A stretch of 64,000 bases of DNA from an uncultured Pseudomonadota bacterium (GTDB taxonomy: Bacteria > Myxococcota_A > UBA796 > SXON01): assembly GCA_903875225.1 (NCBI GenBank), contig CAIQVJ010000006.1:99380-163379 (forward strand), read 5' to 3'. A program made the position numbers and the translations under genes. Positions 1 through 64,000 of the stretch are shown here, piece by piece. The first letter of the stretch is position 1; the number at the start of each line of letters is the position of its first letter. The notes beneath the pieces were generated by a model. That model had not been told where the DNA came from. It worked only from the letters and a program-made list of their open reading frames with translations, and did not search any database.

Positions 1-414
1 GGGGATCGTCCCTGTCACGGGCTGGGGCGCGCCAGGGCGGGTGGTCGCTTCCCCGTCGATCAGCGCATGGATGACGCGGCCAACGGCCGACGGATCGAAG
101 GGCTTCTGCAGGAACGCGGCTGGCCTCACCGCCCGACCCAGCGCTTCCTCGTGAACATCGAAGTAGGAGTCCGCGCTGGTGAGCGCCACCGGCGGCGCGT
201 CGGCGAGGAGGGCGATTCGCCGACAGAGCTCAATCCCGTCCAGACCGGGCATGCGCACATCTGTGATCACCCCCTCGTAGGTCCCCGAAGACAGCACCTG
301 CAGGGCCTCGCGCGCATCCCCGGCCGTCGAGACCCGGTGGCCAAGGCCCCGGAGCGTGTCCGCAAGAAGCTTCTGGCTCAAGCCATCGTCATCGACGACG
401 AGGAATCGGGCCAT
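1..414 (-). CDS. Response regulator receiver-domain protein, partial (start at 414, runs off the window edge)
   Basis: Reverse-complement translation from the ATG at 414-412 gives MARFLVVDDDGLSQKLLADTLRGLGHRVSTAGDAREALQVLSSGTYEGVITDVRMPGLDGIELCRRIA..., a CheY-like receiver with the DDD acidic pocket and phospho-acceptor D in ITDVRMPG. No stop before position 1. The ORF track shows only the antisense 67..675 ORF. Confidence 0.6.
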   Translation of the reverse strand, partial: MARFLVVDDDGLSQKLLADTLRGLGHRVSTAGDAREALQVLSSGTYEGVITDVRMPGLDGIELCRRIALLADAPPVALTSADSYFDVHEEALGRAVRPAAFLQKPFDPSAVGRVIHALIDGEATTRPGAPQPVTGTIP

Positions 415-631
415 CAGGCGCCACGTCTGGGCGGCGAGGAGGTGGCATCGCTCCGGGTCGTGGACTGCCGAACCGGGTCGGGCTTCATGGAGGACCTCAC
501 CTTTCGAGGGTACCACAGCGTCTCGTTCCTGCCGAAAACCTGTCTAAAAAATGTGTCGAACGGCCCGGGAGCTACCGCGACCGGCGCGGCCCGTCCCCTC
601 ATGGCGCTGACCGCGATGGACGCAACGTCGG

Positions 632-2032
632 GTGGCGAGGACTGGCCGGTTCGAACCCCGCTCGTCCCCGGTTAGGCCCCTCGGGATGCTCCCCTCGCTG
701 CTCGCCTATCGGGACGCCGCCGAGCGGCTGCGCAGGAACGTCGGGCTGACGACCCAGGATCTCGACGCGCAGCGCCTGGGCCGGTTTCGGGAGCTGGTCC
801 GTCATGCACAGCAGCACTCCGCCTGCTACGCGACGATCCTGCGAGAGCGCGGCATCCGGGCCGAGACCTGCGTCCCCGGGGACTTCCCGGTCCTGACCAA
901 GCGGCTCCTGCGTGAGCACTTCGACGCCATCGCCACCGACGCGCGCATCACGCACGCCGCCATCTCGGAATTCCTCGCAGATTCGCCGGACCCGGGCGAA
1001 CTGTACCTCGACGAGTACGTGGTGCTGCACACCTCCGGGACCTCGGGGGAGGTCGGCTGCGTCGTCTATTCGGGCGCGGATTGGGCCCGGGGGATGGCGG
1101 GGATGGCGCGCGTGTCGGTCCCGGACCCCAGGCGCATCGCCTTCGTCGGGGCGACGGGGGGCCACCATGCGGGTGTCTCGTTCGCGCTCGCCGCCCGGCT
1201 GCTCCCGCGATCCGCCGTCGAGGTGCTCACCATCGACATCCATCGCCCCATCGGCGACATGATCAGGGAGCTTCACGCATTCCAGCCCGACGTCCTGGCC
1301 GGGTACCCGTCGGGCACCCGGTGGCTCGCCGAGGCCCAGCGCGACGGGCGCTTGCGGATCCGCCCGCGCTCGATCCAGTGCTCGGGCGAGGCGCTCCGTC
1401 CCGACGAGCAGGCTTCTTTCGAGGCCGCCTTCGGCTGCCCGTGCGTGAATGTCTACGCGAGCACCGAGACGATGCTCATCGGCGTGGCGCGAACCGGCGA
1501 CCCGGCAATGACGCTGCTCGACGACGACCTCATCATCGAGCCGGCAGGTGACCACGTGCTCGTCACGAACCTCAACAGCCGCGCCCTGCCGCTCATCCGA
1601 TACCGGCTGGACGACGCGGTGCGCCTGACCGGACGACCCGCCCCGTCCGGCCCCTACCGCACGATCGAGCCGGTGGTCGGGCGCTCGGAGGGCGGGCCGA
1701 CCTTTCGGACCGCGGAGGGGACGCTCGAGACATTGAGCGCGCACGTCATCAACGAGATCTTCGTCCCGGGTGTGGCGCGGTTCCAGATGCGGGTGGCCGA
1801 CGAGCACACCTTCCGCTTCCTCGTCTGCCTCGACCCGGGCGCCGGGGGGAGTTCGGGTGCGGGCGCTGGGCCTGGATCCCGCGCGGTCGCCCTGACCCGG
1901 GCCCGACTTCAGGCCATCCTCGAGGAGAAGGGCCTCGGCAACGTGCGATTCACCGTCGAGGTGACCGGGGAGCTCCCCGTTGATCCCGCCTCCGGGAAGG
2001 TCCGGCTCATCGTCCCGCCTACATGGCGTTAG
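632..2032 (+). CDS. Adenylate-forming enzyme, phenylacetate-CoA ligase / CapK / F390-synthetase-like (start may be the Met at 685)
   Basis: HTSGTSGE AMP-binding motif, YASTE motif and PVLTK N-terminal motif. About 450 aa, typical of the PaaK-like family. Confidence 0.6.
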   Translation: MARTGRFEPRSSPVRPLGMLPSLLAYRDAAERLRRNVGLTTQDLDAQRLGRFRELVRHAQQHSACYATILRERGIRAETCVPGDFPVLTKRLLREHFDAIATDARITHAAISEFLADSPDPGELYLDEYVVLHTSGTSGEVGCVVYSGADWARGMAGMARVSVPDPRRIAFVGATGGHHAGVSFALAARLLPRSAVEVLTIDIHRPIGDMIRELHAFQPDVLAGYPSGTRWLAEAQRDGRLRIRPRSIQCSGEALRPDEQASFEAAFGCPCVNVYASTETMLIGVARTGDPAMTLLDDDLIIEPAGDHVLVTNLNSRALPLIRYRLDDAVRLTGRPAPSGPYRTIEPVVGRSEGGPTFRTAEGTLETLSAHVINEIFVPGVARFQMRVADEHTFRFLVCLDPGAGGSSGAGAGPGSRAVALTRARLQAILEEKGLGNVRFTVEVTGELPVDPASGKVRLIVPPTWR

Positions 2033-2041
2033 CTGGGCGGC

Positions 2042-4120
2042 ATGGCGAAGCCCGCGTGCGTGACTGGTCTCGGGATCGTCTGTGCGCTCGGCCGCACGGT
2101 GGGGGAGGTCGCGGCGGCGGTACACCGCGAGGGTCAGGCCGGGATCCGCCCGGTGACAGGGTTCGACACGGCGGCGTTCGGCGGGTGCGTGGCGGGGGGG
2201 GTGCTCTGGGGGGGCGCCGGTGACCGCACGATTGGCTTTGCAGTCGAGGCTGCGAGCGAGGCCTGGCGGGCCTCGGGCCTCCCGCGCGGGCTGGACGTGC
2301 CCGTCGTGGTGGGGAGCAGCGCCGGCCCCCACACGTTCGAAGACGCCGCGGATGCGCTGGACGGCATGCCCGCGGCGCGCTCGCGCTGGGCCTCGAACCA
2401 CGTCGCAGTGCCCGACGCCGTGGCCCTGGCGCTCGGCCTGACCGGTCCCCGGTTCGCCCCGGCGACGGCGTGCGCCTCGGGGAACGTGGCGCTCGCGCTT
2501 GCGCTGGACCTGGTCCGCGCGGGGTGGCCGGTCGTGCTCGTCGGCGGGAGTGAGGCGATCTCCCGGCGACGTCTCGCCGGCTTCCACGCGCTGGGGGCGC
2601 TGGCGAGAGGGCCGTGCGCGCCGTTCAGCACCCCGGTTGGCATGACCCTCGGCGAGGGGGCTGCGTTCTTCGTTGTCGAGTCCGGGGCGCATGCGAGGGA
2701 GCGAGGGGCCCGGGTTCACGGATGGCTGCGTGGATACGGGCTCTCCGCCGACGCCTGGCACGCGACGGCTCCGGACCCTCGAGGGGGCGGGATGGCGCGC
2801 GCGATGGTCGCCGCCCTCGCCGATGCGGGAGTGGACCCCGGTGACGTGGACGCCTACGCGGCGCACGGGACCGGCACGGAGGCCAATGACGCCGCGGAGT
2901 GGCAGTCCCTGCAATCGGTCTACGGTGCGGTCCCGCCCGCGATCTTCGCCCTGAAAGGGGCGATCGGACACGCGTTCGGGGCGAGCGGGCCCCAGCAAGG
3001 CGTGCTCGGCCTCCTCGGCATGGAGCGGGGCTGGCCGATTACGGCCGGATGGACGGGGCCCCGCGAGGATGGACCCGGGGCTCCGCCGGTCGTCGTCGCG
3101 GGTGCCCCGCCCACCGGACGCCGCGACGTGTTCGTCTCCCAGAACGCAGCGTTCGGTGGAGCGAATGCGACGATCGTGTTCGGACGGGAGGGGCGAGGGG
3201 AGCCAGCGCCCCTCGGCCCGGTCTACCTCCAGGCGGTCGGCAGTGCCTCGGCGGGAGACGACGTATCGAGCCTGCGTGCGGTGCTCCCTCGTGTGGATCC
3301 GCGCGGACTCGACCGGCCTGGACTGCTCCTGACCCTCGCAGTGGGGCGCGCCTTGCGGGGGCTCGCACCGCCGGGAGGTGCCGCCGGCATGGGGCTGGTC
3401 AGCGGGGTCTCCCGTCGCCCGTCGGCTTCGGGTGACCAGTTCCGTGAGAGTCTCCGCGTGGTCGACGGCGCTCGCGGGTCGGCGAGCGCGTTCTCCCGCA
3501 CCGTGATGAACGCGAGCACCGGCGCGGCTGCGCTGGCCCTCGGCCTGCGCGGCCCCGGTGCGACCCTGGCGAACGGGCCCGGCGCCGGCCTCCACGCCCT
3601 GGCGTGGGCGTGGTGGATGCTGGCCACGCGACCCGAGATCCCCGCCCTGGTGGCCGCCGCCGTGGACGAGGCCCCGCCGGACCCGTTGGCCCTGGATCCC
3701 GACGATCCCGCCCGGTCTGCGCCGGGGTTGCAGCCCGCGGAGGGGGCCGTGGCCATCGTCCTCGGGCGCACGGGCTCGCTTCGCATCGCCGGCGTCGGCT
3801 GGGCAGGGCCCGAACACCCCGAGCGGGCGCTGGTCGCCGCTGCCGGGAACCGCCCGGTCGCGCGACTGTACGGCAGCGCGGCCGGGCCGACGGGCCGGGC
3901 CGTCGAGGCGCGGCTGGCCGAGCACGTCGGGCTGCCGCTGGTCCCATTCGAGGGTGGGTATGGCGAAGCCGGTGGGTCGCTGCGCGCGGTGCTCGCGCTG
4001 GGTTCGGGAGGGTCGGGGGGGCGAAGCGCGGTCGTGAGCTGGTCCCGGCGGTCCGGGACCGTGGCGGTCGTCTTCGAGGCCCACGACCCGGAGGCTACTC
4101 CGGCAGCCGACTCGCGATGA
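2042..4120 (+). CDS. Fused beta-ketoacyl synthase (KS) with a C-terminal KS-like, CLF-like domain
   Basis: N-terminal roughly 390 aa has the KS catalytic triad motifs ATACASG (Cys), AHGTGT and GHAFGASG. C-terminal roughly 300 aa is a KS-fold repeat (VMNASTGAAALALG) lacking the active-site Cys. Confidence 0.7.
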   Translation: MAKPACVTGLGIVCALGRTVGEVAAAVHREGQAGIRPVTGFDTAAFGGCVAGGVLWGGAGDRTIGFAVEAASEAWRASGLPRGLDVPVVVGSSAGPHTFEDAADALDGMPAARSRWASNHVAVPDAVALALGLTGPRFAPATACASGNVALALALDLVRAGWPVVLVGGSEAISRRRLAGFHALGALARGPCAPFSTPVGMTLGEGAAFFVVESGAHARERGARVHGWLRGYGLSADAWHATAPDPRGGGMARAMVAALADAGVDPGDVDAYAAHGTGTEANDAAEWQSLQSVYGAVPPAIFALKGAIGHAFGASGPQQGVLGLLGMERGWPITAGWTGPREDGPGAPPVVVAGAPPTGRRDVFVSQNAAFGGANATIVFGREGRGEPAPLGPVYLQAVGSASAGDDVSSLRAVLPRVDPRGLDRPGLLLTLAVGRALRGLAPPGGAAGMGLVSGVSRRPSASGDQFRESLRVVDGARGSASAFSRTVMNASTGAAALALGLRGPGATLANGPGAGLHALAWAWWMLATRPEIPALVAAAVDEAPPDPLALDPDDPARSAPGLQPAEGAVAIVLGRTGSLRIAGVGWAGPEHPERALVAAAGNRPVARLYGSAAGPTGRAVEARLAEHVGLPLVPFEGGYGEAGGSLRAVLALGSGGSGGRSAVVSWSRRSGTVAVVFEAHDPEATPAADSR

Positions 4121-4574
4121 GCGTGCCCCGCGCCACGAGCGTGGCGCCGACCGAGGCCTCGACGCGAAACGTGCGCAGGGCGTCGCCCGCGGACGAACCG
4201 ACGGCCGGGCCGGGGAGCCACGCCCGGTATTCGAGCCGCGCCGGCGGCCGCACGGGGCCGAGGAGCCGCACATTGACTGCGCCGAGCACCGACCTGCCCC
4301 CAGGCCCGCCGTCCGGCGCCGTTCGACCCAGCAGCGCGGTCAGCGCGGCGCACGTCTGGGCCAGCCCCTCGATCGTGCAGACGCCCGGCCAGATGGGGTC
4401 GCCGGGGAAGTGCCCCTCGAAGATCGGCGCTCCGGCGGAGATGTCCAGGCTTCCGTGGAGGAACGGGTCCTCGTGGGACCAGGCATGGATCCGCTCGAGG
4501 AAGCGGAACGGCGGCCGGTGCGGGATCAAGCCGTCGATCACCTCGGCGCCCCAGTCCACGCGCTGCATCACCAC
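4095..4574 (-). CDS. FabZ/FabA-like 3-hydroxyacyl-ACP dehydratase (hot-dog fold)
   Basis: HFPGDPIWPGV motif (FabZ HFPGxPxxPGV) and IPHRPPFRFLERI N-terminal motif. 159 aa. Confidence 0.7.
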   Translation of the reverse strand: MVMQRVDWGAEVIDGLIPHRPPFRFLERIHAWSHEDPFLHGSLDISAGAPIFEGHFPGDPIWPGVCTIEGLAQTCAALTALLGRTAPDGGPGGRSVLGAVNVRLLGPVRPPARLEYRAWLPGPAVGSSAGDALRTFRVEASVGATLVARGTLIASRLPE

Positions 4575-4736
4575 CGCCCGATGCGCGCGGCGCGGGCGCC
4601 GGAGTGCATGGCAGCTGTCGGGGCGGGTGCCCTACCGACGAGCGCGGGACGTTCTCGTCGTTGCATCGAGGCCTCGGGTTCGGGGCTAACCGGGGCATCC
4701 GGGCGTGCCACCGCTTCGGCGCGCTAAGCCCTGCGG

Positions 4737-5777
4737 ATGGACCCAGCGCGGCTCTCCGACCTCGCGATGTCGCGCTGCCCGGGCACGCTCCCCGCATCGG
4801 TTCGCAGCGCCCTCGACGTGTTGTGCCGCTCGCTCCGGGAGGATGCGCGCCTCACGCCCCTGGCGACGAGACCCGTCGAGCAGCTCATCGTGTCTGGCCT
4901 CGTGGCGCGCCTGCGGCTGGACGCCCGTGTCCCGGCAGACGCACGGCCCCGTACGCCGCCGCTCATCGTGTGCGGGCTGCCCCGGTCGGGCACCACGCTG
5001 CTCCACCGCCTGCTCGCATTGTCCGAGGGCGCCCGCGCGGTGCCGTTCTGGGAGCTCCACGCGCCTGTCCCCGGCGTCGAGCCCGACCACCGTCGTCGGG
5101 ACGCGCGCGCAGCGCTCGGGTGGCTCCACCTGTCCGGAGCCTCCGCGCTCCGACCGATGCGCGAGGATCTTCCTGACGAGTGCGGCCTCCTCCTCCGACT
5201 GGGCCTTCGGACGCAGCTGTTCTGGGCCCTTGCTCCGGTCCACGGCTACCTCGACTGGCTCCTCGACGAGCCCCCGCCGTATGCGGTCTACCGTCGCACG
5301 CTCGCCCACCTCGAGGGCCTTGCTCCCGGCCGCCTCGTGCTCAAGTACCCCGCGCATGCCCTCCACCTCCCCGCGCTGCTGGAGGCACTCCCCGGCGCGC
5401 AGGTCGTCGTCACCCACCGCGACCCCGACGACGTTCTGCCCAGCAGCCACCACCTCCTCCTGGGCCTCCACGCCCGGGTGAGCGACGATGTGGATGTGCC
5501 CCGCTGCATCGCTGCGAACACCCGCCGGCTCGCGCTCCAGGCCGAGCGGACGGCTGCTCACGCGAGCCATGCCTGCGTCCACGTGGCGCACCGCGCGCTG
5601 GTCGGCGACCCGGTGGGCACGGTCGGGTCGGTGCATGAGCAGCTCGGCCTGGAACCACCGGATCGTGCCCGACTGTGCGCCTTTGTCGAGGCCAACCCCA
5701 GGCCCCCGCGTACCGCAGCCCGCGCCCAGGTGCCCGGGTTCGAGGCGTATCGGGACCAGTTCGCCGGGTTCCTGTAG
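4737..5777 (+). CDS. Sulfotransferase family protein (PAPS-dependent)
   Basis: 5'-PSB motif CGLPRSGTTLLHRLL and 3'-PB motif VVVTHRDP. 346 aa. Confidence 0.65.
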   Translation: MDPARLSDLAMSRCPGTLPASVRSALDVLCRSLREDARLTPLATRPVEQLIVSGLVARLRLDARVPADARPRTPPLIVCGLPRSGTTLLHRLLALSEGARAVPFWELHAPVPGVEPDHRRRDARAALGWLHLSGASALRPMREDLPDECGLLLRLGLRTQLFWALAPVHGYLDWLLDEPPPYAVYRRTLAHLEGLAPGRLVLKYPAHALHLPALLEALPGAQVVVTHRDPDDVLPSSHHLLLGLHARVSDDVDVPRCIAANTRRLALQAERTAAHASHACVHVAHRALVGDPVGTVGSVHEQLGLEPPDRARLCAFVEANPRPPRTAARAQVPGFEAYRDQFAGFL

Positions 5778-5893
5778 ACCGCGGACCGTGCTGCGACGAC
5801 GGCACGCTGCTTGGCTGCGCGGTGCTGGACTCGTTCATGGGCGCGAGCGACTTCGATCTGGCGGGGTGCCCGGAGCAGGTCGCCGACTCCCGG

Positions 5894-6484
5894 CTACCCC
5901 ACCACGCCCCTGGAGAACACCAGGACATCCCCTGGACTCCAGACATGCCCTGCCCACGAACGGTATCCCCGCAGCCACGACACCCCGTCGACCTTCCGCA
6001 GGTAGAAACCCTTCGGCGTTTCATCGGAGTCGTCCAGCGGCGGCGACGCGATGGTGATGGAACCGGGAGGCGCTCGGCCGTGCGTCAGCGCCGTGCCGTC
6101 GGCCGCCTCGGCCTGGTTCAGGAACTGCAGCCTCAGATGCGGTCCGAGCTCGAGCGGGCACTCGGTCAAGCCCGACTCGAGCGCCCGCGCGGTGAGCTGG
6201 CCGTAGGTGGCTCCCTCGCCGAAGCCCAGTTCGGCAACGGAGAGAGCTGTGATCCTGGTGATGCGTCGTCGGGTGAGCGTCGTGAACCGGGGATCTCCGA
6301 GCAGCTGCTCCGCAGCCTCGTTCAGCTGGACGCCGTGCTCCTGGGCGGCGCGGCGCAGCGTCGATTTGCTCATGCCTCCGATGCGCACGGGGCTCGGTGG
6401 GAGAGCGGGTCGGTTGCCTGACGGATCCATCCAGTTCGTCTCTTGGACTGGCCTATTCCGGGACGATGCGGGGTGGTCGCGCAA
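5894..6484 (-). CDS. Hypothetical protein with an N-terminal helix-turn-helix-like segment (start possibly the internal Met near 6372)
   Basis: MSKSTLRRAAQEHGVQLNEAAEQLL resembles an HTH. No other recognisable motif. Confidence 0.3.
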   Translation of the reverse strand: MRDHPASSRNRPVQETNWMDPSGNRPALPPSPVRIGGMSKSTLRRAAQEHGVQLNEAAEQLLGDPRFTTLTRRRITRITALSVAELGFGEGATYGQLTARALESGLTECPLELGPHLRLQFLNQAEAADGTALTHGRAPPGSITIASPPLDDSDETPKGFYLRKVDGVSWLRGYRSWAGHVWSPGDVLVFSRGVVG

Positions 6485-6657
6485 TGCTGGGGTGAAACGC
6501 CCCGAAGCGCGCCCGGCTGGTCGCTACGAGGTGCATGCGGTGGGGATGTCGACGCGTTCTCCCGGTTGTCGACGCGCAGTGCCCCCTGCGGTATGGGCTG
6601 TCCCACCTTCCCGCTCGCGGCTTGTTTTCCCGCGTGACCGCAACTCCAGGGGTCCTC

Positions 6658-7230
6658 ATGTTCATCGCCCTCTTCCTCGCCTGCTTCGACGGCTCGCCCA
6701 CCGATTCGGGTTCCGACGCGGATGCCGACACCGACACCGACACCGACACGGACACCGACACGGACACGGACACGGACACCGACACCGACACCGACACGGA
6801 CACGGACACGGACGCGGACACGGACACCGACACCGACACGGATTCGGATACCGACGCGGACGCTGGAAACCACCTCCTCGTGGATGGCGTGTACCTCGAT
6901 CTCGACGGGAGCCAGTACTACTTCACGTCCTTTCCGCCCTACGCGAACCTCTCCACCTACAACGCCGACTCGTCGCGGGAGATCGTGGCGCAGACCCTCA
7001 ACGAGGTCGGCAGCTACGAGTGCAGCACCTCCACGGGCGTGTCGATCACCTACGCGGAGATGGACGGCGGGACCCTCGTGTTCTCGAGTGACTACGCTGG
7101 GGGAAGCTGCACGATCGACGTCACCCAGGTCGACGCCACGTCGTTCCGGGGCACGTACACCGCGATCGTGAAGTCCGTGGACGGGGCCGCACAGCGAGTG
7201 CTCACCGAGGGTGTGTTCGGGACGCCGTGA
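6658..7230 (+). CDS. Lipoprotein with a long Asp-Thr dipeptide repeat linker
   Basis: Lipobox MFIALFLAC followed by about 35 DT/DA/DS dipeptides, then a small Cys-containing globular domain. The upstream in-frame start at 6535 lacks a signal peptide. Confidence 0.6.
   Translation: MFIALFLACFDGSPTDSGSDADADTDTDTDTDTDTDTDTDTDTDTDTDTDTDADTDTDTDTDSDTDADAGNHLLVDGVYLDLDGSQYYFTSFPPYANLSTYNADSSREIVAQTLNEVGSYECSTSTGVSITYAEMDGGTLVFSSDYAGGSCTIDVTQVDATSFRGTYTAIVKSVDGAAQRVLTEGVFGTP
6715..6860 (+). repeat. Imperfect (GACACC/GACACG)n hexanucleotide microsatellite encoding the (DT)n linker
   Basis: Seen directly: gacaccgacaccgacacggacacc... over about 145 bp. Confidence 0.8.
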
Positions 7231-7242
7231 CCTGACGGGTGG

Positions 7243-9207
7243 GTGAGCGGCCTGCAGGCCCGGGGCCCGGGGATAACAGCCCTGCTCCCTCCATCGGATG
7301 CCATGACCCGCTCCCTCCGTCACCGCTGGTCCGAGTTCACCGCGTGGGTGAGCTACCGGGCCGACCGATTCCTCGAACGCGAGCCGCTGCTGCAGGTCGC
7401 CGCGCTGTTCGCGATGGCCGTCCTGGTGATCGTCGGCTGGGCGCTGGTGTTGGCTCACCTCGATCCTGCACCGGATGCACCGACGGGCAGCGAAGCGCTC
7501 TGGTGGGCGCTCACCCGGTTTCTCGATGGTGGCACCATGGCGGGTGACCCTGCGAGCCGGCGCGGGTTGGCGACGTTGGCCACGTTGTCCGGAGTGTTCG
7601 GGGTTGCTGTGCTCACCTCCGTGCTGACGAGCAAGATGGGGGAGCGCATCGGGGTCCTGGCCTCGGGTGAGGGCCCGGTGGTCGAACGCGGACACATCCT
7701 GGTGCTCGGGTTCGATCCCCGGGTGAAGGTGGTGGCCGAGCAGTTGGCGCGGACCGGCCAGAAGCTCACGCTCGTGGTCGTTTCGACACAGTCGCGCAAG
7801 CAGGTCGAGGACGCGATGGGCACGCAGCGCGGGGTTCGCGTGGTGGTGCGCACCGGAGATCCGCAGCAGGACGCGCTGTTACGGAGCGTGAGGGCGCACC
7901 GTGCGCGCACCGTCATCGTGCTCCGACCCGTCGGGCGCTCCGACGAGGACGCCGTGCGATGGTCGTTCATCGCGCTCCTGGCGATCCGGCGGGTGGTGGA
8001 AGCCGAAGCGGAGGCTGTCCGACCACGCCTCGTCGTCGAGGTGCGTGACGACGAGGCGGAGCGGAGGTTGAGGCGGGCCCTGGTGCCCCGGTTCGGCGAG
8101 GGTGCGCAGGTGGGGCTGCAGGCGGAGTTCATCGCGCCGGCGCAGGCGATTGGCGGCATGCTCGCCATGGCGCTGCGGCAGCCGGGGCTCTACCCGGTGC
8201 TGCATGCGCTGCTCTCCTTCGACGGGGTGGACCTTGCCTTCGAACCCGTGCGGCCCTCCCAATTCGGCATGACATGGGAGCTCGCGGAGGCCTCGATGCG
8301 CGGGGCGATCGCGCTCGGGCTGGCACGCAAGGACGAGCGGGTCACCGTGGACCTGAACCCCCCGCGGGACGGGACGAGGGTGCTCCGCGAAGGCGATGAA
8401 TTCGCGATGCTGCGCCGGAGCGGGGACAAGGTCCATTTCGAGGTGACGCAGCCGGCCGCCGTGCGGTCGTGCAACATCCCCGCGGCGGGGCGCGATCCTC
8501 GCAGGGTGCTGATCCTGGGGGCCAACGCATCCCTGGCCTCGTTGCTCGTCCACCTGCCCCTGGTGCTCTTGCGGGGGGACCAGGTCCGGCTCGTGACGGG
8601 ACAGCCGTCGAAGCCGCGGCTCGGGGAAGGGGAGACGCTGCTCGCCGCGGCCGGGATCCGGCTCTCCGTGGAGCCGACGAACCCGCTCGACGTGGCGGCC
8701 GAGGCGACGGACGATGGGGCTCGCGTGGTGGTGATCCTCGCCTCGGACGAGTCCCGGGATCGCAGCTGCGATGCGCTCGCGGTCGAGATGCTCGTCGCGT
8801 TGAGGACACACTCGGGACCTGGACGCGCCGTGGCGGATGTCCACAGTACGGCGACAGCAGCCTACCTTGCAGGCGAAGGGAATGACTTTCTCGTCAGCTC
8901 CGAGCTCATCGGCATGATGTTCGCACAGGAGGCCCTCTCCCCCGAGGCGGCGCAGGCGCTGCGTCAGCTATTGGCGACGAAGGCGGACATCCACATCCTC
9001 ACCCGCGACGTCGGGCCCGACGAGTTCCCGCCGGGGACCCCGTTCTCCGCGCTGGCGGCGCGCGTGCGCGAAACGGGGGAGATCGCGCTCGGCTACCAGC
9101 TGCCGAGGCACAAGGGACAGCCGGTCACGCTCGCGCCGCCGCCAGGCGACCAGGGGTGGGCTGTGCCCGGTGCGGTCGTCGTCGTGTTGGCGCGACTTCC
9201 GCGCTGA
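7243..9207 (+). CDS. Putative ion channel with a 2-TM pore module and tandem RCK/TrkA-like domains (CASTOR/POLLUX-like)
   Basis: N-terminal TM helices (LLQVAALFAMAVLVIVGWALVLA; LATLATLSGVFGVAVLTSVLT) flank a pore-like WWALTRFLDGGTMAGD segment. Two Rossmann-like segments (HILVLGFDPR..., RVLILGANAS...) follow. Confidence 0.4.
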   Translation: MSGLQARGPGITALLPPSDAMTRSLRHRWSEFTAWVSYRADRFLEREPLLQVAALFAMAVLVIVGWALVLAHLDPAPDAPTGSEALWWALTRFLDGGTMAGDPASRRGLATLATLSGVFGVAVLTSVLTSKMGERIGVLASGEGPVVERGHILVLGFDPRVKVVAEQLARTGQKLTLVVVSTQSRKQVEDAMGTQRGVRVVVRTGDPQQDALLRSVRAHRARTVIVLRPVGRSDEDAVRWSFIALLAIRRVVEAEAEAVRPRLVVEVRDDEAERRLRRALVPRFGEGAQVGLQAEFIAPAQAIGGMLAMALRQPGLYPVLHALLSFDGVDLAFEPVRPSQFGMTWELAEASMRGAIALGLARKDERVTVDLNPPRDGTRVLREGDEFAMLRRSGDKVHFEVTQPAAVRSCNIPAAGRDPRRVLILGANASLASLLVHLPLVLLRGDQVRLVTGQPSKPRLGEGETLLAAAGIRLSVEPTNPLDVAAEATDDGARVVVILASDESRDRSCDALAVEMLVALRTHSGPGRAVADVHSTATAAYLAGEGNDFLVSSELIGMMFAQEALSPEAAQALRQLLATKADIHILTRDVGPDEFPPGTPFSALAARVRETGEIALGYQLPRHKGQPVTLAPPPGDQGWAVPGAVVVVLARLPR

Positions 9208-9222
9208 CCCCAAAACGCCGAA

Positions 9223-9252
9223 CCCCCGATCCGGATTGCTCCGAATCGGGGG
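9223..9252. terminator. Hairpin between convergent genes (channel gene on +, HU on -), likely a bidirectional terminator
   Basis: CCCCCGATCCGGA-TTGC-TCCGAATCGGGGG, a 13-bp stem with one mismatch, placed between the 9207 and 9273 stops. Confidence 0.45.
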
Positions 9253-9272
9253 CCGGTGGGACAGCGTCCGGA

Positions 9273-9566
9273 TCAGACCGCGACGCGCTCGCGCAGGGTC
9301 TTGCCCGGCTTGAAGAACGCGTAGGACTTGGCAGAGATCTGGATCTTCTTGCCGTTCGCCGGGTTGGTGCCGGTGCGGGCAGCCCGCTTCTTGGTGCCGA
9401 AGGTGCCGAAGCCGGGGATGGTGACCTTGTGGCCCGCGTCCAGCTCGACGGCGATGATGCCCTTGCCCGGGTCGGCGTCGAAGAGCGCGTTCACAACTTC
9501 AGCGGCCTTCGCCTGGGAGAGACCGGTTTGCTTGGCGAGCTTGGCGACGAGTTCTTTCTTGTTCAT
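9273..9566 (-). CDS. hup: DNA-binding protein HU
   Basis: MNKKELVAKLAKQTGLSQAKAAEVVNALFDA...GFGTFGTKKRAARTGTNPANGKKIQISAKSYAFFKPGKTLRERV, a canonical HU/IHF fold of 97 aa. The longer 281-aa track ORF is an upstream read-through. Confidence 0.85.
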   Translation of the reverse strand: MNKKELVAKLAKQTGLSQAKAAEVVNALFDADPGKGIIAVELDAGHKVTIPGFGTFGTKKRAARTGTNPANGKKIQISAKSYAFFKPGKTLRERVAV

Positions 9567-10036
9567 GTGAGAGTCTCCAGTTGAGGGGGTGGACGTGTGA
9601 TCGATGTTGAAGTCGGGTGAGCACCAGGCGGGGCCGCATCGACACGTCAAGGGTATCGGAATTGTGAACGTCGCGCACGTCGCCGCTGAAGCCCGATGAT
9701 CCGCATAAGCACGTGACGAACGGGGTAGCGTCCGCGCATTCTTAGATATCATTATTCTTGAATATAAATGATTTCGTATACTTGGATGTGACAATCGCGC
9801 CGTCGACACGCTTCTGGCGTTGAATCCCGCGTTCGGGGGCACCGCCGCGTGACCTTCCGCGTCGCGCGAGCGATCTGAAAATATGTAATCTACATTACAA
9901 ATCTTTTTCGACGTTCCGCGCAGTGGGCGAGCGCCATGCACCTTTTCCGTCGAATCCCCGTCAGGCGGGGCAAATGGCCTTGCCAGAGACCCCCTGCCTA
10001 GGGTAATGGGAGCAGTCCCTACCGGAGCCCCGCCTG
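9567..10036. promoter_or_regulatory. AT-rich intergenic region upstream of HU (divergent from the 10037 gene), with palindromes
   Basis: Local AT-rich segments (for example cattcttagatatcattattcttgaatataaatgatttcgtatacttgg, 9738-9786) in an otherwise roughly 70% GC sequence. Contains the perfect palindrome TGTAATCTACATTACA at 9884-9899. Confidence 0.5.
9884..9899. promoter_or_regulatory. 16-bp perfect inverted repeat TGTAAT-N4-ATTACA (candidate operator)
   Basis: Seen directly. It lies between HU and the divergent secreted-protein gene. Confidence 0.3.
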
Positions 10037-10648
10037 ATGCGTTCCTCGCTCTCTCCTGCCCGTCTCCTGCCTCTCGTGTTCGCCAGCGCGCTGGCCCTCT
10101 TCGCTGCTGCTCCCGCACACGCCGGTGGCATCGGCCTGATCGGCACCGGCGGCATGCATGGCGACCGCGTTTATGGCTACACCACCGATCCCGACACCGG
10201 CGACGTGAAGCAGGCTCCCCCGGAGCTGCAGCTCAACGCGAACTACGGCACCGGGCTCGAGCTCACGCTCGGGGACCGCGACAACCGCATCGTCGGCGTG
10301 TTCCGGTTCTGGTACCTGCAGGACGCTCCGCAGTCGCCTCCCAAGGTGGGCGACGTGTACGCCATCCGCACGAACTCCCGCGACATCGGGATGTTCTCCG
10401 GTGGCATCCAGTGGGGCCTCGTCGGGGATCCCACCCGGCTCCAGTTGACCGCGCTCACGCTCATCGGGTCGGGCTTCCTCACGAAGGACTTCACCGAGTT
10501 CGCCATCGGCGAAGCCGGGGTGGGCGGGACCTTCAACCCGAACCGCCACATGCAGATCTTCCTCGAGGCAACCGGCGGCATCCGCTACCGCAAGCGCGTG
10601 TACCCCACGGTGGGCGCCACGGCTGGCGTTCGCTATCTGTTCGACTGA
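10037..10648 (+). CDS. Secreted hypothetical protein, possibly an outer-membrane or beta-rich protein
   Basis: Signal peptide MRSSLSPARLLPLVFASALALFAAAPAHA. Gly-rich, alternating pattern. Ends in ...GVRYLFD. Confidence 0.4.
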   Translation: MRSSLSPARLLPLVFASALALFAAAPAHAGGIGLIGTGGMHGDRVYGYTTDPDTGDVKQAPPELQLNANYGTGLELTLGDRDNRIVGVFRFWYLQDAPQSPPKVGDVYAIRTNSRDIGMFSGGIQWGLVGDPTRLQLTALTLIGSGFLTKDFTEFAIGEAGVGGTFNPNRHMQIFLEATGGIRYRKRVYPTVGATAGVRYLFD

Positions 10649-10664
10649 GCGGTCGGGCCGAAGG

Positions 10665-12611
10665 ATGACTGGGACCGCGTGGCATGGCGTGACTCGCGCC
10701 GGGCCCGCGGGACTTGCCGTTTTTGGACTTACGTTGACGGGGTGCGGGTTTTCGCCGACGGGCCTGGACTGGTCGGATGAGCTCCAGCCCGCCGGGCCCT
10801 GCTACGATGCCAACCTGCTCGACGGGTTGGACAGCACGAGCACCGCCGAGGAGCACGCCGTGTTCCAGTGCCTGGATGGTGAGGGCGCGCTGCACTCCTT
10901 CGCAGGTGTGGACGCGAGCCTCGATGCCGAGACGAGGGATGGGCCGGTCGGCGTCGTGCTCGCGCTGTGGCTCTCCGACATCACGGCCTCGGTGGACGGC
11001 GAGACGCTGGGTACCTTGATCGGCGCGGTGGGCGACGTGCTCGACGACCCGACCTTGGTCACGGATCGGCTGCCGGTGCTGTTCGAGGTCGCATACGGCG
11101 TGCCGTTCTCCTGGCTCGGTTCGACCGTGGATCCCACGACGGACTCGATGGCGGCCGGCCTGCTCGTGCCGATGATGGACCTCGCGGGCCCCGCTGCCAC
11201 GACGTTGCTCGATGACGACGCCTGGGTCCAGCCCACGGCGGACGCGCTCCGCTCGGATCGCATGGTGTCGCTGGTGTGGACCGTCGCGGCCCTCCCGACC
11301 GCCACGGACCCGACGCTCAAGACGCTCGGCGAGGACTGGCCCGACCTGGTGAGCCAGGCGGTCTCGGACTCCGAAGACAGCTCGAATGACCGGTGGAGCG
11401 GGGCGAGCGGCAACTCGCTGCGAGACCTCGCGGCCGCCCTCGTCGCTCCCGGCTCGAACGGCGACATGACCCTGGACGTGGTCCTCGAGAGCGCCGGGCC
11501 GATGCTCCAGGACAGCGCAACCGGGGAGCGCGTGCGCCAGATGCTCGTCGAGCAGGCCGCCTACGGACGGCTGCAAGCCCTGCCTGCGCAGGTGGAATGG
11601 CTCGCCTCTGTCGATGTCGACGGCGGCAACCTCGACGGGGGGGAGGACTCCGCGCTCACGTCACTCGTCCGGTTGCTCGCCCGCGCAGACCAGCCTGTGG
11701 ACTGCTCGATCGACCTCGGCCTCTTCAGCATCGACTTCTCGCTCGGGAACCTCTCGGTCTCGTTGCTCGAACTGCTGGAGCAGCAGGATCCGGACACGGT
11801 CGCGAGCGGTGTCGATCTGCTCGGCAGCCTGCTCGGGGTGCCGCTGACGGACTCCATCCTCACCACCGTCGCCGACACCGGTGTGTGTCCGGCGATCGAC
11901 GATCAGATGGTGACCGACCTCGGCTCCATCGACCGCCTCTCCGACCCCCAGGTGGACGAACTGCTGCGGGTGCTGCTCGCCACGCTCACCGCGAGCTCCG
12001 GCCACATCGACACGCTCGTGGTCGCTGTGCACACCACCTACGATGCGGGCCTGCTCCCCCCGGTGGAGGGCGCCCTGCGCGATCTGGGCGACACATCCCT
12101 CGCCTCCACTCTCACCCAGGGCCTCGGCGTGCTGGTGGATCCCGATCACCACTACGACGTCCACGACTTCCCCGCGGGTGTCGAGCCCGTCACGTTCACC
12201 ATGCTCTGGGCGCTCCTCGGCGAGCTCTCCGACCCGGTCGCTCCCGCCCTCGAGGACCTGCGCGGCCCCATCCAGACGATCGTCGTCGAGCCCGCCATGT
12301 GGACGCTCCTCCACAACGGGGGCGCCGTTGTCGGCAACCCCGAGTCGGGCCTCCGCGGGCTGCTCGCAGAGGTGCAGCCGCTGCTCCAGGACGACCCCAT
12401 GCTCGGCTGGCTGGACACCCTGGCAGACGACGTGCAGGACGAGTCCACGGTTCGCCGCATCGGGGTGCTGGCCGAGTGCGATGCGCTACGCGACGCCGTG
12501 ACGGCGCCGGGCGACGCCCCGGTGCCTGCCCTGGCGGTCTGGACCCTCGACGGGAGTCTGGACGTGTTGATCCACACCGTGCAATTGCTCCTGACGCTGA
12601 TCCCCGAATGA
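10665..12611 (+). CDS. Large acidic lipoprotein, hypothetical
   Basis: Lipobox LTLTGC. 648 aa, rich in D/E/L, no recognisable catalytic motif. Confidence 0.4.
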   Translation: MTGTAWHGVTRAGPAGLAVFGLTLTGCGFSPTGLDWSDELQPAGPCYDANLLDGLDSTSTAEEHAVFQCLDGEGALHSFAGVDASLDAETRDGPVGVVLALWLSDITASVDGETLGTLIGAVGDVLDDPTLVTDRLPVLFEVAYGVPFSWLGSTVDPTTDSMAAGLLVPMMDLAGPAATTLLDDDAWVQPTADALRSDRMVSLVWTVAALPTATDPTLKTLGEDWPDLVSQAVSDSEDSSNDRWSGASGNSLRDLAAALVAPGSNGDMTLDVVLESAGPMLQDSATGERVRQMLVEQAAYGRLQALPAQVEWLASVDVDGGNLDGGEDSALTSLVRLLARADQPVDCSIDLGLFSIDFSLGNLSVSLLELLEQQDPDTVASGVDLLGSLLGVPLTDSILTTVADTGVCPAIDDQMVTDLGSIDRLSDPQVDELLRVLLATLTASSGHIDTLVVAVHTTYDAGLLPPVEGALRDLGDTSLASTLTQGLGVLVDPDHHYDVHDFPAGVEPVTFTMLWALLGELSDPVAPALEDLRGPIQTIVVEPAMWTLLHNGGAVVGNPESGLRGLLAEVQPLLQDDPMLGWLDTLADDVQDESTVRRIGVLAECDALRDAVTAPGDAPVPALAVWTLDGSLDVLIHTVQLLLTLIPE

Positions 12612-12624
12612 TGCTGGAGTTTCC

Positions 12625-13440
12625 ATGAGAGACAGTGCTTACGAAGATCCCTTTCAGCCTGGCACCGGCATGCCGCACGCCTACGGCCCGAACCTGATCC
12701 TGCACTCCGAGCCCTATCCGCTCGGTCTGCTCGCGCGGCTCGGGCACCCCGACTCGGCGCAGCCCGAGGTGGGTGTGCTCGCGCGGCGGCTCTACGAGTT
12801 CCTGTTCGCGCAGATCGCCTCCACCGAGCTCACCGTCGCTCCGGTGGCGATGCCCACCCGGATGACGGCTGCTCACCCCGGCCAGCTCTTCGAAGGGCAG
12901 GTGGTCGCCCACGAGCAGCGGGTCGTCGTCGCAGACGTCGCGCGTGCCGGTATTCTCGGGAGCCAGCTCTTCTACGAGCGGTTCAACGAGATCCTCGACC
13001 CCGTGGGGGTGCGCCAGGATCACCTGTTCGTGTCCCGGCGTGTGGACGGGCACGGCCGAGTGGTGGGGGCAGACATCGTGGGGGCCAAGATCGGCGGGCC
13101 GCTGGAGGGCGCCACGCTCGTCATCCCCGATCCGATGGGGGCCACGGGCGGCTCGTTGCTGCAGGTGCTCGAGCACTACGCGACGAGCGGTGCCGGTCGC
13201 GCGGCCAAGGTGGTGTTCGCGCACCTGATCGTCACACCGGAGTACGTCCGGCGGGTGCACGCCACGCAGCCGGATGTGCGCATCCATGCGATCCGGCTGG
13301 ACCGCGGCAATTCCTCGGAGCGTGCGCTGGCCTCGTTGCCTGGCCAGCACCCGGCAGAAGAGAGCGGCCTCGATCCGCACCAGTACGTAGTCCCCGGGGC
13401 CGGTGGCCTTGGGGAGGTCCTCAACAACGCGTGGGTTTGA
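12625..13440 (+). CDS. Uracil phosphoribosyltransferase-like protein (extended N-terminus)
   Basis: PRPP-binding motif LVIPDPMGATGGS and C-terminal YVVPGAGGLGE (compare Upp DPMLATGGS ... YIIPGLGDAGD). Confidence 0.55.
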   Translation: MRDSAYEDPFQPGTGMPHAYGPNLILHSEPYPLGLLARLGHPDSAQPEVGVLARRLYEFLFAQIASTELTVAPVAMPTRMTAAHPGQLFEGQVVAHEQRVVVADVARAGILGSQLFYERFNEILDPVGVRQDHLFVSRRVDGHGRVVGADIVGAKIGGPLEGATLVIPDPMGATGGSLLQVLEHYATSGAGRAAKVVFAHLIVTPEYVRRVHATQPDVRIHAIRLDRGNSSERALASLPGQHPAEESGLDPHQYVVPGAGGLGEVLNNAWV

Positions 13441-13442
13441 AG

Positions 13443-13961
13443 ATGCCGACCATTCGTCCCCTGTTTACGCAAGCCCAGATCGCGGCCCGTGTCGCCGAGC
13501 TCGGCGAGCAGATCCGTCGTGACCACGGGGATGCCCCCATCACCTTCATCGGCGTGCTGAAAGGCAGCTTCATGTTCCTCTCGGACCTGATCCGGGCGGT
13601 ACCGGGAGATGCCACCGTCGAGTTCCTGGGGGTGGCCAGCTACCACGGCGGAACGCACTCCTCCGGCGTGGTGCAGATCACCCAGGACCTGCGCAGCAGC
13701 ATCGAGGACAGGCACTGTGTCATCGTAGAGGACATCGTCGATACGGGCCTCACCATCGACTACCTGATGCGTATGCTTGAGGTGCGCGGTCCCCGCTCGC
13801 TCCGGGTCGCCTCCCTCCTCGACAAGCCCGACAACCGCGAGGTCGAGGTGCGTGTCGACTACGCGGGCTTCTCCATCCCCAACGAATTCGTCGTCGGCTA
13901 CGGCCTCGATCTCGGCGAACTCTACCGCAACCTCCCGTTCATCGGTGTCTACGAACCATGA
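13443..13961 (+). CDS. hpt: Hypoxanthine-guanine phosphoribosyltransferase
   Basis: VIVEDIVDTGLTI PRPP motif and ITFIGVLKGSFMF. About 172 aa. Confidence 0.8.
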   Translation: MPTIRPLFTQAQIAARVAELGEQIRRDHGDAPITFIGVLKGSFMFLSDLIRAVPGDATVEFLGVASYHGGTHSSGVVQITQDLRSSIEDRHCVIVEDIVDTGLTIDYLMRMLEVRGPRSLRVASLLDKPDNREVEVRVDYAGFSIPNEFVVGYGLDLGELYRNLPFIGVYEP

Positions 13962-14350
13962 AAGTCGTCCATACGCCTGACGCCCCCGCGGCGATCGGGC
14001 CCTACTCCCAGGCCATCGTGTCGGGGGGCCTCGTCTACTGCTCTGGCCAGATTGCAGCCTCCTTTGCAGGTACTTTGGCTGTCCGCGCCGAGACGGCGCA
14101 GGTCCTCACCCAACTGGACGCCGTGCTGCGGGCGGCCGGTTCCGGCAGGGAGCGCGTGCTCAAGACCACCGTGTTCCTGGCCGACATGGCGGACTTTGCA
14201 TCGATGAACGAGGCGTATGCCGAGTTCTTCGGGGGCCATGCCCCCGCTCGCGCTACTGTCGCCGTCGCCGGGTTGCCGCGCGGCGTGCGCGTCGAGATCG
14301 ACTGTGTCGCGGCAGTGGATGCGGCACAGGTGGGTGTGGATGTTCGGTGA
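13958..14350 (+). CDS. RidA/YjgF/TdcF-family reactive-intermediate deaminase
   Basis: GPYSQAI...SGQI and TTVFLADMADF..MNE.Y..FF...PAR motifs. 130 aa. Four-nt overlap with hpt. Confidence 0.75.
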   Translation: MKVVHTPDAPAAIGPYSQAIVSGGLVYCSGQIAASFAGTLAVRAETAQVLTQLDAVLRAAGSGRERVLKTTVFLADMADFASMNEAYAEFFGGHAPARATVAVAGLPRGVRVEIDCVAAVDAAQVGVDVR

Positions 14351-15590
14351 CACCCCCCTCCTCCGGATCGAGACGGACCAACAGCTCCAGTGGATGGTGG
14401 AGACCATCGGGAAGGCGCCTGTCATCGGCGTCGACACCGAGGCCGACAGCATGCACCACTACCAGGAGAAGGTGTGCCTGATCCAGGTCTCCGACCTGCA
14501 CAGCGACTACATCATCGACCCGCTGATGGTCCGCGATCTGTCGCCGCTCGCCGAGATCTTCGACAGCCGCGACATCGTGAAGATCTTCCACGACTGCTAC
14601 TTCGACGTCGTGAGCCTGCGCCGCGACTACGGGTTCAGCTTCCACAACCTGTTCGACACCATGCTCGGCGCGCAGTTCGCGGGTCTGGAGCGGTTCGGGC
14701 TCGCGGACGTGATCGGCAAGCTCTTCGGCCACGACATCGACAAGCAGTACCAGCGCCACGACTGGGCCGAGCGCCCGCTGCTGCCGCAGCACCTCGACTA
14801 TGCCCGCGGGGACACGCATTTTCTCGCGGCCATCCGCGAGTACCTGATCGGCCGGCTCGTGCCGCTCGGCCGACTCCACATGCTGGAGGAGGAGTGCGAA
14901 TACCTCGCGATGAAGCAGTGGAACGGCCGTGCAAAGGACCCTGCCGCGTTCCTCGGCATGACGGGCGCGAAGCAGTTGGACGAGCAGGGCCGGAAGGTCC
15001 TGCGGGCGCTGGCCGAATGGCGTGAGGAGGAGGCTCGACGGCTCGACCGACCGGTGTTCAAGACCGCGCCGGACGACGTGCTGGTGCAGCTCGCACAGCG
15101 CCTGCCGCAGACCCAGGACGACGTGATGAGCATGTTGCGGCCGGGTTCGTCGCTGGCGCGCCGCTGGTCGGGCGACTTCGTGGACGCGGTGCAACGCGGG
15201 CTCCAGGACGAGCGCGCGCTGCCGGTGGCCGAGTCCAGGGAACGCCCGCCGCGGGTGGAGCGCACGGACGGGGAGCGGGATCTCGGTGTGCGGGACCAGG
15301 AGCGGGTGATGACCGCGCTGAAGGAATGGCGGGCGAGGGTGACCCGGGAGTACTCGCTCCCGGCGATCTGCGTGGTCTCCAACGGCCAGTTCAAGGAGAT
15401 CGCGCGTCGGGCACCGACCGACCTCGCGACGCTCGCGACCCTGGGGGAGATGCGACGCTGGCAGGTGGCCGAGTGGGGCGAACAGATCCTCGCCGTTGTC
15501 GGTGGCGTGGACGTTCGGCGCGGCGCGAGCGAGGAGCCGTCGGGTGAGGGCGAAGGCGAGAAGTCGGGCAGGCGGCGTCGGCGCCGCTGA
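14340..15590 (+). CDS. rnd: Ribonuclease D (DEDDy 3'-5' exonuclease plus HRDC domains)
   Basis: VIGVDTEADSMHHYQEKVCLIQV (Exo I), FHDCYFDVV, YARGDTHFL (Exo III YxxxD). C-terminal HRDC-like repeats. The start chosen at MFGDTPLL overlaps the RidA stop. Confidence 0.75.
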   Translation: MFGDTPLLRIETDQQLQWMVETIGKAPVIGVDTEADSMHHYQEKVCLIQVSDLHSDYIIDPLMVRDLSPLAEIFDSRDIVKIFHDCYFDVVSLRRDYGFSFHNLFDTMLGAQFAGLERFGLADVIGKLFGHDIDKQYQRHDWAERPLLPQHLDYARGDTHFLAAIREYLIGRLVPLGRLHMLEEECEYLAMKQWNGRAKDPAAFLGMTGAKQLDEQGRKVLRALAEWREEEARRLDRPVFKTAPDDVLVQLAQRLPQTQDDVMSMLRPGSSLARRWSGDFVDAVQRGLQDERALPVAESRERPPRVERTDGERDLGVRDQERVMTALKEWRARVTREYSLPAICVVSNGQFKEIARRAPTDLATLATLGEMRRWQVAEWGEQILAVVGGVDVRRGASEEPSGEGEGEKSGRRRRRR

Positions 15591-15617
15591 TCTCTGCGAC
15601 GGGGGGACGAAGGCGGG

Positions 15618-16160
15618 TCAGCCTACGGCCACCTCTTCCCAGTCGGCGTCTACGACGCCCACGTTCCCGGCCACAAAGCTCCTCAAGCCGTGATTCGGCC
15701 ACGCCACGAGGCGGATGAGCAGCCGTGCGCCGTGCGGCGCATCCTCGAATTGGACCCACCGGATGTGGATGAACGTGCGATTTCCGTTGGCCTGCTGCTG
15801 CCCGAAGCGCAGCCGCCGCACGATCTCCTCCCCCAGCTCCCGTCGCGTGGACGGCGAGGGGGGCAGCGCCCACGTGGTGTCGGCCCGCACCATGTCCGCC
15901 CCGAGCAGGGAGACGTGCAGCATTCCGTCGAGGATGCCGCGCATGCCACGGACGGTTCCGCGATCCACGAGCGAGTAGTCGATGCCCTCGTCCCGCTCTG
16001 TGGGCTCGACCCCGCCAAAAAGGTCCATGATCCTGTCAAACCAGCTCACGGGGTAGTCCGGGTGGTATACGCGGAGGCGGTCGGTCACAGGCATAGTGTA
16101 CACGCAATTTTCAGACACCTCTCGCGCAGAATGGTTCCACTGAACCCGGTCTGGGATCAT
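15618..16160 (-). CDS. Hypothetical protein
   Basis: 180-aa ORF with balanced composition, divergent from the serA-like gene. No motif recognised. Confidence 0.3.
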   Translation of the reverse strand: MIPDRVQWNHSAREVSENCVYTMPVTDRLRVYHPDYPVSWFDRIMDLFGGVEPTERDEGIDYSLVDRGTVRGMRGILDGMLHVSLLGADMVRADTTWALPPSPSTRRELGEEIVRRLRFGQQQANGNRTFIHIRWVQFEDAPHGARLLIRLVAWPNHGLRSFVAGNVGVVDADWEEVAVG

Positions 16161-16207
16161 GCCTTCGCCGCGCTTACTTGATACCTGCCCGCCCCTCCCG
16201 GAGCCCC

Positions 16208-17515
16208 ATGCGCCTCACTCACGGCCCCCTCTCCCGCGCGCTCGTCGTCGAGCACCCCGACACCGCGCTCGATGAGCTCCTCCTCGAGGACGGCTGGACC
16301 GTGGACCGCAGGCAGCACGTGCCCGACGAGGCGGAGCTGGCCGACTGGCTCGCCGAGGGGCGGCACCAGGTGCTGTTCAAGCGGTCGCGGGTGCCCGTGA
16401 CCCGCGCGGTGCTTGAGGCCGCGCCCGATCTCGTTGCCGTGCAGCTCTGCTGCATCGGGGACGACAGCGTCGACAAGCGCGCGTGCGCGGATCACGGCGT
16501 GCTCGTGTTCAACGACCCGGTGTCCAACGGGCGCAGCGTGGTGGAGCTCGCGATGGCCCACCTCGTGGCGCTCTCCCGGCGCCTCTTCGAGACGTACGAC
16601 CACACCCGGGCCGGCGGCTTCGACAAGTCCCAGACCGAGCGGTTCGAGGTCCAGGGCCGGGTGCTCGGCGTGCTCGGCCTCGGCAACATCGGCCGCCAGA
16701 CCGCTCGCGCCGCCGAGGCCTTTGGCATGCGCATCGTGTTCCACGACACCCGGGAGGTGGCGCGGGAGATCGGAACCGAGCTGGGCTGGCAGCAGATGTC
16801 CACCATCGACGCCCTCTTTCGCGCCTCCGACTTCGTCAGCACCCACGTCAGCGCCCAGGATGTGCACGGCAAGTCCAACCGCGCGCTCATCACCCGCGCC
16901 CACTTCGCGCAGCTGGCAGCGGATCGTCCGAATCCATCGCCGCGCCTGTTCCTCAACCTCGCCCGCGGTTTTCTGTACGACCCCAACGATCTCCTCGACG
17001 CCATCAAGGCCGGCGAGGTGCGCCGCGCCGCGGTGGACGTGTATCCGGAGGAGCCGCGCGGCTCGGGCCCGTGGGAAAACCCGTATGCGTCGGAGCCCCG
17101 CGTCGCGACCACGCCCCATCTCGGCGCCGCCACGGTCGATGCCCAGCCACGGATCGCGCGCCGGGTCGCCCACACCATCCGGACGTTCTCCCGTCTGGGG
17201 GCGCTCCGGGACTGCGTCTTCCGGCCCCGCATGGTGCTCGGCCACACCGATCTGCCCGACGATGCCACGCTTCTCTCGATCGTGCACGGCACGACCCGTG
17301 GCGCACGCAAGGCCATCCAGGACGCCATCTTCGACGCCGGGGTCTCCAACCTCGCCACCGCCCACGTCGATCTCGATGACTACGGGGTCGCGGTGGACCT
17401 CCTCGCGCTCGACCGCCCGCTCTCCGAGGCGGAGCTGCGCACCATCGATGCGCGTGCCTCCGAGCTCACGCGTACGCCGGGCGTGGTCCGGCGGATCCGG
17501 CAGATCGCCCCGTAG
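16208..17515 (+). CDS. D-isomer-specific 2-hydroxyacid dehydrogenase (SerA/D-3-phosphoglycerate dehydrogenase-like) with a C-terminal extension
   Basis: NAD-binding GVLGLGNIGRQTA (GxGxxG). Catalytic region DFVSTHV...LITRAHFAQL and RGFLYDPNDLLDAIKAGEV. Confidence 0.6.
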   Translation: MRLTHGPLSRALVVEHPDTALDELLLEDGWTVDRRQHVPDEAELADWLAEGRHQVLFKRSRVPVTRAVLEAAPDLVAVQLCCIGDDSVDKRACADHGVLVFNDPVSNGRSVVELAMAHLVALSRRLFETYDHTRAGGFDKSQTERFEVQGRVLGVLGLGNIGRQTARAAEAFGMRIVFHDTREVAREIGTELGWQQMSTIDALFRASDFVSTHVSAQDVHGKSNRALITRAHFAQLAADRPNPSPRLFLNLARGFLYDPNDLLDAIKAGEVRRAAVDVYPEEPRGSGPWENPYASEPRVATTPHLGAATVDAQPRIARRVAHTIRTFSRLGALRDCVFRPRMVLGHTDLPDDATLLSIVHGTTRGARKAIQDAIFDAGVSNLATAHVDLDDYGVAVDLLALDRPLSEAELRTIDARASELTRTPGVVRRIRQIAP

Positions 17516-17601
17516 GCGATGCCCGGGCTCCCCCGGTGAACAGCGGGTGACGTTCCGGTGACGCCCCTTCCGGCGTTCCAAAGCGTGTTCATACTGCCCG
17601 C

Positions 17602-17802
17602 ATGGCACATTGGCTCGAGAAGATCTACCGCCGCTTCGCGGCACCGGAACGGGAGGCGGCCCGGCTGGAGATCGTCCAGTGGTCGAGGCCGGCGCGGGAT
17701 GCGGAGTGGTCGAGGCGAGTGCTCACCGAGCCCGAACCCCGACCCCGGCAGGCACCCCTGGGCGACTTCCGGTTGGATGACGGGGACTCCGACCGGTTCT
17801 AG
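17602..17802 (+). CDS. Small hypothetical ORF (66 aa) between the serA-like gene and the KS gene
   Basis: ORF only. It is not an ACP, having no DSL motif. Confidence 0.15.
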   Translation: MAHWLEKIYRRFAAPEREAARLEIVQWSRPARDAEWSRRVLTEPEPRPRQAPLGDFRLDDGDSDRF

Positions 17803-17855
17803 TGCGCTCCGCCCCAGGCGCCCGGCCCGGGGTGCGGTCCCCGCAGCAGGATCGG

Positions 17856-19073
17856 ATGTCTGAATTGTCGGAGCGGGGAATCTGCCACCCCCCGGGTCGC
17901 GATAGGACGGTCAGCGTGAGAATCGCCATCACCGCTGCCTCCGTCCGGTGCGCCTCCGGACGTGAGCTGGTGCCGCCCACGCGCTGCTGGGCCTCGGTGG
18001 ACGACGACGCCCTCGCGCTCGGCATCCCGGGGGTCGCGCGGGCCACCGTGGAGGGCGACCCACGGTTTCCCGACGATCGCAAGGGGTCGCTCGCCGCCGC
18101 CGCGCTCGCGGAGATCGCCTCCGTGCCGGCGGGCGCACGTGTGGGCCTCTACCTCGGCACCGGGCTCTCGAGCCTCACCCCGGCCGAGCTGGCGATCGAC
18201 CTCTACCCCCACATCGTGGACGGCGCGTTCGATCGCCTGGCGATGGCGCGCGACCTCGCCACGGACCGTCCCTCTCCGCGTCGGCACCAGCCCGAGCGCG
18301 TCACCCAGGTGCTCGGGGCCGCGCTGGGCGCTGTGGTGACCGAGACCAGCTTCTCGGCCTGCGCCGCCGCTGCCCAGTCGATCCTGCAGGCCGCGCGCGC
18401 AGTGCATCGCGGGGACGTGGACGTCGCCTTCGCGGGCGGGCACGACTCGATGCTGCACGCGATCGGCTACCTCTCCTTCGTGGTGCTGGGCGCCCTCTCC
18501 CCAACCCGGGGCCGTCCGTTCGATCAGCAGCGCGACGGTTTCCTGATCGGTGAAGGCGCCGCCATGCTCCGGCTCCAACGCGAGGCCGACCTGTCCTCCG
18601 ATGATCGTGTCCTGGGCTGGATCGTCGGCGGAGGAACGAGCGTAGACGCCTACAACGTCACGCACCCGCATCCCGAGGGCTACGGCGCCGCCCTCGCCAT
18701 GCGCCGAGCGCTGCGCGACGCCGACCTCCAGCCCGGGGACATCGACTACGTCAACGCCCACGGGACCGGGACCCCCGTGGGGGATCAGGCGGAGTGCCTG
18801 GCGGTCCACCGCGTGCTCGGGGATGTGCCCGTGAGCTCCTTCAAGGGCGCGGTGGGGCACACCATCGCCGCGGCCGGTGCCGTGGAGCTGGCCTTGTGCC
18901 TCGGGATCTTCCCTTCGGGAGTGCTGCCGGGCACGCCGGGCCTCGTGACCCTCGACCCCGAGCTTCGCGCCCACGTGCTCAAGGATCCCGTGCGGGCCGA
19001 GGCGCGCCACATCCTCTCCAACTCCTTCGGCTTCGGCGGGCAGAACTGCGCGCTCATCGTCAAGGCACCCTGA
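17856..19073 (+). CDS. Beta-ketoacyl synthase (KS). The true start may be GTG near 17916 (VRIAITAAS)
   Basis: Active-site motifs TSFSACAAA (Cys), NAHGTGTP (His) and GHTIAAAG. C-terminal NSFGFGGQNCALIV. Confidence 0.75.
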   Translation: MSELSERGICHPPGRDRTVSVRIAITAASVRCASGRELVPPTRCWASVDDDALALGIPGVARATVEGDPRFPDDRKGSLAAAALAEIASVPAGARVGLYLGTGLSSLTPAELAIDLYPHIVDGAFDRLAMARDLATDRPSPRRHQPERVTQVLGAALGAVVTETSFSACAAAAQSILQAARAVHRGDVDVAFAGGHDSMLHAIGYLSFVVLGALSPTRGRPFDQQRDGFLIGEGAAMLRLQREADLSSDDRVLGWIVGGGTSVDAYNVTHPHPEGYGAALAMRRALRDADLQPGDIDYVNAHGTGTPVGDQAECLAVHRVLGDVPVSSFKGAVGHTIAAAGAVELALCLGIFPSGVLPGTPGLVTLDPELRAHVLKDPVRAEARHILSNSFGFGGQNCALIVKAP

Positions 19074-19088
19074 TCCTGCGGAGTCCTC

Positions 19089-19862
19089 ATGCCTCGCCAC
19101 GTACGCATCATCGGCGCATCCCTGTTCTGCCCCGCAGGCATCGGGATCTTCGGTCTGGGCCCCGCGAGCCCCGGTGCCGTCCCCGGTTTCGACCCCATCG
19201 CGTGCGGAGTGCCGCGAAAGCACCTCAAGACGATGACCCGCGCCGTCCAACTCGGGGTAGCCGGGGTGAACGCCGCGCTCGCCGTGGCGCCGGGGTGGGC
19301 GGAGATCCGTCCCGAGCGCCGGGGCCTCTTCGTGGGGGCCTCGCCCCAGGCGGGTGACGCCGAGGATCTTGCGGCGGCCCTGGCAGCGGCTGGTGGGGAT
19401 CCCGGGAGGTTCGCCCGGGAGGGGGTCTCGCTCATCCCCCCGCTGTGGCTCGTGAAGGGCCTCTCCAACAATGTTCTCGGCTATGCCTCGGCGCAGCACG
19501 ACCTGCGTGGCGACAACGGGAACTGGTGCGATGGACAGCTCGGCGGGGCCATCGCGCTCGCGCAGGCCGTTCACGCCATCGCGGAGGGCAGGGTGGATCT
19601 CGCGATCGCCGGGGGCGCAGACGCGTTGCTCGGCGCAGAGTCCGTCGTGGGTGGGCCGTGTGCCGAGGGCGCCGCGTTCATCGTCCTTGTCGCCGGCGAG
19701 CGAGGCGATGCCGTCGTCACCGCGGGGATCCCCTCGGAGGACGGCGTGGAAGAGGGCTTCGGCGCGTTGGGCGCTGCGGCGGTGCCGGTCGCGTGGGTGC
19801 GCTCGTGGCTGACGGACCGTAGGGCCGACGTCGGCGGGGTCCGGGGCGCCTGGAGCAGCTGA
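19089..19862 (+). CDS. Short KS-like (chain-length-factor-like) protein lacking the catalytic triad
   Basis: 257-aa thiolase-fold N-terminal half (RIIGASLFCPAG..., VDLAIAGGADALL). No KS Cys/His-His motifs. It sits immediately after a KS, as CLF partners do in type II systems. Confidence 0.55.
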   Translation: MPRHVRIIGASLFCPAGIGIFGLGPASPGAVPGFDPIACGVPRKHLKTMTRAVQLGVAGVNAALAVAPGWAEIRPERRGLFVGASPQAGDAEDLAAALAAAGGDPGRFAREGVSLIPPLWLVKGLSNNVLGYASAQHDLRGDNGNWCDGQLGGAIALAQAVHAIAEGRVDLAIAGGADALLGAESVVGGPCAEGAAFIVLVAGERGDAVVTAGIPSEDGVEEGFGALGAAAVPVAWVRSWLTDRRADVGGVRGAWSS

Positions 19863-19944
19863 ACTACATCCGCTTCCCGCGCTGCCGGGGGCGGAGGCGC
19901 GTTAAGGCTGGGCGCTCGTTCGGCTCGTTGCTCTGGAGGGTCTC

Positions 19945-20427
19945 TTGCGCTGGCGGTGGCTCAATCGCATCGACCACATCGAGCTCGGACAGAGCGCGAA
20001 GGGTTCGATGGTTTTTCCGGCGGATTCGCCCTTTTTCCAGGACCACTTCCCGGGCTTCCCGGTGGTGCCGGGCGTGCTGCTGCTCGAGGCCATGGCGCAG
20101 CTCTCGGGGAAGCTCATCGGGTACACGGTGCGCAAGGCGAGGGGTGATTGGCCCTTCCCCATCCTCTCGATGGCCAACAACGTGAAGTTTCGGAAATTCG
20201 TGCGCCCTGAGGAGCTCGCCTGCTTCGAGAGCACGCTGCTGGAGCTGCGGGAAGAGAGCGCCGTCGTGGCGGTGAAGACGCGAGTCGACGGGCGGGTGGT
20301 CGCCCAGGCCGAGGAGGTGTTCGTGTTCAACGCAGTGCCGCTGGCGAGCCCAGAAGAGGCCGACCGCCTCGAGCTCCTCGAGCGTGCCGAGCTGGCGCGC
20401 CTTTGGCCCGGATACCCGGGTGACTAG
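19945..20427 (+). CDS. FabZ-like 3-hydroxyacyl-ACP dehydratase
   Basis: FFQDHFPGFPVVPGVLLLEAMAQ matches the FabZ HFPGxPVxPGVLxxEAxAQ motif. Confidence 0.75.
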   Translation: MRWRWLNRIDHIELGQSAKGSMVFPADSPFFQDHFPGFPVVPGVLLLEAMAQLSGKLIGYTVRKARGDWPFPILSMANNVKFRKFVRPEELACFESTLLELREESAVVAVKTRVDGRVVAQAEEVFVFNAVPLASPEEADRLELLERAELARLWPGYPGD

Positions 20428-21604
20428 CCGTCGGCGCGTCGTCGTGACCGCGGTCGGCATGGTCACGCCGCTGGGCGTGGGCGTGGAGCGGACGTGGAGG
20501 GCCACGCTCGCCGGGGAGAACGGTGTCCGCCCCATCCAGCGCTTCGACGCGAGCGACTACCCGGTGCGGTTCGCCGCCGAGGTCGACGTGCCAGGCAGCG
20601 GCGCCACCCTGAAGCAGGCGCTGGCGATGCTCGCGTTGGACGAGGCCCTCGCATCCGGGGTCCCGGCGCCCGGGTCGCGTCTCGGCGTCTGCCTCGGGAG
20701 CGAGGCGGCGCGGCCCCCCCTCGAATGGTTGTTCCGCACCACGCCGCCGGCCGGGGAGGAGATCGCCGCGCTCGCGCCCGACGCACCCACCCGGATGATC
20801 GCGCGCCGACTGGGCGCGCTCGGTCCGCGCAGCACGGTCTCCACCGCGTGCACCAGCAGCAGCCAGGCCATCGGGGAGGCAGTGCTCCGCATTCGGCGCG
20901 GCGAGGTGGACACGATGATCGCCGGCGGCGTGGACGTGCTCTCCGAGCCCCTGATGGTGGTCGGCTTCTCCAAGCTCGGCGCGCTCTCCACGCGGAACGA
21001 TGCCCCCGAGCACGCGAGCCGACCGTTCGACCTTCACCGGGACGGGTTCGTGCTCGGGGAAGGGGCGGGAATGCTGGTGCTCGAAGAGCGCGAGCACGCG
21101 ATCGCCCGCGGGGCGTCGATCCTCGCGGAGGTCACCGGCTACGGCTGCTCCTGCAACGCGTGGCGGATCACCGACTCGCCGCCCGATGGGCGCGGTGCCG
21201 CGGCTGCCATGCTCGACGCCGTCACCGATGCCGGGCTCACCCCCGACGACATCGGCTACATCAACGCCCACGGCACGAGCACGCCCCAGAACGACCACTC
21301 CGAGAGCCAGGCCATCCACCGCGTGTTCGGCAAGCCCGTGCCTGTCTCCAGCACCAAGGGCCAGATGGGGCACCTGGTCGCCGCTTGCGGCGCCGTGGAG
21401 GCCATCCTCTGCGTGCTGGCGCTGCGGGACCAGGTCGTCCCGCCTACCCGAAACCTCGTCACGCCGGACCCTGCCTGCGGCGACCTCGACCACGTGCTCG
21501 TCGCGCGGCCCACCCACGGCTTGCTGCGTCACACGCTCACCAACGCGTTTGGCTTCGGCGGCTCCAACGGCAGCCTCGTGTTCTCGATGAGCGACACGTC
21601 GTGA
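20384..21604 (+). CDS. Beta-ketoacyl-ACP synthase (FabF/FabB-like KS). The start may be downstream, near RRVVVTAVG
   Basis: TVSTACTSS (Cys), NAHGTSTP (His), GHLVAACG and NAFGFGGSNGSLVF. Confidence 0.75.
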   Translation: MPSWRAFGPDTRVTSRRRVVVTAVGMVTPLGVGVERTWRATLAGENGVRPIQRFDASDYPVRFAAEVDVPGSGATLKQALAMLALDEALASGVPAPGSRLGVCLGSEAARPPLEWLFRTTPPAGEEIAALAPDAPTRMIARRLGALGPRSTVSTACTSSSQAIGEAVLRIRRGEVDTMIAGGVDVLSEPLMVVGFSKLGALSTRNDAPEHASRPFDLHRDGFVLGEGAGMLVLEEREHAIARGASILAEVTGYGCSCNAWRITDSPPDGRGAAAAMLDAVTDAGLTPDDIGYINAHGTSTPQNDHSESQAIHRVFGKPVPVSSTKGQMGHLVAACGAVEAILCVLALRDQVVPPTRNLVTPDPACGDLDHVLVARPTHGLLRHTLTNAFGFGGSNGSLVFSMSDTS

Positions 21605-22368
21605 GCCGGATCCTCGGCATCGGCATCGTCACGCCGCTGGGCGACGACGTCGAGGCCGTGCTCTCGGCCGTCCGCGAGGGCCGCTCGGGGCTCTCCGCCC
21701 AGCCGGCGCTCGATGGCCTGCCGGACTCCCGGGCGGGCGTCGTCTCGGGCCCCGATCTCGCGGGGTGGCTCACCCGCAAGAAGGACGGGCGGCTGCTCGC
21801 ACGCGCCGCCAGGTTGGCACTCCCTGCCGCGGGGAGAGCCCTGCGGGCGCTGCCGCCCGGGGTCGCCGAGGACACCGCGATCTATGTCGCAGTGGGGCGC
21901 GAGCCGCCGGACGATCCCGAGGCGGAGCCCTCGCTGCTCGCGATGGAGGTGGACGGCGTGCTGAACCGCGAGCGGCTGGGCGGGCGGGGGCGTGAGCTCT
22001 ACCCGCCGCTCCTCCCGCTGCGCACGCTGCCCAACATGGTGCTCGCCCACGTGTCGATCCGGCACGGCCTGCGCGGGGAGAACGGCACTTTCGCTGGCGC
22101 CGCCACGGCGGGCGTGCAGGCGATACGCGCCGCCTGCCTCGCCGTGGACGAGGGGCGCGCGCCGTTCGCCCTCGCCGGGGCTGCGTTCTCGGGGGTGGAC
22201 CTCGCGAGCGCTCGTGACCGGCTACGCGTCGGCCTGACCGCGCCTCCGGGCGAAGCCGCGGTGTTCATCCTGGTCGGTCCGGGTGAGCCCCTGCGCTGGG
22301 ATCCGCGCGACTGGATCGCCGCGATGGGCGATTGCGGGCCGGTCGCGGGATTGTGGGGGCTGTTGTAG
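21600..22368 (+). CDS. Short KS-like (CLF-like) protein lacking the catalytic Cys. GTG start overlaps the KS stop
   Basis: VSRILGIGIVTPLGDDVEAV... thiolase-fold N-terminal half, 256 aa, paralogous to 19089..19862. Confidence 0.5.
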
Positions 22369-22386
22369 CCGCCGGGGGCGCCGCGA

Positions 22387-24783
22387 TCAGCTCTTCACGC
22401 AGCTCTTCTCGTCGTTCGTGAAGCACGTGTAGGTGCCCTTCTCGACCCCGTGTACCTCGGTGACCATTCGCGTGCGGTCCTTGAGCATCACCTTGACGAG
22501 GCAGAGCTCTGCCTTGGTGCCCGTCATCGCCACATGGTCGACGCCGGTCGTCTCCTTGCCGTCGCAGGTGAGGGTGACCTTCGCGGTCTCGGGCGCGGCG
22601 GAGATGAACACGACATCCCCCGTGACGGGATCCGCCGGACGGGGCCCGCCCGCGAGGACGTCGCCCGCTTCTCCGGGCGCGTCCTTCACCGCGACCTCGG
22701 GGATGGGCGCGTTGACGTAGGCATACACCGCGTAGGCGCCTGCGAGTCCGGACAGTCCCAGGAACGCGAGCACCACCAGCGCGGCGACGATCCAGCCGGT
22801 GCGGGACCTGGGCGGGGGCTCCTCGTCGGGCTCCGAGAGCAGGGGCGCGGGGGCCGGCACGCGCGAGGGGCCCGGAAAGGCGGTCCCGATGCCCGCCGAG
22901 CGGGAGGGTGGGGCCTGCGGAGGGATCCGCGGGGTCGACTGGGTGCGGGAGATCTCCGGGCTGGTGTCGGTGCGCGTGACATCCGGCGCGAGGGAGACGT
23001 TGGTCGGCGACTCCTCGGGCTCCGGAACGAACGTCATCGACGGTGCCCACGGTGCCGAGTCCACGGAGGAGGGGGGCGCGACGGGGTGGAGCGCGGGGGT
23101 GGTCTGGGAGGGCGGTTCTGCCGAGGGGTCAGCCGTCGCTGGGTCGCCCCGGGTGTTCAACGGTCGTTGGCCCGGCAGGGTCGTCGTGGAGGAAGGGCGG
23201 GGCGGCTCGACGGGCGGGGTCGACTTCGGGGTCGACCTGGGGTTCGACTTGAGGAAGACGGCGGAGACGACATCGGCTCCGCTCACGTTCGGACCCGTGC
23301 GAACGGGCTCGCTGTCCGGGACGATGGTGGCGCTCGCGCTGCGGCGGGCGCGGGGGGTCGAGTCCCCGGGCACGGAGCGTGCGGAGGCGCGGACCGGCGG
23401 TGCAGGGGGAGCGGGCTCCGGGGCCGAGGCAGGGGCCTGGGGGACAGCGGGCGGTTCGGGGGCGGCCGGCGGGGGCGCGGGCTGTTCGATGACTGGCACG
23501 GCGACGGCCACTGGTGGCACGACCGGCTGCTCGATCGCCGGCTGCTCGACCACGGGCTGTTCGGCCATGGGGGCAGCGACGGGTGCGGGCGTCTCGGTGA
23601 AGGGCTCCGGGCTCGGGGGCTCGACGGGCGCCGCGTTGGACGACTCCACCGGCGGAGCCGCCGGGGGGGCCTCGGTCCGTGGTGGGGTCGGCGGGCGCTC
23701 CGACCGTGCAAACACCGGGTTCCGAACGCCGGTGCGTGCGGCGCTGTTCTCGTCGTCCACGACCACGTCGTCCTCGACGCTGCCGAGACCGGCGTCGTCC
23801 TCCATCAGGATCGTGTTCGTGAGCGGGTTCGGCTCTCGCGGCGCCTCGCGCATCGCCTTCACCAGCGGGGGGATCACCGTCTCCGCCCACTCGGTGAGGC
23901 CGTCCCCATCGAAGGTGCGGGAGAGCGCACGGCACCGGGCGACCACGTCGGCCGCGCCCGGACGTTGGTCCACGCGGTGGGCGAGCAGGGACCGCAGGAA
24001 CTCGATCAGCTCGTCCCCCGCGGGGCTCGACATCGACGGTGTGGCGGACTTGAGGAGCTGCAGCCGCTCGTCGAGGAACGCCGCGTGCCGCTCGGGTCGG
24101 GACCGCGCCTTGCCGAAGCGCTCCAGGGCCAGAAGCTCGTAGAGCGTTGCGCCCAGGGAGTACACGTCGCTCGCCGGCGTGTCCGGCTCCATGAACAGTC
24201 GCTCGGGCGGCATGTACTCGATCGAGCCGAACTGCATCTCCTGGGTGTGGCTCTCCCGCTGGTCGAACTCCGCGCGGGCGACGCCGAAGTCGAGCACCTT
24301 CACCGTGCCGGACTCGTCCAGCATGATGTTGGAGGGCTTGATGTCCCGGTGGATCACCCTCAGCGGGCGCTCCCCCTGGTAGGGCGGCCGGTTGTAGGCG
24401 GCGTCGAGCGCGCTGGCGACAAAACTGATGGCCTCGAGCGCCCCGCGCGGCGGGACGGGCTGCCCACGGTCGATGTGCGATTGCACCACCGCCTTCAGGT
24501 CCACTGCCTCCAGGTACTCCATCACCACGGCCACTCGCCCGCCGATCGTCGTGAGCCCGATGACATCGACGATGTTGCGGTGCCGCAGCCAGCCCAGGAG
24601 CCGCGCTTCGTCCCGCATGCGTCGCGCCACCTCCTGGTTCTCGCTCCACTGCTGGTGCAGCAGCTTTACGGCGGCCAGTCGGGAAAACCCGTCGTTGTGC
24701 ATCACTTTCGCAAGGTACACACTGCCGAAACCGCCTGCCGCGATCTCGCGGAGGAAGTGGAATTTGCGAACAGACTTTGCCAT
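22387..24783 (-). CDS. Hanks-type Ser/Thr protein kinase with a Pro-rich linker, a TM helix and an extracytoplasmic C-terminal domain
   Basis: GGFGSVYLA (G-loop), AVK, HRDIKPSNIML, DFG and SIEYMPPE motifs. Long Pro/Ala/Glu-rich spacer, then TM WIVAALVVLAFLGLSGLAGAYAVYAY. Confidence 0.85.
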   Translation of the reverse strand: MAKSVRKFHFLREIAAGGFGSVYLAKVMHNDGFSRLAAVKLLHQQWSENQEVARRMRDEARLLGWLRHRNIVDVIGLTTIGGRVAVVMEYLEAVDLKAVVQSHIDRGQPVPPRGALEAISFVASALDAAYNRPPYQGERPLRVIHRDIKPSNIMLDESGTVKVLDFGVARAEFDQRESHTQEMQFGSIEYMPPERLFMEPDTPASDVYSLGATLYELLALERFGKARSRPERHAAFLDERLQLLKSATPSMSSPAGDELIEFLRSLLAHRVDQRPGAADVVARCRALSRTFDGDGLTEWAETVIPPLVKAMREAPREPNPLTNTILMEDDAGLGSVEDDVVVDDENSAARTGVRNPVFARSERPPTPPRTEAPPAAPPVESSNAAPVEPPSPEPFTETPAPVAAPMAEQPVVEQPAIEQPVVPPVAVAVPVIEQPAPPPAAPEPPAVPQAPASAPEPAPPAPPVRASARSVPGDSTPRARRSASATIVPDSEPVRTGPNVSGADVVSAVFLKSNPRSTPKSTPPVEPPRPSSTTTLPGQRPLNTRGDPATADPSAEPPSQTTPALHPVAPPSSVDSAPWAPSMTFVPEPEESPTNVSLAPDVTRTDTSPEISRTQSTPRIPPQAPPSRSAGIGTAFPGPSRVPAPAPLLSEPDEEPPPRSRTGWIVAALVVLAFLGLSGLAGAYAVYAYVNAPIPEVAVKDAPGEAGDVLAGGPRPADPVTGDVVFISAAPETAKVTLTCDGKETTGVDHVAMTGTKAELCLVKVMLKDRTRMVTEVHGVEKGTYTCFTNDEKSCVKS

Positions 24784-24869
24784 CGTGCGGCAAGTATCAA
24801 GAAACGCCAGGGGAGCGACGCGAAGGAGCGATCGTCATGGGGGCGGCTCACCCCCCGGGATCCGGCAGG

Positions 24870-25406
24870 CTACCGCCGGATCAGCATGAAGTAGTCACCC
24901 GTCGGCTTGTCGGACTTGAAGGCCGCGCCGATCAGCGCGCGGGTCCCGACGCGGCGGAGCTTGTCGATCATGCCGCCGTACACGAGCATGTCGGGAAAGC
25001 CGGTGTTTCCCTTGATCGGCGGGAATTCGGGAGGTGCGTCGGTGGCCACCTGCGTGTAGTCGAACCAGCTGGTGGTGCCGTCGGTCTGCACGAGGAAGTG
25101 CCCTGGCCCGGTGATCCAGCTCATCGCCTGGTGGTTGTAGCCCTGGACCTTGCCGTTCCGAAGCACCACGCGCTTCTGGAACGCGTTGAACGCCGGCAGC
25201 GAGTTCTGGCCCTCGTGGATGACGACCTCGCCTTCGGCACCGTGCAGGGCCTCGATCGGCGCGACGATGCCCTCGGCCTTCTCCCACAGCGCCTTGAGAT
25301 CACGCTTTCCGAGCCCACGCATCCAGTTGACCTGCTCGTCGACCGTGTGCTTCTCCATCCCGGCGACGACATTTGCGAGGGAATCCAGCGAGGGGAGGGG
25401 GATCAT
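24870..25406 (-). CDS. Hypothetical protein (178 aa)
   Basis: ORF with a 4-nt overlap onto the upstream FG-GAP gene. No motif recognised. Confidence 0.3.
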   Translation of the reverse strand: MIPLPSLDSLANVVAGMEKHTVDEQVNWMRGLGKRDLKALWEKAEGIVAPIEALHGAEGEVVIHEGQNSLPAFNAFQKRVVLRNGKVQGYNHQAMSWITGPGHFLVQTDGTTSWFDYTQVATDAPPEFPPIKGNTGFPDMLVYGGMIDKLRRVGTRALIGAAFKSDKPTGDYFMLIRR

Positions 25407-27052
25407 GGGCGGCTCCGGTGGGGTTTGTCGGCTCGTCGGCGAGTAACGCCCAGCGCCGAGAGGGCAAGCAGCGCGAGCCCGGCGGGTGGGGCGTTCCCGC
25501 TGCTCGCGCAGCCGCAGCCGTCCTTCCCGGAGCCAATTGAAAAATCAGCTTCGAACGTGCAGGTTGTGTTTCCCGCCGCGTCGATCACGCACGCCCTGAG
25601 TGTGTGCGGGCCGTCGGTGAGATCAAGCTCGACCCGGTAGAGGTCGCCGCCCATCCAGGTGGCGTCGACCACGTTGCCGTCGAACTCGGCGTAGGCCTGC
25701 TGGAGCTGCGGACCGACCCCGCTCGTGGCCCCATCCTGCACACTGAAGTGGAACAGTGCGCTGCCCGGGTCCGGCCGGTTCACGAAGCTGTCGAAGTGGC
25801 GGATGGTGGGGGCCACGGTGTCGGGCTCCCCGGCTCCCATGTACACCTTGTTGAGCAGCGGGCCAGACCCGCCCTGACCGGTCACGGCATCGAGGACCCC
25901 GTCTCCGTCGAGATCCCCGAGGGCGATGCCGAGCGTGCTGTCGTGGATCGTTCCGCCGCCGTCGTCCGTGAACGCCCCGTCCACGAGGGTGAAGGCGCCG
26001 CTGCCGTCGTTCTGGAGCACCCGCTCGGCGTCGGAGAGCGAGGCGATCACTGCGTCCATGTCGCCGTCCTGGTCCACGTCGGCGCACAGCACCTGGTTGT
26101 CGTCGGCGGTGGGGTTCCCGTCCACCCGGGCGTTGGTCTGGTCCGAGTAGGTGCCGTTCCCGTCGTTGATCAGGAGCTGCTCCAGCCCGTCCCGCGAGCC
26201 GCCGTCGAGCCACAGGTCCAGATCGTCGTCGCCATCCACGTCGCACACGTCCGGGCCGTGGACGGAGGGGCCGCCCTGCGCGGGGAGCTGCGCGCCGGCG
26301 TCCGTGAAGATCCCGGTCCCGTCGTTCACCAGCAGGATGCTGTCGCCCGCGGCGTTCGCGATGAGCAGATCGAGATCGTTGTCGGTGTCGGCGTCGAAGA
26401 AGTCCGCGTCGACGGGCCCGGTACCGGTGGACGAGAGGTCCGCGGGGATGGACCCGACCCGCTCGGTGAAGAACCCCGTGCCCGCGTTGATGTACAGGTG
26501 GCCGACGCCGGGGGAGTCGGGCGGAGTGTCCCCCAGGTCCGAGACGAAGAGGTCGAGGTCCCCGTCGTCGTCCACGTCCGCGAGGCGGGCCGCCCCCGCG
26601 TGCGAGGTCGTGCCGAGCCGGGCCGCGCCGTCCTCGGAGAAAAAGCGGCCGTCGTTCACGAACACGGCGTCCGGCTGCAGGCCGTAGCCGTCGGGCACGA
26701 CGAGATCGAGGTCATCATCCCCGTCGATGTCGCCGATCGCGACCTGTCGCACGCGCCCGGTGAACCCCTCGACGGCGTCGTCCGCTGCGTAGGAGAACGT
26801 GCCGGCGGTGTTGTGGTAGATGGCGAGCGGTTGGGCATCCCCGGGGTCGTCCTGGCTCCCGCCGTTGGCGTACACGATGTCGAGATCGCCGTTCCCGTCG
26901 AGGTCGGCGAGCTGCACCTGATTCGTGGAGCAGCCCTCGGCCGAGGGGTCGACCCCGGCGGCACAGGGCTGCGGGCCGGGCAACGCGGCGGGGTCCTGCA
27001 CGAAGTAGGGCGCCGCCTGGGCGCTGGAGAGAGCGAGGGAGATTAGCCACAT
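25403..27052 (-). CDS. Secreted FG-GAP/VCBS repeat protein with a MYXO-CTERM sorting tail
   Basis: Signal peptide MWLISLALSSAQAAP. Repeated D.D(G/D)(N/D)GD.D(L/I) FG-GAP calcium-binding motifs. C-terminus GCGCASSGNAPPAGLALLALSALGVTRRRADK. The upstream in-frame extension to 27646 lacks a signal peptide. Confidence 0.7.
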   Translation of the reverse strand: MWLISLALSSAQAAPYFVQDPAALPGPQPCAAGVDPSAEGCSTNQVQLADLDGNGDLDIVYANGGSQDDPGDAQPLAIYHNTAGTFSYAADDAVEGFTGRVRQVAIGDIDGDDDLDLVVPDGYGLQPDAVFVNDGRFFSEDGAARLGTTSHAGAARLADVDDDGDLDLFVSDLGDTPPDSPGVGHLYINAGTGFFTERVGSIPADLSSTGTGPVDADFFDADTDNDLDLLIANAAGDSILLVNDGTGIFTDAGAQLPAQGGPSVHGPDVCDVDGDDDLDLWLDGGSRDGLEQLLINDGNGTYSDQTNARVDGNPTADDNQVLCADVDQDGDMDAVIASLSDAERVLQNDGSGAFTLVDGAFTDDGGGTIHDSTLGIALGDLDGDGVLDAVTGQGGSGPLLNKVYMGAGEPDTVAPTIRHFDSFVNRPDPGSALFHFSVQDGATSGVGPQLQQAYAEFDGNVVDATWMGGDLYRVELDLTDGPHTLRACVIDAAGNTTCTFEADFSIGSGKDGCGCASSGNAPPAGLALLALSALGVTRRRADKPHRSRP

Positions 27053-27106
27053 CGGCGGGGGATAACCCGGGCAGGACGGCCCGGACCGGACGGGATACGG
27101 CGCCCC

Positions 27107-28381
27107 ATGCAGGTGCTCCTCACCGGCGCCACCGGGTTCGTCGGTGGTCACGTGCTCTCCGCCCTGCGGGCCGCTGGCCACGACGTCGTGGCGGTCGCGC
27201 GCCGACCGGGTCGGGCGATGCCCGGCGTCCGGTGGGTCATCGGGGATTTCGCGCGGCAGCACCTGCCCGCGGAGTGGGCGTCCGCGGTGGTGGGCGTAGA
27301 CGTTGTCGTAAACGCGGTCGGCATCATCCGCGAGGTCCCGGGCCAGGGCTTCGCGGCGCTCCACGCCGCCGCCCCGCAGGCGCTCTTTGCTGCGGCGAGC
27401 GCCGCCGGAGCGCGGATCGTCCAGATCTCGGCCCTGGGCGCGACCGACGAGGCCCGGGAGCCCTACTTCGTGAGCAAGCGCGCGACCGACCGCAGGGTGG
27501 AGCAGTACGGCGGCGTGGTGCTGCGCCCCTCGTTCGTGTGGGGGCCGGGTGATCTCTCGATGCGGTTCTTCCGTATGCTCGCCGCGCTGCCGGTCGTCCC
27601 CGTGGTGGGCGATGGCCGGTACGAGGTGATGCCGGTGCACGTGCACGATCTGGCCCGTGCCGTCGTCGTGGCGGTGGAGCAGGGCCAGCCGGGTTCATGG
27701 GACGTGGTGGGCGACCAGGCCCTCACGTTCAACCAGCTCCTCGACGCGCCACGCGCCCGGATGGGGCGTCGGGTGCCCGCCATCAAGCTGCACCTCCCCC
27801 TGGCCCTCGCCCGCGGTCTCGCGCGAGCTACCGACGTCGTCCGGGTCGGCCCGATCGACTCGGACGAGCTCTCGATGCTGTTGCGCGGGTCCACCGCTCC
27901 GGTCGGGCCCTTCGCCGCTGCGTTCGGGTTCGTGCCCCGCGGGTTCGTCACCGGCCTCGACGAGGAGCCCGGGGCCGACCGCGACCGCCTCGTCGCCGAG
28001 CTGGACGCGCTGGCCCCCGTGCTCCGGGTCTCCGTCGCGTTCATCTGGCTCGCGACGCCGTTCGTGACGTGGTTTGTGTGGCCGCGCGCGGACAGCATCG
28101 CGCTGCTCACCCCAACGGGGGTCCCCGTCGCCGCCGCGGGCTGGTTGATCGATCTCGCCTGCGCTTTCGAGGTGGGGCTGGGCATCGCCACGCTCGCGGG
28201 TTGGCGGCTCGGGGTGCTCGGCGTCGTGCAGATCGCCCTGGTCCTGACCTTCTCGCTGATCCTCGCGTTCTCCACGCCCGGGTTGTGGGGGCACCCGTTT
28301 GGCCCGCTCACGAAGAACATCCCCTTGATTGGCGCCATCCTCGCCATGATGGTCACCCGCAAGCACACCGGCCGGAGTTGA
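27107..28381 (+). CDS. NAD(P)-binding SDR/epimerase-like domain fused to a C-terminal multi-TM (DoxX-like) domain
   Basis: VLLTGATGFVGGHV Rossmann motif. C-terminal roughly 130 aa has four hydrophobic helices. Confidence 0.55.
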   Translation: MQVLLTGATGFVGGHVLSALRAAGHDVVAVARRPGRAMPGVRWVIGDFARQHLPAEWASAVVGVDVVVNAVGIIREVPGQGFAALHAAAPQALFAAASAAGARIVQISALGATDEAREPYFVSKRATDRRVEQYGGVVLRPSFVWGPGDLSMRFFRMLAALPVVPVVGDGRYEVMPVHVHDLARAVVVAVEQGQPGSWDVVGDQALTFNQLLDAPRARMGRRVPAIKLHLPLALARGLARATDVVRVGPIDSDELSMLLRGSTAPVGPFAAAFGFVPRGFVTGLDEEPGADRDRLVAELDALAPVLRVSVAFIWLATPFVTWFVWPRADSIALLTPTGVPVAAAGWLIDLACAFEVGLGIATLAGWRLGVLGVVQIALVLTFSLILAFSTPGLWGHPFGPLTKNIPLIGAILAMMVTRKHTGRS

Positions 28382-28382
28382 C

Positions 28383-28856
28383 GTGACCTACCTCGTGCTG
28401 AAGACCCTCCACATCCTCTCGGTGACCCTGTTCTTCGGCGCCGGTCTCGGCTCAGTGTTCGTGAAGCTGCACGCGGATCGGACCGGCGATGCCCACGCCA
28501 TCGCGTTCGCGCACCGTACCGTGGTGCTCGCCGACTGGCTGTTCACCATCCCCTCGGGCGTGCTGCTCCCGCTCACCGGCTTCTGGATGGTGTGGCTCGT
28601 CGGGTACGACTGGCAGCACGGGTGGATCGCGATGGGGCTCGGTCTCTACGTGATCGCGGGCTTGTCATGGCTGCCTGCATGGCGCCTGCAGTTCCTGATG
28701 CGCGACGCCGCGGTGGAGTCTGCGCGCGCGGGAACGCCGCTGCCGGCGGCCTACACCACGTGGACGCGGGTGTGGGCCCTGCTCGGGATTCCGTCGTTCC
28801 TGGCCACGGTCACGGCGGTCTTCGTGATGGTCGCGAAGGGGTTCGTGACGGGCTGA
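28383..28856 (+). CDS. Small integral membrane protein (DUF2269-like)
   Basis: Four predicted TM helices. 2-nt gap from the preceding gene. Confidence 0.4.
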   Translation: MTYLVLKTLHILSVTLFFGAGLGSVFVKLHADRTGDAHAIAFAHRTVVLADWLFTIPSGVLLPLTGFWMVWLVGYDWQHGWIAMGLGLYVIAGLSWLPAWRLQFLMRDAAVESARAGTPLPAAYTTWTRVWALLGIPSFLATVTAVFVMVAKGFVTG

Positions 28857-29029
28857 GGTGGGTCCCCGGATGGGTGGGCGGCCTCGCCACCCCGGGCGCT
28901 CGGCCCGACAGCGCCGCGGGACGGCCGTGTGCACCCACCGCATGGGGGAATTCGCTCACCCCCGGGCAGCGGCGTTCGTCGGCGCCCCGCTCGATGATGG
29001 GCTTCGGGGGCGTGTGATCGCCGGGAGCG

Positions 29030-29644
29030 GTGCCTGGCACGCGGCGTGCTCCCCCGGCTGCCGTGGAACTCCTCGGCATCCTCGGCGCGATCCTCCTCGG
29101 CCTCGTCGTCGTGGGGCTCGTCGTGGTCCTGTTGGTGCTCCTCGTGCCGGTCCAGTTCGCTGCCCGGGGGGTGCTCACGGAGCAGCGTGCGGACGCGCTG
29201 GCAGGCGCTTCCTGGGGCTTCGGGCTGGCGACGGTTCGTGCCACGCCGAGCGAGGGCGTGGTCCTGGTGCTGCTGGGCCGCACGGTGTACCGGTTCCACG
29301 CGACCCCTTCCCCGCGGCCCCGGCGGAAGCCTGCCCGGCGGGCGGCTCGCGGGGGTTCGAGGCCGGATCTGCGCTTGATGTGGCGCGTGGTCCGACGCGT
29401 GGTGCCCTCGCTCCGGATGCGCGCCCGCCTGGCTGGTCGCGTCGGCACCGGCGACCCCGCTGACACCGCTACGCTCTGGGGGCTCCTGGTCACTTCCCGG
29501 ACCCTCGTGGGGGGGTTGGACACCCACGCCTTGAGCATTGATTGGATGGAGCCGGCGATCGACCTGGAAGGCCAGGTGGAAGGTCGACTCTGGCCGGCCG
29601 CGATCCTGTGGATCGCGGCGAGTGAGTACGCCAGGACGCGGTAG
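29030..29644 (+). CDS. Membrane-anchored protein resembling sporulation protein YtfI (DUF2953-like)
   Basis: N-terminal TM LLGILGAILLGLVVVGLVVVLLVLLV. Sits directly upstream of two GerW/YtfJ-like genes, as in the Firmicute ytfI-ytfJ arrangement. Confidence 0.35.
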   Translation: MPGTRRAPPAAVELLGILGAILLGLVVVGLVVVLLVLLVPVQFAARGVLTEQRADALAGASWGFGLATVRATPSEGVVLVLLGRTVYRFHATPSPRPRRKPARRAARGGSRPDLRLMWRVVRRVVPSLRMRARLAGRVGTGDPADTATLWGLLVTSRTLVGGLDTHALSIDWMEPAIDLEGQVEGRLWPAAILWIAASEYARTR

Positions 29645-29667
29645 TTCCGCCGCAAAAGGGAGGTCGT

Positions 29668-29961
29668 ATGAAAGACACAGAGAAGTTGTTCGAAAGCGTG
29701 GCGCCGCGGCTCGAGGCGCTGATCAAGTCCAACGCAGTCGTGGGCCGCATCATCTCCATGGAGGGTCGGCATGCGATCCCCCTCGTGGAGCTGAGCCTCG
29801 GTCTCGGAGGGGGTGGCGGGAGCGGAGACGGCGAGGACCCCACCAGCGGCGCACAGGGGCATGGGCAGGGCGGGGCTGCTGGCGGGGGCGCCAGGGCCAC
29901 GCCGGTCGCCGTCGTGATCGTGGAAGCCAACACCGTGCGCATCACCAACCTCGGACACTGA
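29668..29961 (+). CDS. GerW/YtfJ-family small protein (paralog 1)
   Basis: 97 aa, ...GRIISMEGRHAIPLVELSLGLGGGGGSG...PVAVVIVEANTVRITNL, a GerW-like beta-rich fold with a Gly-rich loop. Confidence 0.4.
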   Translation: MKDTEKLFESVAPRLEALIKSNAVVGRIISMEGRHAIPLVELSLGLGGGGGSGDGEDPTSGAQGHGQGGAAGGGARATPVAVVIVEANTVRITNLGH

Positions 29962-29973
29962 AGGAGAACGACC

Positions 29974-30366
29974 ATGGATTCCATCGATCAAATGGTGACA
30001 GCGGTGCTGTCCCACCTTGGCGGCACGGCGACGAGCAGCGCGGTGGCGGGGGAGCCGATCCAGCTCGGCGAGGTCACCCTGGTGGTGCTCTCGACCTTGA
30101 GCGCGGGGATGGGCGCGGGCGGCGGCGAGGGCCGCGGGGACGGTCCGACGACCGGCAAGCACGCTGGCAAGGCGGCGCCGGGAACGGGCACGGGCGAAGG
30201 GGCGGGCGGGGCCTTGAAGGTCCGACCGGCGGCGGTCATCGCGTTCACCCCCGAAGGGGTGGAGGTGCTGACCATCCCACCCGCTCCCGACGCGTTCGAC
30301 AAGGTGGTGGAGCGCGTTCCGGCGGTCGTCGACATGGTGGAGAAGGCCCGCCAGGCGCTCGCATAG
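29974..30366 (+). CDS. GerW/YtfJ-family small protein (paralog 2)
   Basis: 130 aa, GEPIQLGEVTLVVLSTLSAGMGAGGGEG...PAAVIAFTPEGVEVLTI, paralogous to the preceding ORF. Confidence 0.4.
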   Translation: MDSIDQMVTAVLSHLGGTATSSAVAGEPIQLGEVTLVVLSTLSAGMGAGGGEGRGDGPTTGKHAGKAAPGTGTGEGAGGALKVRPAAVIAFTPEGVEVLTIPPAPDAFDKVVERVPAVVDMVEKARQALA

Positions 30367-30417
30367 GCCGGGGGCCATCCCCTGGGGCAGCCCGGATGGC
30401 GGGATAGGCCCGGCTCC

Positions 30418-30750
30418 ATGCCAACCGAGGATCCTCGACCCTTCGCCACCGCGAGCTCCGGAGCCCGTCGCTATCGGGCAACGGTGCACCCCCGGGCCCG
30501 GACCACCGTGGTGCTCACGGCCTCATCCGGGTCAGGGGCGCCCGCATGGTCCGTCGACCTGTTCACCGACTCCGACTCCAGCGTCGATGGCATCGGGCTC
30601 GGGGCAGGGAGGGGCGAGCTTCGCGTGGAGGTGGTCGCATACCGCCTGGAGGACGACCACGAAACCCGCTTCGTCTGGGTGTTCCGGGAGAATGGCGAGT
30701 GCATGTCCGCGCCCCCCGGCGCTCCCCCGACGAACGTCGAATTCGGCTGA
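30418..30750 (+). CDS. Small hypothetical ORF
   Basis: ORF only. Confidence 0.15.
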   Translation: MPTEDPRPFATASSGARRYRATVHPRARTTVVLTASSGSGAPAWSVDLFTDSDSSVDGIGLGAGRGELRVEVVAYRLEDDHETRFVWVFRENGECMSAPPGAPPTNVEFG

Positions 30751-30838
30751 ACCACCGATCGCAGCGACGGGACGAATCGAATAGGTGCAGGTCCCGCGAG
30801 GAAAGTCCTTCCCCGCCTCCCTTCGCCGCAGGTTCCCC

Positions 30839-33163
30839 ATGATCGACCTCGTCCTCGCCAGCGTGCCTCTCGTCGGGTTTTTCGGGTTCGCGTGCCTCGT
30901 GCTGCTCTACCAGAGCATCGCGATCGTGAGCGGTGAGCAGTTCATCACCATGGAGCGGCGCTGGTTCGGCAAGACCATGGCCGACGGCCGCACCATCGCC
31001 CTCTCCGACGAGGTCGGCGTGCAGGCCCGCACGCTCGGCCCCGGCGTGCACTTCTTCATGCCCTTCATCTACAAGACGCAGAAGCACAAGTTCTTCTCGA
31101 TCGGCGAGTCGCAGATCGGCATCATCCAGGCGATCACCGGCCTGCCGATCCCGCCGGGCCAGTTCTTCGCCAAGACCGTCGACTGCAACATCTTCCAGGA
31201 TGGCGAGGCCTTCCTGCGGAACGGCGGGGAGAAGGGCCCCCAGCTCTCGATCCTGCCGCCTGGCGAGTACCAGATCAACCCCCACCTGTTCACCGTGAAG
31301 ATCGAAGACGCTGTGCTGATCACCGAGACCCAGGTGGGCGTCGTCGAGGCGGTGGCCGGTGGGCCCTCCGCGATGGGCCGCATCTTTGCAGACCCGGTGG
31401 AGTGCGACGCCTTCCAGGACGCGGACGCGTTCCTGCGCAACGGTGGCCAGAAGGGCCCGCAGATCCGCGTGCTGCCGCCGGGCAACTACCGAATCAACAC
31501 CGCGCTGTTCAAGGTCGAGAAGAAGCCTGTCACCGTGATCCCCAACGGGCACATCGGGCTGATCACCGCGATGGACGGCGCGCGGATCATGGAAGGCTCG
31601 CTGTTGAGCCGCAAGATCGAGGGGCACTCCAACTTCGAGAACGGGCAGGCGTTCATCCTGCACGGCGGCCAGAAGGGCCACCAGCTCGACGTGCTGATGC
31701 CCGGCACCTACCGCATCAACACTGCGCTGTTCGTGATCAAGGCCGTCGTTCCGTGGACCAACATCACGGCCGACTCCGTCGGCATCGTCACGGTGCTCGA
31801 AGGCCGGCCGATCATGAAGGCGAAGGAGATCGCGGCGGAGGAGCTTGGCCTGGACGTACACAACAACTTCCAGAACGCTGCGGCCTTCCTCGCAGCGGGC
31901 GGTCAGAAGGGCCTGCAGATCCCCGTGCTGCGCTCGGGCAACTACGCGATCAACCCGTGGTTCGCGACCATCGACCAGGTGCCGATGGTGGAAGTGAAGA
32001 TCGGCGAGTGCGCGGTCGTGACCAGCTTCGTGGGGGAGGAGGGCGAGGACACGACGGACTCCAATGTCAACGCCAAGATCGTCGCCAACGGCAAGCGGGG
32101 CATCTGGGCCGAGCCGCTCGGGCCGGGACGCCACCCGCTCAACACCAAGGTCTGCAAGGTGGACAAGGTGCCCACCACGCAGATCCTGCTCAACTGGGCG
32201 GACAGCCAGAACAGCGCCCACAAGCTCGACTCGGAGCTCAAGACCATCACCCTGCGCACCGCAGACGCGTTCAACGTGAGCATGGACGTGAGCGTGATCA
32301 TCCACATCGCCATGGCCGACGCCCCCAAGGTCGTCGCCAACCTCGGCTCGGTGGACAACATGATCTCCCAGGTGCTGGAGCCGGCCATCTCGTCGCACTT
32401 CCGCAACTCGGCGCAGTCGGTGAAGGCGCTGGACCTCTACACCAAGCGCGCCGAGCTGCAGGCGCACGCCAAGGAGCACCTCCAGAGCGTGCTCCGGGTG
32501 CACCACATCGAGTCGAAGGACACGATGATCGCAGACGTCGTGCTCCCCGGGGAGCTCACCCGCACCGTGACCGACCGGCAGATCGCCGAGCAGGAGCGCA
32601 TCACCTACGCCACGCAGAAGCAGGCGCAGGAGGAGCGCAAGATGCTGGAGAACGCGAAGGCGCAGGCCAACATGCAGCCCAAGGTGGTGGAGTCCGAGCG
32701 GGGCGTCGAGATCGCGAAGAACCTCGCGAACGCCGAGATCGAGAAATCGATGGGCGATTCCCGGGCCATCGAGGTGCGCGCAGAGGGCGGTGCCAAGGCC
32801 ACGAAGGTGACAGCCGGAGCCACGGCCGAGGCCACGCGTGTGAACGCCCTCGCAGACGCTGAAGCCATCGAGAAGAAGGGGCTCGCCGAGGCCCTCGTCA
32901 TCCTGGAGCAGGGCAAGTCCACGGCCGAGTCCTACAAGCTGCAGGTCAACGCGATGGGCAACGAGATCTTCGGTCAGATCCAGGTGGTCGAGAAGATCGC
33001 GTCCAACAAGCTCAAGCTGATCCCGGACGTGTACATCGGGGGCTCGAGCGGGGCGTCGGGGTCGGGCGGCAACGAGAGCCAGAGCTCCCTGATGTCCATC
33101 GCGCTCCTGCAGTACCTCACCGGCAAGCAGGTGTTCCAGAACGGGAACAAGGCCGAGGAGTAG
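30839..33163 (+). CDS. Membrane-anchored flotillin/SPFH-like protein with five to six N-terminal tandem repeats of about 73 aa
   Basis: N-terminal TM LVLASVPLVGFFGFACLVLLY. Repeats carry the core F(L/I)(R/L)(N/H)GG(Q/E)KG.Q...LPPG.Y.IN..LF. The C-terminal region is flotillin-like (EA-rich coiled coil ...AKAQANMQPKVVESERGVEIAKNLANAEIEK...). Confidence 0.5.
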   Translation: MIDLVLASVPLVGFFGFACLVLLYQSIAIVSGEQFITMERRWFGKTMADGRTIALSDEVGVQARTLGPGVHFFMPFIYKTQKHKFFSIGESQIGIIQAITGLPIPPGQFFAKTVDCNIFQDGEAFLRNGGEKGPQLSILPPGEYQINPHLFTVKIEDAVLITETQVGVVEAVAGGPSAMGRIFADPVECDAFQDADAFLRNGGQKGPQIRVLPPGNYRINTALFKVEKKPVTVIPNGHIGLITAMDGARIMEGSLLSRKIEGHSNFENGQAFILHGGQKGHQLDVLMPGTYRINTALFVIKAVVPWTNITADSVGIVTVLEGRPIMKAKEIAAEELGLDVHNNFQNAAAFLAAGGQKGLQIPVLRSGNYAINPWFATIDQVPMVEVKIGECAVVTSFVGEEGEDTTDSNVNAKIVANGKRGIWAEPLGPGRHPLNTKVCKVDKVPTTQILLNWADSQNSAHKLDSELKTITLRTADAFNVSMDVSVIIHIAMADAPKVVANLGSVDNMISQVLEPAISSHFRNSAQSVKALDLYTKRAELQAHAKEHLQSVLRVHHIESKDTMIADVVLPGELTRTVTDRQIAEQERITYATQKQAQEERKMLENAKAQANMQPKVVESERGVEIAKNLANAEIEKSMGDSRAIEVRAEGGAKATKVTAGATAEATRVNALADAEAIEKKGLAEALVILEQGKSTAESYKLQVNAMGNEIFGQIQVVEKIASNKLKLIPDVYIGGSSGASGSGGNESQSSLMSIALLQYLTGKQVFQNGNKAEE

Positions 33164-33175
33164 GCCGCCGGACGG

Positions 33176-33760
33176 CTAGAACATCGCGTAGGCGCCGATC
33201 TTCGGCTCCACGGAGCCGATGCCGCCGTAGGTGCTCGCTGTCACCTCGGCACGCAGGCCGAGGTGGTCCGAGAGCCGCCAGTGCGCGCCGAGCACTGCAT
33301 CAAGCTCGAGGCAGATCGTGTTCCCGCTGCTGATCGCGGTGCTCGTGCTGTTGCTCGCCGAGGCCGTCACGTGGGCGCTCCCGAGCAGGGTGCCCACCCC
33401 GACATACGGGCTGATGGGGGGCTTCCCTTTGCGCCCGAACAGGTCGAACGTGAACCGGTAGCCCGCGAGCACGATCGACTCGCGGCCCGAGGCATGCACG
33501 TTGCCCATGTCGGCATTGATGGGGACGGTCGAGAACTGCCCGACGAGGCTGTGGATGAACCGTTCGCCAAGCTCCACCTGCAGCTCCGCGATCGGGCCGA
33601 CGGTCGGGTGGAACGTGAGCGTCTTGTCGTGCGCGACGCCGAGGGGACCGGTCGTGGTCTCCGCCACGTTCGCGGGCAGGGTGACCACCGGACCCACGAG
33701 GACGGAGCCGCCGAACGCGACGGCGTGGGCGAGGCCGGAGGACAGCAGGAGGGCGATCAT
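33176..33760 (-). CDS. Small outer-membrane beta-barrel protein
   Basis: Signal peptide MIALLLSSGLAHA, alternating hydrophobic beta-strands, C-terminal aromatic ...GAYAMF. Confidence 0.5.
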   Translation of the reverse strand: MIALLLSSGLAHAVAFGGSVLVGPVVTLPANVAETTTGPLGVAHDKTLTFHPTVGPIAELQVELGERFIHSLVGQFSTVPINADMGNVHASGRESIVLAGYRFTFDLFGRKGKPPISPYVGVGTLLGSAHVTASASNSTSTAISSGNTICLELDAVLGAHWRLSDHLGLRAEVTASTYGGIGSVEPKIGAYAMF

Positions 33761-33783
33761 CCGGGGTTCTATCCGACCCGGGG

Positions 33784-34179
33784 TCAGCGTGTGCGGGACT
33801 CCAGGAGGTCGGCCAGCACGGCCTGCACGTCCGTGTCGTCCAGGCGCGGGCGTGCCGCCACTGCCTGCTCCACGAGCGCCATGGCGAGCGTGGCGAGCGT
33901 GATCACCCGGAGCGGGTCGCCCTCGGCGGCACGGGCCCGAAGGGCGAGTCCGAGCCCGAGGGCCATCGCCCGATCGGCGTCGAGGCCGTGCGCGGTGGTC
34001 AGCAGGTTCAGGATCACGCCGATCGGGAGCTGCGCTGCGAGATCGAGGTCGAGCCCCACGAGCCCAGCGGCCTGGGCCTCGGCGGCAGCCTCCTCGGGCG
34101 AGCGCTTCTTCCCGATCAGCTTCGCCACGAACGCGGCCAACGCTGCGATCTGCCGGCCGATGTAGTCGTCGCGCATCAT
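33784..34179 (-). CDS. Hypothetical protein (131 aa). Its ATG overlaps the upstream stop as ATGA
   Basis: The MMRDDYIGRQ... start is chosen by the ATGA overlap with the upstream gene. Confidence 0.3.
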   Translation of the reverse strand: MMRDDYIGRQIAALAAFVAKLIGKKRSPEEAAAEAQAAGLVGLDLDLAAQLPIGVILNLLTTAHGLDADRAMALGLGLALRARAAEGDPLRVITLATLAMALVEQAVAARPRLDDTDVQAVLADLLESRTR

Positions 34180-34877
34180 GTCGGGGCCCTCTCGCGGGTC
34201 CGCAGCCGCGTGAGGGCCCACGCCACCGGCCACACCAGGGCCGCGCTCGCCGCGGCCATCGTCAGGGCCCGCGCGGCGGTGGCCACGATCACTGCGTCGA
34301 GCGCCAGGAGCTCACCCTGCACGAGTCCGGGAGCGAGCCGCTGCAGGGCCCACACCGCACCCGCGATCAGCACCCCGGCGACGAAGGCGGGGGCCCGCCA
34401 GATGCGAAAATCGACATCAGAGGGGGACATCTCCGCGGCGACCGAGAACGCGAGGGGCAGGGCCACCCAGAGCTGCCAGCGCGTCCACGGGATCAGGCCC
34501 GCGACCGGGCCCAGGGCCTCGAGGCTGGTCGGCAGGGCAGGGGCGCCGCTCCACACGTGAAGCCCTGCGAGCACCCCGAGGCCGACGAACGCAGGCGCGA
34601 CCGGGGAGACCAGGTTCGTGAGCCAGGGCCTCGCAAAGCGCGTCCACGGGGGGCCCGACGCGACGTGGCCGCGGCCAGCGGGGTCGAAGAGCGACACCTT
34701 GAGGTCCGACACGGTGTACCCGGTGAGGAGCATCATCACGGCGTGGGCGAGCTCATGGACGAGGTTCCCGGGCAGGCGCAGGAGGTGCTGCGCGGTGCCG
34801 CCGCCGAGCCGCCCGAGCATCGGGCGGTGTACGAACGCCCCCAGGATCAGCGCCACCACGATGAGGACGAGGCTCAC
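34176..34877 (-). CDS. Polytopic membrane protein with an HExxH motif (putative intramembrane/M50-like metalloprotease). GTG start overlaps the upstream stop as GTGA
   Basis: HELAHAVMMLLTGY zinc-binding motif in a TM helix. At least five TM segments. Confidence 0.45.
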   Translation of the reverse strand: MSLVLIVVALILGAFVHRPMLGRLGGGTAQHLLRLPGNLVHELAHAVMMLLTGYTVSDLKVSLFDPAGRGHVASGPPWTRFARPWLTNLVSPVAPAFVGLGVLAGLHVWSGAPALPTSLEALGPVAGLIPWTRWQLWVALPLAFSVAAEMSPSDVDFRIWRAPAFVAGVLIAGAVWALQRLAPGLVQGELLALDAVIVATAARALTMAAASAALVWPVAWALTRLRTRERAPT

Positions 34878-35158
34878 CGGGGGTGTACCTCCCAGGTGGA
34901 GCCCACCGGCACCGCCGTGAGCGCATCCTGGGACAACACCGCGTAGAAGGCCTCGTCCCACGTGACCTTGTGAAGCTGGAGGGTGACGGTGCCCTTCACG
35001 TCGTCGCCGACGACGAGGTTCACGTCACCCGCCTCGGCGAGAAAGCGCAGGGCCGCGTGGATGTGGGCGTGGTCGAGCTCCACGTTGATCAGCCCCGGCT
35101 CGCCGGGACCGGCACCCGGGCTCGCCGCGAGGCAGAGTTCGAAGACTCCGATGATCAT
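34874..35158 (-). CDS. Stand-alone small protein with a secretin N-terminal (N0/STN-like) domain
   Basis: MIIGVFELCLAASPG...VELDHAHIHAALRFLAEAGDVNLVVGDDVKGTVTLQLHKVTWDEAFYAVL resembles the GspD/PilQ N0 segment (compare the ...DVRDVLRLLAE..G.NIVVDP.VKGKVTL.L.NV.W..AL.. pattern). Confidence 0.45.
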   Translation of the reverse strand: MIIGVFELCLAASPGAGPGEPGLINVELDHAHIHAALRFLAEAGDVNLVVGDDVKGTVTLQLHKVTWDEAFYAVLSQDALTAVPVGSTWEVHPR

Positions 35159-35187
35159 GGAGCGACTATAGCGGCTACATCGGCAGC

Positions 35188-36120
35188 ATGCTGACCCTGT
35201 TGCTCGCCTGCACCCCCCAGACCGCGCCGCTCGCCCCGACCGGGCAGGCAACCCTGCCAGACGCCTCCGTGATGGCCCCGCCCGTTGCCTCGCCGGGGAG
35301 CGGCCCCACGGCACCTGCACCGGCTGCTCCCCAGGACGTCTTTCCGGCGCCTGCGCGGGTGGTGGCAGTCGGGGATCTGCACGGTGACGTCGCCTCTGCG
35401 ATCGGCGCGCTCGAGCTCGCGAAGGTGGTCGACGCGACGGGGCACTGGACCGGTGGGGGTACCTGGCTCGTCCAGACCGGGGACGTGCTCGATCGGGGCA
35501 AGGACGGCCCGACGATGATCCGGTTTCTCACGCAACTGGAGCAGGAGGCCGCGGCCGCCGGGGGCCGGGCGCTCATCCTGGATGGAAACCACGAGGTGAT
35601 GAACCTTCAGGGGGACTGGCGGTACGTGGCGGATCTGGCGGAGTTCGGCGCGGCGCCGGACCCCCAGGCTGCGCGGCGTACGTGGATGGCGGAGGGTGCA
35701 GGTGGCGCCTGGGTGCGTGGGCATGGGATGGTCGTGCAGGTGGGCGAAACGGTGTTCGTCCACGCCGGCATCGACAGCCACTGGGCGTCCTACGGTGTCT
35801 CGGGCTTGAACACGCTGTTCCGTGCCGCGCTGGCTGCGCCCCCGGATCCGAAGTCCGGTGTGACCGGCCCGGACGGTCCGGTGTGGAACCGCGCCTACCT
35901 GTTGGAGGACCCGCCGGCGATCTGCCCGGAGTTGAAGCGGGCCCTGGCTGAGCTCCACGCGACGCGCATGGTGGTCGGGCACACCACGCAGGAGACGGGC
36001 CGCATCGCCGAGCGCTGCGAGGGGACGTTCTACGGGATCGACACGGGCATCAGCGCCTACTACGGCGTGCATCCCAGCGCGCTCGTGATCGAAGGGAGCG
36101 CAGTCACCCTGCTGCCGTAG
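35188..36120 (+). CDS. Calcineurin-like metallophosphoesterase lipoprotein
   Basis: Lipobox MLTLLLAC. Motifs VAVGDLHGD, GDVLDRG and LDGNHE. Confidence 0.7.
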   Translation: MLTLLLACTPQTAPLAPTGQATLPDASVMAPPVASPGSGPTAPAPAAPQDVFPAPARVVAVGDLHGDVASAIGALELAKVVDATGHWTGGGTWLVQTGDVLDRGKDGPTMIRFLTQLEQEAAAAGGRALILDGNHEVMNLQGDWRYVADLAEFGAAPDPQAARRTWMAEGAGGAWVRGHGMVVQVGETVFVHAGIDSHWASYGVSGLNTLFRAALAAPPDPKSGVTGPDGPVWNRAYLLEDPPAICPELKRALAELHATRMVVGHTTQETGRIAERCEGTFYGIDTGISAYYGVHPSALVIEGSAVTLLP

Positions 36121-36122
36121 CG

Positions 36123-37157
36123 CTACCGCCTGCGGAGCAGCACGAGGCCCAACCCCAGCGGCAGGAGCCACGCCATCGGGATCCCGCTGCTCGTGGTGCA
36201 GCCGCAGCCGCCCGTCACGGTGAAGGCACCGGACAGCGTGGCCGAGCTACCGTCCACGTTCCGCACGACGAGGTCGTGCACGCCGGCGGTCAGCGCGCTG
36301 GGCGTCTTGCCCGAAACGGTGCCGTCGTCCTGCACCACGACGTTGCTCGCGGCCAGCCCGCCGATCGTGACCTCGGCGCCGTCCACGAAGCCACTGCCGA
36401 GCGCGACGAAGTTCACGGGCATCCCCACATCGGTGGAGGCCGGGGTGATCTCGTAGACCGAGATGTCGCCGGAGGCGGTGTCGGTGTCGGCGTCCGAGTC
36501 GGCGTCCGAGTCCGAGTCGGAGTCGGTGTCGGCGTCGGAGTCCCCGCCCCCGGAGGAGGCCCGGATCACCCACGAGCCATGCGCGCCGGCGCTGGCCAAC
36601 GTCTGGACCCCGGTGGAGAGGTCGAGCCAGTTTCCTTCGTCCGGGGAGTCGTTGTGGATGAACAGGCCGGAGGTGTTGTTGGCGCTCGAATACGGCCACA
36701 CGTAGCCGCTGGTGTCGTCCGGCGCGCAGACCCAGACGATGAGGGCGACGTCGGTCATGGTGACGTTGTCGGTGCCGGCATCGACGTCGTGCAGCGTCAC
36801 GGTGTTGAACGCGCTCGAGGTCACCGTTGCCGCGATCTCCTGCGGGCCCCAGGCGAAGGGGGTCGAGAGCGAGGGTGTGCCTTCCCCGTTGGTCACCTGG
36901 ATCCCGACCTCCGCCAGCGTGTTCTCGCCGTCCTGGTCGCCGGTGTTGGACCCGAGCAGGAACTGCACGGTGTCGATCTCGAGCGGGAGGTCGGCGGCAT
37001 CCGCCTTGAGCACGCTGATGGCGCACTCGGGGTACGCGAGCCAGGCCACCTGGCTGTTGTCGGGGGAGAACGAGTCGTCGGTCGACGTGTCGTTTCGCAG
37101 CGTTGTACCCGCGAAGGCGGGCGCGAGCAGGGCGGGGAGCAGGGCGGCGAGAAGCAT
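36123..37157 (-). CDS. Secreted protein with a D-S/D-T repeat, an IPT/TIG-like domain and a MYXO-CTERM tail
   Basis: Signal MLLAALLPALLAPAFA. ...GGGDSDADTDSDSDSDADSDADTDTASG... C-terminus GGCGCTTSSGIPMAWLLPLGLGLVLLRRR. Confidence 0.6.
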   Translation of the reverse strand: MLLAALLPALLAPAFAGTTLRNDTSTDDSFSPDNSQVAWLAYPECAISVLKADAADLPLEIDTVQFLLGSNTGDQDGENTLAEVGIQVTNGEGTPSLSTPFAWGPQEIAATVTSSAFNTVTLHDVDAGTDNVTMTDVALIVWVCAPDDTSGYVWPYSSANNTSGLFIHNDSPDEGNWLDLSTGVQTLASAGAHGSWVIRASSGGGDSDADTDSDSDSDADSDADTDTASGDISVYEITPASTDVGMPVNFVALGSGFVDGAEVTIGGLAASNVVVQDDGTVSGKTPSALTAGVHDLVVRNVDGSSATLSGAFTVTGGCGCTTSSGIPMAWLLPLGLGLVLLRRR

Positions 37158-37241
37158 GCAGGGATCCTCAGCCGCTACGGTACCACGGCTGCGATGGGCC
37201 AGGGTGCCCGGCTCCGCGGGGGCTCCCCCGGATGGCGCAAG

Positions 37242-38697
37242 TCAGGGAGCAGGGCGGGCGGTGAACCAGCGGAACTCGCATCCCTCGACCGGCGCCTCGA
37301 AGGAGGGGGAGAGTCCCCAGCGCGAGACCAGGGCATCCGTGGCGGGGGAGGCGGGCTGGGCGCCGCACTGCCAGGTGGCCAGCCCGTCCGGCCTGAGCCC
37401 CTCCGCTCTTCGTTGCCCGACGCTGTAGAGGTCGACGCCCGGTTCCTGCATCAGGAAGAGCTCGAGCCCGCCGGGCTCCTCGCTGTGGGGGACAAACAGG
37501 CCGCCGTCGGCGACGACGATGCAGCGGTGCTTCGCGTCGCGGTGGGGACAGGTGGCGTCGAGCAGGGCGTGCACGCGGGTGGACGGCAGCTCCGGGTGCA
37601 CCGTGAGCTCCTCGTAGGCACGACCGGCCGTCCCCAGCGCCCAGGCGAGCACCACGAGGGCGGTGAGCCAGGGGCCGGACCTGCCTCGCGACAGGCCTGC
37701 CGCCGCGATCATCGACAGACCGACGTAGAACAGGGGGAAGTTGTCCAGCCCGCAGTGGACCACCGCGTACATCGCGAGGGATGCGAGCACCCACCCCGCC
37801 AGGATCAGCCGGTGCAGCGGATCGCCGCCCCGAGGGCCCGACGAATCCCTGCGGTGCAGCGCGAGCGAGGCGATGCCGAGCCCGACGAGCACGATCCCCG
37901 AGACGTGCAGCTGGTCGAGGAGCTGGGCACCGAGCCCCGGCACGACCCCTGCGTAGCGCTCGGCGACACCGAGCTTTCCGTGCACGTAGTTCGCGAAGAT
38001 CGGGGCGGGCACGAGCGCGGCCAGCACCCAGGACCCGAGCACCATCCCGATGGCGCGAGGGCGAACCCCGCCCGCCCGCCATCCGGCCACGCCTCCGGAG
38101 GCGCCGAGGAGCAGGAACCACAGCACACCCGAGGGCCGCAGGGTGATCGCGAGGGCCCCCGCGATCCCGATCCAGAGAGCGTTCGCCGGTCGGGTCAGCC
38201 TCGGATCGCTGGCCCACACGCCGGCCGCGAGCACGACGAGCGTGGCCTCCGGGACGTGGATCCAGCCGAGGCGCGACGACAGGATCAGGACCGGTAGCTG
38301 GGCTACGAGCGCTGTGGCGGCCACCGCGGTGGTCGCCCCGCGCCACTGCCAGGCCAATCGCGCGACCCCGATCAGCAGCAGCGAGAACCAGGGCACGCCC
38401 ATCGCCGAGAAGGCGATGCCGCTGGGTCCGGTCGCGTGCAGCCAAAGGGCCAGCAGTGCGTTGTACCAGCCGCCCGGCTGCTGGAGTGTGTGCAGCGCGG
38501 GCATCCAGAAACCGTGGCCGAGCTGATCGTAGAGCACCGGAAGCGGGCGGTAGGCGAGGTTCAGATCCCGGGGGAAGTTCTGCGCCGTGCCGACGTGGAG
38601 CCCGTGCTCGATCGTCGAGCCCGCGAGGACGATGGCCATGAGGATGACCCCGGACCGGGGGGGGCGGCCTGGGGCCACATTTTCGGGAGATGTGGCC
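37242..38697 (-). CDS. Polytopic membrane protein, possible GT-C family (GT39/PMT/ArnT-like) glycosyltransferase
   Basis: About 12 TM helices across 485 aa. Start chosen at MATSPENV. The assignment is made on overall architecture only. Confidence 0.35.
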
Positions 38698-38703
38698 ATT
38701 CGG

Positions 38704-40632
38704 CTACTTCTCGCCGGATCGGAGCGCGAGGAAGGGGTGGTCTGCCCCGGCGAGTGGGTCCTCCATCCCCGCCCGGAAAGCCAGGGCGAGGGGCTCGGGC
38801 ATGGCGTCAGCGACACGGGCACAGAACGCCGGGCTCGCGCCCGGATGGGGGCATGCCATCCCCGCGCCATACGCCAGGTCGGACCGAAAGTTCAGCGAGT
38901 CGATTGCGGTCCCCAGGCACTGGCCGAGGCGGGCGGCTCCGGCCGCCTTCGTGGACTTGCGATCACGGCAGACGTCGGCGATGGCGGGACCGACGGCCCG
39001 GCAGGTCCAACACTCGCCCTCGGGCGCACCAGCGGTCGCCAACGCCAGGATGTCCGCCCCCCGCGCGGCGGCGTTCACGGCGCGATCCTTCGCCGGGGGT
39101 CTGGGGCGTGTGCCCGGCAGTGGAGGGGCGCCGTTGGAAACGCCAAACATGAGGTTTGCAGCCATTCCCTGGCCGAGCGCACGAGCCGTTTCGGGCGGGA
39201 GCGTCGCGAGGAGAGCATTCGTCGTGAGCAGAGCGGGCCATCCGGCGATCGGGTACGTCAAACCCTGCCCGAAGGCTGCTACTGCGGTGTCTGGCATGCC
39301 AGCCAGGGAAGGAATCGTCGTCGCGTCGAGCCGCTGGCTCCGCATCGCCGCCTGGTACCCCTCCACCCGCCGCAGGGCTGCCTCGGTGCGCGAGTCGCCG
39401 GAGTGCGCGGTCGACAGGTGCGTCGACCGCCCGATCGCGAGTCCGGTGAATCCCGGGTGATGGATCGCCCGGATCCCCCAGACGTCGTGCAAGGGTTCGT
39501 GGTGTTCTTCGAACGCCTTGAAGCTTTGCATCCAACCCCAGCCATCTGCGCCCAGCATGGCGAGAACACCGATCGCGCCTGCCTTTGCTCGCCAGCCGGA
39601 CCCACCCGCACCGCTCGCCCCGAGCGCTGTCAGGAGCATCATCCACGGCGCGTGGTAACGCATGTTCATCAATGCGCCGTGGGGCGTCATCTTCGCCAGG
39701 GGAAAGCCCGAGATCACGTAGAGCGCTGCGTAGGCGCCGACCATCGCGGGGACCGCGAAGCGCACCCGGCCCCGGGCGCTTTCCCCAGCCAGGACGACGA
39801 GCCCGATGACCGCGCCCGCGAGCCACAATGTGGTGGCGATGGTCGTCCGGTCGAGGCCGGTGAACAATCGCAGCCCCAGCTGATCCGGCCTCCACAAGGC
39901 AAGTCCACGCTCGGCTGCCTCGCCCGCGCCGTAGGGGAGCAGGTTGGACGCCAGATCCATCTGGTAGGTGCCATGGTCGCCGGCCGCAGCCGGGATCGCG
40001 ATCAGGGACCCGCCCGCCAGGAGCCCTGCGATCACGCGCCAGCGGCCATCACGCGGGGCGAGCGCGAAGGGGAGCAGCGCCACCGGGGCGAGCAGGGTGG
40101 TGCGGCAGAACCACAGCCCAAGGCCCATGCAGAGCCCGCCCAACGCCGATCGCCCGGTCGCGACGCAGCCCAGGGCTGCGAATACGAAGAACATGCTCTC
40201 CGTGTGGTTGCCCCAGAGCATCAGCGAGAGGTCCGAGACCCCGAGCGGCGGGACGGCGAAGAGCACGGCGAAGGCCCACCCGGCGCGGCGCCCCGCGTGG
40301 GCCGAGAGGGCCCAGAACCCCGCGAGCAGCGTCGCTGTCGTCCAGAGCAGGCCCACGCCCTTCCACAGCACGAGGTGGTCGCCCCCGAGCGCGAAGATCG
40401 GCGCGACGAGCACCGAGTCGACGGTGCAGCCTCCGCAGAAGCTCTTGTACTGCAGCGTGAGGAGCTGGTCCCACAAGCCGGCGTGCACGACGTACCAGCC
40501 CACCGCAGCGTTGTAGTTGTCCTCCCAGTTCCAGTAGCGCTCCGGATCGATGAGGTAGCGGCTGGCATCGAGCGCGACGCGCAGCGCGACGAGCACCAGG
40601 AGCACGAGCTTTTCGCGGATCGAGATCGTCAA
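38704..40632 (-). CDS. Polytopic membrane protein with an N-terminal GT-C-like acidic-loop motif and a C-terminal periplasmic domain
   Basis: TM1 is followed by YWNWEDNYNAAVGW (a DE/ED loop motif typical of GT-C transferases). About 10 TM helices, then a soluble domain of roughly 250 aa with paired Cys. Confidence 0.35.
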   Translation of the reverse strand: MTISIREKLVLLVLVALRVALDASRYLIDPERYWNWEDNYNAAVGWYVVHAGLWDQLLTLQYKSFCGGCTVDSVLVAPIFALGGDHLVLWKGVGLLWTTATLLAGFWALSAHAGRRAGWAFAVLFAVPPLGVSDLSLMLWGNHTESMFFVFAALGCVATGRSALGGLCMGLGLWFCRTTLLAPVALLPFALAPRDGRWRVIAGLLAGGSLIAIPAAAGDHGTYQMDLASNLLPYGAGEAAERGLALWRPDQLGLRLFTGLDRTTIATTLWLAGAVIGLVVLAGESARGRVRFAVPAMVGAYAALYVISGFPLAKMTPHGALMNMRYHAPWMMLLTALGASGAGGSGWRAKAGAIGVLAMLGADGWGWMQSFKAFEEHHEPLHDVWGIRAIHHPGFTGLAIGRSTHLSTAHSGDSRTEAALRRVEGYQAAMRSQRLDATTIPSLAGMPDTAVAAFGQGLTYPIAGWPALLTTNALLATLPPETARALGQGMAANLMFGVSNGAPPLPGTRPRPPAKDRAVNAAARGADILALATAGAPEGECWTCRAVGPAIADVCRDRKSTKAAGAARLGQCLGTAIDSLNFRSDLAYGAGMACPHPGASPAFCARVADAMPEPLALAFRAGMEDPLAGADHPFLALRSGEK

Positions 40633-42053
40633 TGGCCGGCCAGATAACCAGCGACTTCGGGGGACAGGGTCGCGCGCGGGATCGCACGACGCTGCCAGAC
40701 CGCGACGCCGGCTGCGCTGTAGATCAACCCGTGCGACGATGTCGACGTGATCGCGTGCAGCGTGCCGGGCAGGCCGCCGGCGGCGTCGGGCAGGGTCACG
40801 TCGGCGACCACGTAGTCCCAGTCCCGAACCGGACGGCGGGCGATCACCCCGAGCCGGCGGTGGTCGGCGAACCGGGCGACGAGCGTGTCCTGCGCGAGCA
40901 CCGATGCGCCGGCAGGGACGAGCGCCAGGGCCTCCTGGACAGCGCGGGCATCGGCGCGCGCCGATGCGCCCAGCAGATCAGTCGTCGGCACGCCGGGGCT
41001 CCACGCCGCCGCACACGCGCCCGCCGTCCCGAGGATGAGCACGCCCACGATCCCGCGCGCGGTCCAGGGCCCCGGGAAGCGCCGCCCGAGGCGCGCGGCC
41101 GCCAGCGCGGCCGCCACGGTGAGCACCGCCAGCGACGGCGCGCCGTAGTGAAACGCGGCGTCGACGTGGTTGGGGTTCGAGCCCAGCAGGCGCTCCGCGA
41201 GGAACGGTGCGGCCGCGAGAGTCAGGGGATCGCCGAGCGGGAGGAACCCGAGCGCGCCGAAGCCGAGCAGCAGCAGGCGCAGCTTCTCCGGGCTGTCGAC
41301 CGCAGTCCTGAGCACCGCGACCGGGTTCGCCCAGCCGCCATCCCGCAGCGCCGGCGCCCACTCGAACATGTGGAACGCAGCCCCCCGGAACCAGGGGATC
41401 ACCGCGAAGATGCAGGCGAGCGACCACGCCGCGCCGAACACGGCGAGCGAGAGCCCGACCGCCCGCTCCCGCCGGGCGAGCGCGGTCCAGATGCCGAGCC
41501 CGGCGAGGTAGAAGCCGACGTCCTCCTTGCAGCAGAGGGCCAGGAGGGTGAGCCCCGCCGCCCGGCGGGGGTGGCGCGTGTCGAAGGCGTCGAAGGCGAA
41601 GATGAGCAGGGGGGCGACGAGCGTGGACGGGTGGACCGGGAACATCACGGCGGCCGTGGTGGCCGGGTTGACGAGGTACGCGAGCGCGAGCGTGAAGGCC
41701 ACGGCGGGCGAGCCCGTGGCTCGGAACGTGATCCGGGCGAGCGGCCGCGCCGCTGCCGCGACCAGGGCGGTCTCCCCCACGATCAGGGCGAACGGCGTGC
41801 CGCACGCGCGGAGGATCGGCGCGTACAGGTACAGGATCGGTTGGAAGTGGTCCCCGAGCCAGTGGGTGTTGTTGAGCAGCGAGCTGCGCCCGGGCTCCCC
41901 GTGGGCGAGCCCCCAGGTGACTTGAGCGAATATGCCGAAGTCGAAGGCGGGCAGTTGGTTCGCCTGCCACAGGAGCCAGAGACGGGTGATCCATGCGGCC
42001 CACACGAGGCCCATCGCCACCGCCACGGCGCGTGTGGGTTCGGCGGGCCTCAC
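40629..42053 (-). CDS. Polytopic membrane protein (DUF2079-like)
   Basis: 474 aa, more than 10 TM helices. 4-nt overlaps with both neighbours. Confidence 0.3.
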   Translation of the reverse strand: MRPAEPTRAVAVAMGLVWAAWITRLWLLWQANQLPAFDFGIFAQVTWGLAHGEPGRSSLLNNTHWLGDHFQPILYLYAPILRACGTPFALIVGETALVAAAARPLARITFRATGSPAVAFTLALAYLVNPATTAAVMFPVHPSTLVAPLLIFAFDAFDTRHPRRAAGLTLLALCCKEDVGFYLAGLGIWTALARRERAVGLSLAVFGAAWSLACIFAVIPWFRGAAFHMFEWAPALRDGGWANPVAVLRTAVDSPEKLRLLLLGFGALGFLPLGDPLTLAAAPFLAERLLGSNPNHVDAAFHYGAPSLAVLTVAAALAAARLGRRFPGPWTARGIVGVLILGTAGACAAAWSPGVPTTDLLGASARADARAVQEALALVPAGASVLAQDTLVARFADHRRLGVIARRPVRDWDYVVADVTLPDAAGGLPGTLHAITSTSSHGLIYSAAGVAVWQRRAIPRATLSPEVAGYLAGH

Positions 42054-43711
42054 AGGAGCCGGACGACCGGCTGCCCTTTCATCAGCACGCGCTGGGTGCG
42101 GAGGTCGGTCACCGTCGCGATCAGCCAGCGCTCGGCGTTCACGCCGAGCCGGACGTCCAGTCGTGGCTTGTTGTCGCTCGGCTGGTGGGGCGGGTCGATC
42201 GTCCCGAGCGTGGGGTTCGCCTCGTTCAGCGGCACCACGACCACCCCGTCGGTGTCGCGGTCCAGGGGGCGCAGGCCGCCCCCGGCGTCCCAGCCGAACT
42301 TCACGCCGGCCTCGTCATTGTGCCCGATCTCCGCCACCAGGAGCTTGAACAGGGTCTCGGGCTCCCCGAGCGGGCAGGCGGGCACCAGCTGGCGGTGCCA
42401 CACGTCTGCGCAGGGCACCGGCGTTCCGCGCGGGACGACGACGGTGTGCGCCTTCGCGCCCCCGCCTCGCGCGTGGGTGACCAGCGCGTAGTCGTGGACG
42501 ATGAAGTCGGAGAGGCGCAGGTCGCCCCCGCCGAAGGCCGCGGCTCCGAGCGCCACGGCCTCGAACGGCTGCCACGCCCGGATGGCGTCCCGGCCAAAGT
42601 GCGCCTCCAACCGCGGGTAGATGCCGGGCAGCAGCGTGGAGCCGCCGATCAGCAACACGTCGCTCGCGCCGCCCCGGGCAACCCGCGCAAGCTGCCCCTC
42701 GAGCAGGCTGTACAGCCCGCGGGCCTCGAGCACGCCGGTGAGGTCTGCCGCGGTCCAGCGCTGGCCCGAGAGCGCTGTCGCCCGCGCTTTCAACCCACGC
42801 AGCTCCTCGGGTGCGAAGAGGGTGAACGTCGCCTCCTCGCCCACGTGCAGCGCCTCCTTCACGCGGCGAGCCTCGGCCAGCATCGATCGGCGCCACAGGA
42901 TCGTGGTCTCGTCGTTCACGCCGTCGTCCAGCCGGATGCCCGCGCGTTCGGCCACGGCGTCGAGGATCCACCGGTCCACGGTGTCCCCGCCGATCGGGTG
43001 CCCCTCCTTGGCGAGCACCTCGCACCCTCCGGCATCGACGCCGCGCGGCGAGAGGCGCACGCGAGCGACGTGACAGGTGCCGCCGCCGATGTCCACAACC
43101 ACGACTTCGCGCGGCTTGTCGAGCCCGACACCGTAGCCGATCGCCGCTGCGACCGGTTCGTCCACGAAGCGCACCGTGCGGATCCCGGCGCTCTCGAGCA
43201 CGGCGCGGAGCTCGGCCCTGTAGGACTCGAAGCTGTCGATCGGCGAGGCGACCACGATGTCGCGGATGCGCTCCCCAGTGACTTGCTGCACCTCGTCCAA
43301 CAGCTCCCGGACGTACAGCCTGGCCGCCTCGCGCGCGCTCACGGGCTTCCTGCCCACGTGGGCGACGGGGAAGAGAGGGTCGCGCGCCAGCGCGGCCTTG
43401 AACGAGGGGCAGTAGCTGGGGGTGGGCCAGATCGCGTTCGGCTCGTGCGCCGGGCGACCGATCTCGGCTTCTTCCCCGATGAACACCCAGTCCCGCAGCA
43501 GCGGCAGGCGGCCGATCTTCACCCGCAGGTCGGGCTCCAGGGCCACGATGCAGCTGGGCACCATGCGGCCCGCGCCCAGCTCCTCCGCGCCGAGCGCATC
43601 CGCGCGGCGGCAGATCCGCGGGAGCTCGATCAGCTCCGCCCTTCGGGCACCGGCGTTCCAACGGGCCAGCCCGGAGTTGGTGGTGCCGAGGTCAAGGCCC
43701 CAAACGGACAT
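42050..43711 (-). CDS. Atypical Hsp70-family protein (DnaK-like nucleotide-binding domain with a divergent C-terminus)
   Basis: GLDLGTTNS (phosphate 1), VVVDIGGGT (phosphate 2) and DEPVAAAIGYG motifs. No canonical substrate-binding-domain signature. Confidence 0.6.
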   Translation of the reverse strand: MSVWGLDLGTTNSGLARWNAGARRAELIELPRICRRADALGAEELGAGRMVPSCIVALEPDLRVKIGRLPLLRDWVFIGEEAEIGRPAHEPNAIWPTPSYCPSFKAALARDPLFPVAHVGRKPVSAREAARLYVRELLDEVQQVTGERIRDIVVASPIDSFESYRAELRAVLESAGIRTVRFVDEPVAAAIGYGVGLDKPREVVVVDIGGGTCHVARVRLSPRGVDAGGCEVLAKEGHPIGGDTVDRWILDAVAERAGIRLDDGVNDETTILWRRSMLAEARRVKEALHVGEEATFTLFAPEELRGLKARATALSGQRWTAADLTGVLEARGLYSLLEGQLARVARGGASDVLLIGGSTLLPGIYPRLEAHFGRDAIRAWQPFEAVALGAAAFGGGDLRLSDFIVHDYALVTHARGGGAKAHTVVVPRGTPVPCADVWHRQLVPACPLGEPETLFKLLVAEIGHNDEAGVKFGWDAGGGLRPLDRDTDGVVVVPLNEANPTLGTIDPPHQPSDNKPRLDVRLGVNAERWLIATVTDLRTQRVLMKGQPVVRLL

Positions 43712-43730
43712 CCGAGCCCTCTACCCCGGT

Positions 43731-44705
43731 CTACTCGGCGGCGGCGACGGCGCACCAGTCGGCGTTGTTGCCCAACCCGTCGGTCGCGTAGGGCGAAGGC
43801 TGCCCGAAGCTGTGGGCGGCGAGCCAGTCCTGGGCGATGTTCCAGTCCTTCCGCCCCATCTCGTGCCCGTTGTCGTCCTGGCAGCGCACGACGAAGTGGC
43901 TGTCCGCGAGAAGCTCGCCCTGGAGCGTGTCCGTGGCGGCGGCGAAGTCGACGACGACCATCGAGGTGCTGGGCCACACGTCCACAGCGTCCGCTCCCGT
44001 GGTGAGGAGCACGGGAAGGCCGGTGACCGGCGTGGTGTACTCGGCGAGCAGCGTGTCGAACCCCGGGGCGGTCACGTCGCTGCCGCCCGACAGCTCGACG
44101 GCGGTCGCGATGGTGTCCGCGCGGTGCACCGTGATGACTGTCGTCCACAACGCGCCGCCGGAGAAGCCGACGATCGAGAGCCGGCTCAGGTCCACGTCGA
44201 GGTTCTGGGCCGCGCAGGTGCGCAGGTCGTCGTAGAGGACCAGATCGTGGTCGGTCGAGAGCGTGAGGTCCCAGAGGTAGACGTTCATGACGCCCAGCAG
44301 GTTCTGGACGGGCGCGTCGGGCACGATCCACACCGTGTTGGTCGAGTCGGCGAGCGCCTGCAGGTCGAGCGCCGACGCGGTGTCGCCGCCCGGGTTGGTG
44401 CTGCTGGCTGGGTCTGCGACGCCGTGGAAGAAGAAGTTCACGGGCATCGCCGTGCCGGGCGAGGAGGGGATGACCACGGTCACCTGCCGCTCTTCGTCGC
44501 TGGAGAGGAACGTGGACGTCCCGGACGTGGAGAAGTCCGGGCAGGCCCCCGACGACAGCGGCGCAAGCTCGGCGGGGCCGCCGTCGACCGCGGTGTCGGC
44601 GGTGTCGTCCCCGGCGGGTGTTGCGGTGTCGTCCGTCTTGCCGGTGCAGGCGACGAGGGGGGCGAGCAGGACGAGGAGGGTGAGCGGGGAGACAGACATC
44701 GGCAC
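43731..44705 (-). CDS. Lipoprotein alpha/beta-hydrolase (esterase/depolymerase-like)
   Basis: Lipobox LVACTG. Nucleophile elbow GFSGGA (GxSxG). Confidence 0.5.
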   Translation of the reverse strand: MPMSVSPLTLLVLLAPLVACTGKTDDTATPAGDDTADTAVDGGPAELAPLSSGACPDFSTSGTSTFLSSDEERQVTVVIPSSPGTAMPVNFFFHGVADPASSTNPGGDTASALDLQALADSTNTVWIVPDAPVQNLLGVMNVYLWDLTLSTDHDLVLYDDLRTCAAQNLDVDLSRLSIVGFSGGALWTTVITVHRADTIATAVELSGGSDVTAPGFDTLLAEYTTPVTGLPVLLTTGADAVDVWPSTSMVVVDFAAATDTLQGELLADSHFVVRCQDDNGHEMGRKDWNIAQDWLAAHSFGQPSPYATDGLGNNADWCAVAAAE

Positions 44706-44844
44706 TCCAGAGGACGTGCGTGTGTATCAAGGTAGGCCGTGCCGGGGCGCAGCGGCGTCCTGCGGCCGGGACGGCGCCGGATCCCGGGTGGCGAGCCGCC
44801 CCCCTGTGCTGGAACCGCCCCCGGCCCCGCGTTAGCCGCGCGCC

Positions 44845-47460
<2,616 letters not shown>

Positions 47461-47487
47461 TCGGGGCCCGGCTCTCGGACCCGGGGT

Positions 47488-48273
47488 TCAGCTCTCGCCG
47501 GTGCGGCTCGCCTCGAGCTCCGCCAGGCGCTCGCGGATCACACGGCGCGCGATGTCGGGCACCTGGTCGCGAACCGCCTCGTCCACGGCGATCTCGATCA
47601 GGTCCCGGAAGCTCCGGGAGCTGGTGAGCGCCTTGCGCAGGACGGCCTCCACGACCTCCGGGAGCACCTCGAGGATCGCGCGCTCGATCGCGGGCCCCAC
47701 CACGCCCGGGTCCACGTGCACCACCGGGAGCTGCTGCCAGTCGCGCGGGATGAAGCTGCTGATGCGTTCGTTCGCGATGGGCGTGGCGGTGCGGACGCCG
47801 TCCGGGGTGGTCTCCGCGACTTCCACCGGCTCCACGGCCTCCATCGGCATGTTCATCGGCTCTGGCTCCTCGGAGACCACTGCGGGCTCGGGGATGCCCG
47901 GCTCCGAGCTGATCGGGCCGAGGACGCCTTCCAGTTGCTTGCGCACGGCGTCTGCCTGCAAGGGTCTCGGCATGCGACCGTCCACGCCGGCGGCCTCGGC
48001 GCGTGGCGCCTGGTACACCTCGAACCCCCCCGTGATGAGGAAGATCGCGGCGGCCGGCTGGCGGATCTTTACTGATTTGGCAAAATCGTAGCCGTTTCCC
48101 TTGGGAAACGTGAGCGCTGCGATCACCGCCGTGATCTCGGTCTGGTCGACGATCGCATCGGCCTCCACGAGGTTGCTGGCGGATCGGACGGCGAAGGGCG
48201 TGTCGGCCAACGCCTCGGTCACGCGCTGGGCGCTGGACGGATTTGTGTCAACGACGAGGACGGTACGGGTTGC
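47488..48273 (-). CDS. Pseudo-receiver domain protein (CheY-like fold without a phospho-acceptor Asp) with a C-terminal domain of unknown function
   Basis: MATRTVLVVDTNPSS... aligns to a receiver. The position of Asp57 reads AVIAALTFP and the Lys109 position reads GRMPRP. Confidence 0.4.
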   Translation of the reverse strand, partial: ATRTVLVVDTNPSSAQRVTEALADTPFAVRSASNLVEADAIVDQTEITAVIAALTFPKGNGYDFAKSVKIRQPAAAIFLITGGFEVYQAPRAEAAGVDGRMPRPLQADAVRKQLEGVLGPISSEPGIPEPAVVSEEPEPMNMPMEAVEPVEVAETTPDGVRTATPIANERISSFIPRDWQQLPVVHVDPGVVGPAIERAILEVLPEVVEAVLRKALTSSRSFRDLIEIAVDEAVRDQVPDIARRVIRERLAELEASRTGES

Positions 48274-48380
48274 CATGCGGCGCCAGTGAATCACCGGAGG
48301 GGCCCCGGTGTCAACTGTGCGGCGAAACCTTGCTGGAATCTGACGCGCCAGCCTGCCTGTTTCTGCGCGTCACCGGTCCG

Positions 48381-49223
48381 TCACCTGCGCGGTTGCGGCC
48401 AGCCTTTCTGCGGCGGCCCGCGGCGCTGCTCCGGGGCCTGCGGGATCGGCTTGCCTGCCGCCTTCGCCTGGGCCTGCGCCATCTCCATCAATCGTTCCTT
48501 GGGGATCTCGTCCGGCATGAACGCGTACCAGGGCTCTCCGAACACCTCCATGTCTGGTCGGCGCTTGTTGGTGAACGCCTCCTGCATCGCGAGCAGCGGC
48601 TTTGCCTTGGGGCTCGCCACGAGGCCCTTTCCGATGAGCTGCAGCGCTTCGTCACGCTTCTTCTGCTCGTTCACCATCCAGGCCCACACGCCCCAGTACA
48701 GGGGCTCGCTGGCGCCGCCGCCTTCGGCCTTCGCCATCACCGGCTGGATCTCGTCGAAGCGGTTCAGGCGGTGCAGGCACAGCGCGCGGATCGTCTGCGC
48801 CCGCCAGTCCCGGCTCCACGCCTGGGAGAGCTCCTCGAGGGCCTCGCGCAGCTTGGCCTCGCCGATCGCCTTCTTGCCCACGTCCCGGGTGTACTTGTGC
48901 TCCAGCAGGCTGCCGCACGCCTGCTGGTAGTCCAACTGGCCGAGCTGGCTGTACACCTGCTCCTTGACGAGGAACTGCCACCGTGAGAGCGGCAGCGCCT
49001 CCATGATCGCGGCCCGGCCGCCATCCACGTCGCCGGCCTGAAGCAGCGTCATCGCGCGGGTGAAGATGGTCTCGACCTGCTTGCCGGTGCGGCGGGCGAG
49101 GAGGACGTAGGCGACGCCGAGGGTGATGAGCGCGGGCACGATGCCGGCGATCCACCCGGAGACAGCCCAGCCCAGGACGAACACTGCGACGGAGGCGCCG
49201 AGTGCGATGGCTACGTTGTACAT
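48381..49223 (-). CDS. Membrane-anchored helical (TPR-like) protein, hypothetical
   Basis: Two N-terminal TM helices, then an alpha-helical repeat region. Confidence 0.3.
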   Translation of the reverse strand: MYNVAIALGASVAVFVLGWAVSGWIAGIVPALITLGVAYVLLARRTGKQVETIFTRAMTLLQAGDVDGGRAAIMEALPLSRWQFLVKEQVYSQLGQLDYQQACGSLLEHKYTRDVGKKAIGEAKLREALEELSQAWSRDWRAQTIRALCLHRLNRFDEIQPVMAKAEGGGASEPLYWGVWAWMVNEQKKRDEALQLIGKGLVASPKAKPLLAMQEAFTNKRRPDMEVFGEPWYAFMPDEIPKERLMEMAQAQAKAAGKPIPQAPEQRRGPPQKGWPQPRR

Positions 49224-49226
49224 GGT

Positions 49227-51749
49227 CTACGCTCCTGTCGCGGCGGCCGGAACCCGCTCCAGCTTCTCGAGCCGGTCCCGAAGGCGCTTGTTTTCGTCTG
49301 CGACCCCGTCGAGCTGTCCGCGCAGTGCGGCGAGCCCCTCTGCCGTGGTGCGCCCCTCGCGGATGTTCGCGAGCGCCTCCCACGCGAGGCGGCGGCAGCG
49401 ACCATCGGCGGCGCTGGTGTGGGTGCGTTCGAGTACGGCGGTGGCGCGGGCGTCGCGCAGGGTGCCCAGCGCGTTGATCGCCGCCACCTGCACGCGGAAG
49501 TTGGCGTCCTCCGCGAGCTGGATCAGCCGCTCGACTGCGTCCGTGCGTACGCTCTCCACCTCGTTCCCGAGCCGGGCCAGCGCGCTGCATGCAGCGGCGC
49601 GAGCCCTGGCGGGGCGGGAATCCTCGGTGGTCGTGAGCACGATCGCCATCACGAGCGGGTCCCGCAGCGCGCCGAGGCCCTCGATGGCGCGGCAGCGGAG
49701 CACTTCGCTCCAGCTCGGGCGGTCGAGCAGCGCTTCGCAACGGATGCGAGCCTCCGGCGCCCGCAGGCGCCCGAGCGATTTCGCGATCTCGCCCTCCACC
49801 AGGATGTTCGGGTCCGCCGGGTGGGCGACCAGCGCGGGCGCCACCTCGGGTCGACGGATCCCGCCGAGGGCCGTGACGACCCGCTTCCGCACACGCGCGC
49901 TCGAGTCCTCCAGGCCGCCGATCAGCGCCTTCGTCGGCAGTTCACCGCCGCGCTCGCCGAGGATGTCCGCGATCTCGGCCCTCACGCCCCAGAACGGGTC
50001 GCGCTTGAGCCGCACCATCAAGGCCTCGATGGCCTCCAGGGAGCCCTCCTCGCCGAGCGCGCGGGCGGCGCGGATCCGGCCGACCACGCCCGGATCGCGC
50101 TCGAGCTGCGCGATGAGCCAGCTCCGCGGCGCCTTGAGCTTGATCTCGGCCAGCACCTTGAAGTCGCCGTCCACGCGCACGAAGTCGGGGGCCTCGGTGC
50201 TCGGGAACGAGAACCCGCGCTCGCGCTGGTCCACCATCACCGTGTGCGCCCGGTCGCGGTAGCCGATCTGCAGCGGCACGGCGTAGGCCGATGGCACCCC
50301 GTCCCCCTCCTGCGTCTGCTTCACGTGGACCTGGACGAGCCCGTCCGCGTGCGAGACCGTGACCTCGAGCGAGGGGTGGCCCGCGCTCATCACCCACTGC
50401 TCGAAGAAGCGGTCGAGGTTGCGGCCGGTCGCGTCCTCCATGGCGCGCTGGAAGTGCCGGGTGTGCACGGTCTGGTAGCGGTGCCGGGTGAGGTACAGCT
50501 GCACGCCGGCCCAGAACGCGGTGTCACCGAGTTCGGTGCGGAGCGTGTGGATCACCAGCGCACCCTTCTCGTAGAGGTGCCTGTCGAACACGTCGATGGG
50601 CTCACGGAAGAGGTAGCTCACGATGGGGCGACGGTAGCGGTCGCCATCCTCCGTGAGGTAGCTGCCGAGCTGCTCCCAGAGGGCATACGCCGCCTGGTCC
50701 GCGCCAAGGTGGTGGTTGTTCCAGAGGTACTCGGTGTAGGTGGCCCAGCCCTCGTTCAGCCAGCCCTGCGACCAGTCCTGGCAGGTGAGCAGGTCGCCGA
50801 ACCACTGGTGGGCCATCTCGTGCACGATCAGCTCGTCCGGGTCCCACTCGAGCTCCGGGATGTCGGTGAGGACGAGGTCCAGCAGCGTGGTCGCCGCGGT
50901 GTTCTCCATGCCGCCGAAGATGAAGTCGTGGACGACCACCTGGTCGTATCGGGGCCACGGGTAGCGGCCATAGAGCCCGGACAGGAACGCGATCATCTCC
51001 GGGGTGCGCCCGAACGCCTTGCGGGTGAGCTCCTCGGGTGTGCCAACTGGCACGATGTAGCGCAGCGGGATCCCGTCCCACTCGTCGCCCACGAGGGCGG
51101 CCTTCATCACGACCACCGTCCACAGGTAGGAGGGCATCGGCTCGACCTGATCCCACACCCAGCTGTTGCCCTCCCGGTGCTTGAGCCTGCCATTTCCGAT
51201 GCACGTGTACCCGGGGGGCACCGTGACGCGCGTGGTGAACGCGTGCTTCATCGACGGGTGATCGAAGCACGGGAAGATGTAGTGGGCGTCTTCGTCCTGG
51301 CACTGGCTCCAGGCCTCGGGGAGGCGGTCGGGCTCGGAGGCGTTCGGCCCCACGAAGTACAGCCCGCGCCGCGGCGATCCCCGCCAGCAGATGATCACCT
51401 CGGCCGCGGCCGGGATGTACAGCCTGCCATCGGCCTGCTTCCACTCGAGCGGCTCGCCGAGCGCGTCCGTGACGGACTCGACCGTGAGCTCGTCGAAGTC
51501 CAGCGCGTAGCGGGGCGCTGCAGCGGGCGTGGGGGTGAACCGGATGCGGGCGAGGCCCCGGAGCGTGCGGGCGACCGGATCGATGTGCAGATCGAGGCCC
51601 AGGTGCTCGATCTGGTAGCTGCGGTCGGGCGCGTAGTGTGGCTGCGCGCCGGGCTCGGCGAAGATGCGCCGGCGGGCGAGCGCCCATCCACCAAAGCTGC
51701 TTTCGAGGGAGAGACTCTTGTCGGTGAGAAAATGGCTGGACACGCGCAC
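49227..51749 (-). CDS. pepN: M1-family aminopeptidase N with a C-terminal HEAT/ARM-repeat region and coiled-coil tail. Start approximately at GTG 51749
   Basis: GGMENTAAT (GAMEN), HEMAHQWFGDL...WLNEGWATY (HExxH+E) and N-terminal YAPDRSYQIEHLGLDL, the PepN signature. The upstream track extension lacks homology. Confidence 0.8.
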   Translation of the reverse strand: MRVSSHFLTDKSLSLESSFGGWALARRRIFAEPGAQPHYAPDRSYQIEHLGLDLHIDPVARTLRGLARIRFTPTPAAAPRYALDFDELTVESVTDALGEPLEWKQADGRLYIPAAAEVIICWRGSPRRGLYFVGPNASEPDRLPEAWSQCQDEDAHYIFPCFDHPSMKHAFTTRVTVPPGYTCIGNGRLKHREGNSWVWDQVEPMPSYLWTVVVMKAALVGDEWDGIPLRYIVPVGTPEELTRKAFGRTPEMIAFLSGLYGRYPWPRYDQVVVHDFIFGGMENTAATTLLDLVLTDIPELEWDPDELIVHEMAHQWFGDLLTCQDWSQGWLNEGWATYTEYLWNNHHLGADQAAYALWEQLGSYLTEDGDRYRRPIVSYLFREPIDVFDRHLYEKGALVIHTLRTELGDTAFWAGVQLYLTRHRYQTVHTRHFQRAMEDATGRNLDRFFEQWVMSAGHPSLEVTVSHADGLVQVHVKQTQEGDGVPSAYAVPLQIGYRDRAHTVMVDQRERGFSFPSTEAPDFVRVDGDFKVLAEIKLKAPRSWLIAQLERDPGVVGRIRAARALGEEGSLEAIEALMVRLKRDPFWGVRAEIADILGERGGELPTKALIGGLEDSSARVRKRVVTALGGIRRPEVAPALVAHPADPNILVEGEIAKSLGRLRAPEARIRCEALLDRPSWSEVLRCRAIEGLGALRDPLVMAIVLTTTEDSRPARARAAACSALARLGNEVESVRTDAVERLIQLAEDANFRVQVAAINALGTLRDARATAVLERTHTSAADGRCRRLAWEALANIREGRTTAEGLAALRGQLDGVADENKRLRDRLEKLERVPAAATGA

Positions 51750-52036
51750 TCCGGCTTCGCGGCGCGGGGCTATCAAGAAACGCGTGACACGGTCGAGTCC
51801 GTTGATGATGGTCGTGGGGGCGATCGTGTGTGCGGAAAGACACATGGGGGTCGAGAAGAGGCCCATAGGTAATTCAGCCCATGGGGCGGGAGACACGCGC
51901 CCCTGTGTGCGAAAGCCCACCACCTGGGGGCCCAGCGGGGTGCAGGACGGATCAACGCCGAAGATGACGTTTCGTGACACGTGGCCCGCTTCTTGCGGTA
52001 GGGCGATTCCCCCCAACCCGCAGCTCGGAGAGCTCC

Positions 52037-54580
<2,544 letters not shown>

Positions 54581-54584
54581 TCCG

Positions 54585-54900
54585 GGTTGGGGGGTGACCC
54601 CCAGAATGTCGTGCCGCCCTCGGGAAACCGGGGGCGGCCTTCGTTTTCTATCTGGGGGTGAACCCCCAGACCCCCGCGCCTTCGGCAAAAGACGCGGGAG
54701 CGGAGTACCGCACCCGCGCCTTTTGCCTGCGGATCGGCCTTGGCCGGAGTACCGGCCTGCGGCGCAATCCGCCGGCGGGATCTGTGTGGGGGGTGAACCC
54801 CCCACGCCCCCCGCGCCTTTTGCCTGCGGATTGGCCTTGGCCGGGAGTACCCGGCCAAGGCCAATCCGCCGGCCCGACAACTGCGCCTCAAGCGTGATTT
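54585..54900. repeat. Intergenic tandem array of palindromic repeat units (REP/MITE-like)
   Basis: GGGGGTGA(A)CCCCC hairpin at 54590, 54656 and 54789. An approximately 50-bp unit CCCCGCGCCTTTTGCCTGCGGATYGGCCTTGGCCGG occurs at about 54712 and 54808. Perfect palindrome GGCCTTGGCCGGGAGTACCCGGCCAAGGCC at 54827-54856. Confidence 0.7.
54613..54650 (+). terminator. Rho-independent terminator of the cytochrome gene
   Basis: GCCGCCCTCGGG-AAA-CCGGGGGCGGC stem-loop followed by CTTCGTTTTCTA. Confidence 0.6.
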
Positions 54901-55014
54901 TCTGGTACTGGCCAGCGGAGTTGCCTGACATCCACCAGACGGCGCATCCCGTAGTCTTGCCTACACAGACGGGGCGACCTCGACCGCGAAGCAGCCGTTA
55001 ACCCGGTTTCAGGC

Positions 55015-58000
55015 GTGCACCTTCCCGTGTGGCCCCACCCCCACCCGGCGAGGCACACATTGTCCTACTCTTCACACACCACGTCTGTCCTGGGCCGCAC
55101 CGCCAACATCGTCGTCGCCCTGGCACTCCTGATCACCACGCCGGCCGCGCAGGCGGCGCCAGGATCGGTGTCGACCGACAGACGCGTCGAGCTCCTCGCC
55201 CCAGGCACCGTGCCCGGCGACGCCGACCCCGCCGCCATCGCACGCGCCGCCTTCGTCGAGCAGGCCGCGGCCAGGGGGCTCGGACGCGACGTCACCCGAC
55301 TGTTCCGGGTCACCGCCGTGCGCGTGATCCCGGCGGGCGGGACGCGGGTCTCGCTCCACGCCGAAGCCGACGGTGTCGAGGTGATCGGCACCGACGTGGA
55401 GGTGCTGCTCGGGCCGACGCTCGCCCCCGTGGCGGTCTCCTTCGGGCCCAACATCGCGCGGATGAGCTCCCGACGTGGCGCCGCGCCGCTGCTCACGGCA
55501 GCCGACGCGACCGTCACCGTGCTCAGGGGGATGACCGGCCGGTCGTTCGCACCCACCGCGCTGCGCGAGCATACCGGACGGCTGGGCTGGCTGGAGCTCC
55601 ACCCCGTGCGGGGAGCGGAGCTGGGGCAGATACCCCCTCGCGCGCGGCGCGTACTGGTCCCCTCCGCCGACGGCACGCTCGCGGAGGCCTGGCAGCTTGA
55701 GGTGTTCGTCGACGACGCGACGGCGCCGCAGGCCCAACGCGCGCTGGTCGACGCGCGCACCGGCATCGTCCTTCAGAGCAGCAGCTTGCGCTCGGACGCC
55801 ACCTACCAGGCGTGGGCCGAGCCCGATCTCACCCCACAGGACGGCCCCTACGCCGATCTCAGCCCGCACCCGACCGGCACCCCCGACGGCCACACCCTCG
55901 ACGTGGACGCTCCAAGCGTGCTCACGGTCGATGGCCTGAACCAGAACCCCGACGGCGGCTCGGACCCGTGGATCCCGGACGGCACGACGACCCTGCGCGG
56001 CAACTCCGCGTGGGCCTACGTGGATCGCGCTTCCCCCGCAGGCTTCGGGGCCGGCGACTCGGAGATCGACGCATCCTCGGCCGAAGTCTACGCCTGGGAC
56101 TACGACTTCACCGCAGACGCCGGAGCCAGCGCGGAGCAGGCGGATGCCTCCGGGACGCACGCGTTCTACGTCGTCAACTGGCTGGCAGACGCCTACTACG
56201 ACGCCGGCTTCGACGAGCAGGCCGGGAACGCCCAGGTGTCCAACTACGGCCGGGGAGGGGCGGAGGGCGACCCCGTCGAGCTCCGCATCCAGTCCCAGTA
56301 CGACGCCCGCGTGCGAAACCAGGCCTACACCATCACGCCGTCCGACGGCTTCTCCCCGATGATCCACTTCTTCCCCTGGACCCCGATGGGCCAGGTGATC
56401 TCGCCCGACGACACCTACGTCGCCGCGTCCGCAGTGTTCGGCCCCTCGGACACGACCGTCACGGCCCCGCTGGCATGGGCCCAGGGGAACGGCGACCACC
56501 TCGCGTGCGACACCCTCGACACCGACCTCGCCGGCGCCATCGCGCTCGTGGACGACGGCGGCTGCGATGACGACGTGAAGGCGAAGAACGTGGAGGACGC
56601 CGGCGCGGTGGGGATGATCGAGATCGACGCCTCGGGGATGACCGATCCCCGCGCGCTCACCGGCGCGACCTGGGTCACGCAGATCACCATCCCCGCAATG
56701 GCGGTGCTCCAGGACGACGGGGATGCCCTCGCCGCCGCGCTGGAGCTGGGATCTCCCGACGTCACGCTGGTGCGCCCTCCCGATTCGGACGGCGCGCTGG
56801 ACACGTCGCTCATCGCCCACGAGTGGTCCCACTACGTGTTCGGTCGCCTCGTTTCGTGCACCAGCGCGGTCTGCGGCGGCATCAACGAGGGCTGGAGCGA
56901 CGCGACCGGTCTCCACGTCATGCTGCGCGAAGGCGATGATCTCTCGGGCGCCTACGCTGTGGGCGCGTGGTCGGCAGCCGCCATCACGAACGATCCGGCC
57001 TACTTCGGCGTCCGTCGCCAGCCGTACTCGACAGACCCGGCGATCGACGGACTGAGCTACCGGCACGTCCTCGCGGACGAGCCGCTCCCGGACACGCCGT
57101 ACTGCAGCTCCCTGCACCCGGACGGGAACACCGAGGTGCACAACACCGGCGAGGTGTGGGCGAGCGCTGAGTTCGGCGCGTACGTCGCCCTCCAGGCCCA
57201 CGCGACCGAGAGCTTCGACACGGTCCACCGCCGATGGATCGACATCCTGGTCGGCGCCCTCGGCCTGATGCCCGACGACCCCTCCTTCCTCGACGCGCGG
57301 GACGCCCTCATCGCCACCGCAGCGGTCTCCTCCCCCGACGAGGCCGCCTGGATCGCCCAGGCGTTCGCCGACCGGGGCATGGGCACGTGCGCGGTCGCAC
57401 CGGACTCCACCGGCGCTGGGCTGGTGGAGAGCTTCGTCGTCGTGCCCCTGCCGAGCATCGGGACCCCCACGCTCGACGACACGACGGACTCCTGCGACGA
57501 CGATGGCGTCCTCGACGGCGGCGAGACGGGACGGCTCACCGTGCCCGTCTACAACCTCGGGGTCGGGACCCTGGACGGCGCCGTCCTCACCGTTGTCTCC
57601 GACGATCCGAGCCTCACCTTTCCGGAGGGCGACTCGATCCCCGTGCCGACGCTCGGTCCGCTTGCGTCCGGTGAGGTGTCCATCCCCGTCGCGCTCGACG
57701 GCCAGGTGTCCGACCTGCTCACCCCCACCGTCACGTTCACGCTGGCGGACGACGCGCTCTGCACAGGGGATCTGGTGGCCACCGGCCTCGTGCTCGCCAA
57801 CGCCGACATCACAGACACGGGCTCTCCGATCGACACCTTCCTCGCCCCAGGATCCGTCTGGACCGCCGACGAGACGGGCGCCCCGGGGACCTGGGCCGTC
57901 GACACCGTCGACTGGGGTGACGCTGCCTGGGTGGCCGTGACGCCCGACTACGTATCGGACACGCGGCTGGTCTCCCCCCCGATGACCGTGGCGGAGGGCG

Positions 58001-58546
58001 GGGACCTGCGGATCTCCCTCACCCACGTCTTCCACTTCGAGACCCTGGTGGGCCAGTACCGCGACGGCGGCACCATCGAGCTCAGGGTCGACGGAGGCGA
58101 GTGGCAGGACGTCTCCACCTGGGTCGACCCCGGCTATCCGGGGCTGATCGACGCGGAGGGCAATCCGCTGGACGGACTGCCCGGCTTCGGCGCGGACAAC
58201 TCCTCGTATCCGAACCCCGACATCGTGCTCCTGGACCTTGGCTCCTCCCTCGGTGGCCACGTGGTGGAGCTCGCGTTCCGGGTCGCCACCAACGGGAGCG
58301 TGGGCGGAGGTTTCTGGGCGATCGACGAGGTCTCCGTCGAGGGGCTGGCCTCGGGCCCGTTCCCCGGCGTGGGCCCCGACCCTGACGCCTGCGCCGATAC
58401 CGACACCGGCACCGACACCGGCACGCCGGACTCCGACACGCCAGTCGCCCAAGAGAAGGGCTGCGGCTGCGCCACCGGCCCCAGCCCCTCGCTCCCCCCG
58501 CCTTCCTCGCGGTGCTCATCGCGCTGGCAGCCCGCCGCCGGCGGTG
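55015..58546 (+). CDS. Secreted M36 (fungalysin-like) zinc metalloprotease with a PA domain. The C-terminal MYXO-CTERM tail is out of frame (frameshift at a C6 run, 58494-58499)
   Basis: HEWSHYV...GGINEGWSD zinc-binding region. PA domain (ACDTLDTDLAGAIALVDDGGCDDD). The GCGCATG motif in frame 1 near 58460 and AFLAVLIALAARRRR* in the +1 frame ending at 58546. The 1644-aa track ORF is a read-through artefact. Confidence 0.65.
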
Positions 58547-58594
58547 ACCCGTCCTCATCTCTGCCTCTTCATTCCACCAACCCGGAGATCCTCC

Positions 58595-59158
<564 letters not shown>

Positions 59159-59248
59159 TCCCCGCTGGGGCGGCTGGACCCGGTCGCGGGTCCAGCCCAC
59201 GGCCGGCGGAGCACATGGAACCTGCCCGGCCCCGGTTACGCTGGCTCC

Positions 59249-59962
59249 ATGGACTCCGCCCCGATCCGAAGCGCCGTCCTGACCGGCGCCGAGCCGCTCG
59301 CCCGCAACACGAACCTCTACCGCTTCGATCTCGACGTCCCGCTGCAGTTCGAAGCCGGCCAGTTCGCCAACCTCACGATCCCCGGCGCCACGCCCCGCGG
59401 CGAGCGCAGCTACTCGATGTGGGCGCCCCCGGACCCCGCAGGCAACGCCTCCGTGGAGTTCGCGATCCAGCTGTTCGCAGGCGGGCAGGCCAGCGACTAC
59501 CTCCGGAGCGCGCCTGTGGGCACGCCGTTCGAGCTGCGCGGCCCGTACGGCCACTTCACCCTTCGCGGCGACGACCCCGACCACCCGACGACAGCGCACT
59601 GGTTCCTCGCGACGTCGACCGGCCTCGCCCCGTTCCACGCGATGCTCGCAGCCGCAGCGCGAGCCGGAGACCCCCGGCGCTTCCGGCTGCTGTTCGGCTG
59701 CCGGGAGGAGCAGGACATGTTCGGCCTGGCCGCGCTGGACGCGCTGCGGGATCGGCTGGACTTCGCCTACTCCGTGTGCCTGTCGCGGCCCCAGGGGGCG
59801 ACCCGACACAACGTGGGCAGGATCACGGCGCACATGCCCGCGGCCGATCCGGCGGCGAGGTACTACCTGTGCGGCAACGGCGCGATGATCACCGAAGCGC
59901 GGGAGCTGCTGAAGGCGAGAGGCATCGATCGCAAGCGCATCCACCATGAAAAGTACTGGTAG
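59249..59962 (+). CDS. Ferredoxin-NADP reductase-like FAD/NAD(P)-binding oxidoreductase
   Basis: RSYS (RxYS FAD motif), GPYG and LLFGCR...YLCGNGAM (NAD-binding). 237 aa. Confidence 0.6.
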   Translation: MDSAPIRSAVLTGAEPLARNTNLYRFDLDVPLQFEAGQFANLTIPGATPRGERSYSMWAPPDPAGNASVEFAIQLFAGGQASDYLRSAPVGTPFELRGPYGHFTLRGDDPDHPTTAHWFLATSTGLAPFHAMLAAAARAGDPRRFRLLFGCREEQDMFGLAALDALRDRLDFAYSVCLSRPQGATRHNVGRITAHMPAADPAARYYLCGNGAMITEARELLKARGIDRKRIHHEKYW

Positions 59963-59971
59963 TCGAAGCTG

Positions 59972-61780
59972 ATGGCGTTCCCCCGGGAAGTTGTGGAGGA
60001 GGTCCGTGCCCGCACGGACATCGCGACGCTGATCGGCCAGAGCGTGGCGCTCAAGCGCGCCGGGCGCGGCATGGTGGGGCTCTGCCCGTTCCACAACGAG
60101 AAGTCGCCGAGCTTCAACGTGGTTCCGCACAAGCAGATCTTCCATTGCTTCGGCTGCGGAGCCTCGGGCGACGCCATCGCGTTCGTGATGAAGGCGCGTG
60201 GGCTCACCTTCGTCGAGGCGGTCAAGGACCTCGCGCAGGCCGCAGGCGTGGCCCTGCCGGAGCGGGATCTCACGCCCGAGGAGCGCGCGCGGCTCTCGGC
60301 GCGGCAGGATCTGTTCACCGCGTGTGAGACAGCAGCATCGCTGTTCGCCCGTACGCTGCTCGCCCTGCCCGAAGGGGGGCCGGGTCGGGCCTACCTCGCA
60401 AAGCGCGGCATCACGCTCGAGACCGCCACGAAGTACCGGCTGGGGTTCGCCCCCGAGGGCTGGGACCGGCTCGCGCGCCACCTGCAGTCGCAGCGGGTGC
60501 CACCGCAGCTCGGGGCCCAGGCGGGGCTCCTGAAGCGCCGCGAGAACCGCGACGGCGTCTACGACGTGTTCCGCAACCGGCTCATCTTCCCGATCCTCGA
60601 CGATCGCGACCGCCCGATCGCCTTCGGGGGCCGCCTCCTGCCCAACTCCGATCCGACCGCGAAGGACGAGGGGCCGAAGTACCTCAACAGCCCCGAGTCC
60701 CCGATCTACAAGAAGAACGAGGTGCTGTACGGGCTCTCCTGGGCGCGGGCGGCTGCGCAGCGAAAGGACCGGCTCATCCTCGTCGAGGGGTACTTCGACG
60801 CCGTGAGCCTCTGGCAGGCGGGCTTCGGCGAGGCCGTCGCAACGTGTGGCACCGCCCTCACCGAGCGCCACGTGGAGCGGATCTCGAGCCACACCCGAAA
60901 GGTCTACGCGCTCTTCGACGGTGACTCCGCGGGGCTGCGCGCCGCCCAGAAGTCGCTCCCCATCCTGCAGGCGGCTCAGGTCTCCGCGTTCCGGTTGAAC
61001 CTCGGCGCGGCGAAGGACCCGGACGAGTTCGTCCAGAAGCAGGGGGCGCTCGCTTTCGAGACGCTGCTGAGCTCGGGCGAGGACCTGATCCACATGGTCG
61101 TCCGCCGGATCGTGGAGGAGGAGGGGCGCGACGGCATGGCGAAGGATCGCGTCATGCAGCGGGTCACGGGCTTCCTGCGGGATCTCCCGAGCGACGTCAC
61201 CCGCGAGACCGCGACGCTCTACGTGGCCGGCCTCTTGAACCTCCGAGCCGACGAGATCCGCGCGCGCGCGTTCTCGCAGGCCGACGCGCGTCCCCTGCCC
61301 CGCGTGCCGACCCCGTCGAACTGGATCCCGAGCCGGGAGCTGGTCCACCTGCTCTGGTGCCTGTTTCGAAAACCCGCCGAGGTCGCCCCGATCATCGGTC
61401 GAGTGGACCCGGACTGGGTGACCGACCGCGGCGACGTGCTCACCGCCATGGTGAGCATCGGCAATGGCATGCCGTTCACCCAGGTGCTCCAGGATCTCGA
61501 AGGCAGCTCACCCGACGTGGCGCGCACCTTTCGCGCCATCGTCGCACGCGACGACTTATACAAGGAAGAAGATACCGTTTCTGCCGCCCAGGACGTGGTG
61601 CTGCGCCTGGAGGCCCGCGCGGTCGATGCAGAGATCATCGCCATCAACGCTCAGATCGAGGCAATGTTGAAATCTGCAGACAAGTCAAGTTACAGGGGCA
61701 TGCTGGAAGCGCTTTCTGGTCTCAACAAGCGTCGCCAGCAGATAAACGCTGCCATCTCCCGCACCCGCGCACCCGCATGA
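59972..61780 (+). CDS. dnaG: DNA primase
   Basis: CHC2 zinc finger CPFHNEKSPSFNV...HCFGCG. RNA polymerase domain. TOPRIM LVEGYFD...DGDSAG. Confidence 0.9.
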   Translation: MAFPREVVEEVRARTDIATLIGQSVALKRAGRGMVGLCPFHNEKSPSFNVVPHKQIFHCFGCGASGDAIAFVMKARGLTFVEAVKDLAQAAGVALPERDLTPEERARLSARQDLFTACETAASLFARTLLALPEGGPGRAYLAKRGITLETATKYRLGFAPEGWDRLARHLQSQRVPPQLGAQAGLLKRRENRDGVYDVFRNRLIFPILDDRDRPIAFGGRLLPNSDPTAKDEGPKYLNSPESPIYKKNEVLYGLSWARAAAQRKDRLILVEGYFDAVSLWQAGFGEAVATCGTALTERHVERISSHTRKVYALFDGDSAGLRAAQKSLPILQAAQVSAFRLNLGAAKDPDEFVQKQGALAFETLLSSGEDLIHMVVRRIVEEEGRDGMAKDRVMQRVTGFLRDLPSDVTRETATLYVAGLLNLRADEIRARAFSQADARPLPRVPTPSNWIPSRELVHLLWCLFRKPAEVAPIIGRVDPDWVTDRGDVLTAMVSIGNGMPFTQVLQDLEGSSPDVARTFRAIVARDDLYKEEDTVSAAQDVVLRLEARAVDAEIIAINAQIEAMLKSADKSSYRGMLEALSGLNKRRQQINAAISRTRAPA

Positions 61781-61823
61781 CCCTAGTCTATCCCGCCGAA
61801 CCTGCACCACAAAGGCACCCTGA

Positions 61824-63551
<1,728 letters not shown>

Positions 63552-63558
63552 CCCCAGC

Positions 63559-64000
63559 TTGCGCACGCTCGGCATCACCGTTGAACGCCGCTGGATCTTC
63601 TGGCTGCTCGTCGCCCTCGTCGTCCTGCCCACGCTCGGGCTCGTGGCCTACGGGCTCTCGGGGCTCAAGAACCAGCACGACGCCCTGCAGGCGCGGCTGC
63701 GGGACCGGTTCGTGCTCCAGGCCGCCGCCGTGGAGCAGGAGATCCTGCTGCGCCTCGGCGAGGAGGACGCCGCGCTGCGCACCGCGCTCTCCTCGGTGCC
63801 GGACGCCGACCTGCCCGAGGCGCTGGCACGCGCGGCGACCCCAGGCGGCGTGATCAACCATGCATGGACCCTGGACGACCCGGCGCTCGCCCCCAGCCTG
63901 CCGGAGGGCACCGACCGCACGATCGCGGCGCTCACGGCCCAGGAGCCGCTCACGTTCATCAACGCCCCTGACTTCGGCACCATCGCGCTCTCCCGCGTGA
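63559..64000 (+). CDS. Partial CDS: membrane-anchored protein (TTG start, continues beyond the window). Possibly a sensor protein N-terminus
   Basis: LRTLGITVERRWIFWLLVALVVLPTLGLVAYGLSGL... has one TM then a periplasmic-like segment. No stop before 64000. Confidence 0.3.
   Translation, partial: MRTLGITVERRWIFWLLVALVVLPTLGLVAYGLSGLKNQHDALQARLRDRFVLQAAAVEQEILLRLGEEDAALRTALSSVPDADLPEALARAATPGGVINHAWTLDDPALAPSLPEGTDRTIAALTAQEPLTFINAPDFGTIALSRV

What the first reader, a model, noticed from the sequence alone, without database searches (positions are those of the whole stretch)
36123..44705. Minus-strand operon: esterase lipoprotein, atypical Hsp70, three polytopic (GT-C-like) membrane proteins and a TIG/MYXO-CTERM (DS-repeat) protein
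Six co-directional genes have 4-nt start/stop overlaps (42053/42050 and 40632/40629) and short gaps. One is an Hsp70-family ATPase lacking a canonical substrate-binding domain. Three are large multi-TM proteins, one with the acidic first-loop motif of GT-C glycosyltransferases. An alpha/beta-hydrolase lipoprotein sits upstream and a DS-repeat surface protein downstream. The arrangement suggests a dedicated envelope machine, for example one that glycosylates or processes a lipid-linked substrate or the repeat-linker surface protein, with an Hsp70-like ATPase as an unusual component.
Basis: partly seen in the sequence, partly recalled or inferred. Interest (0 to 1): 0.6.

Follow-up and report, generated by a model that had tools for sequence, protein, structure and literature searches.

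The report
Three-enzyme envelope glycosylation cluster; Hsp70 incidental
The six genes are real, but only a pair of membrane sugar-transferases and a neighbouring surface protein recur in related bacteria, while the Hsp70-like gene that made the locus look special sits there in this genome alone.

Summary
All six minus-strand genes exist at the stated coordinates, and the domain calls largely hold. Predicted structures place g4 and g5 in the GT-C glycosyltransferase fold, although neither matches any Pfam family. g3 is a DUF2079 protein. Each of the three has an invariant acidic residue in its first periplasmic loop, and they are unrelated to one another in sequence.

The six-gene machine is not conserved. 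In the four other lineages that carry the locus, the recurring unit is DUF2079, then g4 with a 4-nt start/stop overlap, then the TIG/MYXO-CTERM protein g6, then a convergent metallophosphoesterase lipoprotein. That unit was seen in full in three of the four lineages. g5 is present in one of them, the esterase g1 in one, and the Hsp70-like gene in none.

The Hsp70-like protein is intact. It belongs to a family of more than 1000 full-length proteins with a nucleotide-binding domain, a linker and a divergent beta subdomain, but no helical lid. In six other loci it never neighbours these membrane genes. In four of the six it is followed by a membrane-anchored HEAT-repeat protein.

The best reading is a lineage-restricted periplasmic glycosylation cluster in uncultured Myxococcota, with an Hsp70 paralogue inserted by chance. 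The acceptor is unknown.

The parts
43731..44705 (-). g1: exported lipoprotein, probably an alpha/beta-hydrolase of the PHA-depolymerase/esterase type. The likely start is the ATG at 44699. It is a variable neighbour, not part of the conserved core.
   Evidence: Lipobox LVAC and a GFSGG elbow are visible in the sequence. Only sub-threshold family hits were found. A 78%-identical orthologue lies directly upstream of DUF2079 in L014/L069, but none is present in L065 or L013/L067.
42050..43711 (-). g2: lidless Hsp70-family protein with an NBD, a linker and a divergent SBD-beta. It is present at this position only in this genome.
   Evidence: PF00012 E 2.7e-26. The family profile aligns to DnaK 6-422, with a weak tail match to DnaK 463-489. 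More than 1000 full-length homologues exist. None of six distinct homologous loci carries the membrane genes.
40629..42053 (-). g3: DUF2079-family polytopic membrane protein, a presumed GT-C enzyme. It is a core gene, translationally coupled to g4.
   Evidence: PF09852 E 3.5e-48. About 9 hydrophobic segments. Invariant motifs AFD38FG, HWLGDHFQP and CKEDVG. The 4-nt overlap with g4 is conserved in the four other lineages.
38704..40632 (-). g4: Pfam-less GT-C-fold membrane protein with a roughly 260-aa helical, Cys-rich periplasmic C-terminal domain. It is a core gene.
37242..38699 (-). g5: a second Pfam-less GT-C-fold membrane protein, with a small Cys-rich alpha/beta C-terminal domain. It is an optional member, seen in the window and L065 only.
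   Evidence: The AF2 model has pLDDT 87. The Foldseek top 36 hits are all GT-C. The motif FPRD45LNLAY is invariant. Only 11 homologues were found, and two of them stand alone in other contexts.
36123..37157 (-). g6: secreted surface protein. It has a signal peptide, a conserved N-terminal domain of about 180 aa, a D-S/T repeat linker, a TIG domain and a MYXO-CTERM sorting signal. It is conserved next to g3-g4.
   Evidence: TIG and MYXO-CTERM hits are above their cut-offs. Orthologues are 64-80% identical in L065, L014 and L013.
36470..36542 (.). Hexanucleotide tandem repeat that encodes the D-S/T linker of g6.
   Evidence: Tandem Repeats Finder: period 6, 12.2 copies. The linker is retained in all four orthologues.
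35188..36120 (+). Metallophosphoesterase lipoprotein, convergent with g6 and separated from it by 2 nt. It is conserved with the core in the three lineages where the sequence reaches that far.
   Evidence: PF00149 E 2.4e-6. The lipobox LLAC is visible in the sequence. Orthologues are 62-75% identical in L065, L014/L069 and L013/L067.

Best explanation
The region is a lineage-restricted periplasmic glycosylation cluster of an uncultured, roughly 70% GC freshwater Myxococcota lineage.

Its conserved core is two unrelated GT-C-type membrane glycosyltransferases, DUF2079 (g3) and a Pfam-less family (g4). They are translationally coupled, so they are probably made in fixed proportion. They probably act as a pair, either in consecutive steps or as a heteromer.

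A third unrelated GT-C enzyme (g5) was added in the window/L065 branch.

By analogy with all characterised GT-C enzymes, these proteins would take a sugar from a polyprenyl-phosphate-linked donor on the periplasmic face. A loop-1 acidic residue would act in catalysis, and the C-terminal periplasmic domain would bind the acceptor.

The acceptor is unknown. One candidate is the adjacent MYXO-CTERM surface protein g6, through its D-S/T linker. Another is an envelope glycan or lipid.

The Hsp70-like gene g2 and the esterase lipoprotein g1 are probably co-transcribed here, but they are not conserved parts of the system. g2 is a member of a large lidless-Hsp70 family that landed between g1 and g3 in this genome.

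Shown here: gene structure, folds, motifs, and the synteny pattern.
Inferred: donor type, pairing, acceptor, and co-transcription.
For: - GT-C fold of g4 and of g5.
- DUF2079 hit for g3.
- Invariant loop-1 acidic residues.
- The three families are unrelated at profile level.
- The g3/g4 4-nt overlap is present in all five lineages.
- g3-g4-...-g6-metallophosphoesterase recurs in the window, L065, L014/L069 and L013/L067, while the upstream flank differs in every lineage and the downstream flank differs in L013/L067.
- Hsp70 is absent from every other copy of the block, and the block is absent from six Hsp70-homologue loci.
- One MAG (JBMOQZ01) carries the Hsp70+HEAT pair and two g4 paralogues on three separate contigs.
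- g6 has all the parts of a MYXO-CTERM protein. Such proteins are cleaved by myxosortase and displayed on the cell surface (PMC11980579).
Against: - No polyprenyl-phosphate glycosyltransferase or flippase, the usual partners of periplasmic GT-C enzymes (PMC11127046), lies in the 64-kb window.
- The GT-C status of g3 rests on the Pfam family alone and was not tested structurally here. A profile of its orthologues found nothing relevant in the PDB.
- The lineages carrying the block are fairly close relatives (neighbour proteins 62-80% identical), and synteny in three of them runs on past the metallophosphoesterase. The g6 linkage could therefore be inherited gene order rather than function.
- In this genome g2 does overlap the g3 start. 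Co-expression is therefore likely, and a local functional link cannot be excluded.
- The contexts of the closest Hsp70 homologues (59-62% identical, on 2-6 kb contigs) were not examined.
Confidence: 0.6

Rival explanations
1. All six genes form one dedicated envelope machine, in which the cytoplasmic Hsp70-like ATPase works with the GT-C membrane proteins, for example by holding or delivering the repeat-linker protein or by regulating the transferases.
For: - In this genome the six genes are co-directional with gaps of 84 nt or less, and g2's stop overlaps g3's probable GTG start.
- Relatives of g2 are usually coupled to a membrane-anchored partner, a HEAT-repeat protein with an N-terminal TM helix. 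A membrane-proximal role is therefore plausible.
- Hsp70 paralogues affect exopolysaccharide production in Myxococcus xanthus: StkA and SglK (PMC4319316, PMC8265645).
Against: - None of six distinct g2-homologue loci has DUF2079, g4, g5 or g6.
- None of four other lineages with the g3-g4 block has an Hsp70 gene there.
- In L014/L069 the esterase gene abuts DUF2079 directly, with a 57-nt gap, which marks g2 as an insertion.
- No J-domain or nucleotide-exchange partner is present in the locus.
Confidence: 0.07
2. A specific version of the core hypothesis. g3, g4 and (where present) g5 are protein O-glycosyltransferases. Like PMT enzymes, they would decorate Ser/Thr residues of the D-S/T linker, or of the N-terminal domain, of the adjacent MYXO-CTERM protein g6 as it crosses the periplasm.
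For: - g6 stays next to g3-g4 in all four lineages where the sequence extends that far, even where two unrelated genes are inserted between them (L013/L067).
- The D-S/T linker is retained in all orthologues.
- Two of ten distant members of the g4 family give sub-threshold PMT_2 hits.
- Paralogous g4 genes often lie near secreted FG-GAP proteins that have D-S/T-rich stretches.
Against: - Structural similarity is equally good to OST, ALG, ArnT and arabinosyltransferases, so the fold does not identify the acceptor.
- The adjacency may be inherited synteny.
- FG-GAP and MYXO-CTERM proteins are numerous in these genomes, so their proximity may be chance.
- g5 homologues occur away from any g6-like gene.
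Confidence: 0.2
3. Only g3 and g4 are functionally linked. All the other genes (g1, g2, g5, g6 and the metallophosphoesterase) are unrelated envelope or cytoplasmic genes that are neighbours through shared ancestry and compact genome packing.
For: - Gene content around g3-g4 varies between lineages.
- Synteny continues into unrelated genes downstream in three lineages.
- g4 paralogues at 35-42% identity occur without DUF2079 or g6.
- g5 homologues occur alone.
Against: - g6 and the metallophosphoesterase persist beside g3-g4 in the most divergent lineage, L013/L067, where both outer flanks have changed.
- Every product except g2 is exported or membrane-embedded.
Confidence: 0.25

Closest known systems
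ArnT / PMT_2-type GT-C glycosyltransferases (CAZy GT83 and GT39; structures 5F15, 9E61, 6P2R)
   Different: g4 and g5 themselves show no significant sequence match to any Pfam or NCBIfam model. Their C-terminal domains differ: g4's is all-helical and Cys-rich, and g5's is a small alpha/beta domain with four invariant Cys. Donor and acceptor are unknown.
Oligosaccharyltransferases AglB / PglB / STT3 and the ALG mannosyltransferases
   Different: Sequence identity is 8-14%. The WWDxG-type motif of the OST C-terminal domain was not looked for. No lipid-linked oligosaccharide assembly genes lie nearby.
Paired GT-C enzymes (Pmt1-Pmt2, EmbA-EmbB)
   Same: Two GT-C proteins are encoded or assembled together. 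Here g3 and g4 keep a 4-nt start/stop overlap in five lineages.
   Different: Those pairs are paralogues. g3 and g4 show no detectable sequence relationship. No physical interaction was tested.
Three-component periplasmic glycosylation systems (polyprenyl-phosphate sugar synthase, flippase and GT-C; GtrABC-like; PMC11127046)
   Same: In both, the final step is carried out in the periplasm by a GT-C enzyme.
   Different: The synthase and the flippase are not encoded in or near this locus. If they exist, they lie elsewhere in the genome.
Non-canonical Hsp70 paralogues of Myxococcota (15 hsp70 genes in M. xanthus; StkA and SglK affect exopolysaccharide; PMC8265645, PMC4319316)
   Same: g2 is a non-DnaK Hsp70-family member in a Myxococcota genome, with a conserved NBD and an altered C-terminal region.
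   Different: Orthology to StkA or SglK was not tested. The g2 family ends after the beta subdomain, with no lid. It is usually followed by a TM-anchored HEAT-repeat protein.
MYXO-CTERM surface proteins such as TraA (PMC11980579)
   Same: g6 has the Cys-containing signature (GGCGC), a TM helix and an Arg-rich tail, and it scores above the TIGR03901 cut-off.
   Different: The N-terminal domain of g6 has no recognised family. Processing by myxosortase is assumed, not shown.

Membership tests
GT-C fold glycosyltransferases | A polytopic membrane domain with the conserved GT-C helical core | tested here: met
GT-C fold glycosyltransferases | The GT-C core in g3 (DUF2079) | not tested
   Only the Pfam DUF2079 hit is available. 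That Pfam groups DUF2079 with the GT-C clan is my recollection and was not checked here. Profile comparisons to g4, g5 and the PDB were negative.
GT-C fold glycosyltransferases | A conserved acidic residue in the first extracytoplasmic loop after TM1 | tested here: met
   g3 D38 is invariant in 5 orthologues. g4 E37 is invariant in 22 sequences. g5 D45 is invariant in 11 sequences. The models place the g4 and g5 residues between TM1 and TM2.
GT-C fold glycosyltransferases | Use of a polyprenyl-phosphate-linked sugar donor, and transferase activity | not testable with these tools
   This needs biochemistry. No donor-synthesis genes lie nearby.
Hsp70 (DnaK-type chaperone) | An actin-fold nucleotide-binding domain with the phosphate-binding motifs | tested here: met
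   PF00012 at 92 bits. The motifs DLGTTN, DxGGGT and GGS are invariant across 32 family members. The family profile matches DnaK at E 1.7e-37.
Hsp70 (DnaK-type chaperone) | A substrate-binding beta subdomain after the interdomain linker | tested here: inconclusive
   The profile alignment continues to DnaK residue 422, covering the linker and the first beta strands. The tail gives only a non-significant match to DnaK 463-489. No structure was predicted.
Hsp70 (DnaK-type chaperone) | An alpha-helical lid and a C-terminal tail | tested here: not met
   The protein, and the whole 545-587 aa family, ends at the position equivalent to about DnaK residue 490.
Hsp70 (DnaK-type chaperone) | A J-domain or nucleotide-exchange co-chaperone encoded alongside | tested here: not met
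   No such domain occurs in the neighbouring genes here or in six homologous loci. The recurrent neighbour is a HEAT-repeat protein.
MYXO-CTERM sorted surface proteins | A C-terminal Cys-containing signature, a TM helix and an Arg-rich tail | tested here: met
   TIGR03901 at 24.2 bits against a cut-off of 20. The sequence ends GGCGC...LLPLGLGLVLLRRR and is conserved in four orthologues.
Conserved six-gene operon | The same genes adjacent in independent genomes | tested here: not met
   Only g3-g4 recur in all four other lineages. g6 and the metallophosphoesterase recur in the three lineages where the contig extends far enough. g5 occurs in 1 of 3 and g1 in 1 of 4. g2 occurs in none of the 4, and none of six Hsp70 loci has the block.
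Conserved six-gene operon | Co-transcription in this genome | not testable with these tools
   Gaps are 84 nt or less. Terminator-like sites are not in excess (4 found, 2.5 expected) and all four lie inside coding sequence. No transcript data are available.

The most novel reading that the evidence does not exclude
In this one lineage a lidless Hsp70-family ATPase has swapped its usual membrane-anchored HEAT-repeat partner for a set of GT-C glycosyltransferases. It would then couple cytoplasmic ATP turnover to periplasmic glycosylation of a MYXO-CTERM surface protein. The start/stop overlap with DUF2079 mirrors the overlap this Hsp70 family has with its HEAT partner in other genomes.
Probability: 0.05. 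Interest if true: 0.7.

Novelty: new member of a known kind. Interest (0 to 1): 0.3.

Why it matters
g4 and g5 add two families without any Pfam model to the GT-C glycosyltransferase fold. The g4 family has about 1000 clusters at 50% identity, and g5 has only 11 known sequences. Both were found only in metagenome assemblies and MAGs; where an organism is named, it is mostly an uncultured Myxococcota or 'Deltaproteobacteria' bin. Together with a DUF2079 protein, which also has no known function, they give a compact locus in which to ask what these enzymes glycosylate. A conserved surface protein next door is an obvious candidate.

The result also removes the most eye-catching claim. The Hsp70-like gene is a lineage-specific insertion, not a component of the system.

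The lidless Hsp70 family itself is large and uncharacterised, and so is its recurrent membrane-anchored HEAT-repeat partner. It may be the more interesting lead.

Tried and rejected
- Transporter identity for the membrane proteins. Rejected: there are no transporter family hits, and transporters appear only at probability 0.3 or below in the g5 fold search.
- The three membrane proteins as paralogues. Rejected: pairwise BLASTP and hhalign found nothing significant.
- Anti-phage defence role. Only one weak PADLOC hit was found, for g2 at E 0.0013, so this was dropped.
- Decayed dnaK fragment. Rejected on full-length conservation.
- A HEAT partner hidden elsewhere in the window. tblastn found none.
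- More copies of the block in JGI metagenome contigs. Scans with the g3 and g6 alignments both returned nothing.
- A solved-structure relative for g1, g3 or g6 by sequence. Only spurious hits came back.
- Literature on DUF2079/PF09852. Nothing useful was found.
- AFDB fold search for g4. The library was unavailable.
- Intrinsic promoters or terminators dividing the operon. No promoter-like site was found, and terminator-like sites were at the chance level.
Full report
**1. What is in the sequence**

The window has about 70% GC. Between 36123 and 44705 the minus strand carries six ORFs with the third-position GC typical of real genes (0.86-0.96).
- g1: 43731-44705, 324 aa.
- g2: 42050-43711, 553 aa.
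- g3: 40629-42053, 474 aa.
- g4: 38704-40632, 642 aa.
- g5: 37242-38699, 485 aa. The ORF extends to 38870, but the ATG at 38699 gives exactly the database protein P0149.
- g6: 36123-37157, 344 aa.

The spacing is tight: 19 nt, a 4-nt overlap, a 4-nt overlap, 4 nt and 84 nt.

The g3/g4 overlap uses a TTG start. That codon aligns with Met1 of 21 homologues.

The g2/g3 overlap needs a GTG start, whereas public gene callers chose an ATG 39 nt downstream. The peptide upstream of that ATG is conserved in the orthologues, and none of them has Met at that position. I therefore accept the overlap as probable.

No promoter-like site was found. Terminator-like sites were not in excess (4 found, 2.5 expected), and all four lie inside coding sequence.

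Flanking genes are valyl-tRNA synthetase (divergent from g1, 44845-47460) and a metallophosphoesterase lipoprotein (convergent with g6, 35188-36120, 2 nt between the two stop codons).

Identical contigs occur in freshwater metagenome assemblies. Relatives are uncultured Myxococcota MAGs.

**2. The individual proteins**

g1 has a lipoprotein signal (LVAC) and a GFSGG nucleophile elbow. Its only family matches are sub-threshold hits to PHA-depolymerase and esterase models. 'Esterase lipoprotein' is therefore plausible but weakly supported.

g2 matches the Hsp70 NBD (PF00012, E 2.7e-26).
- It has more than 1000 homologues at E 1e-10 or better. The 120 listed are 510-587 aa long and 48-62% identical, and nearly all cover 99-100% of the query. 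Those that carry a source name are mostly from Myxococcota or Deltaproteobacteria MAGs, with one from Planctomycetota.
- The ATP-binding motifs are invariant across 32 members. It is not a decayed dnaK.
- A profile of the family aligns to DnaK residues 6-422. That covers the NBD, the linker and the first beta strands of the substrate-binding domain.
- The last 30 residues give a weak, non-significant match to DnaK 463-489, and the protein then ends.
- The accurate description is therefore a lidless Hsp70 with a divergent beta subdomain, not an Hsp70 without a substrate-binding domain.
- Multiple non-canonical Hsp70 paralogues are a known feature of myxobacteria. M. xanthus has 15, and two of them affect exopolysaccharide production (PMC8265645, PMC4319316).

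g3 is a DUF2079 protein (E 3.5e-48). It has about nine hydrophobic segments. The motifs AFD38FG, HWLGDHFQP and CKEDVG are invariant in five orthologues.

g4 has no Pfam or NCBIfam match.
- An AlphaFold model built from 22 homologues is confident (pLDDT 91, pTM 0.91).
- E37 lies at the start of the first periplasmic loop and is invariant, as is an FCGGC motif.
- Residues from about 380 to 642 form a helical domain with conserved cysteines, which fits a periplasmic location.

g5 also has no family match.
- Its model (pLDDT 87) hits only GT-C enzymes in the first 36 Foldseek places. These include STT3, ALG12, ALG9, PglB, ArnT (TMq 0.60), DPY19, Pmt4, AftA, AftB and Emb.
- The loop-1 motif FPRD45LNLAY is invariant, and so are four cysteines in the small C-terminal alpha/beta domain.

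Pairwise BLASTP and profile-profile comparison found no significant similarity among g3, g4 and g5. They are three separate families, not recent duplicates.

g6 has a signal peptide and a conserved N-terminal domain of about 180 aa with no family match. It then has a D-S/T linker encoded by a 6-nt repeat of 12.2 copies, a TIG domain and a MYXO-CTERM signal. The TIG and MYXO-CTERM hits are above their curated cut-offs. MYXO-CTERM proteins are cleaved by myxosortase and displayed on the cell surface (PMC11980579).

**3. Is the block conserved?**

This is the decisive test, and the answer is only partly.

*Anchored on g2.* I examined six distinct loci that encode homologues 50-58% identical: L004/5, L006/7, L008/9, L010, L011 and L012.
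- tblastn with all six window proteins finds only g2 in these loci.
- In four of them (L006, L008, L011, L012) the next gene is a HEAT_2-repeat protein.
- These HEAT proteins are homologous to one another, carry an N-terminal transmembrane helix, and often overlap the Hsp70 stop codon.
- No such gene is in the window.

*Anchored on g4.* The word-indexed search found 28 homologues. A genome scan with their alignment returned 52 loci. All are 61-77% GC MAG contigs, and many carry wrong organism titles.

The orthologous locus occurs in four other lineages:
- L065: g3 67% identity, g4 71%, g5 68%, g6 80%, metallophosphoesterase 69%. It has no g1 and no g2.
- L014/L069: g1 78%, g3 53%, g4 50%, g6 73%, metallophosphoesterase 75%. 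It has no g2 and no g5.
- L013/L067: g3 48% and g4 50%, then a DUF2071 gene and an opposite-strand 541-aa phosphoesterase-like gene, then g6 63% and metallophosphoesterase 62%.
- L016: g3 and g4, then the contig ends.

The g3/g4 4-nt overlap is present in every one of them. In L014/L069 g1 lies 57 nt upstream of g3. This marks g2 in the window as an insertion between two genes that were formerly adjacent, or alternatively as a loss in L014/L069.

Paralogous g4 genes (35-42% identical) lie in unrelated contexts without DUF2079 or g6.

g5 has only 11 homologues. Two of them (44-46% identical) stand alone elsewhere.

One MAG (JBMOQZ01) carries the Hsp70+HEAT pair and two g4 paralogues on three different contigs.

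*Caveat.* The lineages are not very distant from one another. In three of them the synteny continues past the metallophosphoesterase into two further genes. Part of the conservation may therefore be simple inheritance. The L013/L067 lineage is the most informative, because both outer flanks have changed there while g3-g4, g6 and the metallophosphoesterase remain.

**4. Most likely function**

The conserved core is a translationally coupled pair of unrelated GT-C enzymes, with a third added in one branch.

All characterised GT-C enzymes transfer sugars from polyprenyl-phosphate-linked donors on the extracytoplasmic face of the membrane. They use a loop-1 acidic residue and often a C-terminal acceptor-binding domain. 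This is established knowledge of the family, summarised for example in PMC11127046. The anatomy found here fits that scheme.

The donor, the acceptor and any heteromer formation are inferences.

The neighbouring surface protein g6 is a candidate acceptor through its Ser/Thr-rich acidic linker, by analogy with PMT-type protein O-mannosylation. I rate this at about 0.2, for two reasons:
- The fold does not discriminate between protein, lipid and glycan acceptors.
- No donor-synthesis or flippase genes are present in the 64-kb window.

**5. Comparison with what is known, and novelty**

g4 and g5 are new sequence families of a well-known fold.
- A full HMM search of 1.84 billion cluster representatives finds 998 relatives of g4 at E 1e-3 or better, and 96 at E 1e-30 or better.
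- Of ten distant members scanned, none passes a Pfam threshold for a membrane domain.
- Two of the ten give sub-threshold PMT_2 hits, and one has an N-terminal cytidylyltransferase domain.

The cluster is thus a new member of a known kind, periplasmic GT-C glycosylation loci. It is not a new kind of machine.

The Hsp70 association, which drove the original interest score, is not supported.

**6. Verdict**

The envelope glycosylation theme and the GT-C assignment hold. The Hsp70 component and the six-gene unit do not.

Interest is 0.3. The residual novel reading, that the Hsp70 has been recruited in this lineage, has a probability of about 0.05.

Noticed in passing
L006:10001-13210, L008:10001-12720, L011:871-3758, L012:10001-14006: The lidless Hsp70-like family (more than 1000 homologues) is followed in 4 of 6 distinct loci by a HEAT_2-repeat protein. 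These partners are homologous to one another, have an N-terminal TM helix, and often overlap the Hsp70 stop codon. L012 has two of them in tandem. This looks like an uncharacterised two-gene module.
   Followed up: partly
P0160-P0298; P0277: The g4-type GT-C family has 998 cluster representatives at E 1e-3 or better in 1.84 billion, and no Pfam model. Several MAGs carry two or more paralogues. One member (P0277, 812 aa) has an N-terminal cytidylyltransferase-like domain fused to the GT-C domain.
   Followed up: partly
L040:3751-13055, L041:3571-9754, L045, L063: A different recurring neighbourhood contains two g4-family genes together with sulfatase-family proteins, another Pfam-less polytopic membrane protein, and an MsbA-like ABC exporter.
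   Followed up: partly
L065:36-5229: In the closest relative, two more Pfam-less polytopic membrane proteins (535 and 685 aa) and an amine-oxidase/GLF-like flavoprotein lie divergently upstream of DUF2079. They take the place of the esterase and Hsp70 genes of the window.
   Followed up: no
L015, L022, L024, L026, L028, L029 and others (cluster c1): Secreted FG-GAP / MopE-motif proteins with D-S/T-rich stretches lie next to or near g4 paralogues in 13 loci. These proteins are abundant in such genomes, so this may be chance.
   Followed up: partly
window 51974-54580 (+): An 868-aa protein combines MtrC/MtrF-like multihaem cytochrome domains with collagen triple-helix repeats.
   Followed up: no
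window 632-5777 and 17802-21604 (+): Several ketoacyl-synthase genes, an AMP-binding enzyme and a sulfotransferase suggest a lipid or polyketide-type biosynthetic cluster in the left part of the window.
   Followed up: no
L014, L023, L036, L039-L047 and others: Many high-GC (61-73%), Myxococcota-like MAG contigs in the genome collection carry implausible organism titles, such as Bifidobacterium breve, Klebsiella pneumoniae and uncultured Enterobacterales.
   Followed up: no
window 35188-36120 (+); L065:11704-12645; L069:5895-6830; L067:15472-16425: A metallophosphoesterase lipoprotein stays convergent with g6 in all four lineages where the sequence extends that far. Its end lies within about 60 nt of the end of g6, or overlaps it.
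   Followed up: partly
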